The notes under the pieces were generated by a model. The model did no database searches, had not been told where the DNA came from, and worked only from the letters and a program-made list of their open reading frames with translations. A stretch of 54,960 bases of DNA, filler included, from Jimgerdemannia flammicorona (taxonomy: Eukaryota): assembly GCA_003990765.1 (NCBI GenBank). It is 2 parts of 2 records of this genome, joined end to end, with 100 filler letters (N's around TTAATTAATTAA, not from the genome) between each part and the next. Parts side by side here need not be neighbours in the genome. Positions count along the whole stretch, not along the records: positions 1 to 27,431 come from RBNJ01000628.1; 1 more part is not named here. One strand, 5' to 3'. Positions 1-54,960 of this stretch are shown one piece after another. Positions within the stretch are counted from its first letter, which is position 1, and each line of letters opens with the position of its first letter. The position numbers were made by a program, and so were the translations under genes.

Positions 1-150
1 TAGACAAACAACAAGACAATAGCTAGCCTAGGTTAATGGGGGGGCAGTGCTTGGTGGGTTGTGGGGGAGGGTTTTGGCCTATATAATCTAGGTTCCCTTT
101 AAATAAAAATCCGCAGGACATGAGTCCATTAAAAAAAAAAAAAAAAAAAA
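1..150 (+). mobile_element. 3' end of a LINE (G-rich 3' UTR, AATAAA, poly-A tail) abutting the Copia relic
   Basis: G-rich tract, AATAAA near 102 and A20 at 131-150. Similar in character to the G-rich 3' end of the LINE at 27532 (minus). Confidence 0.5.
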
Positions 151-1658
151 GCTATACTGAAGTATATGAATGTGCATATATCACAATATCTTCCAGCAAG
201 CCGAAGTACATACAATGAGTATATGCAATGTCCAGATAGTAAGAAATAGAAATGTACAATAGATGAGGAATATGTTTACTTATCAAAAATAGTATCTGGG
301 ATCTAGTACCTCTTCTTCCAAACTATCAAGTAATCAGATCCAAGTGGGTGTATAGAATAAATTATAATGTCAATAGCAATGTAGTGTGGTATAAAGCTCA
401 TTTCATTGCCAAGGATTATTTACAGAATTATGGTGCTATGATGAGATATTTTTACAAGTATTCAAGCTTACATCACTTAGAATACTTCTTGTAATTAGCA
501 TAGTATACAATTTCAAAATCCATGAAATAGATGTCAAGACAATATTTCTAAATAGTGATGTAGATACTGAATTATACATCTATTAACTATAAAGATACAA
601 ACTATACAATAGCCCAAATGGTAAGCTCATATGCAGATTATATAAGAGACTATATGGCATCAAATAAGCAGTATGACTATGGAACAAAAGAATCAATAAG
701 TATCTACTTGATAATGAATTCATGCATTGTGAAGTGAATAATTACATATATGTCTAGTATTATAATGACAGCATAGTATTCATTGACATATGGGTTGATG
801 ATATAATTATTATTGCTAGTAAGAACAGGCTTAATAGAGTAAAGAAAATACTACATTGAGAATTCAAGATGACTGGCATAGTGATATATTCTTTCTTTAG
901 GAGATATCTATCATATATGATAGAAATATATATACCATATATCTCTCATAAGAAACATATATTAAAGCTATTCTCAAATGCTCTAATATGAGTAAATGTA
1001 AGCTATTGAGCACTCCTATAGATACTTCTGTTAAGTTAAGAAAGCCAAACATTATACTTGAGGATGATGATAACAATACACTTACTAAAAAAATTCCCTA
1101 TTAGTAAGCAGTTGGCTCTCTTATGTATCTCATACTAAGAATAAGATCCAACATATTATATACTATGAATAAGGTGGCGCAGTATTCCTCTTGCTATGAT
1201 AATTCCCATTGAAGTACTGTTAAGAGAATTTTCTGATACTTAAAGGGATCAGTATACTATATACTCATATTGGGCAGTGACATTGGATTAAGTGGGAGCA
1301 ATGGCAAGAGCAATAGTATCCAGCTATCTTGTATATATAACACTGATTGGTCCAGAGACTTAGATGACTGTTGATCTATAACTGAGTACCTCTTCTATAT
1401 TTGTAACCAAGGATCTGTCATTTTATAACAAATATATAAGTAGAGTTCTATGGTAACATCATCAATCCAAGTGGAGTACCAGAAGTTGTCATTGGCAATA
1501 AAGGCAGCTATTTGGCTCAACAAACTATTAAAGGAACTTAAATTCACTCAGAAGAGTACTATGCTATACCAGGATAATCAGGCTACATTGTACTTATCAA
1601 GAATCCAGTATATAACAGCAGAATGAAACATATCAATATATAGCATTATTTTATATAT
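151..1658 (+). pseudogene. Ty1/Copia reverse transcriptase and RNase H, decayed
   Basis: Copia RT motifs are readable through stops: IWDLVPLLPNYQVIRSKWVYRIN, MDVKTIFLNS-like, IWVDDIIII, PY*(Q)AVGSLMYL. It ends with MKHINI*HYFI just before the Gypsy LTR. Confidence 0.9.
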
Positions 1659-3129
1659 TGTAACAGACCAAAACATACTACCTGAATTATAACATAGCCA
1701 GATGACATAAACAATTAGCATACTTACTCAGCATGATGTGACTTCCAGTGTATCATAGTTACTCATGCCTGCCACACTTATAATTAGTCAAGACACTAGA
1801 TCAGGATTGTTTACCTATATCCTGAGGACACACTCATGTCCTGCAGACACAATCATGTCCTGCGGACACACTCATGTCCTATGGACATACCTGTACCCAG
1901 AGGATACACCCAAACATTACCAAAGATAGCAAATCTATAGTTAGCCACATAGGTAACCAGATAGCAACCAACTTATATAAATTACCCCAGAGGCAAGAGT
2001 GAATAAAACCTCAGTCCGAATTGAAATGCAAACCAAAGAAGCCTCTAAAGATTGAGCAATTGGTCCCCTTATTCCCACTCTGGTCCACTTTCCGATACAA
2101 AAAAGAGTTTGTTACATTTTTGGTTCACTTGCCAGATAAGCCTGAAGATTTGCCACCTAAGTTCAAGGAGAACTTCGCTGCCTTTTGAAGAACCTGCCAC
2201 TTAAGGAATAAGCCATGCTTTTGGTACACTTGCCAGATAAGCCTGAAGAATCCCAGTTTCCTGCAAAGTTCAAGGAAGAACTTTGCTGCATTCCCAGAAA
2301 GCCGCCTTGCCCAAGCCAGTTTCTGATGCAACTTCGCAGTGATCTGTTCGCACAAACGAAGCCAGTCTTTGATGCAACTTTGCCAAGAGACCCTTTCCAA
2401 GCCGCCATCCTGTTCCCCAGTTAGAGCCCGCTGATTCAGGAAGAATCCGCGCCATCTGAGTTAATTTCCAGTTAAGCCACCGTTTTCAGGAAGCCCACCG
2501 ATTCTGGAGAATCTGTGTCATCTGCCGTTTCCAAGATTATCCGCTGTATTCCCAGTTGAAGCCGAAACCGCGATATCTGAGTTATTCGTCATTCCTAGTG
2601 AGCCTGAGTTATCGAGTTATCTGCCACCCGAGTTATTCCCTGAGAACCCTGCCATTTCAGGAAGAACCCATGCCATACATTCCCAGTGAGCCAAATTGAG
2701 CTATCTGCCAGAAATCACATACTTTTGGAGATCATTGCGCTACACAGGAATCACCCACCACCCAAGAAGGAGAACTGCTAAATTGCCAGACTGTCATGCA
2801 CAAGATTGTCATGCTACACAAAGATCGTCGCACCAAGACCATTACCTAGAAATCGCATACTTTTGGAAAATACCTTGCTACACAAAATCATACCATTCCG
2901 AGTTGACCCAAGAAGGAAAAGACTTACAAACCACCACTACACCCAGAGAACTGTCCCAATAAGGAAATCGCTCGCAGATATCCAGCTTTGACTATTATAC
3001 CACTAAACACCAAGGACCTCAGGAATCTTAGAACATTTTGTTGCTTTTTGACAAAGTAACTGGGGGCTCAAGCCAAACTACATCAACCCCCAACCTTGTA
3101 ATTTGCCTCCATTGAGCTGGCATGTTACA
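1659..3129 (+). repeat. 5' LTR of Gypsy family 1 (1471 bp)
   Basis: Direct repeat of 10721-12171 with TG...CA ends. It contains about 20-bp GGACACACTCATGTCCTG tandem units (1826-1905) and an about 105-bp duplication (2118-2290). Confidence 0.97.
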
Positions 3130-3148
3130 TTTGGAGGCTCAACTGGGA
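3130..3148 (+). promoter_or_regulatory. Primer-binding site, tRNA-Pro-like
   Basis: TTTGGAGGCTCAACTGGGA directly after the LTR resembles the tRNA-Pro PBS TGGGGGCTCGTCCGGGA. Confidence 0.65.
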
Positions 3149-3162
3149 AGATTTTAAAATCA

Positions 3163-5600
3163 ATGTGACTTTTCAGCTCACAAGAACCCACAGTCAAACT
3201 GGATACATTTGATACAACACCAACCTCTGCCACTATAGGAGAACTAGTCATCACTAGCATTTGGACAGTAAGAGAAGTAATTACCTCAAGACTTGCCAAC
3301 TACCCAGCATCAGAAGGATCCCAACCAGAAGCAGGAGGCAGTACAGCCCAAAATCTCCAACCAGATCAACCAGATCAACCAGACAATATAGACAGCCCTG
3401 CTAGAGTTTTTGGAGAACTTGTACAAGAACTAGATGACCTTATTACCCAGACCCAACATCTTACAGCCAGACAGCATACACCAGTCCCACCAATCTCACC
3501 AATAGAACCCCTAGCACAACCTCTTGCAGAACCAGAAGTAGCTCCTACAAGGATACATAGGCCTATTCCACCTCACCCAAGGACCAGAACACCATCTTCA
3601 AGATACCCAAGCACTCCTGTCTCTAGTGAAAGTTCAGAAAGTGAATCAGAATCAGAATCTGAACCTGAACCAGAATCAGAAGAAAGTGACGACAAAATGG
3701 CCACCTCATTGCCAACCTTTGCAGGATACCCAGAGGAAGACCCCAGAGAATTCCTTGATGGAATTGACGGAATTGCAGCCTTGAGGAACCTCTCAGACGA
3801 AAGAAAAATCGCCATCTACAAAGCCCAGCTTAGAGAACCAGCTAGAGGAATTTTCCACCGAACAGCAAACAACCCAGATTCGGAACTGGCAAGACAGATA
3901 CAAGCAGCATTCTCTGATGAGCTAGAATATGAAGCCATGGTCCACTGGCTCATCGAAAAGTATGCAGGAAATGAAACCCACCACAAGGCTCAGGAATCCA
4001 TCATGGGAATGAAGATGAATCTTAGAGAATCACCCAGAGCCTTCTTCACAAGAATCCAGAAGAGAATGCATTCTGCTGGGTTCAATGCCACCAACTAAGA
4101 CATCATAGGTCCAATGACCTTCATGAATGGAATTCCTCCAAATATTGCCCAGCATGTCTGCACCCTAGGCATCAGAAGGTCTGAAGAGCAAGTAGATGCA
4201 GCCCAAGGATTCTTTGATGTCAGGCAAGGAACTACATGGAGTGACAATGACAAAAAGGAAGATAAAGAAGATATCCTGGTCAAAGCCCTGCAAGGACTCC
4301 TTCAAGGATAAGAAAAGTCTGAAGAAAGAAGGCCAGCCAAGGAAGGAAAGAAGGACAGAAGTGAAATTCAAGACCTCAGCTCCAAGTTAGACTGATTGGT
4401 TGGACAGATCGAAAAACTCACCAAATGTGAAAATCGGGACTATCAAAACAACAGAGGGTACCCACCACAGAGGAGCCAAGGTTATCCACCAAGAGATAAC
4501 AGAAATTACCAGCAAGAAGAAAGAAGGTACCCTGCTCAAGACAGAGCCCAAGTCCAATGCTTCCACTGTAGACAATTTGGACACTATGCCACTGAATGTG
4601 ACAACAAAAGAAATGACCGAAGGGACTCAAAACCACCAAACCAAAGGAATGACACTCAGTACAAGAAGACTGAAGCCCATCCTGTTGAAGATTTCGAGGA
4701 AGCAAGCAATAGTGAAGACTATAGTGACCTAGACTTGTATCCTACCAAGGTTACCACCTGAAAGACAGTCTACCCAGCAGAAAAAAGAAAGAGACCTGTG
4801 GGAAGACCATCAAGGAACATCAGCAGGAGAATCATTCAAGAAGAAGATGAAGAACATGAGGAGGAACAAGTTGAAACATCTCCCTGAACCCCCTCACCTT
4901 TTGTGCCTGAGACAAATAAATTGCCACCAGAAGATGAAGAAATGGAACAAGAAGAACAGAAACCTGTTGCTCCAAGGCCTAAGAAAAAGTATACCCCAAA
5001 GACCATGCCTAGAGACATTTACAATGAAGCCTGGCAGAAGATCCAAGAAGCCAAGATGGAAGTTCCTCTTCTGCAGTTCTTGCAATTGACACCAGCCAGA
5101 GTCCGAAACAAATTGCTGAGAACCACCAGGTCTAGCACTGGCCGAGTTCCAATCCCACAGCAAGAACCAGCTTCCATCCCAGTTCAAGCAGCTGAAAGAC
5201 ATGTCAACACCTACTTACATAGAGATATTGGAGGACAAAAAGCGAAAATCCTCATAGATACAGGAGCAGCTGTCTGTGTCATTGCCAAATGATTCTTAGA
5301 CACCCTCCAATGGCCCATCGATGGACCATCCAACCTCAGCATCATAGTAGCAGATGGAGCCCAAACTCAACCCCTTGGAGAAGTATGAAATATCACCATC
5401 TCCCTTGGACACATTCAGTTCTCCATTCTCAAAGCTATTGTCACTGAAGCTGTCACCTATGACATGATTCTTGGCACCAATTAGATGAAGGAGATAAATG
5501 CAGTTGTTGACATTGGCCAACAAGTACTCAAGTTTGATTACCGAGGCAAGAAGTATAGAGTTAAGGTGACCAGCTATGAGCAATCGAAGAAGAAAAAGAA
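3163..5600 (+). pseudogene. gag plus aspartic protease in one frame, with nonsense mutations
   Basis: Capsid-like LPTFAGYPEEDPREFL, zinc knuckle CFHCRQFGHYATEC (about 4558) and protease ILIDTGAAVCVI (about 5248). Stops are explainable as CGA>TGA, CAA>TAA or TGG>TAG. Confidence 0.92.
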
Positions 5601-6884
5601 ATTCACTATTCAGAAAGAGTATGCCAGCAGTGAAGAATCTACCACTGAAGAAGAAGAAGAATCCGAAGATGGAAATGATCCCAGACTGAATCCCTGGATT
5701 AACCTGGTGGATGACAGACCAGAAGACAATGTGTGGGCTAAGAACACCATCCCCATCACTATTGGAGTCATTGCAGGAGAAGCCAAAGGATGCCCCACAT
5801 GCCTCAAGAGACACAAGTGTCTTGAGCACTCATCCAAGATCATGGGAACAAGGAAATTGCCTGGCGCAGCCTGCCCAGAATGCAGAAGAAAGAAGAAAAA
5901 TGCAGACATGTTCCAGAAACACCTGCAACCGAAGCTGCAGAAGTACAAGCAATTTGGGGTCAAGAATCATCTGAGGAAGAAGAAACTTCTGAGCAAGAAG
6001 TTCCTGAACAAGAAGCACCTGATGAAGAAGAAGTCCCCGAACTCATTCCCTGGGATGACCCTCACTGGACACCACCTGAAGACAATGACCCCTGGAATAC
6101 AGAGGAAGGACCCAGTACCATCACCATTATCCCCAAGAAAGAAACCCACCAAGAGAATGCTTTCCGGCTAGGAAGGTATCCACATCAAATGGTCTTCTAC
6201 TCTCCCCGAGACTATTGCTATCAGTATCACCTGTTGAACCAACAAGAAAGATAGAGACCCCAGAGGCCAGAACCCCCAACTACTCTTGCATAGTCTACCA
6301 CCTTTCAGGAAGTCACCACAAGGTTACAAAGTCGATTTAGAGGACAAGGCTTCTTTACCCAAACAGAAATATACCCCTTATCTACCCTTCCCCCAACCTA
6401 TGATCAAGATGGGTATCGATTCCCAAGACAACAAGAGATAAATAGCTGGGAACATCATTTCCGAGCAATGGGGTATTGCAACCATGGGAGACATCCTGAT
6501 TGCCAAGACTGCAGACACCAGAAGATTCACCTCAGCCATGATGTTGCAGTGCATACCTTGAAGAAAGGAGATAAACAAAGTCAGATCCGAAAAAGTCAGA
6601 TTCGAAAAAGCCAGACCAAGAAGCCTGGAAAAAGAATCCTCAAGATTTATGATTTGGGAGAAGACATCCTAGCTCTCATCAGACATGCAACCTGCCAAGG
6701 ATGGGCAGAAGATGCCACCAACTTCATGGAAGCCCTTGACCCTACAGGAAGGAGGGGAATCAATTACCTCCGAGACCCCTCTACTGGAGCCAGATGGCCA
6801 CACCTCAACCTTAGAGCTTGGAGGCTTTCTGCTAGTGGAGCTTCAGCCTTAGGAAAGCCTGAACTCAGCAAGGACATTGCCTAG
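5600..6884 (+). pseudogene. Long acidic and Cys/His-rich polyprotein insert of unknown function between protease and dUTPase
   Basis: ORFs 5485-6171, 5880-6254 and 6468-6884. Motifs CPTCLKRHKCLEH, ACPECRRKK(K)KCRH across a 1-nt frame break, and YCNHGRHPDCQDCRH. Confidence 0.7.
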
Positions 6885-7290
6885 TATGCCCTGCTGCACC
6901 CCAAGGCCAAACCCCCGACCAAAGCCCACCCAAAGGATATAGGATATGATCTTCACAGCCTGGAGGATGAATCCATCAAGCCTGGAAAAACCTTCATGGT
7001 CAGAACCAGATTAGCCATGCAGCCACCTCAAGGAGCTTATATTCAACTGACCTCAAGGTCTGGACTTGCCAGACAAGGGATAACTGTAGAAGGAGGAACC
7101 ATTGACCCTGGATATACAGGCAAAATCAAGATCATCCTAGACAACAGCAGTACAGAATGGCACCGAATCATTAGAGGACAGAAGATTGCCCAAGCAGTCT
7201 TCATGAAGGTCAAGACCCTACAGTTACAGGAAGTTTCTGAACTAATTAAAGAAACAAGACAAGCCAAGGGATTTGGAAGTTCAGACAGGA
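6885..7290 (+). CDS. dUTPase domain of the family-1 polyprotein
   Basis: All five dUTPase motifs are present: IGYDL, TSRSGLA, GGTIDPGYTG, KIAQ and RQAKGFGSS. Confidence 0.95.
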
Positions 7291-7329
7291 AAGAGGTACA
7301 TCTCCTTCAAGTCAACCACCTCAAGAGGA

Positions 7330-7640
7330 ATGTTCCCCAGCAAGTATACCAGCAACCAGTCAGACTGCACAAGAATCTCATCCTGGAGCCTGGAGAACAA
7401 ACTACCTTCGAAATCTTTGTACCACCCGACCCCAGAAACCTTTTCTTTGAATCCAAGGAAGATATCCCACACCTAGACATAGAGGGACACACATTCCCTA
7501 ACAAGATGAACCCAGTACACTCCCGAGCAACCAACCAAAGTTGGGGGACCATCATCCTGTCAAAAGGAACCATCATAGGACATCTGGTGCCTTTTCTCAA
7601 CCGAACTCATAGGGAAGTTTATGAACTAAACCTATCAGGA
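7330..7640 (+). other. Second, degenerate dUTPase-like segment of the polyprotein
   Basis: PVRLHKNLILEPGEQTTF...ATNQSWGTIILSKGTIIGHL echoes the dUTPase beta-strand pattern but lacks the catalytic motifs. Confidence 0.45.
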
Positions 7641-7684
7641 AATGGCAAAAGGTCCCAGAAGAAAGGAAAGGCCCCTCTGCGACC
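7637..7684 (+). promoter_or_regulatory. Putative -1 programmed ribosomal frameshift signal between the dUTPase region and RT
   Basis: Heptamer A GGA AAT (ancestral G GGA AAC if two CpG decays are reversed), a 7-nt spacer and stem GGTCCCAGAAG / CCTCTGCGACC. RT is in the -1 frame. Confidence 0.6.
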
Positions 7685-9109
7685 CAGGAGACAGTGAAGC
7701 CTTCCACCAACATTGGCAAAGAATTGACACCTCAACAACAGTAACAATTATTAGAACTTCTCAACAAATATCAAGATATCTTCACCACCAATTATGGCGA
7801 CCTGCCATACAATCCATCATATCACCACAGCATAAATACAGGAAGTGCAACACTCATCCAGCAGAAACCCTATAGAATATCCCATCACTTGAAAACATTT
7901 GAAAAGGAGCACATCCAAGAACTGTTAGACAATGGAGTCATCCGATCCTCTACCAGCCCCAGGGCCAGCCCTATACTTATTGTACCAAAGAAAGGAGGAT
8001 GGAGACTCTGCATGGATTACAGAAAACTCAACTCAGTCACTGAAAAGGATGCTTATCCTTTGCCCAGAATCGATGACCTTTTGGATCAGTTACAAGATGC
8101 CAGATACTTCAGCAGTATGGACCTCTTTGCAGGATTCCATGAGATCCCCATGGATCCTAAGGACATTCAAAAGACAGCCTTCCTTGCTCTAGGAAAACTG
8201 TTTGAATACCTCCGAATGCCCTTTGGACTTTGCAATGCACCCCCCACCTTCCAGAGGATGATGAATTTGGTCTATGCTCCCTTGATCCACTACTGTCTGA
8301 TTGTATACATGGATGATTCCAACATCTATTCAGCAAATTTCGAAGAACACCTGCACCACCTAGAGGAATTCTTCAAGCTCACCAACAAGAATCACTTGAG
8401 ACTGAATGCAAAGAAATGCTACTTTGGAAAACAGAAACTCGAATTCCTTGGATTTGTGGTCTCAAAAGAAGGAACTCATGCAGACTCAAAGAAAACTGAG
8501 AAGATCAACAATTGGCCAGTACCCAAGACTCCAAAAGAAACACTATTATTCCTGATGCTAGTATCCTACTACAGAAGGTTCATCAAGGATTTTGCCCAAA
8601 TTGCTGCCCCAATCCGAATCCTTCTCAAGAAAGGAATGACATTCAAATGGACAGAATCACAGGAAAAAGCCTTCAGAGAACTCAAGAACCGCATGACTAC
8701 AGCACCAATCCTTGTACACCCCAATTTACAGAAGCCATTCATCTTGTATATAGATGCTTCCAAAGATGGCCTAGGAGCAGTTCTAGCCCAAGAAGGATCT
8801 GACCAACAGCACCATGTGATAGCTTATGCAAGCAGAGCTACCAATCAGCAGCAGATGAACTATGGTAGCACCAAACTGGAATGCCTTGCAGTCATATGGG
8901 CAGTAACCTTGTTCAAGCATTACCTCATTGGAAAAAGGTTCACCCTGATCACAGACCATGCAGCCCTCAAATGGCTATTCAATGACAAGGAACCTGCCGG
9001 AATTCTAGCCTGCTGGATACTTATCCTTCAGGATTACAAAATCACCATCATTCACAAAGCAGGGAAAGCCCACAACAATGTTGATGTACTTTCCTGCCAG
9101 CCCCAATAA
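7643..9109 (+). CDS. Reverse transcriptase and RNase H (family 1), one stop near the N-terminus
   Basis: WRLCMDYRKLN, DAYPLPRIDDLL, RMPFGLCNAP, VYMDD, LYIDASKDGLGAVL, LECLAVIWA, ITDHAAL. Confidence 0.97.
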
Positions 9110-10170
9110 ATCAGAAGAAGGGTGTCCTGAGGAACCACACCTTAAAGGAAGCTCCTCAGACTATCAAAGCACAAGAAGATCTTATCCGAAAAGAACATCA
9201 AAAAGCCCACCAAGGACAGACAAGCATAGAAGACAGGATTTGAAAACAATATCAACATTGGCCCCACCTCAGAACTCAAGTTCGGGACATCATCCAGAAA
9301 TGTGACATCTGCCAGAAGTACCAAGGAAAGAAGAACTATCAAGCCCCTCTGCAACTGATTCCCCCACCCACTCACCTCTTTCAAAGATGGGGAGTAGATG
9401 TAATTGGATCTCTGCCAGTTACACCAAGAAGAAACAAATACATCCTTGTATTTGTAGAACATCTGACCAAGTGGCCCGAGGCTTTCCCAATGGAAATCAC
9501 AGATGCCTTAACCATTGTAAGCCTCCTCCATGGACTCACACTCAGATATGGACCTCCAGAAGAACTCATCTCTGACCGAGGCACAGAATTCATCAACAAC
9601 ATAATCACAAGTTATTCCTGAATTCACAAGATCTACCTCAAAAGGACCACATCATACCACCCCCAGACCAATGGCATGACAGAAAGAATGAACCAGACCA
9701 TCACGAAAGGACTTGCCTGAGTCAACCCTACTAATTGGGACCTCCGCTTACCTGAGATCCTATGGGAAATTCGGAATATCCCTGCCACATCCACCAAACA
9801 AAAGCCATTCGAAATGATGTTTGCCAAGAAAACCAGAACTGCTGACCATGAGAATCTTGGAGACCTCCTCAAGAAGGCAGAACAGTTACGAAATCAAGCC
9901 CAAGGACAGATTATCAAAGCCCAGGAAAGACAAAAGAAGTACTATAACCAAAAACAGAAGGATCAGGAGATCAAGATTGAAGATCAAGTCCTAGTTTGGA
10001 GAAGCATGATTGAGACAAACTTTGCTGCCAAACTGGAACCAAAATGGGAAGGACCTTATCTTGTACACAACATCAGAGGAACCAGCATCTATTTATGAAG
10101 CATAGATGGACGAACCCTGAGAACACCAGTACACATCAATTACCTCAAGATATACTTCTTCTCACACCAT
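9110..10170 (+). pseudogene. Integrase (family 1), in a different frame from RT-RH
   Basis: HHCC motif EHQKAHQG...CDICQK, core WGVDVIG, ISDRGTEF, YHPQTNGMTER, and GPY motif KLEPKWEGPY. No chromodomain. Several CGA>TGA stops. Confidence 0.95.
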
Positions 10171-10681
10171 GAATCAGAGAATTGACAACTGCCTCCAAAC
10201 TCTTGTTCTCAGTTCCCTCCAAACCCTACCAGTTCCCCTGCCTCAGTTCTGGGAACTCAATGGAACCTATCTTCAGAGAATCTGAGTTCATCAAGAGAAC
10301 CTCACTTTGGCCGAGAGGCTACCCCAGGTCCACCAGCTGCAGGCATATTATGCAATTGGAGAACAATTGCAGAATCTTCCTCTCCCAGACCTAGCCTATG
10401 TCCAAAACACCACTGGCCTGAACAGAAGGAACACTACTGCTACAGACAGACTATACACCATATATAAACAAAATCCTTCCACCTTAATCCAGGCCCAGTT
10501 ATCCCTGAATAACCTCCAAAGAATGACACTACCCACCTACCTCAGCATTATTCACCAAGTGGAGACCCTATTTCCTGAGGAAGAAGAAGAGCCCCTGGAA
10601 TGGAGTGACTGCAGCTCAGATGATGATGATGGAATAGGTATAGATGCAGAAGCTGCTTATGCCTATTGGGATGATGACTGA
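10169..10681 (+). pseudogene. Accessory ORF after integrase (about 170 codons, one internal TGA), unknown function, acidic C-terminus
   Basis: ATG 10169 is in frame with ORF 10307-10681 and the ORF ends just before the PPT. It resembles the LTR-encoded ORF of family 2. Confidence 0.75.
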
Positions 10682-10708
10682 AGAATAGTCTGAGACCGAC
10701 TACCCTTC

Positions 10709-10720
10709 AGTGGGGGCTGA
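10709..10720 (+). promoter_or_regulatory. Short, imperfect polypurine tract
   Basis: AGTGGGGGCTGA immediately precedes the 3' LTR. Confidence 0.55.
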
Positions 10721-12171
10721 TGTAACAGACCAAAACGTACCACCTGAATTATAACTTAGCCAGATGACATGAACAATTAGCATACTTACTCAGCATGATG
10801 TGACTTCCAGTGTATCATAGTTACTCATGCCTGCCATACTTATAATTAGCCAAGACACCAGATCAGGATTGTTTACCTGTGTCCTGAGAACACACTCATG
10901 TCCTACTGATACACTTATGTCCTGCAGACACACTCATGTCCTGCGGACACACCCAAACATTACCAAAGATAGCAAATCTATAGTTAGCCACATAGTAACC
11001 AGATAGCAACCAACTTGTATAAATTACCCCAGAGGCAAGAGTGAATAAAACCTCAGTCCGAATTGAAGTGCAAACCAAAGAAGCCTCTAAAGATTGAGCA
11101 ATTGGTCCCCTTATTCCCACTCCGGTCCACTTTCTGATACAAAGAAGAGTTTGTTACATTTTTGGTTCGCTTGCCAGATAAGCCTGAAGATTTACCACCT
11201 AAGTTCAAGGAGAACTTTGCCGCCTTTTGAAGAACCCACCGCTTAAGGAATAAGCTGCGCTTTTGGTATGCTTGCCAGATAAGCCTGAAGAATCCCAGTT
11301 TCCTGCCAAGTTCAAGGAAGAACTTCGCCGCATTCCCAGAAAGCCGCCTTGCCCAAGCCAGTTTCTGATGCAACTTCGCAGTGATCCGTTTGTGCAAATG
11401 AAGCCAGTCTTTGATGCAACTTTGCCAAGAGACCCTTTCCAAGCCACCATCCCGTTCCCCAGTTAGAGCCCACCGATTTAGGAAGAATCTGCACCATCCA
11501 AGTTAATTTCCAGTTAAGCTGCCATTTTCAGGAAGCCCGCCAAATTAGGAGAATCCATGTCATCCACTGTTTCCAAGATTATCCACTGTATTCCCAGTTG
11601 AAGCTGAAACCACAATATCCGAGTTATTCATCATTTCTAGTGAGCCCAAGTTATCAAGTTATCTGCCACCCAAGTTATTCCCCAAGAACCCCACTGTTTC
11701 AGGAAGAACCCATACCATACATTCCCAGTGAGCCAAATTGAGCTATCCACCAGAAATTGCATACTTTTGAAGATCATCGCACTATACAGGAATCGCCCAC
11801 CACCCAAGAAGGAGAACTGCTAAATTGCCAGACCGTCATGCACAAGATCGTCGTGCTACACAAAGATCATCGCACTAAGACCATCACCTAGAAATCACAT
11901 ACTTTTGGAAAATACCTTGCTATACAAAATTGTACCATTCCCAGTTGACCCAAGAAGGAAAAGACATACAAACCGCCGCTACACCCAGAGAACTGTCCCA
12001 ATAAGGAAATCGCTCACAGATATCCAGCTTTCACTATTATACCGCTAAACACCAAGGACCTCAGGAATCTTAGAACATTTTGTTGCTTTTTGACAAAGTA
12101 ACTGGGGGCTCAAGCCAAACTACATCAACCCCCAACCTTGTAATTTGCCTCCATTGAGCCAGCACATTACA
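10721..12171 (+). repeat. 3' LTR of Gypsy family 1 (1451 bp)
   Basis: Direct repeat of 1659-3129. Differences are mostly transitions plus tandem-unit copy number. Confidence 0.97.
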
Positions 12172-12325
12172 ATGTGAATGAACAGAAAATGGTACTATAT
12201 ATCTGAAATACATCCTCACAGAGTATATGATTGCAGACTTATTGACCAAGACCCTTCTAAGATTGAAATTCAAACAATGCACTGAAGAGATGGGTCTTAT
12301 GAGCTATATATCAGTATTTAGTTAA
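12172..12325 (+). pseudogene. C-terminus of Copia RNase H (continuation of 151-1658)
   Basis: ENGTIYLKYILTEYMIADLLTKTL...FKQCTEEMGL matches the Copia ADxLTKxL motif. Confidence 0.9.
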
Positions 12326-12658
12326 CTATGGGATAATTTTCAAGTTATCAAAAGTCTCTTATACTATCTATATATCTAACTTCTATATTGGTTACATCAC
12401 TCATCTATGAGTGGGTTATAGCATATTTTTGTAGATATTTTCGAGTATATTTCAGAATACCTTTTGATCTGTAAAAATTTCTACATTAGTCTAAACCTAT
12501 ATTACTAGTCTTTTACTCTATTCTTTACCTATTTTCATACTTATAGGCAGGGAATTTTGACCTTCTGTAGTTATCTAGATAATATCCCATTAGTTATATT
12601 TGGTTTAATCTATTCTAGTTTATATTCTTTTTAGGTTACATATCTCATAGGGCAGAAG

Positions 12659-12985
12659 TATTGAGATGACAACTAAATATACCAGCATATGATCTTATAT
12701 GATTCTATCAGATTTATGTTATTCATTAGTAATGTAAGAAATATATGATCTACACAACTTCAATAAAATCATCTCTCTTTATGACAGATTGTGAAGCCTT
12801 AACCAATATAGCAGAAGGAAAGGATAATATCATAATGAAGACTATATATAGTCATCATAAGACACTTGATATCCTAGATATTAGCCTTAAGTGCAATTTA
12901 ATTTTTTATGGCTCATTCCAACTAGTTGTATAAGTATATATATATAACTATAAGAGGATATATAAATATACTAATCTTTCTAATA
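12659..12985 (+). repeat. Probable 3' LTR of the Copia relic
   Basis: Purine tract AGGGCAGAAG followed by TATTG (from TGTTG), ending TAATA (from CAACA). No partner LTR is in the window. Confidence 0.45.
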
Positions 12986-14619
12986 TTTTTAGTTTCTGTA
13001 TCTTTCTAATTTAATCACAAACTTAGTGTCCTAGTAGATGACTACAAATAAATTTATTATTCTGGCCAATTCTACAGATTGTACAAGCTCTCAATTAAAT
13101 CACAGTTAACTGTAAGGGACTTATAAATACATTAAATATAATTGATCAGGGTTTGTCAAATCTCCATTTTTGTCATAGAGATTATATGTCTATTTTTTGC
13201 TTTACTATAGGTCTTACATACTGGAGCAGACCTTGATCAGCCAGAAGAGCCATCTCACATAAAATTCCTCACAACCTATAAGTACACATCTATTATCTCA
13301 TTTAAGTAAGATCAAACTTCATTATAGAATTCATTATCTATATATCTCTATCTTTATTGGTGAAGTAAAGTCAAATTAGAGTAGATAGAGACCTCTGTAT
13401 AATAATAAAAAGAGATAAGGGCTATTATTGTGTTCTACTCATATGAGTTAACTAGACAAAATCAGATATAAGGAAATTTTTTCTGATATTGATTAAATAT
13501 TCTGGTAATTGAAAATTTCAGAGGTTGTTTGGCCCCTTTATCTGGTAAGTAGAAAGTCAGATTTCTAACCAGAAGTAAGCAATAAGTTATAAAAATTATT
13601 TCCAAAACTAATCTGGTCCATTTATTAATTCAATGATATATTTGTCTAATATCTAATATATTATTCTCACTATTATCCTCCAGGTCTTCTTCAACTCATG
13701 CTCCTTTTTAGATTTATTCTGTGGCTCTAGAGCTCCCTTCTTCTGATTCTTACCTATGGGCCCTCTTTATACTCCTCTCACCCAGGGCTCTAGGTGCTCT
13801 TCAAAACTCATCTATACTATAAGCAAGTACTTTTTTATAAACCTATTAACTGTGGAATCCACCATCATCTATAGTGATATCTGTTTCTGGCAAAGCCCTC
13901 TCTCTCTCTTCTCTCTTCTCCTAGTCTCCTCTCACTCTTTCTCTGGGCCTGCATCTTCCTAAATTATCCTAAATCAGAGCTGAATTAGTTCATCCTAGAG
14001 CATTTCATCCCCAGTGATTCTATGACCCTGGTATTATAGTAGAATAACAGTTTTTGAAGTATGTTTTTGATGCATGAGAATTGAGATTTGTATCCTTATA
14101 TATGAAATACCATAGATGAGAGTTTATAGAGTAGAGTCATGTGATATAGTATGATAATATTATGATCTAATTGATGTAGCTGGACAGTCAGTACTAGTGA
14201 GAAATAGAAGTAGTATTCATGTCATCATATAATATCAGATATTGTAAGCAGGTAGTTTGAACTATTTTTAGAGACAGAATGTGATTCAGTTCTCATACCT
14301 ACCCTGGAACTATCTTGCAATCTCATTCCAATAGACAAAGAGTAGATAGAGATCAATTCAATCCATGCTTCTATAAAAAATAGGTATAATGAAATAATTT
14401 TAATTATAATATTATAGATATTTTAAATTTGGATATATATATTTTAGCAAAAAAAAAAAATAAAAATAAAAATAAAGAATAGTCCATATCTGGAATTTAG
14501 AACCAAGAAGTCTGTGACTCAAGAGTCCTTTACTCACATTTCTACTCTGTAAATCATTCTCAGATCTTGAATATTTAAGCAAATCAATTTGAGATAATAT
14601 TTACAATACCTTATTGAAG

Positions 14620-15290
14620 AAGAGGGAGTGCCAGCATCATCATTATTGAGAGCAAGTCACTATATAGTGAGTATTTTTAAGAGAGACAATTAACTGATTC
14701 TAAAATATCAAAATGCAAAAAGGGAAATATATGCAACATGTGATGAAACCAAATTTAGTACTATACCATTACTAGTGACACTATAGGACTAATGTTTCTC
14801 AATGGGCTCTGGGATATGAGAATACAAATAAATACTCATGATTCATAACTGCAGAAGAGAGAGCAGTCATCAAGGCAATTGATCAACTAAAAGATGATAT
14901 TATTTCTAAAAGATATAAAGAACTGACTATTGTAAAATACAAATATGAGAAAACAGAAATATATGCAATATATTATAAAATACAAAAATGCAAGAATGGA
15001 AAAGTATGAAAATTTAAACCTGGTGCTATTCTGTTATCAGTGGGACTATATTGATAATTTTTTCTGAATAGGCTTTGAGATATGAATAAAAATAAATGCT
15101 AGTGATTTGTAACTAAAGAAGAGAGAGTGTCAGTATTGCTGTCATCAGGAGCATGTTATTTTTGAGAGATATAATAAACTGACTATTGTGAAATGTAAAA
15201 ATTCAAGAAGATAAATATACCAAAGTATCAAAGTTGTGTGTTATATAGTTGTTAGTAGCTCTATATAGATAATTTTTCTAAATATATAGA
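14620..15290. repeat. About three decayed tandem units of about 250 bp
   Basis: GAAGAGRGAG...AACTGACTATTGT-like...AAATATATGCAA blocks recur near 14620, 14853 and 15118. Confidence 0.5.
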
Positions 15291-15734
15291 ACTGCATTTA
15301 TCTTGACTTAGGGGGTACAGATTAAAGTCCAAAAACCCTTTTGAATCACTATGACAAAATATGATGAAATAAGGTAGATACTCAGTCTCAAAAACTATGA
15401 CTCAACTACTCCAATTTGGAATTTCCTATTGAAATCAACCATCATACTCAATTTAAATAATTGCAGATTGTCTACTCATATAAAACTCACTTGAGATCTA
15501 TAGTATTATACAATATGCTATCTTGTAGTTTGCATTATATACTATCTATACTACTCTAGAATTTAACTATAATAGTATTTTCTATAGTTTCTATCATTAA
15601 TAGTATCAAAAATATCAATGAGGTTTGATATGTAGAATGTTATTTCATTTCAGAGGATGAGCTCTCTCAGTTTTACAATGGTAGAGAATTGAAATGTAGT
15701 TGAATTTATTTGTTAACAAAAATGATATTATTTC

Positions 15735-15880
15735 TCTCATCCATAATCTCCTCCTAATCTGCAACTACCTCCTAGCCTGAAAATCCCTCTCCATCTCCCT
15801 CCATAACTATAACCTCTCTTTCTATATATATATAACCCCATCTGCAACCCCTTCCCTAACCACAATCTCTTCCCCACCTA
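15735..15880 (-). mobile_element. Short LINE ORF2 fragment
   Basis: C-rich tract resembling the LINE segments at about 30150-30300 and 54790-54920. Confidence 0.35.
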
Positions 15881-15889
15881 TAGCTAATA

Positions 15890-17369
15890 AGAGAGGTGGA
15901 CTTGTTGTATAGGATAAGTACATTGCTGATAAGACTGAGAAGGAGACCATAGAAGATGAGAATGAAGTGGTGGTAGGTGAAGTCTAGCTAGTAGTACTTG
16001 ACACCAGAGAGAATAAAGCTATTGGAGGCCAAGGGCATGGCAATTCAGATTCCCAGTATAAGAGGAGAGGATTTGTATCAATTGCAATACTCTAATATTA
16101 ATATAGTTGATATTTACTCTCTTTATCTCCTCCAAAATCTCAGTTATATACTAAAGATAATAGGTAAAGCACCTGAGTTGGTTCTTGTAGAAGATGATTC
16201 AGAAGAAAAAACTGGAATATATATTGTAACGGTGACCCCAGAATGATGACATCAGCACAGGAGACAGCCTTTCTTTACAAGCCACCAGATCAGAGTACAA
16301 GAAGATCATACAGCATATGAGATGAGCAACGATGACCAACTGTGAGTCATTGTGACCACAGCACAAGCATTCTGAGGAATATAAAAGAAGGATCAAGGAA
16401 CTGCAGTAGCAGCAACCATTGAAGTAGAGTAGATAGACTTGTCTTTTACTTTAGATTCCATTTTGGACTAAGGGCTATTCACTCTTGTCACTAGAGTATT
16501 TTATACTGTTGTAGTTGCTATCTGGTTATTTAATGGCTAATTAAAGAAGACTATTTATGGCAGATATTTCTGGTTCAGTATAAGTATTCAGTTCCTATAT
16601 TTAGGTCCTATACAGACTTTCTGATATATCTGGTTAATTATATAAGTTGTTATGACAAAGCAGTTCTAGATGTCCCCAGATATGTTAGACTGTCTTTTAT
16701 ACACCTAGATATATTTGACTATCTTTTTGTTTGCCTATGACTATTAAGTACACCCACTATATAGTTATTTTACAATATTTTTGGTATGATTTCTGCTGCT
16801 TATTACAATATATATTTGGTATATTTAATTAAAACTGGTTGTCAATAGGCTCAGGACACTATTTCTCTCACATATGTTATCATTCTTCATACTTTGTTAT
16901 CCATGTCTTGTACTTCTCTCATAGTTGACCAGCATCTATGTATTCTACTTCTGCTTTACTCTGGGATAAACTCCTGTATTACCAGATTCCTTTTGGAATG
17001 ACTCTCAGCTATTCAGCAATAATTCTTCAATAAGCCATAAATCAGTTTCTGGTTTTATATTTTCACCCTGGGACAAGTATTTGCCAAGCAGGAGATAGAT
17101 ACTATATTAGGTAGATGGGAGAGACAGAGGCAGATCAGTCAAATTGCTATTGAGTAGAAAAGGAAAAGGTATGGACATATAGTAGCAATTTAATGACTCA
17201 TTTTTCACTCAAGCTTACTGATCCAAGTTTATTATTTTATTTGACTATACAAAATAGAATAGATATGTGTGATCCTATAAATATGGCATCATGGTTGACA
17301 AAGTTTATTCCAATTATGTTTATAATGTATATCTTGTACCTTGTATTTGGTGAGTAGGTACAAATATAT
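15890..17369. pseudogene. Decayed coding relic, probably a DNA transposon, split by an LTR and partly inverted (15890-16224 on +, 16419-17369 on -)
   Basis: The ORF starting at 15998 continues in frame for about 45 codons into the reverse complement of sequence left of 17370. Product not recognised. Confidence 0.4.
16225..16418 (+). repeat. 5' 194 bp of a family-2 LTR (truncated)
   Basis: Starts TGTAACGGTGACCCCAG. Near-identical inverted copy of 18729-18922. Confidence 0.92.
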
Positions 17370-17677
17370 ATATTGTCATGTAGTGGTTGCTGAGTCCTTC
17401 AAATATGCCAGATTCTCTTCAAGGTGTATCTCTTAGACTAACTCAAGTTGTATAAGCAAGTTCTTATTGGAGTGCCTTCCCAAGGTCTTATAGTCCTCAA
17501 ACTTCTTATCTTTAACTGTCTTGTTATCTCTTAGATTGCTTGCAAGGAAGTGTGTGTATTGCACTGAGAGGAACTGACTTTATTTCAAAGGAAATAAGAG
17601 AGGTATTTATACAAAATATAATTCAATGGTTGCTAAGATATAAAGCTAAATATAAATTTCAATAACTAAAACTACTG

Positions 17678-17817
17678 AGTTCCAGGGCTGGCATTATTTA
17701 GTATCACATCAAAATGCCAGTGCTGGAATAATTTCGCATCACCTCAGAATACCAGTGCTGGCATTATCCAGTGTTACATGAGAATACCAGTGCTGGTATT
17801 ATCTAGTGTAACAAAGA
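17678..17817. repeat. Four 35-bp tandem units with a palindromic core AATRCCAG-TG-CTGGYATT
   Basis: Cores at about 17678 (degenerate), 17713, 17748 and 17783, immediately downstream of the LTR ORF stop codon. Confidence 0.85.
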
Positions 17818-17822
17818 ACTTT

Positions 17823-18680
17823 TTAGAGCAGAAAGTTCAGGATCATGGGAGCTTCATCATCATCATCATCATCATCACTGAAGGAGATGAGGTCTGCGAA
17901 TTCGTCATGTAGGTCGCGCGTTTCGCGTACTTCGCATGCCTCGTCGCTCGGTTCGCGTGCTTCGGGTATGTCGTGCGGGATGACGTCATCGATGACGTCA
18001 TCACGTTCGGCTGTGGCGGGGAAATTGGGAACACGGTCTGGAGCTCTCCAGTCTATGAGGTTCTCTTCCACAAAATAGGGGACAAATGTGGGGTCTTGGG
18101 GAGATTTAACCCGGATGCTCAGGCCTTGGAATACTGAGATCAATCCTTGCAGGAATTGGTCTGGGTTGTCCTGAAGGATAGGGTGCCAGAAGTCTTCTAC
18201 TTCTACGCTGTTGAGGGTGATGGTGGACTGGGCTTCTGTGGCTACCCTAGCTTCTAGTGCATTGATATGGCAGGATGACAGGTCTCTGAAGTCTGAGACT
18301 CTAACATACTCCAAGTTGGGGATTGACCATGGTGTATGCCTGAAGATCTGATGGATCTTCTTTACCATCCTTGCCTCACATAGGTCTATGGGGGTGGCAT
18401 CTTGTAGCTCTTGAGGGCTGGCCTGTGGGAACTTCCAGCAGAGGAGGTTTCCTATTTCGTACTCCTGCCACATTTGGAGACATTCGGTGGCAAGGGTGAT
18501 CCTTGTTTTCATTTTATGGCGGTAGAGGATAAAGTGATAGGGGTCTGCAGTACCCAGGTTGATGCTAGGAGTCCTTCTTGAGTGGGTCCTCATGGCTCTT
18601 CTGATGTCTTGAAACATCCTTTCCTCGACCAAGATACCTTGATGATTCCTTGATCTTGAGATTTGGTGGGCAGCAGGCAT
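17823..18680 (-). CDS. Intact 285-aa LTR-encoded protein of unknown function with an acidic C-terminus
   Basis: ATG in AAAATG context, open through to ...APMILNFLL*. Start and stop positions are conserved in the decayed copies in the other family-2 LTRs. Confidence 0.85.
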   Translation of the reverse strand: MPAAHQISRSRNHQGILVEERMFQDIRRAMRTHSRRTPSINLGTADPYHFILYRHKMKTRITLATECLQMWQEYEIGNLLCWKFPQASPQELQDATPIDLCEARMVKKIHQIFRHTPWSIPNLEYVRVSDFRDLSSCHINALEARVATEAQSTITLNSVEVEDFWHPILQDNPDQFLQGLISVFQGLSIRVKSPQDPTFVPYFVEENLIDWRAPDRVPNFPATAERDDVIDDVIPHDIPEAREPSDEACEVRETRDLHDEFADLISFSDDDDDDDEAPMILNFLL

Positions 18681-18922
18681 TTTGTTTGTGGTAAGTCTTT
18701 GAGCTATTTTGGGATTGGTGGTTCTTGTTGGTTACTGCTACTGCAGTTCCTTGATCCTTCTTTTATATTCTTCAGGATGCTTGTGCTGTGGTCACAATGA
18801 CTCACAGTTGGTCATCATTGCTCATCTCGTATGCCGTATGATCTTCTTGTACTCTGATCTGGTGGCTTGTAAAGAAAGGCTGTCTCCTGTGCTGATGTCA
18901 TCATTCTGGGGTCACCATTACA

Positions 18923-20500
18923 ATAGTTATAGAATATATATCTTTCCTTTTTATAGATGAAGTATAGACTCTGATTATAATTCTATTTTTATTTATTATT
19001 ACTATATATCTTAGTTTTTTTATATTTCTTTTGGCTATTTTGAACCTTGTTTCCAGATGAGATAACTCTTCTGTCTTACTAATCTTTTTTGGATTTTCAG
19101 TTTTATAGAACCTAAGTAGCTAGGATTTATAGATTATATATTATACTTGAGTAAAACACTATAAGAAGTATCTATATCTCTAAGGAAGACTTTGTTTCTT
19201 AATTTTCTAGATAAGTCAATCTGATAAAACTATAAAGAGATAATTAGTTTTAATACTATTAATAGCTAGATTGTTTTTTTAGTAGATAGGTCTCATAGTT
19301 TTGAAGTAGACATCTATCCTTATAGTAAAGATTTTGAAATTCTCCTCACTAATCTTATGAAACTTCATATGGGCCAGCTTATTCTAGATCTCTTAAATAT
19401 AGGCTATATTTTGGAATTTTTTCAGCAAAAGGTCTTAAGTCCTGGAGTTATATTATATTTATTCTATTCTAGTTTATTATTAGTTGGGTTCTATATAATA
19501 ACTTAAGAGTAATTTTCTTAGATTACTAAATATTCTTCTAGAATATACTAGAACCTAATTATTATTTCTAAGAAAAAGTTTATAACTATTTTTACTTCAG
19601 CTGTAAAAGTAGTAAATAGTTGTAGAATAGAATTCTCTATTATTAATAAGTATTCAAGAGGATACTTGGTCATTATTCTACTGATTGGTATAATATCCTA
19701 TATTAACTATATTAATGAAGCTTTCAAAATTACCATTCTTTCTACTAAAGGTTGAAATTTACAAATTCTTAACAAGTTTATTCTATTTAGCTATTTAGTT
19801 TATGATTTTTATCAGAGCTAATAATTGCTAGATTAATACTTAGATATAACTAATAATTATTATAATTGTTACTGAGAATACTATGAAAGTTAATTCTTCT
19901 GATGAGATTTCTACTTGATATAGTTGAGGTACTATATAACTGGGGGTTGCTTAGTTCTTAAACAAGAGATCAAATAGATTAGTGAGAGTAGATAGTCTAA
20001 ATCTCTAAACTGTAATCAATTTTGTTTAAATATCTATTGTCATTAGCTTATATACTTGATCACTAAGAATAGTTGGTTGGAATATTCTTAGGCCTGTATT
20101 TTCTTATTGACTATCATCAGATTGATATCCTTCTTGGTCTTCTTTATAGTTACTATCTTAGTGAATTTGAGTATTGTGATACCAACTTAATTCTTTAAAA
20201 AGAATTTCTAGTTCTGATTGGATAAATAGTCTTACTTCTTATTCTAAAGTCTGTAAGAGTGGGTCCCACTATTCTTGCTCTAGTCTGATCATAAAGTTTA
20301 TATGGTAGATTTCTACTTAGTAATAGAGTGAGATTCAGGTTAGAGTAGTGTGATATTGATCTGAATCAATCTACTCCTCAGCTGCTATTCATACTTTAGA
20401 GTCAGCAATATAGTCTAAGAATTTCTGATTAATTATAGTAATTGATTCTGAGGTTCTTGTATAGCTAGTGTGATTTTGAACAAGTACATTGAACCTTTGG
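18923..20500 (-). pseudogene. Very decayed Gypsy-like integrase region
   Basis: Only faint integrase-like residues, and a purine tract near 18940-18953 on the minus strand. Very AT-rich. Confidence 0.3.
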
Positions 20501-21497
20501 CAGCTGTAGATATTTCCAAGACCTGGGTGGTAGTTTCTAAATATATATCTCATAATAAATAAGAATTAAATTTGAATAGACTTTAACTCATTTAAATTAT
20601 ATAGCTATTAAACAATAGTTTACTATAGCCAGTACCTTTATTATAATAAAAAATAATAAATAAAAAAACAGTTATACTGTTTGTGAGCATATATCATATC
20701 AGTGCTTTTCTCTATTTCTATACTCCTTTTATTTTATTTCATTGTTTTGCATTCTGCATATATATATTTCTGAGACACTTGTGAAATATCTTTGGTTAAA
20801 CGATAATTGCCAATAGAAAGAGAAATTTCAAAAGAGGAAAAGTTGAATTTGTTGCAAAGAACTATGATTTACCATTCATTCCGAATTATAAGAAAATCAA
20901 ATAAATAAAATAAATGATACATCTCAAGTTGATCTCAAATTACATTTGACATGTACTCTTCTATTGAACTTCCTTTCATAATGCAGTTGCAGCTCGTGGT
21001 TATGCATACATGGGAAGTATGTTTTATCAAACACTCGGGAGGGGATAATGGGTCGAGGCGTTTATGTTCTTGGTGATACTTGAGAGCCAAGGCGAAAAAC
21101 TGGTGTCATTATAATTGTTTTGCATTATATGAAGATTTCAAGGAGATAGAGATGGCGTAGTACACATTTGCTATTTTGGTTAGTACTGAATCGGGCGTGG
21201 ATGTTTTCCAATATTTGGGAATTTTTAAGAGCGGATACGAGTGGATACGAGCGCCATACATCGAGTGCCTGTGCAATGTATTTGGTACAAGATATGACGT
21301 TTGTAGGGTGGTTTTCTGAAGCTAAGCGTGTATTTGAATTCCTTTGAGATCGCGGAATATACGTAGAGGTGGGATAAAAACAAAAGAAAAAATACACAAT
21401 GTGTAATATTTATTGTATATATCACCAAAGAATTATTCAACAGTAACCAATTCGGCGAATCTGTTTACACTGCACCCTCTCCATTTCTATCTTCTCT

Positions 21498-22727
21498 TTA
21501 CAAATACTTCTTCACATACTCCTCACTTACACTCCACAACCTCTCCGCTGCATTTGGATCTTTCGCCTGCTCGGTTTTCGGGCTGGACACGCTTACATCC
21601 TCCAGATATGCTCCGCCCTTGCCCTTGAGCTCGGGTGCCACAAGCGCCCACACTTGAGTCGCGGTTCCCTGTGGCAAGGTCTTTAATTCCGGCCCATAAT
21701 TGCCCTTGGCATCTGTCCACCCTCTCTGGATAGCTTCCTCGATGGGGATGTGGCGCTGAAGCGGAGTCGGAATTCCACCGGGATGGATGCTGAAGGCTTC
21801 GATGCCCTTGGAAGCATAGAGCTTGTTGAGTTCGTAGGCGAAGAGAATGTTTGCGGTTTTGGATTGACCATACGCTTTCCATTTGTCGTAAGGGCGCGTG
21901 GTGAAATTCGGATCGGAGAAGTCGACACCGTCTGGAGTTGATAAAGAAAACGGAAGTAGGGAAACAGGTACGGGATGTGAGATGGAATGATACCTTGCTC
22001 GTCAACCTTCAACGTCCGGAAGTAAAGCGGTGAGCAAACTCCCAAGAAACCAAGGTCGCTCACCTAAACGGTGACCGGAGGAACTGACGACAACCACGCG
22101 GGCTGGAGCATTAGCTACGAGGTTGTCAATCAAGAGTCGAGTGAGGAGGTAGTGTGCGACGTGGTTCGTGCCAAACTGAGTTTCGAAACCATCAACGGTA
22201 TTGCCAAAGGGGGGGGCCATAATTCCTGAAGAAGACCGATTAATAAGTTGGACGCTCAGCAACGAAAGGCCGTGTCAAACATAAACATTAAAGGAATTTT
22301 CTGCTTACCGGCATTGAGGATTAGCCCATTCAGCAGCACGCCGGAAGCCTTGACCTCGTCAGCAAAGGCCTTGACGCTGGCGAGGCTAGACAAGTCCAAT
22401 TTGTAGTAGGTAATTTCGGCCGTGGGAGTCTCCGCCTTGATATTTGCAACTACCTTTTCGCCGGCAGCGAGGTCGCGGGCGCTGAAAATAATTTTGGCAC
22501 CGTGCTTCGCCAAGACACGTACACTTTCCTCGCCTGTGAAGGTGCAAATTTCATGCGTCAATTATCTTTTCGAAGAAAATGGAAAGAAATCTGTGTATAT
22601 ATTACACACCAAGGCCGGAGGTGCCGCCCGTGATAAGAAAGGTTTTTCTCTGGACATCGATATCATCGCGGGAGAGGACCTCCCCAGCAGTGGTGCGGTA
22701 GCCGGGGGGTTCGGTGTTAGCGGACAT
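21498..22727 (-). CDS. Short-chain dehydrogenase/reductase (retinol dehydrogenase/WWOX-like), 312 aa, 4 exons: 22727-22610, 22533-22309, 22225-22064, 21931-21498
   Basis: TGGTSGLG NAD(P)-binding motif, LNAGIM, GFETQFGTNH, VVVSS, catalytic YGQSK, IHPGGI and AERLW. Three GT-AG introns; exon lengths sum to 939 nt in frame. Confidence 0.95.
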
Positions 22728-22772
22728 CGTTGTTGATTGATTAGAGTGGGAAACTTGGGGAATGGCACGACC

Positions 22773-22830
22773 ATTTATACCATGTGTGCAGTGGTCACCA
22801 GTGGTCACCTTATGCCGAAGTGTGACGTGT
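22773..22830 (-). promoter_or_regulatory. Putative SDR promoter: TATA box and tandem 10-bp repeat
   Basis: GTATAAAT (minus, 22780-22773) lies about 46 bp upstream of the ATG. CAGTGGTCAC occurs twice at 22789-22808, and TGACGT near 22823. Confidence 0.45.
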
Positions 22831-23793
22831 CCTACCGATGACGCGGCCCAGAGCGGCATTAATATTGCCGGGCCGTTATTACACAGACTGGGCATTTTTT
22901 CGCTCATTTAGCTTCGCATAGACGTTTTCCACGATATTCCAAGCTTTAAAGTCCTCGAAATTCCCAGCGCCCGCGGCTACGGATTGGATCAACTCTTTTT
23001 AGACACCCGATTCAAACAATCCCAACATGGACTCAGGACATCATGTGATTCTGGGAAACACGATCTAAAATCACATGATCGCCAATGGCGCACTATAAGT
23101 CTGGAACAAAGCTTTACCCATGAACCTAGCGCCCGTGACAAATAGAAAATATTGACATTTCCTGGATGCGGCTATTTTAAATAGCATCGTATCTTTGAAA
23201 TTAATATAGACAAGCAGCACAAATTGGGCTTGTAGACCTTCCAGCCAGAGCCTAGACAAATAGCATTGACTAAGTCTCCGAATGGGTCGGATCTGATCTG
23301 ATCTATACTATCTGAAATTTCGAATCAGATTGGATTTAAGATATAAACAGAGAATCCCATTGCTCGTTGTTAGTGTTCTGAACTCCACTATATTTAGAGG
23401 TAAAACCTGACCTAAATTATCTGATCTATCTCCAACTTCAATATAAATTATATCTGATCATTTTTCAAATTTAATCTATATAAATTAAATAAATCTGAAT
23501 TATGGTAAATTTGAATAATATTTAATTTCAAATAAAATCAAACTTAAAGCAAGTCTGATTTATCTTAAAATCTGAGATTTAAAAATAAACTTGAGTTAAA
23601 AAAAAAGAATATATTATAGTATAAAATATAGTTTTTATAAGTTGGATCTCTAACTATAATATAAATTATTAATATATAGTAAGTATCTTTCAAAATAACT
23701 TATTACTAGAGACTTTAATTTATTAAATTAAAGAGATAATTTTTTTTTTTTTTTTTTTTTCTTAAATAAAGATGTATATTTTCTAATATATAG

Positions 23794-26700
23794 TATAATA
23801 TACCCGCTCAATAGAGACAAATTACAAAGTTGGGAAATTTATATAGTTTGACTTGAGTCCCTAGTTACTTGGTTAAAAAGCAACAAAATATTCTAAGATT
23901 CCTGATATCCTTACTAGTATTTAGTAGTATAATAGTCAAATCTAGATACAATGATCAATTTTTAGATCAATTTTCTTATTGAGATAATTCTAGGATATAG
24001 TAGCAATTTATATATAGTATGAGTGGTCTGATAATTTAGTAATTTCCTTCTTAAGTAGCAGGAAATATCTGTATAGCATGAGTAAATTCTTTATATAATT
24101 TCTGCAGTATTCTATATTAGATAAATTTAGCAAATAGTGAATAACTTAAATCAGTAGATAATATAGATTCTCCTAAATTAGCAGACTTCTGGCTTTGTCT
24201 AGTAAGTATACTAAAATATAGCAGATAACTTGAATAGTACAGATTTTTTTTAAATTTGTAGACTTTTTGAATAATAACTTAGATTCTCTTCTTGATAAAT
24301 TTATATTAGAGATTAGCTTCATTTATATAGAGTTATATCAAAGAACTAACTTTATAGTAAAGTTGTATTAAGATAGATTAACTTTGTGACAAGAGAGACT
24401 TCTTAAAAATAGTAGCTTTTTAAATAGCAGTAAAGTTCTTCTCTTAAACTTAAGTAGTAAAACTCAGATACATAATCTTTATATCAGAAAGTAGATCAGA
24501 GTAGAAATAATAAAGCTCACAATTTCTTAGCAGTAGCTCATTGATAGGTTTCTTCTCCTAAGTATATCAGACAATTAGCTTTTACTTTGGTTTATATTTC
24601 AGACTGAGGTTTATTTACTCTTGTCTCTGAGATATTTTATACAGATTGATTACTATCTAGTTACTATATAACTAACTATAGATTTATTATTTTTAATAAT
24701 ATTTAAATATATTTATTAGAATATAGTATATCTATAGAGATATATATCAGCAAAAATATAGATAAATAGATCTGATTTAATATTTTGGCTAATTATAAGT
24801 AGTGGTATATAAGATAATAAAGTATTAATAACTATACTCTATTAAGTATTTATATTATCTGACTATACCATACTATTTGCTTATTACATCAGTCTCTACT
24901 AAAGAATAGTCTATCCTTAGACTATCTTTTAGTCATTATTATAATATCTATAAGTATTTATATCTATATTATTATTTCTATCAGTATATGAGTCACTCTA
25001 TTCAAGAGGTTCTTTTTTGTTCTCAGAAAACAGAATTTTAATATAGTTGATAATATTTAGATAAGTAGATATAAATATCTTTTAGAAGTCATTTAGAGTA
25101 TACTAAGCTTGAATCAATACTGTGATATTCTATTTATAATTTGTATAGAGTCTATTTATAATAATAATATTTCTTTGAGATAGGTCAGTAGTATTGCAGA
25201 TATAGGTCTGTTCTGAGGCTAGAAGATTCTATAATAGTTGACTGATTATATAGTAAACTTGTAGTTAGTGAATTTATAGTAGACATTCTGTCAAAGTATA
25301 GTTTCCTTGATATATCTGGATTTGTTAAAAGTAGATTCTATTGATTTCTCAAAATTAGAGCAAAGGAATTGGTAGAGTTTGAAGATACTGATCAATCCTT
25401 TAATTTATAATTTTGAGAGAGATAGATCTTGAGATAATTGATATATACTAGTATTCTTAAGATTTATATATCCATATCTCTTAAATAGATACTAGTTTCT
25501 CTGATATTATATACAAAATAAGATTCTTCTTATTTGGACTCTAGTTTGGCAGCAAAGTTTGACTCAATCATACTTCTCCAAATTAGTACTTGATCTCTAA
25601 TCTTGATCTTCTGATTCTTTTACTTTTGATCATAAGTCTTCTTTTATCTTTTTTAGATGTTAATTATCTGAGCATAGGTTTGATTATGTAATTATTTTAT
25701 CTTTTTAAAGAGATCATTGAGGTTTTTATAGTCAGCAGTTCTGGTTTTCTTAGTAAACATTATCTTGAATAGTATTGTTTTGATAGAGACAGCAGGGGTA
25801 TTCCAAATTTTCCATAAGATCTCAGATAAGTAGAGGTCTCAGTTGGTAGGATTGACTTAGACAAGTTCTTTCTTAATAGTCTGATTTATTTGTTCTATCA
25901 TACCATTGGTTTGGAAGTAGTATGTATAATATAGTCTGTTTGAGGTGGATCTTGTAAATTTAAGCATAACTTGTAATTATGTTATTGATGAATTCTATAT
26001 CTAAGTGTAAGCTTATAGAGGAGGCCAACAATGATCAAGATATCAGTAATTTCCATTGAGAAGATAACTATTTGGTCAGATGTTTTATAAATACTAAAAT
26101 ATATTTATTTCTTCTTAGTATAACTGATAGTAGTTTAATAACATCTACTCTTTATCTTTGAAAGATATTGTGTAATAATGTAATTGGTTATAGTGGTGTT
26201 TGATAGTTTTTCTTTTCTTAGTACTTTTGGTAGGTATCACATTTTTTGAGTATATCTCTGACTTATACTCAGAGATTAGACCAATGTTAGTATATTGCTT
26301 ACAGCTTTTCTTCTATATTTACCTATTCTTAGTAGACTTTCTGATGTTCTTTCTAGATGAGATATTTTTATACTTTAGTAGTCAAAAGAGCTTTCTTTAG
26401 AGTATAGTTTCTTAGTATACCCTTTTTCTAATTTATTAGAACTAGCAGAAAAGTATATTAACATTATTGTAAACTTTCTTTACTTTGTAAATAATAGTAA
26501 TTTTGTAATTCTGTAGAATGAGGATCCAGTAGACCAGGATTCCAGTAGGTTTCTAATAGTTAAATAGTCATTTGAGGGTAATATAGTCAGTTATTACAAT
26601 AAACCTTTTTCTGATAAGATAATATTTAAATAGAGTAACTGTCTATATAACTATAAGATATTCTAGTTTAGTACTACTATAATTAGCTTGCTGCTAATTA

Positions 26701-26968
26701 ATAGCTCAGCTTATATAAGCTTTTATATAGTACTGCTGGTCAGGTTCTTCTTGAGCTAGAACTACTCTAAGACTATTTTTGAAAGTATCTATATCCAAGA
26801 TAAATAACTTCTGTAAATTGGATTATATAAGAATTAGTACTATAGTCATATAGTACCTGAGTTCTTTAAAGACTAGTTCTTACAATTCTGTCTATTTATA
26901 GAGTATTTCTTTCTTGAAAAGGATCCATATTAGAGTAGCAATTTGAGTAAAGTTTTTGATAAATCTTT
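23794..26968 (-). mobile_element. Heavily mutated 3' part of a Gypsy family-1 copy (LTR 23794-24888, accessory ORF, IN, RH, end of RT)
   Basis: Colinear with about 8570-12171 by reverse complement. Differences are almost all C>T/G>A. Confidence 0.9.
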
Positions 26969-27359
26969 AGTTATAATAATTATATAGAGTCTTTCATATG
27001 TCATAAGCTATTATAGTATATATTATGAGCTTTGTTTGAGAATTTGACAATGTGAATATGATCTCATATAATTCTCAGTAATTATTAATAGTATTGTAAT
27101 CTTGAATCAGTATTTGTAGCTTTATATACTCTGCTAAGCCATATTTATCAAGAAGATTCATTATATAAAATACCTAAATAATATAATCTTTCTTATTGAA
27201 GATTGAGATAGACCTCTTGACTGTATTTATGCTTATAACTGAGACTATATTTCTCATACCTATTGTAGTTACATCTGTGGAAATACTCATAATTGATATT
27301 TTTATATTTCTAAACTGATCATTACTTGATATTTCTAGTATAGTATATATTAAAGAGGT

Positions 27360-27421
<62 letters not shown>

Positions 27422-27431
27422 TTTTTTTTTT

Positions 27432-27531
27432 NNNNNNNNNNNNNNNNNNNNNNNNNNNNNNNNNNNNNNNNNNNNTTAATTAATTAANNNNNNNNNNNNN
27501 NNNNNNNNNNNNNNNNNNNNNNNNNNNNNNN
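27432..27531. other. Artificial scaffold spacer (44 N + TTAATTAATTAA + 44 N)
   Basis: Exactly 100 bp with a six-frame stop linker in the centre. Confidence 0.97.
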
Positions 27532-27599
27532 CCTAACCAATCCCCCTAGGGCCCCCCTCCTCCCCTCCCCCACTCTCTCCTGATAAAAGACCACTTTGT

Positions 27600-30500
27600 C
27601 ATTTACTATCTCTACCTGCCCACCACTCTATTCATATATCTCTTCTACTAGATAGCAATGTCACCCACTCTGGAGACCCCAACCAACCTATCATCTAGTC
27701 AGCAGATCTCCCATCAACCCCTTCCATCTCAATAACTTCTTCTACATTCCCATCTATTGCCCCTCCTTAAAAACAAAGAGCCAATATCCTATCAACCCTA
27801 CCTATACTGCTAGAACCCACCCTATAGTGAGCTACCCATTGCCTATACCATCCACCAACCTAGCTTTCAAATCCTCCCAGCAATCCCTCTTGCCATCCAA
27901 TCTCCTTGCTACACCTAGTCTGTCATCTATAGCTATCCAAAAATCCCCCAAAATCTCACACTCTCTCAGCCAATGTTCTGGTGTCTATATATAACCTCTA
28001 TCTTGTCCAATATTATAACACTCCTCACAATTATATTGGCCAATGTTCAGTACAGAAATTCAATATAACATTCCTCTGTAGCATCTGTCACCAGACTACC
28101 CAGAACTTGAGAGGAAGCTATTTCTGCACTACAGCACTCTATGACCAGACTTTTGCCCAGTCCCACTCCTCTCCAATCCCCACTATCTGTCAACCACTTG
28201 GCCAAAGATCCTGACCAAGACTCTGCTAACACTTGACTCTATTTCTAATATTAAACTCAGCAAGCAGAATACCCCCCAGAAGTAATCTGTCCTACTGCCA
28301 TATAGCTGGACCCCACAATATCTCCCCCTCATTGTTATGCCAGTATAGGCCTATGTGGTGTGCTCCATCCACTACTCCCCACCAGAAACCCTTATACTAT
28401 AGCTGGTGGCCACCATTCAGCTCTATTAGAGATAGTAAATCTCCCAAGAATCTCTGTGGGGAGAATCTCATCTCCTATACCCTCTGCATCAGTGGCACCC
28501 ATCCTCTCCTCTGCAACTCAATAGCTCTTTTCAACCACTATACTTATAAGCAGTGCAGTCTCTTAGAAAGGTCTACCAGACCTAGCTCTCCCTAAACTAT
28601 TGGCATAGCTAGGATGTCTCAATCTATCTGGGCTCACCTCCTTGCCCAAATTCAGTCTCTAGCCAGCTTCATCAGTCTCTTCACTACTCAAGCTGGAAAA
28701 TCCAAGTAATAAGTAACATACTATAGCTTAGAGAATCAGTAGACATTCAGAATTAATACCAGGTCAGCTAGGGAGATGTGGTGACCTCCCCAACCCTTAA
28801 GTATCTCCCCCCAAATGGTCACCCTCCTTTTCCACCACACCTGTAGCAGGATAGAACCATATACAGAAAGAAAGATACCCAAATACCTCACTACCTCCCC
28901 TATAGGGACAATTGTTCCAATGATGTCTCCACCCACCAGCCTGTTCCCCAGTATTATCTCACACTTATGCCAGTTGGGTTTTGCCCCAGAATGTGCCTCA
29001 TACCATTCTACTGTCTCCTGGTACTGTAACATCAGCCATTGAGCTAAGACCAACAACCATATCATCTGCAAAGGCCCCCACCTTCCACACCACATTATAT
29101 ATAGAGAGCTCTACTACTTTTCATCATATATTATGCATCAAAGGCTCTAATGAGAGAGCATAAATAATAGGAGACAGTGGGTCCCCCTGAGGAACTCCTC
29201 TCCCCAAGGGAAATACCAGACCCTGGTGTCTATTACACAACAGTACTACCCTACTACCCTCTAACAAACTCAATATAGAAGCTCAAAAATATGGTGAAAT
29301 ACCAATTCTATCTAGCACCTTGCCTAGCCACACCCACCAAATGTAGTCATAGACCTTCTCTTGGTCCAAGAAGACCAGTCTGCCATTCAATCCACAGGCC
29401 CATGCTCCTTCAATGATACCACAGACCCAGGCTGTACTATCTTAAATAAGCTGGCCGCCAATAAAGTTCCACTGTTCCTAACTCAGTACCTGTTGGGCAA
29501 CCTTCTATAATCTCACCATGATTACCTTGATCACTATCTTCCTGTCCATATCCAGAAGCATAATCAGTCTCCAGTTCTTCCAGTCCTCTCTCCTCCCCTT
29601 ATCTTTATACAACAAGACCACCAACTCTAAGTCCTGCTCACCAACCTACTTGCCATTCAGAAGAACATGGTCACAGAGGGCTACCATCTCTCTTAAAACT
29701 CCAGGAACCTTTACCATCTTCTTCCAAAAGTCCCAAGATAATCTATCCTCACCCAGCACTATCCCAAGCTTAGTTTCAGTAAGAACTCTCTGAATCTCCT
29801 CCTCTTGGACCAGTAGGATCAAATCATTCAGACTCTTTACTTACAGTGATTCCCAATTCTCAAGTATGACCCCAATTGTCTCCCCATCCACACCCCCTAC
29901 CTTCTTACTCCACAGACCCCTCCACTGCTCCTTCAGCACTCCCAAGATCTATTGTATACCATGTATCATTTCTCCATCTGTATTCAGGACCCTATCCCAA
30001 TAATACCACACTCTTCTAGCCTGAAGAAGCTGTAACAAGTACCTAGTAGGCTACTCCTCCTCCTCAAGTCCCTATCATCACAGCTTAGCTGCCATTTCTC
30101 TCATATATATCTTCTCCTCCTCCCTCAACACCTGTTGTAGTTCCATCATCTCTAATTTTATATGTGCCAATCTCCAATCAATGATCTCATCAGAGTTTAA
30201 CAAATCAGTCCATTCCATATGTAATCTAAACAACCAGTTAGAAGTAAATTGCACCCTTTTTCTTCTCTGCTTCTCTGCCTCTCTACCAGCCCCTCCCCAG
30301 TAAACTCTTACATTTCTTTCAACTTTAACCATCAGGCACCTACTGGCAAACCCTCATATATCCAGCCAGCAATCTTTGCCTGGATGTCCTCCACCCAAGG
30401 GTCCTACAAACCTTCTATGTCAGCAGAGAGAAGTTAAGACACCAATTTCTGGGTCCATCTCCACTCCCCCCAAACTGCCTCTGCCCCAAAATACCCCAGT

Positions 30501-31180
30501 GATCAGACTACAGGCACTACTCTACCTCTAGTTACTTCCAAACATCCAGACCCCAGCATTCAGACATCAGGATCCAGTCAATCCTTATACCTAGTCTATT
30601 CACCCAGTGTATATAGATCCTCCTATCCCCCCACCATACTCTGCCCATATCACCTAATGAGTCGAGGGTCTCTACCTCCTCCTATACATCCAGGTCACCA
30701 CTCCTCTCACTCACATTCCTCCCACTATCCATTCAATCTAATTGAGAATTCTACACCATATTGAAGTCCCCTCTCAGAACATCCACACCTTTCTCCAAAA
30801 GTGTGCCCTCTTCTAACAGATCCTTGACTCATGTAATCCTCTCACCTCTAGCTACTAGGCAGTAGTAAGAGCCAACTTTCACTAGCTCTCACCCAGGTCT
30901 ATACCATTCCCCCCATACCAAATAGTCACCCCAGTTCCTGATCCCATCTAAGTCTCCTTAACCATCTCACACCAAAATTGCCACCTTGCCAATCCATGTG
31001 GTAGCCCCTCCCCATTCTCTAGTCTATTCTACTTAATCCTCCTCATTCTCATAGTACATATCCTGCAGCAGAAAGAAATCAGCATCTAATTCCTTAAGCT
31101 AAGTAAAAATTTTCTTTCACTGTCCAGAGCCTCTTAACCCATTCACATTCAGAGAAAAAATGTTAGTTGTACTGTTTATT
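27600..31180 (-). pseudogene. LINE ORF2: AP endonuclease and reverse transcriptase
   Basis: APE motifs FSLNVNGL, FLLQD, GDFN and SDH. RT motifs WRLIMLLDMDRKI, DQEKVYD, GVPQGDPLSP, AFADD and RYLG. Confidence 0.93.
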
Positions 31181-31229
31181 AGAAATAATATATAGAAAAA
31201 AGATCTAGCATATATTCTACAAATCCACA

Positions 31230-33570
31230 TTCCTCTCTTCCTGCATCAAGTCCAAGATATGTTCCACAGCCAATTCCTCCTCTGCAGCCTCCTTTGTCTC
31301 CAATCCTACCAGAAGTTCAGCCATCACCCCATTCTCCTTCTTCTCGAATTCCTCACAATATTCCAGACAGACCTCCTGCCAGAGCTTCAGATCATGCCAC
31401 TCTGCCCAACAGTAGGCAGCCTGCTCTCCAGCCCAACAGCCAGCTTGGCCTCCCTCTCCTTATCAACCTCATACTCCTCCTTCTTCAGAAGAATTGCAAG
31501 CACCTCTCTTGTCAGAGCCACTACTACTCCATTCCTATATAGGATCTGTGTCCAATGCTCCTTGAGCACTACTCTCAGGTCTACTTCACTCAGCTTTTCA
31601 GCTGCAAAGTCATTCATCATACAGCATATCCACAGTAGGTTTCCCATCTCTTTTCTCTCTAGTGTCAACAGCCTTCCAGCATCCAACATTGTAGTAATAG
31701 TTCCAGTACTCACTGACTCATCCCACTCCTCCTCTGAGACATCTACCAGCTTGTCCTTGCCAACTGCTACCACCTGTCCCCCTTTTGTCATATTAGGGAC
31801 TCCAAAGTGTACCCACTGGGTACTCCACATTGGCACATCCTCTGCCACCCTCCCCTTCCTAGCTGGGCCCTCCTTACAAGAGATAGAGTGTCCCCCACAT
31901 TCTACTCCCAGACTTCAAATATACTATCTGCATAGGGGTCCTTGCTTGGCATCCTCCCAGCCCCCTTCTGTCCCTCCTCTACATTCCCTCCCCCTTTGCT
32001 AGCCCAGACACTGGCTTCAGTGCCCCCAGATTCCCCAGCCCCACCCTCATTCTTCACTTCTTCTTTCATACTCACCAATAGCTCCCTCTGCCTCTTGTAC
32101 CCCTGGACCCTCTCTCACTGCCTTTTGTCCATATGGATATATTTCTCCTCCACAATCTCCAAATGTGTTGACTCTACATACTTCCTCTAAGCCTTCACCC
32201 TCCACTCTACTGCTCCACTCATCTTCTCCAGAGCTTCCAACAGATCCTCCTTCTCCTCCTCACTCTCTTTCACCCTTAATATCTTGCAAATGAAGGCTTT
32301 CCACAATATCACTGATGACTAGTCACTTGCCTTCTCTGTAGTCTCCCTCTCAGCTAGCCTAATCCTGACATCAACATCCCCAGTCCTAAAAGTAGTTCTC
32401 TCCCACATCTGGAACCCAATATCAATTACATCACTATACTCTACTATTACCTCCTCCACCCTCCTCCTAGTCTCTGCCATTGTCACTGTAGATACCCCCT
32501 TCACCGGCAGCTATACCACCCTAGGGTCCCATCTCAAACACTTCACCATAGAGACCACCACCTCTCCTACTACTACTCCAGTCTTCAACACTTCCTCCAG
32601 CAGGCCTGTCTCCTCAAAGCCTACCTCAACTCCTTCCAGACCCTTCAGGAACTTCACCAAGGCAGCCCCAGCCATCTGCTTCAGATAATTCCCAGGACCA
32701 TCCTTGTCATCACTGCTAAGCCCTGGAAGCACAGTATCACTACAAACTCTAAGATTGATTTCCATAGTAATAGTACCACTATCAGTCCTATCACACCATT
32801 GGCCAGATCCCCCTTCTGAATTGGGAATCTCTGCCCCACTCTGCCATCAGCCATCATATCTCTTTTTTTTTCCTGATTCTCTGTCACACTTCCATCAGTA
32901 GTCCCACCTCTAGCCACAGTACCTCTAGACTCTATGCTCACACCCCCAGCCTGAGTACCTCCCCCCCTCTCAAGGCTCACCTTGTCCTTCTCCTCAGCAG
33001 CACCAGCTCTAGCTCTAGCTAGTGCTCCCAATGAATTGAATCGAATCAAAGGTCCAATTCAATTCAAAGTTCGATTCAAACCTTAATTTTCAAAATGTAA
33101 TAACTCGACAAAAACTCATCCAAATTTAACGTAATTTAGCTTGTTAGATTCACTGTATTAATGTGATTCTAACAAGCTAAAGTACGTTAGATTTGGATGG
33201 GTTTACGCTGAGTTATTGCATTTTGAGATTTAGAGTTCGAATCAGACCCTCAATTCAATTTGACTTTTGATTTGATTCAAATTGATTCAAATTGAAAAAT
33301 CCCCAATTCGATTTGACTCATTTAACCCTCAATTCGATTTGATTCAAATTGATTTGACTCATTTGGGAGCACTAGCTCTAGCTGGCCACCCACTCTCCTT
33401 CACCTTGTCCACAAAGCTTGGGGGACCAGGCCTTCCCCCATTGCCATCAGACACTGGCCCTCCTCCAGAGCCCTCTCCACCCTTTGACCCTCCAAAGACC
33501 CCCATCCCCAGGCTATAACTCCTCCTCACATTCTACCAGCTGAAAGCCTCAGGTCCATCTGACCCAGCAT
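31230..33570 (-). pseudogene. LINE ORF1 region (interrupted by a MITE)
   Basis: Fragmented minus-strand ORFs (31387-31848, 32319-32765) upstream of the endonuclease with the same compositional skew. Confidence 0.6.
33020..33374. mobile_element. hAT-derived fold-back MITE, type A
   Basis: TIR TAGTGCTCCCAA...TTGGGAGCACTA, 8-bp TSD GCTCTAGC, internally palindromic. Confidence 0.95.
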
Positions 33571-33659
33571 ATCTGTCAAAACTCTTACTTGATGATATTT
33601 TATAGTATCTTTTCTCTAAGTTATATTGAAAACCATTGCTTAAAGTTGGTGTAACCTGA

Positions 33660-34000
33660 ATTATACAAGCTTACAAGAATCCAATAGTCTAACTGGATAT
33701 ATTTGATATAGTACTAATCTCTACTACTATAAAAGAATATGTCATTATTAGTATTTGGACAGGAAGAGAAGTAATTATCTCAAGATTTACCAATTATCTA
33801 GTATCAGAAAAATCTCAATAAGAAGCTAGTATAGTATAGAATACTCAATCAGTATCAGCTCAATTACTAACAGTTCAGGTTGTAATTACTCCAGATATAT
33901 CAGCAGACTTATATCAAGAGATCTGACTCAACCAGAAAATATAGAAAACTATATCCAAACTTTTGATAAACTTATATAAAAACTTAAAGATCACATTACC
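33660..34000 (+). mobile_element. Decayed fragment of the family-1 gag 5' region
   Basis: 33665-33830 aligns to about 3172-3340. Confidence 0.75.
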
Positions 34001-34479
34001 TGATATCAGTTTTCTACAGAAGTATTACCAATCTCATCACTCTCCAGGGGGGCCCACTGTCTCCTATTTTATATACACTATTATTAGAGTCTTTGATGAA
34101 CAGAATTCACTATAGAGTATTAAGACTTTTGATTTTAAGACCTACAGATAGATGGCTAAAATAATAAACTAATTAAACTCTGAAATAGATACTTAATATC
34201 TACTATAGCTACAAGCAGAGTAATTGGGATGAAAAACTAACCTTAGCTGAATTTATATATAATAATAGCATAAGTATAAGAACAAAAATAACTCCATTTT
34301 TTCTAAACTATGAATAATATCTTTGAATCTCTATAACTATTATATAAATAATAGTACTAGTAGTATAAGAAGTTACTAATATTATATAAGATATCATCTA
34401 ATAAGTATATAATACTCTCATAGAAGTATAAAGAACATAAGCAGTATATGTTGACAAAAATAGAAGATAAGTTACTTAT

Positions 34480-34900
34480 ATAAAAGGTGAATAGATATTA
34501 CTCAGTATATGTATGATATCTAACTCTGGATAATATGAGACTAAAGAAAAAACTCAGACCTCACTATATTGGACTATTCAAGATCTTAGAGAAGTATGGT
34601 CCTATATATTACATATAAGTTAGATCTCCCAGTAACTCTAAAAAAATCCACTCAGTATTTTATATATCTCAGCTTCAGCTATATATTGAAAATATCTTCA
34701 AAGAAAGAACAATATTACTCTCAGATCTGATTATTATCAACCAAGAACTGGAATATGAAGTTGATTATTATATTTGGATCACAAGAACTGATAATTTGGA
34801 TGAGCTGCTAAGCCTATCTGATATTATCTCATAAAATAAAAAAACTATCCAAATATAATACTATCTGAGAAAAAGAAGATAATATTTTACTAAATATAGA
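34480..34900 (+). pseudogene. Chromovirus-type integrase C-terminus with chromodomain relic
   Basis: KKLRPHYIGLFKILEKYGP...LDLP...IHSVFYISQL followed by ELEYEVD...DHK...IK*KNYP. Confidence 0.7.
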
Positions 34901-35333
34901 AGAAACAGTAGTCTGATAGAGATATCTTATATAATAAAAATTCTAATAGAATTTCTAAAAGATAGTTATACTTTTGATAAAGAGAAGTATAAATATTCTA
35001 AGATACTTATAAGATAATTTACTGTAATATAAATAATCAGTAATATATAATACTGAGAACAAACTAAAAATAAGATTACTATAGCCATCTTTATAGCTAT
35101 TAAATACTAATAGACTTCTATAGAACTACCCTCTATTAATATATAAATTTTGAGAGACTCTGATCTAAATAAAGTCTAACAATATCTTAGAAAAATCTAA
35201 TATTTCTAAGTCTTCTACTACTAATAAGAATTGAAGAAATACTATAAGATTAGATAACTCATCTGTCAATAAGCAGTCCTCAGCAGAGCTAAGCAACTGT
35301 TCTGTCTGTTTATTGATAACTATATTTATATAA

Positions 35334-36907
35334 TATAATGGTGATCTCAGAATAATGACATCAGTACAGAAGACAGCCTTTCCTTATACCATTAGATCAG
35401 AATATAAGAAGATTATACAATATGACTCATCCAGACTATAAGATGAGTGATGATGATCAACCATGAGTCATTATGATTACAAGACAGATATCTTGAGGAA
35501 TATAAAAGAAGAATCAAGAAACTACAGTAATAGCAATTCAAATAAAGTATACAAGAATAGTTCTAAAGACTTACCACAAACAAAATACCTGCCACTCACC
35601 AAACCTCAAGATCCAGGAACCACTAAGGCCCCTCAGTCCAGAATAGGATATTCTAAGACATCAGAAGAGCCATAGAGATCTGTACAAAAAGGACTCCTAG
35701 TATTAATCTGGGTACTGGTGACCTTTATTATTATATTCTCTATTGCTATGAAATGGAAACAAGGATCACCATTGCTACTGAATGTCTTTAGATATAGCAG
35801 GAGTATGAAATAAGAAACCTCCTCTGCCAGGAGTTTCCTCAGACCAGTCCCCAAGAGATTCAAGATGCCATCTCTATAGATATATACAAAATAAGAACAA
35901 CAAAGAGGATTTATCAGGTTTTTTGGCATGTACTATGGTTGATCTCTAACTTGGAGTACACTAGGATCTCAGACTTCAAAAAACTATCAGCTTATCACAT
36001 CAATGTACTGGAGGCCATAGTGGCCACAGAGGCTCAGTCTACTATTACCCTCAATAATAATGAAGTAGAAGACTTCTGGTATCCCATTCTCCAGAACAAT
36101 CCAGATCAATTTATACAGAGATTGATCTCAGCATTCCAAGGCCCCAGTATCTAGGTTAGATCTCCCCAAGACCCCACATTTGTTCCTTATTTTGTAAAAG
36201 AGAATGTCATAGATTAGAGAGCCCCCACCACTGCTAAACATGATGACATCATTAGTGATAACATCATCCATATGATATATATAAAATACATGACCTATGT
36301 GATGAAATGGACAAAATATTTGCAGATCTCATCTCTTTCAAAGACATCCTATCTCTGACCTCTGGCCTTAATAGTGATGAAGATGAAGCCTCTATAGTTC
36401 TGAAATTCCTGCTTTAAGTTCTTGATAACATCAGATCCTACCAGCATCCTTTTCCTATGTAACTGTCATTTTTCTGATATTCTGATCTTAAATAACTCAA
36501 AATTCTTCTGGTATCCTTTTTCTATATCACTGAAATTCTACTGATATATATCCTAACTTATGTAACCATTTGTTCAGACAACTATAGTTTTCTGTATTCC
36601 AGTATTTTATTTGGTTATTGAAATTTATATTTAGCTTTATAACTTAGCAATCATTGAATTATATTTTGTATAAATACTCCTTTTATTTTCTTTTGAATAA
36701 AGTTAGTCCCAGTTCACTTATCCTCAATTTCATATAAGCAATCTAAAAGATAACAAGACAGTTTAAAGATAAGAAGTTTGAGGACTATGAGACCTTGAGA
36801 AGGTACTCTAATAAGAACTTACTTATAACAAACTTGAGGTTAGTCTAAGAGATATATCTTGGAGAGAATCTAATATATTTAAAGGACTCAGCGACCACTA
36901 TATGACA
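35334..36907 (+). repeat. 5' LTR of family 2, with a disrupted copy of the LTR ORF at 35585-36417
   Basis: Direct repeat of 43712-45282. Translates to LEYTRISDFKKLSAYHINVLEAIVATEAQSTITLN, homologous to 17823-18680. Confidence 0.95.
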
Positions 36908-37028
36908 ACTTGGTATCCATTGGCTGGTGATTCAAGATGAATCCCTTACTTTCAAGCTAAAAAATGAATAACTACCACAACAACTACTCTGACTACAAGA
37001 GTCACTCCTGTAAGAATTCAAGATAAGA

Positions 37029-39400
37029 TGGAAATATATTCCCCTATATTCTATGGATATACTACTGAAGAGTCAATCCTGATCTTCATTGAAGACTTTG
37101 AACAATTCACCACTATATAAGCCCTTAGTGTAGATATACAATTGGTCCTTCTACCTGTCAGCCTCAGAGGACCTATCAGAGATAAGTTCAATATAGCTAC
37201 TATTGCTAATACTAATGAAGCCAAACTTGCTAACATGAAGACCTTCCTCAGAACTATATACTATATCAAAGAGATTAAGCAAGCTCTCAAGAATCAACTC
37301 AATAATATCTGCCAGAAACTCAGTAAAGATTCCAACTTATTCTATACCTAAATCTACCACTAGATTGTCTTGGCTAACTATAATAATGCCCTCAAAGAAC
37401 AAATAGCAGATTCAACCTTCCTCAAAGGAGTTCACTCTGAAATTGTCCTAGCAATCTGATCTACCCCAGCTACTCTAACCCTTGACCAGAAAGTGATCTT
37501 TGTACAGAGATATTGAACTGCCAGACACCCTGCTGAATACTCAATGGAGAAAATAACTAGCATCAAGATAGAGCCATCAAAGCTGATCAGTATCATATGT
37601 ATCTGCCACAGTTGTAAACAGATAACTATCTCCACCTACCCCCAAGATAGCTAAAGCTGACCCAGTGGAGGAACTCACTAAGTAGTTTACCAAGATGACT
37701 ACATATCTTAGTGATATTGTTAGAGAAGTCTGAAGCACCAATAGGAGACCAGTACAGAGATTTGCAGTTACTATAGAAGAATACAATATCACATACTTTA
37801 GATGTGGAGAAGAAGACTACTATGTAAAGAGTTATATCTGAAATGAGATACAAAGCCCAACCAAGTAATGTTACCAGAACCAGAGAACAAACCAATGCAG
37901 TAGTCATCAAGGAGATTGGTGATACTGATGATGAAGAATACTACAAGAAGTCCGAATTCTATCCTGTTACTAGTGCTCCAAACGAGTCAATCTGGATGAG
38001 ATTCGGATGGATTCGAATCCCATCTGGATCAACTCGGATCAACCATTGTTTTGATTTCCAAATTGGACAATTAAATGTTTACATCAATAACTCGATGAAT
38101 AATTATCCAAATTTAATGATCTTGGCGTCATTTGAAAGCCCTTAATAAGGCCTTTCTAATGATATCAAGAACATTAAAATCGGATTATGCGTTGCCGAGG
38201 TATTAAGGAAAACGTTCTATTTGACGAAATTTCCAAAATCGGCAAATCGAAGAATTTCCAAAATCGGCGATTCAGACGGTTTCCTTCATAACTCAGCAAT
38301 GCATGATCGGATTTCAATGTTCTTGATATCATTAGATAGGCCTTATTAAGGGCTTTCAAATGACACCAAGATCATCAAATTTGGATGATTATTCATTGAG
38401 TTATTGATGTAAACATTTAATTATCTAATTTGGAAATCAAAACAATGGTTGATTCGAATCCCATCCGAGTTGATTCTAATGGGATTCAATCCGAATCAAT
38501 CCGAATCCAATCCGGATTAAATTGACTTGTTAGGAGCACTACCTGTTACTAAAGGTGCCAGAACCCAGTCTAAGCCCTATGATAAGAAGAGCAACAGCAA
38601 GCTAGTTGGAAGACCAAAGAAGACCCCAGCTATTACTATTCAAAGTAAGACCCAATCTGAGGAGATTGATCAAGACATGGAGTTAGATAAAGCTGCCCAC
38701 CAAATCATTAAAGACACTACTCCAGTATTAGGAGAAAGTGAAAGCAAGAAGGAACAGAAGCTGTATAAGACTAAAATCTACTAGTATGATATCTATAAAG
38801 ACCTTAAGGAACAGAAGATCAATGCTACTTTTGAATAACTAGCCAAAGTCTCTACCTTCAGATAGCAGTTGAGAGTAGAACTTGCAACTACTGCCAAAAA
38901 TTAAGAGTATAAGATTGTAGAAGCTCACAATGTATAAGAAGAACCTGAAGACTTAGATAAGGAATCTGAAGACCAGTACAAGATATCAGTCTATATCTTA
39001 TATCAGATCAAAGATTATATCTTTGATGCCATCATTGATATTAGTGCTGGAGGATCTCTTATAAGCAAGAAGACAATTGACCACCTAGGCTGAGATATTG
39101 AAGAGTTTACCAAGATAGTCTATATTATAGTAGATATATAGCATACAAGCTACCCCATTAGATAAGATCCAAGAAGTACCCATCAAGATAGGAGAAGCTA
39201 CTATCCCAGTAGATGTAATTATTATAAGTATTACTAACTATGATATCCTCATTAGCAATCAATGGCTTTATAAGATCAAGGCTGTCATTGACCTTAATGC
39301 TTAGAAGATGCAGATCAACTATAGAGGAAGAAAGTTATAAGTCTCTATCAATATCTACAAAAGAGTATTACTAGATATAGAGAAAGGAGATGAAGAAGAC
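37029..39400 (+). pseudogene. gag and protease (family 2)
   Basis: IPLYFYGYTTEESILIFIEDFEQF, a decayed zinc knuckle near 37760-37810 and protease AIIDISAGGS near 39030. Confidence 0.8.
37971..38541. mobile_element. hAT-derived fold-back MITE, type B
   Basis: TAGTGCTCC...GGAGCACTA termini, 8-bp TSD CCTGTTAC, long internal inverted arms. Confidence 0.96.
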
Positions 39401-39714
39401 ACAGAAGTCTTCATACACTTAGTATATAAGAACAAGAGTAAGACACCTAAGCTCACAGATGAGCAGTGGTATAACAAGATCATTAATAGCTATATCCCTC
39501 AAGAAAGATGCCCCCATGGTATCAGGATGTACTGCTCTGAACATCTGAATAACTGCTGGTCCTATATCAGTGAAGTCAGGAAAATCCACTAATAAAAGTA
39601 TGAGCAAGAAGCTGCTATAGCAAAAAGGGAAGTTGAAGAAGATGACTAGCCCCCAGAGCTTCAAGCTAACAATAATGACAAGGAGGAACAAGAACCAGAC
39701 ATCATCCTCAAGGT

Positions 39715-40110
39715 CAAGAAGTTTCACCCCAAAGTCAAGATTCTAGAATATAAGACTGAAGGAGTCATAGGAATGGACCTTGCTAGTATTTAAGATACTA
39801 CTCTTGAACCACAGACAATTACTCTACTTGGTACTGGAATTGGAGTCAAGTTGCTAGAGAACTATGCCAGAATTATCAAGACCAGGAGAAGTCTGGCTAA
39901 AAGTGAAATCTTAGTTAAAGGAGGAGTAATTGATCCTGATTATATAGGTGAGATCTTCCTTATAGTTAGGAATCACAACCCCACTACCCCATTCAAAGTC
40001 AAGAAGCATAACAGAATTGACCAGATGCTGATCCACAAAGTCAAGATCACTGAAGCCATTGAACTCATCAAGATCAAGAGAGGATAACAAAGCTTTGAAT
40101 CTACTGGAAG
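39715..40110 (+). pseudogene. dUTPase domain (family 2)
   Basis: IGMDL, TRRSLA, GGVIDPDYIG, RIDQ and RG*QSFESTG. In frame with RT. Confidence 0.9.
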
Positions 40111-40228
40111 AGGAGCCTATGCTACTACTAAGATTATAGAACTTGAGTATAAGAAAGATAAGGACCAGAATAAGTACACATATACCATTGGAGAAAACTT
40201 TTCTCTAGAAGAACAACTTCTCAAGATC

Positions 40229-42160
40229 TTGTACCAGAATGAAGGAGTACTTACCACAGACTTCAGGGACATCTATAATCAAGAACCCAAGTACTATCAT
40301 GAAGTTGACACCAATGATTCCAAGTCCATCTACCAGAAAGCCAGACCTATACCCAGAGAATGGCTACAGGCAGAACTCAAGGAAATGGAAGAAGTTAGAA
40401 TAATCAAGCAAGCTATCAGCCCCTGGGCTTCACCCATTGTTAGTGCTCCAAATGAGTCAATCTGGATGGGATTCGGATGGGATTTGAATCAACGATTGTT
40501 TTTGATTTCCAAATTAGACAATTAAATGTTTACATCAATAACTTGATAAATAATCATCTCAATTTGATGATCTTGATGTCATTTGAAAGCTCTTAATAAG
40601 GCCTTTCTAATGATATCAAGAACATTAAAATCGGATTACACGTTGCCAAGATATTAAGGAAACCATTCCATTTGACGAAATTTCCAAAATTGACAAATCA
40701 AATAATTTCCAAAATCGGTGATTCAGACAATTTCCTTCATAACTCAGCAACGCATGATCGGATTTCAATGTTTTTGGTATCATTAGATAGGTCTTATTAA
40801 GGACTCTCAAATGACACCAAGATTATCAAATTTGGAGGATTATTCATTGAGTTATTGATGTAAACATTTAATTGTCTAATTTGGAAATCAAAACAATCGT
40901 AGATTCGAATCCATCTGGATGGGATTCAATCAGAATCAATCCGAATCCCATCTGGATTAAATTGACTCATTTGGAGCACTACCCATTGTTCTCACCCTAA
41001 AGAAAGGAAGCAAGCCTGGAGAGTTTGCCCCAAGACTCTGTATTGATTACAGAAAGCTCAATACAATTACTAAGAAGGATAGATAGCCCTTGCCAAATAT
41101 TCAAGAAATCCTTACCACTCTTGGAAGTGAAGTCAAATACTACACCACCTTGGATCTGTTCTCAAGCTTCTATCAGATTGGTCTCACTCAAGATGCCAGT
41201 GAGAAATCAGCCTTCTTCACACCTAATGCCACCTATGTCTACTTGTGAATACCATTTAGAATGTATAATGCCCCAGTAAGTTTTCAGTGAATGATGAATA
41301 GAGTCTTCAGTAATGAGATTGGAAAATGGCTCTTTGTCTATATTGATAATGTGATCATCTTTAGCAACACTGTATGAGAATATATTAATTATATATAGCT
41401 AGCTCTAAAGAAGCTCAAGAAGTATGGCCTCTATATCAAGCTCAAGAAATGTAAGTTTGTAGCTCAGAAAATTACCTACCTAGGACACCTCATCAATCAG
41501 ACTGGAATTTACATGGACTCTATAAAGATCAAGGCTGTTGCAGCCTACCCAAGACCCAGAATAACTACAGAAGTCTATATCTTCCTTAGACTGACCTCCT
41601 ACTATAGAAGATTTATCAAAGGATACTCCAATATTGTAGTATCTATCTATGAGCTACTGAAGAAGGAGACTAAATTTGAATAGACTAAAGAATATCAAGA
41701 AACCTTCAATAAACTCAAGACCAGGTTAACCTAAGCATCTATCCTCAGAAGACCAGATTGGAACCTAGAGTTCATCCTGCAGATAGATACAAGTACTATA
41801 GGACTTAGAGCAGTTCTAGCTCAGAAGAAAGATGGATATGAATATGTCATCTCCTATATAAGCTAAGATACCTGTGGAGCAGAATAGAACTATAAGTCAT
41901 ACAAGCTTGAATACTTAGCAGTAGTTTGGGCAGTAGATAAGTTCCATTACTATTTAGCTGAGAAACACTTCACTATTCAATCAGATCACTCTGCTCTTGC
42001 CTGGCTATTTCACACTCTGAACCCCAAAGGAATATATGTCAGATAGATCTACAGGCTATAAGAGTATGACTATACTGTCAAGTACCACTCAGGAAAAACT
42101 AATGCCAATGCTGATATACTCTCAAGAATACCCCAAAACACCCCCATCAAGACTATTTAA
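40229..42160 (+). pseudogene. Reverse transcriptase and RNase H (family 2)
   Basis: SPWASPIV, RLCIDYRKLN, VYIDN (from YIDD), GLRAVLAQ, SDHSAL, NANADILSR, then TAA at 42158-42160. Confidence 0.93.
40441..40981. mobile_element. hAT-derived fold-back MITE, type B
   Basis: Same TIRs, 8-bp TSD CCCATTGT, homologous to 37971-38541. Confidence 0.96.
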
Positions 42161-42161
42161 T

Positions 42162-43345
42162 ATGAACAAGGAGCTGTACTATGGATTAATCAGCTATCTT
42201 AGGCAGTAGAAGATATCCAACCACCTTGAACTCTGGACTATCACCATCATCAACTAGACTTAGAAATAATTTGAACTAGACAACACTATACTCAGAAAAG
42301 GAGGAAAGCTTACAATACTCAAATATAAGAAGTATCAAGTAATGAAGAAAGTACATGAACAAGGATATCTAGGAGGAACCAATATATATAATAAAGTAAA
42401 AAGAACTATGTGGTGAAGAAGACCTGTGCTAATTTGTCAAAAAGTGTGACAAGTACTAAAAACAGAAACAAGATCAGTAAGACCAAATATCTGGGTCATC
42501 AAGAATTGAGCCTACTCCCTTCCACTATATCACAATAGATATTATTGGACTGCTACCAGTGATACTATCAGGAAACTACTACATTATAGTTATTGTAGAC
42601 CATTTTACCAAATAAATAGAAGTAGAAGTATTATAAGAAGCCAATGCTTTCTCTATAGTCGACTTCCTGTACCAAGAAATTATCTGCCACTACAAGACAC
42701 CAAGACAAATCACCATAGACCACAGCACAGAATTTGTCAATGGATTTTATAAGATAATATATTAGAAATACAAGATTAAGTATATCAAGACTACTGCATA
42801 CCACTCTCAAGGAAATGAACAGACAGAAAGAACCAACAAGATCCTCAAGAACATCCTAATGAAGATCTCAGACATATATGTCAATTGGAATAACTATCTC
42901 CCAACTGCTCTCTCTGTCCTACAAGATATACAGTTATAGAGTATATACTTTACTCCAAAAGAACTGCTCTTTAGAGAAGAAGTTTCTAATGGAACCTTAG
43001 CCACAAATCTAGACCTAACATGGAGACAGATAGACTCAGAAATCCAGAGACTATACCAAATCAGGAAGAAGGCTGAAGATTACATTATCAAGTTATAAGT
43101 GCTGATAAGGAAGAATACAGAGAAGAATTACAAGACCCTAAAACTCATCCAAATTAGAGAAAAAGTCCTACTGTATTGAAATATGGTAGAAGCCTCATGA
43201 TTATGAAAACTGGAGCCCAAATAGAAAGGACCCTTTTATGTGTAAGATATTAAGAGAACTACCTTCTAACTTAGAAAACTCACAGAGACTATACTGCCTA
43301 CTATAATATATAGGAATAGACTCAAGAAGTACCATGAACCTATAT
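42162..43345 (+). pseudogene. Integrase as a separate ORF with its own ATG (family 2)
   Basis: TAA-T-ATG junction, then MNKELYYGLISYL, ITIDIIG, VDHFTK, DHSTEFVN, YHSQGNEQTER and KLEPK*KGPF. Confidence 0.9.
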
Positions 43346-43362
43346 AAGAGAAGCAAAACACA

Positions 43363-43670
43363 ATGATCACCCATGAGGTTCTAGTCCATGAATCATAATA
43401 GTATATCCTATGACTAGCAGACAATTTGTCTAGACCATTCTCTAAGAGATACAGTATCAGCAACTACTCATCTGTGAGACTTTTAAAGTCAGAGGAGTTT
43501 GAACTATCAACTGATTGATCAAGATCAGAATCAGGCTCTTGCTCTATATAAAGAGAGCAACTCTTCACCATTATGTCAAAATATATAGAGAAGATATCAG
43601 CCCATAAATACCACTTTTCAACCCCTTACCAGAGGTTATGAGATCAGCAAATTTTTCAGGACTGAACCAA
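43363..43670 (+). pseudogene. Decayed small ORF between integrase and PPT (family 2)
   Basis: From ATG 43408 it reads ...QQLLICETFKVRGV*TIN*LIKIRIRLLLYIKRATLHHYVKIYREDISP. Same position as the family-1 accessory ORF. Confidence 0.4.
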
Positions 43671-43711
43671 TGAATAAGAACATTCAAGAAGATCCTTATT
43701 TAGGAGGAAGA

Positions 43712-45282
43712 TGTAACTGTGACCTCAGAATGATAATATCAGCACAGGAGATAGCCTTTCCTTATACCATCAGATCAGAGTATAAGAAGATTATATGACA
43801 TGACTTATTTGGGCTACAAAATGAGTGATGATAACCAACTGTGAGTTATTGTGACCACAAGACAGATATCTTGAGGAATATAAAAGAAGGATTAAGAAAC
43901 TATAGTAGCAGCAATCCAAACAAAGCATACAAGAATAGTTCTAAAGACTTATTATAAACAAAATGCCTGCCACTTGCTAAACCTCAAGGTCCAGAAACTA
44001 CCAAGGCCCCTCAGTCCAGAATAGGATGTTCTAAGATATCAGAAGAGCCATAGAGATCTGTACAAGAAGAACTCCTAGTGTCAATCTGGGCACTGGTGAC
44101 CCCTATCATTATATCCTCTATTACTATGAAATGGAAACAAGAATCACCATTACTACTGAATGCCTTTGGATATAGCAGGAGTATGAAATAGAAAACCTCC
44201 TCTGCTGAGAGTTCTCTCAGGCCAGTCTCCAGGAGATTCAAGATACCATCTCCATAGATATATATAAAATAAGGATAGCAAAGAAGATTCATCAGATCTT
44301 CCAGCATATATCATGATCAATTTCCAACTTGAAGTATACTAGAATCTTAGACTTCAAGGAACTATCAGCTTATTGTACCAATGCACTGGAAGTCATAGTA
44401 GCCACAGAGGCTCAGTTCACTATTACTCTCAATAGCAATAAAGTAGAAGACTTCTGGTATCCCATTCTCCAGGACAACCCAGATCAATTTATATAGAGAT
44501 TGATCTTAGTATTTCAAGGCCCCAGTATCTAAGTTATTCCTCTCCAAGACCTTATATTTGTTCCTTATTTTGTAGAAGAGAATATCATAGATTTGAGAGC
44601 CCCTACTGCTGCTGAACATGATGATATCATTGGAAATGATATAATTCTGCATGATATATATGAAATGCATGACCTATACAATGAGACAGATGAAACATTT
44701 GTGGACCTCATCTCCTTTGAAGACATCCTATCTCTAATCTCTGGCCTTGATAGTAATGAAGATAAAGCCCCCATAATCCTGAACTTTCTACTTTAAGTTC
44801 TTGGTAATATCAGATTCTACCAGCATTCTTTTTCTGTATAACTATCATTCTTCTGATATTCTGATCTTGTATAACTTGAAATTCTTCTGATATTCTTTTC
44901 CTATACTACTGAAATTCTACTGGTATCCTAAACTTATATAACCATTTGTTCAGACAACTGTAGTTTTCTGTATTCTAGTATTTTATTTGGTATTGAAATT
45001 TATATTTAGCTTTATAACTTAGTAACTATTGAATTATATTTTTTTATAAATACCCCTCTTATTTCTTTAGAATAAAGTCAGTTTCAGTTTACTTACTCTC
45101 AATTCCATACAAGTAATCTAAAAGATAATAAGATAGTTTAAAGATAAGAAGTTTGAGAACTATAAGATGTTGAGAAGGTACTTCAATAAGAACTTACTTA
45201 TAACAAACTTGAGGTTAGTCTAAGAGATATACCTTGGAGAGAATCCGATATATTTGAAGGACTCAGTGACCACTATATGATA
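43712..45282 (+). repeat. 3' LTR of family 2, with a disrupted LTR ORF at 43963-44796
   Basis: Starts TGTAAC. ATG at 43963 and the ...APIILNFLL* end are retained. Confidence 0.95.
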
Positions 45283-47875
45283 ATAATTATAAAAAGGTTA
45301 TATATTCTTTTCTGTATCTGGTCCTAAGTCTTCAACTACCTCTGTAGAATATTTCTAGAGAACATTATCAACCTGATTGATGAATACTAGAGTGATATCA
45401 TCTTTCAAGTAGTCTAGTATACAGCTCTTTAGTTTGAAGAGTATCTAAAATTCAGTATTAATCTTAATAAGTAGATTCTGATAAAGAAGAGAAGAATGTA
45501 ATAGTTTATTATCCCTTTTATAAATAAGATTGTCTTTTAAAATCATTTAGCAGACAAATTAAAGTTTGAAAAAAATGATTTTTTGAAAAATTATTGGTAA
45601 ATTTTTTTTAAAAGCTATTATGATTTTAAAAGTTATAAAATTATAGGTCCAAAACAGTCAAAGGGATATATCAATAAAATTACTAAAAATTCTAATAAAA
45701 TTTTCAATAAATAGTTATAAAATATACTAACAGATTACTAAAATTTCTAATAGAAATTCTAATAGAAATTCTAATGAATTTTTTAATAAACAGTTATAAA
45801 TAATATATAGTATAACTATATATAGATTTACTCAATATATCATATTTAGTTATAGTTTTAAATCTATATAAATATCCTCTATATTAAGTATATTGTAATC
45901 TTAGCTTTACTTTCTCTGACTATAAGATTAAAACAGTATTCTTATCAAAGAACTCTCAGATCTAACTTATTAATAATTCTAAGCTTGATCAATTTAGAAT
46001 ATAAGTATAGTACCTCTATCATCAGTATAAGAATCCAAAAGTAATACTTAGACTATACTACTATAATAGACAATTAGAGCTTAGTGTTTTCTTATAAGAA
46101 TCTAGAACTTAGAACTAATAGCTATCTTGATTATTCACAATATATTAATTCTATTAGTATATAGTTTTATTATATAGATCTAGTTATTATTAATCAAGAA
46201 CTAGAGTATAAAGTTATTTATATTCTAGATAATAAGAACTACTATTTTGAATAAGCTATCAAGTTTACTTAATACTGTCTTATAAAATAGAAAGAATATT
46301 CTAAGTATGATATTATTTGAAAAAAAGAAGAAAATCTTATATCAAATACAGAAAAAGTAATAATCTAATATAGATATACTATATATATATATGTATAATA
46401 GAAATTCTAATGAAATTTCTAAAGAATAGTTATATATACCTAATAGATAAGTATAAATATCTCTTAAATATTATATAAATAACTTACTTATAATATAAAT
46501 AGTTAATAATAATCCTAAGAACAAATCAAGAACAAGATCACTATAACTATATATTTTTATAGCTATTAAACACTAATGAATCTCTACTGAGCTACTATTA
46601 GTTATATAATACATATATTGTCATATAGTAGTTGCTGAGTCCTTCAAATATATCAGATTTTCTTCAAGATGTATCTCTTGGACTAACTCAAGTTTTGTTA
46701 TAAGCAAGTTCTTATTAGAGTGCCTTTCAAAGGTCTTATAGTCCTCAAACTTCTTATCTTTAAACTATCTTATTATCTCTTAGATTGCTTGTAAGAAATT
46801 GAGGGTAAGTGAACTTGACTGACTTTATTTTGAAGGAAATAAGAGAGGTATTTATACAAAATATAATTCAATAATTGCTAAGATATAAAGCTAAATATAA
46901 ATTCCAATAATCAAATAAAATACTGGAATACAGAAAACTATAGTTGTCAGTACAGATTCCAGTATTAGTACAGATAGTTGTATAGGTTCAGGATGCTGGT
47001 ATAATTTTGGTGATATAAGAAAAGGGTGCTGGAATAATTCTAAGTTACATAAGGTCAGAATGCCAGTGGAAGAGTTAACTGTTATATAGAAAAAGGATGC
47101 TAGCAGAATTCTGTATCACTAAGAACTCAGAGCAGAAAGTTCAGAACTATGGGGACTTTATTCTTATCACTATCCTCAAAGAAGATGAGGTCTACAAATG
47201 TTTCATCTATTTCATATATATATTGTATGGGATGACATCATCACTGATGATGTCATCATGTTCAGTGGTATCAGGGGCTCTTTAGTCTATGAGGTTCTCT
47301 TCCACAAAATAAGAAACAAATATAGGGTCTTGAGGAGGTCTGATCTGAATACTTGGGTCTTAGAATACTGAGATCAATCCTTGCAGAAATTGATCTAGAT
47401 TGTTCTGGAGGATGGAATACCAGAACTCTTCTACCTCATCACTATTGAGAGTAATAGTGGACTAGACTTCTGTAGCTATCATGGCTTCTAGTATATTGAT
47501 ACAGTAGGCTGACAGATCTCTGAAGTCTGAGACTCTGGTATACTTCAAGTTGGAGATTGACTATAGTTAGTGCTCCAAATGAATAGAGTTGATCCAGATG
47601 AGATTTGATTCAGATTCGTCATGTGATGGATTCGAATCAACTCGGATTGGTCTCATGATCTAATCTGGATTGATCTGGATTGATCCAGATTGAAATCTTT
47701 GGTGACATTACTCTTTCTTTTATTCATTTTGCTCTTGTTTTTTTTTTCCTGCTGCACTTTAGTGACATCACCCTTTCCTTTGTTCTCTCTCTTTTCTTTG
47801 TTCTTTTTCTTTATTCTTTCCTACCATATTATGAGCAAACAAAACAGTAGCTCTTAATTTGTACATTAGTCCAGT

Positions 47876-49400
47876 CTACTCATTTTTTACCCTACAATGA
47901 TCATCAAAAGAGGGAGTATTCAAGGTAGAAATGCACTCTCTGCTGACAATGTTAGATTCTTTCTCATATGGGCAGCACACAAGCTGCTCATCAAGAGTCA
48001 AAGGAGTGATGGCGGTGGTGATGGCAATGGCAATGGCAATGACAATGGCAATGGTGGGGATGAGAGTGAATTCTAGCAACAACTCATGGCAGCCCTTTGG
48101 ATCTCGGAATTCACAGATCTCACAGCTATGTATATAGTAGCCTTTTTGGAGCAGCTGGTAGTAGATGTAGGTTGCTCTTTTCTGCTGCTACTTTTTACTT
48201 GTTTAAATTCCCTCAATATGACTCGATTTACCTCATGCTTTTCTTAGAGTCTACAGCTCTATGGTAAGATCTGCTGACTTCATTCACAACATCTGGTCAA
48301 GATGAAGAAAGGTTAAAGGACATTGTGAGGCATACCTTTGGTGGCTGAGCTGTTGAGTCAATGTATCACATAGTAGAGGTCTCAAAAGGAACAGAAGTAA
48401 GCCTTCATGAGCAATCTTATGCAACTCATGCAACTTGTTGGCATACAACTCATTGGCATGCAGCTCACTCACTCACTCACTCATGCTCTTTTTCTAAAAT
48501 ACCCATCTCTGTGTTTTATTTAATTTATTTTTTACATGGTCTCCCTCTAAAAAACACCCACACCCACATATAACCCATCCACACACAATCCATCTACATG
48601 TAACCTATCTGCACACTTATCTCAGTCCCTCAGATCAGGGCTCAGTTCCATTGAAAAGGAGAGTTCAAAGTTATCTGAGTTCAATCATGTCCGGTATCTG
48701 ATCAAATAGAGAAATTCAAGAGTAAGATATTCAACATGAGCAGTACCAGCATCATCATCAAGGCTTGGGAGTCTACATTCGAATCAGAGCCAGGAGTAAC
48801 CAATGATAAAGAGAACCATATCTTTATTAATAAATGTAGAGAGGTGGTTGCAATGGTGGTAAGAAACCTCTATGGTGATGAGCTTCACTGTCACATCAAT
48901 GAGATTTGTGAGAATTGCATCAAATACTGGGTGGTAGGAAAGAGGGGGTGAAAAAAGCAAGGAGAGAGGGTTTGGATGGGAATTGGGTATACTGCAACAC
49001 TGGTGAAGGGTGGGTTCCAGAGTTTCGAAATCCCCCACACTCATCTTTCTTTTTTTTTACTCCTCCTCAGATAAATCACACTCTTCCCACACATACAGAC
49101 AATAATATCACCCCGGTAATGTTTTACATCCTGGAAAGGAAGGGCCCAATCTGGGAGGATAATGGTGGAGTCTGGTATGACCTCACCTATAGTTTTGGGG
49201 TCTTGTTTGTAGTCAATATAGCCATCCTCTTCTAACCACACAACCACCATAGCACCATTGCCTTCGAGGAGAGCTCGGACACAACAGTTATTGCACTCAC
49301 AATAGATGATAGGCTCATCAAGGCCTGGGACTGGCAGGTGGAGCAGTTTTTGTGAGGGTTAGGCAATCTTCATGAGGGATAGGTAGTCTTTCACAAGGGT
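47876..49400 (-). pseudogene. Possible second (cargo) gene relic inside the hAT element
   Basis: Coding-like minus-strand stretches, e.g. PIIYCECNNCCVRALLEGNGAMVVVWLEEDGYIDY and YYIHSCEICEFRDPKGCHELL, separated by intron-like tracts. Confidence 0.4.
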
Positions 49401-49604
49401 TAGGCAGTTATTTTGTACAGATTGGGTAGTCTTATGTAGGGGGTTGGGCCAGGCACCTCTTCTATAGCACTAGCTTAGCTATTATGCAGGGCTCTACTGG
49501 CCCCTTGGCCCTGCTCTGTAGTACCGCTGGTGCAGCACTGCAACATAGGGCCAGGGTGTCCATGGGACCTGAACCAGTGATGGGGCCTAAATCTGTAGTG
49601 GACT

Positions 49605-50345
49605 TCAACTGCCAGAAATGCCCTCCAACTGCCAGAAGTACCCTCCAACCACCAGAAGCACCCTCCAATCACCAGAAGTATCCTCTGCCCTGGACTCCTT
49701 GACAGCTTGGGGCTACCTCTATGCTACTGGCAGAGAGCCACAAATTTTGCATACTCCCTCTGCCTGCCCTGCCTATCCTGGACACTTGCAGCTTAGGGCT
49801 GCCTCTTGCTATCAGTGGAGGGCTGCAAATTTTGCATGCTCCCTCACTGACCTCATGCCCACCAATCCCACTGACTGATTCTGTCTATGGACCTGGGTGC
49901 TGACAGCTTGAGGCTGCCCCTTACTGCTGGCAAAGGGCTTCAAATTTTGCACACTCTCTCTGTCTGCTCTGCCCATCCCAGACACTTATAGCTTGGGGCT
50001 GCCTCTTGCTGCCAATGGAGGGCCGCAAATTTTGTACACTCCCTCCACTGACCCTATATCTACCAATCTCACCAACTGACCCTGCCCACTGACCTGGGTG
50101 CTGACAGCTTGGAGCTGCCCCTTGCTGCTGGCAGAGGGCTGTAAGTTTTGCATGCTCCCTCCACCAACCCCCCCAACCAGGACACTTGCAGCTTGGGGCT
50201 ACCCCTTGCTGCCAGTGGAGGGCTACAAATTTTGTGTGCTCCCTCTGCTGACCCGCCTACTGACCCAGGCACTGACAGCTTAGGGCTGCCCCTTACTGCT
50301 GGCAGAGGGCTGCAAACACTGCATCTCCCTCCACTGCTGCTGCCA
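49605..50345. repeat. Tandem arrays in the hAT: about four 21-bp units, then about seven alternating 85-115 bp units
   Basis: CCCTCCAACTGCCAGAAGTA-type units, then recurring CAGCTTGGGGCTGCCYCTTGCTG...GAGGGCTGCAAATTTTG. Confidence 0.85.
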
Positions 50346-50487
50346 ACCCTGCTGACTGCTGCTCACTTGGGTCACAAACTCCAGATCAAGTCTTCAGGGT
50401 TTTTTACCTTTTTATTATTTTTGAAAGGTATTAAATATTCCACAAGGTCAACCAACTTATCTGCGAATCCCCAGAACCCACTGAATT

Positions 50488-53400
50488 TTAGCGACCTGAG
50501 CCCCACCAAGACTTCAGATATATATACACCCAGATTGTCTCAGTGTTCAGTGCACACCTCTTTGGGGCAATGAGGTCCACCCTACCTGAGAACACCCACT
50601 CGATGGGAGGGCTGGAGGCAGGAATCACCAGGTAGTCCTGAGCTATGCCACACAGGCTGAGGAAGTCTGTTTGATGCAGCTGCATGCCTCAGTAAGTAGA
50701 GCGGTGGGTAGAGTGGTGGTTAGATTGGTGGGTTAAATTGGCCCAACACCCACCTGACAACCCACCTTCTACCAGTTGAGCACCCTGTACCCTCCAGCAG
50801 GATCATGTGGTTACTGGTGAGGAAAATGGTAAGTTCGTCTATTGACAGCAGCTCTTCCACTGATGGCTCCCTCTTCCTCTTTCTGCTGAAGTAAATATGG
50901 GACAGGAGGGATCCCTTGGTATATTTGTCCAGACTTTAGCTGGAACCTTACAGTGGTGCATAGTTTTTCCAGTACACTTCAATTATGGCCTGCTTGGTTC
51001 TCTCAATGAAGTGCTACTCTCAGCCCTGATATTTATGGTATTGTAGCTTTAAGCATGGGTCTAGCACTGTTCAAAGGAGAGGAGAGAGTGAGTTTTTGTT
51101 GGAGTTTCTCTATTTTGAAAGGGACAATAGCCACATGCTGATATTGATACACCTATACTAATTGAGTATATGGCAGTATCTGTTTGGGAGTAGTACTTTC
51201 TGAGCTTGCTAAGAGCAATCTCCACAGCATCTCTCTGATCCAGGCTCAACCATAAATCACCACAACCCTCTAGCCTATCCTCGAGCTTGTCCTCTAGCTG
51301 GTCAATCAGAAGGTTGTATACTGGTATTGCCAAGCTTATTATTGGGGTTATTTGTTTGACTATATCCTTTGTACAATCATCAAAACACTGGTAATTATAT
51401 TTGATGAGGTGTTGCATTGTACAGAGGCAGACAAAATAAGTACAGAGGCTGACAAAATGAGTGTAGAGCCAGAGCAATCACCACTTACTTCCAAAACTCT
51501 GATAACATTCCTAAGTATATCCCACTCACTTTCACCTAGAGCCTCAGCCCATATTTCCTTGTTGGCAGCCACTGTTGAATCTATTGACTTTTTTTGTTTT
51601 TTTTTTTTTTTTAAAATAAATCTTCAATCATCTGAAACAAGTTGCTTCAGCCAATTGAAGAAAAAAAGGATGCATATCACAGCAAACTCCAGTACATGCT
51701 GGATCATTGCAAATGTTGAGTTTCAATATATACAAATGTCTAATATAAGCTCTTTTGGGGCTAAACTGATTGCCCTACACTGTGTAGTAAATTTGTCTTG
51801 TTATTGTGGGAATGATCAGACTGACACAACCAGGTTGTGCAGCTTGAAAATTATACTCAGGGCCCCTCTTCTCTTGGATGTTTTGTCTATATGCATAAGA
51901 TAGTCCTAAACAGCAAGGTTCAGTATGTGGGCCTGATATCATATATGGTAGCTTTCTGTACTAAAGGCCACATTTTCCTGTTTGAGGCTGGCCACTAAAA
52001 CTTTGAAAAATGTTGAGTTGTTTGTGGTATTGTCCATTGTAATGACCAAAATCTGTACTTGAAATATTCAGTCAGTGAATTTATGTGAAAATAAATAACC
52101 AATAAAATCTGGTTTAGTTTAGGACCTCCCTCAAAACACTGACCTCATGGCAAGCCCCCCTTTTTTACCTTGGTTGTAATCCCAAGCTCCCAGATACAAC
52201 TAATAAAAATATCTGTGATGTTGTCTCCAGAATAAGGGCCAGCAAGTTTGATGAAGTCAAGGGTGAGAGATTTAAGCTGCCAATTGAGGTCAATCCAATA
52301 ACCAGTAATACCCAGAAATGAAATTGCATTGGGAGATATCCATGTGTCGATTGTAAATGAAATTTTGCCTGCCAAATTCTGCTTATTGAATATGAGGTTA
52401 AATTGGTGAGCTCTTTTATATAATTCAGCTTACAAAGGTCATGGTGCTGCCCTTATTTTATCTGAAGTATCTGGTGGAGATTGTCATACTCCTTCCTATA
52501 GGCCTCCAGGATATCTTTGCAAATAGTATCAGTACTTAGCAAATATAAATCATGCTTGAGGAGATCAAAGATACATACTATGTAATTGATCACTCTCAAT
52601 GGTTGTGAATGGCTGGTCTAGTGCTCCCAATGAATTGAATTGAATCGAATTTGGCCCAAACTCGATTCGATTCGATTGAATCAAGGGTCCAATTCAATTT
52701 GATTCGAATCGAATCAAAGGTCCAATTCAATTCAAAGTTCAATTCGAACCTTAATTTTCAAAATGTAATAACTCGATGAAACCTCATCCAAATTTAACGT
52801 ATTTTAGCTTGTTAGATTTACCATATTAATGTGATTCTAACAAGCTAAAGTACATTAGATTTGGATGAGTTTATGCTGAGTTATTGCATTTTGAAATTTA
52901 GGGTTCGAATCAGACCCTCAATTCAATTTGACTTTTGATTCAATTCAAATTGATTCAAATTGAAAAATCCCCAATTCAATTTGACTTGTTTAACCCTCAA
53001 TTCGATTTGATTCGAATTGATTCAACTCATTTGGGAGTACTAGGCTGGTCTGTATACACAATCCAGTAAATGAGCTGATTTCGAAATTCTGCTGAAGAGT
53101 ATGGCTAAATATTTTTGATTAAATAGTGTTGTTGGTACAGAAATGGTTGGGCAATTGGATAAATGTACCCACCACAGTTTGGATGTCGATTTTATTTGTC
53201 TCTGTGTTCTTTTCGATTTTATCAGAGTACTTGTCTTTTATGTATCAATTCATGTTTGAAGTCATACTCCCAAGCATTTTGAACTTCTGGCTGGTATAGT
53301 TTATGGGGGTGGATGAAACAATATCATGTGTGTGTCAAAACAAACAAAAAGTATCAATAGGTGCATCTTAATTTTTTACCTGCAATAATTACAAACAACA

Positions 53401-53531
53401 TCATCTTCTATCTTAGTACAATATTGCCAGATTTTGAAGTGAGGATTGTGTGGAAGGTGTGGAACTATCAGGGATGTTTGACTTGAAGCATCATCAGTAC
53501 TGTGAACTGTTGAAGATTGATCTGTTGACAT
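50488..53531 (-). pseudogene. Intron-containing hAT transposase (BED zinc finger, DDE core, C-terminal dimerisation domain)
   Basis: IWQYC...VVCNYC, ISFTIDTW, ITMDNTTNN, QAHILNLAV, NSTFAM and AQDYLVIPASSPPIEWVFS. Confidence 0.93.
52619..53042. mobile_element. hAT-derived fold-back MITE, type A, inserted in the hAT transposase
   Basis: Same TIRs, 8-bp TSD GGCTGGTC, homologous to 33020-33374. Confidence 0.96.
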
Positions 53532-53635
53532 GTGTGTTTGTATGTTTGTGTGTACATGTGTATACATATATGTATATTGTGTATATATGTGTATATATTA
53601 TATTGTAGACATATCTGGTATATGAGTCATATAGA

Positions 53636-53950
53636 GGATTTGGATTGGAGGATTCAGTTGAAGGATTCAGATGAGGATTTGGATTGAAGAATTCAAATTG
53701 GAGAATTCAAATTAGAGGATTTGAATTGGAGGATTCAGATTGAGTGATTCAGATTGAGTGATTTGGATTGAGTAATTCAGATTGAGTGATTCAAATTGAG
53801 TAATTCAGATTGGAGTGGTTTGGATAGGTGATTCAGATGGGGTGATTCAGATGGGGTGATTTAGATTAATCTGAGTTGATTCAGATGGCTTCGAATTTGA
53901 GATTCAGATCAAATCATTATGTGACAAATTGAATCCAGATTTAATTTGAA
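53636..53950. repeat. hAT 5' subterminal array of about 15-bp GATTCAGATTGAGT-type units
   Basis: Repeats are directly visible. Related short motifs occur at the other end and in all the MITEs. Confidence 0.8.
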
Positions 53951-54163
53951 TTAACTCATTTGGAGCACTAACTATGGTATATGCCTAAAGATCTGATGAA
54001 TCTTCTTGGCTGTCCTTATTTCATGTAGATCCATGAGAGTGACATCTTATAACTCTTGAGGGCTGGTCTGAGGGAATTTCCAGCAGAGGAGGTTTCCTAT
54101 TTTATATTCTTACCACATCTGAAGGCATTCAGTAGCAATGGTAATTCTTATTTCCATCTTACA

Positions 54164-54921
54164 GACCAGCTTGCGGTCCATGTCAAGTAGCATGATCAGC
54201 CTCCAGTTCTTCTAATCTTCCCATCTCCCCTTATTCTTATAGAGTAAGGAGACCAACCTCAGGCACTGGCCCCCAATCCAAGTTCCAGACTGAAGAACCT
54301 CCCTGCACATATCTGCCATTTCCTCCAACACCATACCCACCCCAGCCATCTTCTTCCAGAAGTCCCAGGGGAGTCCATCCTCCTCTGGCACTATCCTCTT
54401 GCTGATTGTAGCCAGGACCCTGCCAATTTCCTCTCGGCTTACAGGGTCTCCCAAATTCCCCAGGCCCATCATGGGGTCTGGATGCCAATCTCCCAGCTGC
54501 CTTTCAATGTCCAAGGCATCCTCTCTGTCCTCCTCTTCACTCCATAGACCCTCTCAATGGGTTCATAGCAATTCAAGAATCACCGGCATCCCCACCACTA
54601 GCTCCCCATCCACATCCAGGACTCCTTCCCACTGCTGCTTCATTCGTCATACCTGAAGCATCCATGAAAGAAACCTAGTAGGCCTCTCCCCCTCCTCAAG
54701 CCCTTGCCACCATAACTGTATCACCATCCCCTGCAGCCTCAGCTCCTCCTCCCAATGTAGCACTTCTTTAAGCTCCACAACTTCCTTCTGGATCCTCACA
54801 ATATGCCAGTCAGTCACCTCCCAATCTTCCAGCATACCCATCCATCGCTCCATGAGTGTCACCAAATACTGTGATGCCCATAATACCCTTCACTATCTTT
54901 GGACACCCCTTCCTTTTTCTG

Positions 54922-54925
<4 letters not shown>
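54164..54925 (-). pseudogene. LINE ORF2 fragment (start of RT), related to the 27.5-33.6 kb LINE; followed by poly-T to the window end
   Basis: EDGLPWDFWKKM, LVSLLYKNKG, NWRLIMLLDMDRKL and LEEGERPTRF. Poly-T at 54926-54960. Confidence 0.9.

Positions 54926-54960
<35 letters not shown>

Follow-up and report, generated by a model that had tools for sequence, protein, structure and literature searches.

A protein gene under purifying selection within the long terminal repeat of a Ty3/Gypsy retrotransposon family in Jimgerdemannia flammicorona

Long terminal repeats (LTRs) are viewed as non-coding control regions and are masked by annotation pipelines, so a selected protein gene within an LTR would routinely be overlooked. 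Retroviruses provide the nearest precedents for such genes. HIV nef and foamy-virus bel2/bet overlap U3 in part, and foamy-virus Tas (Bel1) is a 3′-end accessory protein with an acidic C-terminal part and an internal promoter of its own. MMTV Sag is a type II membrane glycoprotein of a vertebrate retrovirus. Its gene, according to the available part of PMC2118998, is a complete sense-strand gene of ~300 codons within the LTR and present in both LTRs, like the gene described here. Retrotransposons offer a second point of reference. Excerpts of PMC7264820 and PMC5408684 describe additional ORFs (aORFs) of LTR retrotransposons, lying beyond gag-pol, as family-wide, having unknown function, being conserved like other element genes and lacking cellular homologues; examples are the env-like ORFs of Athila and Bagy2, the antisense ORFs of Grande, RIRE2 and Retand, Boty of Botrytis, and ORF3 of bdelloid rotifers, whose element LTRs span 159–551 bp (excerpt of PMC5408684). 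Fungal Ty3/Gypsy elements with a dUTPase include PosPlaTy3-5 of Postia placenta, Phanerochaete elements and Tmt1 of Tuber (excerpt of PMC2864245). Our search of the open-access literature found LTR-borne genes in retroviruses only and no protein gene within a Ty3/Gypsy LTR: "LTR ORF" referred to MMTV sag or to polyproteins, and "LTRs encode" was a general statement. Within the same scope, no described Gypsy LTR protein was found, an outcome that favors the original prediction.

To place this gene in its genomic context, we analyzed a window of 54,960 nucleotides, filler included, from Jimgerdemannia flammicorona (GCA_003990765.1), in which two Gypsy families occur. The features of family 2, whose LTR carries the ORF, are listed in Table 1.

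Table 1. Family-2 features in the window, with positions counted along the whole stretch
Feature	Position	Strand	Details
Partial family-2 LTR	16225..16418	+	first 194 nt; 96% identical to lone LTR; ends before ORF
Lone LTR, Gypsy family 2	17374..18922	-	1549 bp; TG..CA ends
AATAAA	17579..17584	-	27 nt past second TATA (26 nt in L001)
Second TATA motif, TATAAATA	17604..17611	-	conserved with surroundings in L001
Tandem repeats, 35-bp unit x 3.8	17682..17813	.	palindrome CCAGCACTGG in every unit
Intact ORF (P0001)	17823..18680	-	285 aa; LTR positions 243-1100
First TATA motif, GAATATAAAAG	18760..18770	-	87 nt 5′ of ATG; putative ORF promoter
Full Ty3/Gypsy element	35334-45282	+	LTRs, PBS, PPT, gag knuckle, PR-dUTPase-RT-RNaseH-IN
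5′ LTR	35334..36907	+	ORF copy 35585-36417: 9 in-frame stops, one 2-nt indel
Internal region	36908..43711	+	PBS, gag knuckle, protease, dUTPase, RT, RNase H, integrase-colinear part, PPT
PBS, TGGTATCCATTGG	36911-36923	+	after 5′ LTR
Gag zinc knuckle, decayed	37794	+	internal region
dUTPase	39794-40084	+	5.7e-13
PPT, AGGAGGAAGA	43702-43711	+	before 3′ LTR
3′ LTR	43712..45282	+	ORF copy 43963-44796: 8 in-frame stops, no frameshift
Third family-2 LTR, 3′ part	46619..47567	-	C-terminal half of ORF
DNA transposon splitting third LTR	47568-53970		6403 bp; inverted ends, 8-bp target duplication
Third family-2 LTR, continuation	53971..54220	-	N-terminal part of ORF

The carrier is a genuine Ty3/Gypsy LTR, as the original prediction held. 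The borders of the lone LTR are exact (TG..CA on the minus strand), and its positions 1–1549 are colinear in self-BLAST with both direct repeats of a full element, which are 85% alike and enclose a PBS, a PPT and pol domains. The latter occur in order (RVP_2, 7.1e-6; RVT_1, 3.6e-4, under the Pfam cut-off; RT_RNaseH, 2.5e-13), and the family-2 pol is colinear with the family-1 element of the window, whose ORFs match RVT_1, RNase H and rve. The part past the family-2 RNase H is colinear with a family-1 stretch matching rve and Integrase_H2C2, and a dUTPase is present in both families. ATAA (4 nt) flanks the full element on each side, in AT-rich surroundings. The flanks of the lone LTR hold no adjoining PBS or PPT and no clean target duplication (CTAT versus ATAT). 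In four of four public runs, contigs span the lone LTR alone and end at both of its borders; undecayed PBS and PPT appear as loose contig ends at the two borders in run X1 (9 and 6 contigs) and run X2 (1 and 3).

More than half of this LTR is a single sense-strand ORF of 285 aa, occupying 858 of 1549 bp (55%) wholly within the LTR borders. Across 2,000 shuffled versions of the LTR, the longest ATG-initiated ORF was 74 aa on average and never exceeded 182 aa. A comparison LTR from the other Gypsy family of the window (1471 bp, GC 0.44) contains at most 108 open codons, and no ORF homologue was found in the family-1 LTR by tblastn of eight ORF family members combined with an open-frame check. 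All four window LTRs long enough to hold the ORF contain it, only one of them intact, and the full element carries two gene copies while the lone LTR retains the intact gene, both as predicted. The PPT/LTR junction of the 3′ LTR (43711/43712) precedes the ORF's ATG (43963) by 252 nt, so that the ORF is not in the internal region. We also considered and rejected the possibility that the ORF is the element's gag: tblastn of the eight family members matched LTR copies only, and the LTR ORF is not gag because the internal region has its own, decayed, gag zinc knuckle.

The remaining copies are old. Disrupted but colinear ORF copies had been proposed at three places; tblastn recovered both copies of the full element, and the third proved to be split by a DNA transposon into two pieces (47130-47593 and 53942-54220). 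The intact ORF has 29 CpG sites and every old copy has 0, with heavy C>T mutation, and these C>T-laden copies therefore indicate that the host attacks family-2 elements. Classical RIP was not supported as the cause of decay, the C>T rates on CpA, CpC and CpG being 0.30, 0.24 and 0.27.

Relatives of the protein were found in metagenome protein sets. A search of 632 candidates gave six matches, a search of 1.84 billion representatives gave five real matches and one of low complexity, and a profile search yielded 13 matches. Identity of the aligned relatives to the window protein ranges from 91% down to 25–26%, with conserved blocks throughout the core, and intact frames persist in relatives as distant as about 25–36% identity. 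Related DNA was represented by a single metagenome locus, L001 (52% amino acid identity), and none was found in viral contigs or prokaryote genomes. The within-LTR position is established for the window copies only; L001 shares the layout and stops short of the LTR end. None of the runs listed is recorded as RNA; ORF relatives also occur in runs X10 and X20, whose RNA origin is a guess and whose contigs show neither ends nor level. Atlas taxa for a family-1 RT piece were mixed (Streptophyta, Oomycota and Basidiomycota), while soil metagenomes among the sequence holders, together with the published fungal dUTPase-bearing Gypsy elements, would suit a truffle-like or other soil fungus as host.

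Comparison of the ORF with L001 over 284 aligned codons gave pN 0.30 and pS 0.71, with 112, 74 and 143 differences at codon positions 1, 2 and 3, respectively. For this one pair, dN/dS is ~0.18 overall and 0.11 in the core, a rough ratio because dS is saturated (2.1). Indels between subfamilies (ORF versus old window copies) measure 21, 6 and 3 nt—all multiples of three—apart from one 2-nt decay indel. Of the variants listed within the ORF in public runs, 15 of 27 fall at third codon positions (p 0.014). Frame conservation in the distant relatives and the low dN/dS both favor a gene, and the comparative data establish the ORF as a real gene that purifying selection has maintained in divergent subfamilies. 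For a gene carried by a transposon, such selection means that it is of use to the element, without saying which use.

The composition of the product offers some guidance as to that use. Net charge shifts from +8 (residues 1–60) through −11 (61–215) to −19 (216–285). In all six full-length relatives (6/6), net charge over the final 90 residues is between −14 and −21, and the hydrophobic DLIxF and LNF motifs of the acidic tail are conserved among relatives; the first 60 residues are less basic in distant relatives (−1 to +5). The protein has no membrane segment, since its peak 19-residue hydropathy is only 0.75. In the predicted structure, a poor model (mean pLDDT 54.8), the core is helical and the tail, with pLDDT <35, is disordered. 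Similarity searches returned no Pfam family for the window protein, even with E values of up to 10 admitted, no PDB sequence-profile match, nothing at E ≤ 0.001 in Foldseek against PDB and BFVD (best E 0.47 and 0.083), no fold match in VIA-align (best Z 4.7), and a top Atlas score of 0.89, under the 0.9 line, to unnamed clusters. ATG5_HBR (2 of 14 aligned members, best E 0.088) and GAE_BBS1 (1 of 14, E 0.23) were discarded as too weak. Thus, no DNA-binding, activation or other known domain was recognized by Pfam, PDB profile, Foldseek or VIA-align.

From this composition, we infer a transactivator-like or chromatin-directed role. The 33-kDa product may be a soluble regulator that raises the element's own transcription in trans, a possibility we put forward tentatively and by analogy. 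Alternatively, the product may not activate transcription but act on the host: as a silencing antagonist, as an acidic protein that binds histones or chromatin and thereby aids integration or maintains an open LTR, or as a dose-dependent copy-number factor made even by lone LTRs. The host attack recorded in the C>T-mutated, CpG-free old copies is in keeping with such a target, as is the retention of the gene in lone LTRs. Moreover, extended acidic runs are no less typical of proteins that bind histones than of activators. The domain searches, however, point neither way, and we regard a host-directed product as doubtful.

Motifs around the ORF suggest how it may be expressed. GAATATAAAAG, the first TATA motif, is unchanged in 5/5 aligned copies, L001 included, and lies 65–87 nt from the ATG among copies; the intervening leader is conserved, including the 20 nt just before the ATG. 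Conserved islands between the window LTR and L001 comprise this leader, the second TATA motif and the AATAAA, while the stretch from the stop codon to the second TATA has diverged, so that L001 reproduces the TATA-ORF-TATA-AATAAA layout of the window LTR. The 35-bp palindromic repeats sit in that diverged stretch, between the ORF stop codon and the second TATA; they look like enhancer repeats and are absent as a conserved feature from L001. The second TATA is probably the genomic-RNA promoter, marking the end of U3, and the AATAAA probably serves both ORF mRNA and genomic RNA as their poly(A) signal. Since the gene follows the PPT and precedes the main TATA and poly(A) signal of the LTR, it would lie in U3; the boundaries of U3, R and U5, the two promoters and the poly(A) site are all placed here by motif alone. 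On this arrangement the gene could be its own transcription unit, and whether it is a self-contained unit with its own TATA start and AATAAA end appears to us an even question.

Two other modes of expression deserve consideration. The ORF might be translated solely from the 3′-end U3, via a spliced subgenomic message off the main LTR promoter, which would render the first TATA irrelevant and lone LTRs silent for the gene, in parallel with MMTV sag and with env of retroviruses and some Gypsy elements. The ORF follows pol and the PPT, where env-like and extra ORFs usually lie according to the available text of PMC7264820, and this agrees with such a message. Against it, the TATA and the 20-nt leader are conserved despite a 48% residue difference, in the midst of diverged non-coding sequence, and we consider this route unlikely. 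Alternatively, genomic RNA might start at the first TATA, making the ORF the first cistron in a very long R with gag-pol downstream. The presence of a TATA motif 5′ of the ORF in 5/5 copies would permit this, but the second TATA, with an AATAAA 26–27 nt behind it, is equally conserved, and this TATA-then-AATAAA arrangement is that of the usual U3/R junction. In retroviral poly(A) site use, a signal >1 kb from the cap ends most transcripts; such a genomic RNA would therefore mostly terminate in the 5′ LTR, which makes this start site highly unlikely.

Still less probable is an origin outside the element altogether. Retrotransposons are known to capture host sequences (part of PMC7264820), and the ORF could in principle be a captured host gene, or belong to a host family residing in LTR-like repeats, with no role in the element. 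However, every relative detected is a short, unnamed metagenome protein and none is a named cellular protein; longer or fused forms numbered 0 among 7998 longer candidates, a result that the tool itself rates as weak; all window copies lie within family-2 LTRs; and L001 shares the layout of promoter and poly(A) motifs, so that host capture is extremely unlikely. A non-coding frame that merely happens to be open in a young copy, for which only the single intact copy among four would speak, is refuted by the intact distant relatives, the dN/dS and the in-frame indels; the shuffle maximum also speaks against it.

Our preferred explanation, to which as a whole we assign a probability of roughly 0.5, is that family 2 is a Ty3/Gypsy family with a dUTPase in pol that carries a complete accessory protein gene in the U3 of its LTR. 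Because reverse transcription copies U3 to both ends, each new insertion would hold two copies, and recombination between LTRs would leave a lone LTR with the gene still aboard. The first TATA would start an ORF mRNA of ~1.2 kb ending at the LTR's own AATAAA, and genomic RNA would begin at the second TATA. Less firmly, we picture the regulator as a basic head followed by a helical core and then an acidic tail that bears DLIxF and LNF, with the 35-bp palindromic repeats 5′ of the second TATA as its candidate target.

In its boldest form, which we think improbable, this explanation would make the LTR a portable promoter-ORF-terminator cassette whose lone copies express a trans regulator, so that copy number feeds back on activity. 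Acting through the repeats 5′ of the second TATA, the regulator would switch on the main promoter of the family; each insertion would double the product dose, and the genome would fill with autonomous regulator copies. Were this true, lone LTRs would be expressed genes rather than inert scars, their number would set the protein dose, and such families would have to be modelled differently with regard to copy-number control, silencing and domestication. Should the cassette hold, no U3-encoded protein gene would have been described in a Ty3/Gypsy retrotransposon before this one. The unnamed metagenome status of all relatives fits the oversight to which LTR masking leads. The window protein adds a protein family without a recognizable fold, of which, should the cassette hold, it would be the founding member.

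Compared with known systems, the locus would extend the layout of complex retroviruses, as in MMTV sag, to env-less Ty3/Gypsy elements. In contrast to MMTV Sag, the window protein has neither a hydrophobic segment nor a Pfam match, and its carrier is a Ty3/Gypsy retrotransposon without env rather than a retrovirus. Like the aORFs of LTR retrotransposons, the window ORF is family-wide (4/4 LTRs) and conserved against a diverged subfamily. The aORFs, however, as far as the available parts of their sources describe, belong to the internal region and lie for the most part between pol and the 3′ LTR; the window ORF lies inside the LTR and is for this reason, unlike them, duplicated and able to survive in lone LTRs. 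Both Gypsy families of the window resemble the fungal dUTPase elements in placing the dUTPase between protease and RT; for those elements, a figure legend in the available part of PMC2864245 mentions an extra ORF of unknown function, with none placed within an LTR. The proposed working analogy for the window gene is foamy-virus Tas, a small 3′ accessory protein with an acidic C-terminus and a dedicated promoter such as the first TATA motif may provide here. By its composition (net charge −19, DLIxF, LNF), the tail of the window protein may correspond to the acidic-hydrophobic activation region of viral transactivators such as Tas and VP16. Pfam, the PDB profile and Foldseek showed no sequence or fold similarity to these retroviral proteins, and the window gene lies entirely, not partly, in the LTR.

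The lone family-2 LTR occupies positions 17374-18922 on the minus strand, beginning with TGTAATGG and ending with CATGACA. Self-BLAST matched LTR positions 1-1549 to two direct repeats (35334-36907 and 43712-45282), with further matches to the pieces 46619-47567 and 53971-54161 and to a 194-nt piece at 16225-16418. When contigs from four public sequencing runs were placed on 17000-19300, all four covered 17374-18922 only, and contigs passing the borders carried an undecayed primer binding site (PBS) at one side and a polypurine tract (PPT) at the other (9 and 6 contigs in run X1; 1 and 3 in run X2). Because contig coverage stops at 17374 and 18922 and continues into PBS and PPT, these coordinates, as given in the original prediction, represent the exact LTR limits. 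The LTR is abundant in soil metagenomes and two organisms (20 rows across 12 studies, with 0.34 as the highest share of words), none of the runs that contain it being catalogued as RNA.

A single intact sense-strand ORF, running from ATG to stop over 285 codons (17823-18680, minus strand), fills LTR positions 243-1100, equivalent to 55% of the LTR. Among shuffled LTR sequences (n = 2000), the mean length of the longest ORF was 74 codons and its maximum 182, compared with 285 in the real sequence; the family-1 LTR (1471 bp), with equal GC content, contains at most 108 open codons. The original prediction had described this entire ORF, spanning more than half of the LTR, together with disrupted but colinear copies. 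Using eight family members as queries, tblastn recovered these copies where they had been predicted and confined them to family-2 LTRs within the window; this bears out the original description, to which we add their stop and indel counts and an insertion.

Features of the family-2 LTR, its ORF copies and the carrier element
Feature	Position	Remarks
First TATA motif GAATATAAAAG	upstream of ATG by 87 nt in the window and by 65 nt in L001	invariant in 5 of 5 copies
Leader	~20 nt directly upstream of ATG	conserved between window and L001
Second TATA motif TGTATAAATACC	downstream of stop	AATAAA 26-27 nt further on; conserved between window and L001
ORF copy, 5' LTR	35585-36417	9 stops and one 2-nt indel
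ORF copy, 3' LTR	43963-44796	8 stops; single frame kept throughout
ORF copy, third LTR	47130-47593 and 53942-54220	interrupted by 6403-bp insertion
Primer binding site TGGTATCCATTGG	after 5' repeat 35334-36907	at 36911-36923
Polypurine tract AGGAGGAAGA	directly before 3' repeat 43712-45282	at 43702-43711

The insertion in the third family-2 LTR (47568-53970) has terminal inverted repeats of at least 15 nt and an 8-bp target duplication, features that would fit a hAT-type DNA transposon. Its open stretches of at least 85 codons gave no Pfam match, and it has ~300 bp in common with 33032-33331.

Relatives of the encoded protein were recovered by a word-indexed protein search (6 of 632 candidates), an exhaustive HMMER search of 1.84 billion representatives (6) and a profile search (13); P0012, among the HMMER six, was discounted as a low-complexity repeat protein. 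All relatives are short, unnamed and derived from JGI or ENA assemblies. Their aligned identity to the window protein spans 91% to 25-26%, with conserved blocks along residues 60-215 and DLIxF and LNF motifs recurring in the tail. Comparison with L001, a metagenome relative of 323 codons and the only one whose DNA was available, yielded pN 0.30 and pS 0.71 over 284 aligned codons, with 112, 74 and 143 differences at the three codon positions. The three tests by which the proposed gene was to be refuted all favour it: relatives keep the frame; pairwise comparison of the lone LTR with the older window subfamily revealed in-frame ORF indels of 21, 6 and 3 nt; and dN/dS from the single L001 pair is ~0.18 overall (core, 0.11; tail, 0.27), a ratio made rough by saturated dS yet clear in direction. 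Variants within the ORF fell at third positions in 15 of 27 cases (p 0.014), the 27 coming from the best-supported 40 of 294 places.

The window and L001, which differ at 48% of residues, have three conserved non-coding islands in common (see table). The stretch from the stop to the second TATA shows no conservation between the two; in the window, a 35-bp unit containing the palindrome CCAGCACTGG is present there in 3.8 copies. The U3/R junction of an LTR usually consists of a TATA box closely followed by a poly(A) signal. Location of the ORF inside the LTR is established for the window copies, and because the second TATA and AATAAA after the stop follow this usual arrangement, we infer by position that the ORF lies in U3. 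Judging from the motifs, the first TATA would allow each LTR, paired or lone, to make an mRNA of ~1.2 kb ending at its own LTR signal, and genomic RNA would begin after the second TATA, without that signal at its 5' end.

Inside the ORF, at 17979-18002, a doubled 12-nt unit, GATGACGTCATC, encodes DDVIDDVI and contains two perfect TGACGTCA palindromes, the classical bZIP/CRE site; these could be a codon coincidence or a binding site within U3.

Family-2 elements are clearly mutated by the host. CpG dinucleotides number 29 in the intact ORF but have dropped to 0 in every old copy, and the LTRs of one element (35334-36907 and 43712-45282) are only 85% alike, with C>T or G>A accounting for 149 of the 197 private changes. 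These changes hit CpA, CpC and CpG about equally and CpT rarely, with C>T exceeding G>A on the sense strand, a pattern unlike that of classical RIP and unlike decay at CpG alone.

The same two repeats delimit a full retrotransposon, whose internal region matches, in order, RVP_2 (7.1e-6), dUTPase (5.7e-13), the final part of RVT_1 (3.6e-4, under the Pfam cut-off) and RT_RNaseH (2.5e-13). By tblastx, its pol is colinear with the better-kept family-1 element (1659-12171), whose ORFs match dUTPase, RVT_1, RNase H and rve, and a zinc knuckle, now decayed, is found at 37794. The LTRs, PBS, PPT, ordered pol domains, colinearity and knuckle identify the carrier as a Ty3/Gypsy element. Its dUTPase is placed between protease and RT, a layout already published for fungal elements (PMC2864245). 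Family 1 is a second dUTPase-bearing Ty3/Gypsy element; its LTRs (1471 and 1451 bp, 91% alike) lack a long ORF, and the CCHC knuckle of its gag, at 4558, is intact. A ~570-bp repeat with internal inverted arms occurs twice in the full family-2 element (37971-38543 and 40441-40983, 86% alike) and may be a small foldback/MITE-like element or an internal duplication.

Elsewhere, the window has just one host-like gene, seen as short-chain dehydrogenase fragments in two frames (21501-22561, minus strand; adh_short, 1.4e-9 and 2.5e-5), either intron-containing or a pseudogene. The stretch 27600-33300, adjoined by N runs (27432-27475 and 27488-27531), has a GC content of ~0.45-0.49, very strong negative GC skew (to -0.55), almost no CpG and no Pfam match.

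The predicted product (33 kDa, pI 4.8) carries net charges of +8 (residues 1-60), -11 (61-215) and -19 (216-285), and the net charge over the final 90 residues is -14 to -21 in all six full-length relatives. In an AlphaFold model built from a 14-sequence alignment (mean pLDDT 54.8), the core is helical, with middling confidence, and the tail is disordered. An acidic tail with many bulky hydrophobic residues has the look of activation domains; with foamy-virus Tas as working analogy, the product may activate the element's own promoter in trans, a tentative reading to which we assign a probability of about 0.3. Such a tail is also compatible with histone-binding proteins; an anti-silencing or chromatin role is an only slightly less likely alternative. 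Pfam returned no match for the window protein (E up to 10) and two weak rows for the 14 aligned members (E up to 1); a PDB profile search (E up to 10) returned nothing, neither Foldseek (best E 0.47 in PDB, 0.083 in BFVD) nor VIA-align over 48,161 chains (best Z 4.7) detected a similar fold, Atlas yielded nothing similar (best score 0.89), and no longer or fused forms occurred among 7998 candidates. Sag-like, env-like and gag-like identities were therefore rejected, the window protein also having no membrane-like segment.

In the accessible text of reviews, the extra ORFs of LTR retrotransposons sit in the internal region (PMC7264820; PMC5408684). Literature searches for ORFs in LTRs returned MMTV sag, foamy-virus LTR microRNAs and unrelated usages, and no Ty3/Gypsy LTR with a protein gene was found in the open-access article text searched. 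MMTV sag is a gene in U3, and the ORF described here would likewise, by its position, lie in U3. This would be the arrangement of a U3 gene in retroviruses, in a carrier and from a protein family that are new to the literature and databases searched.
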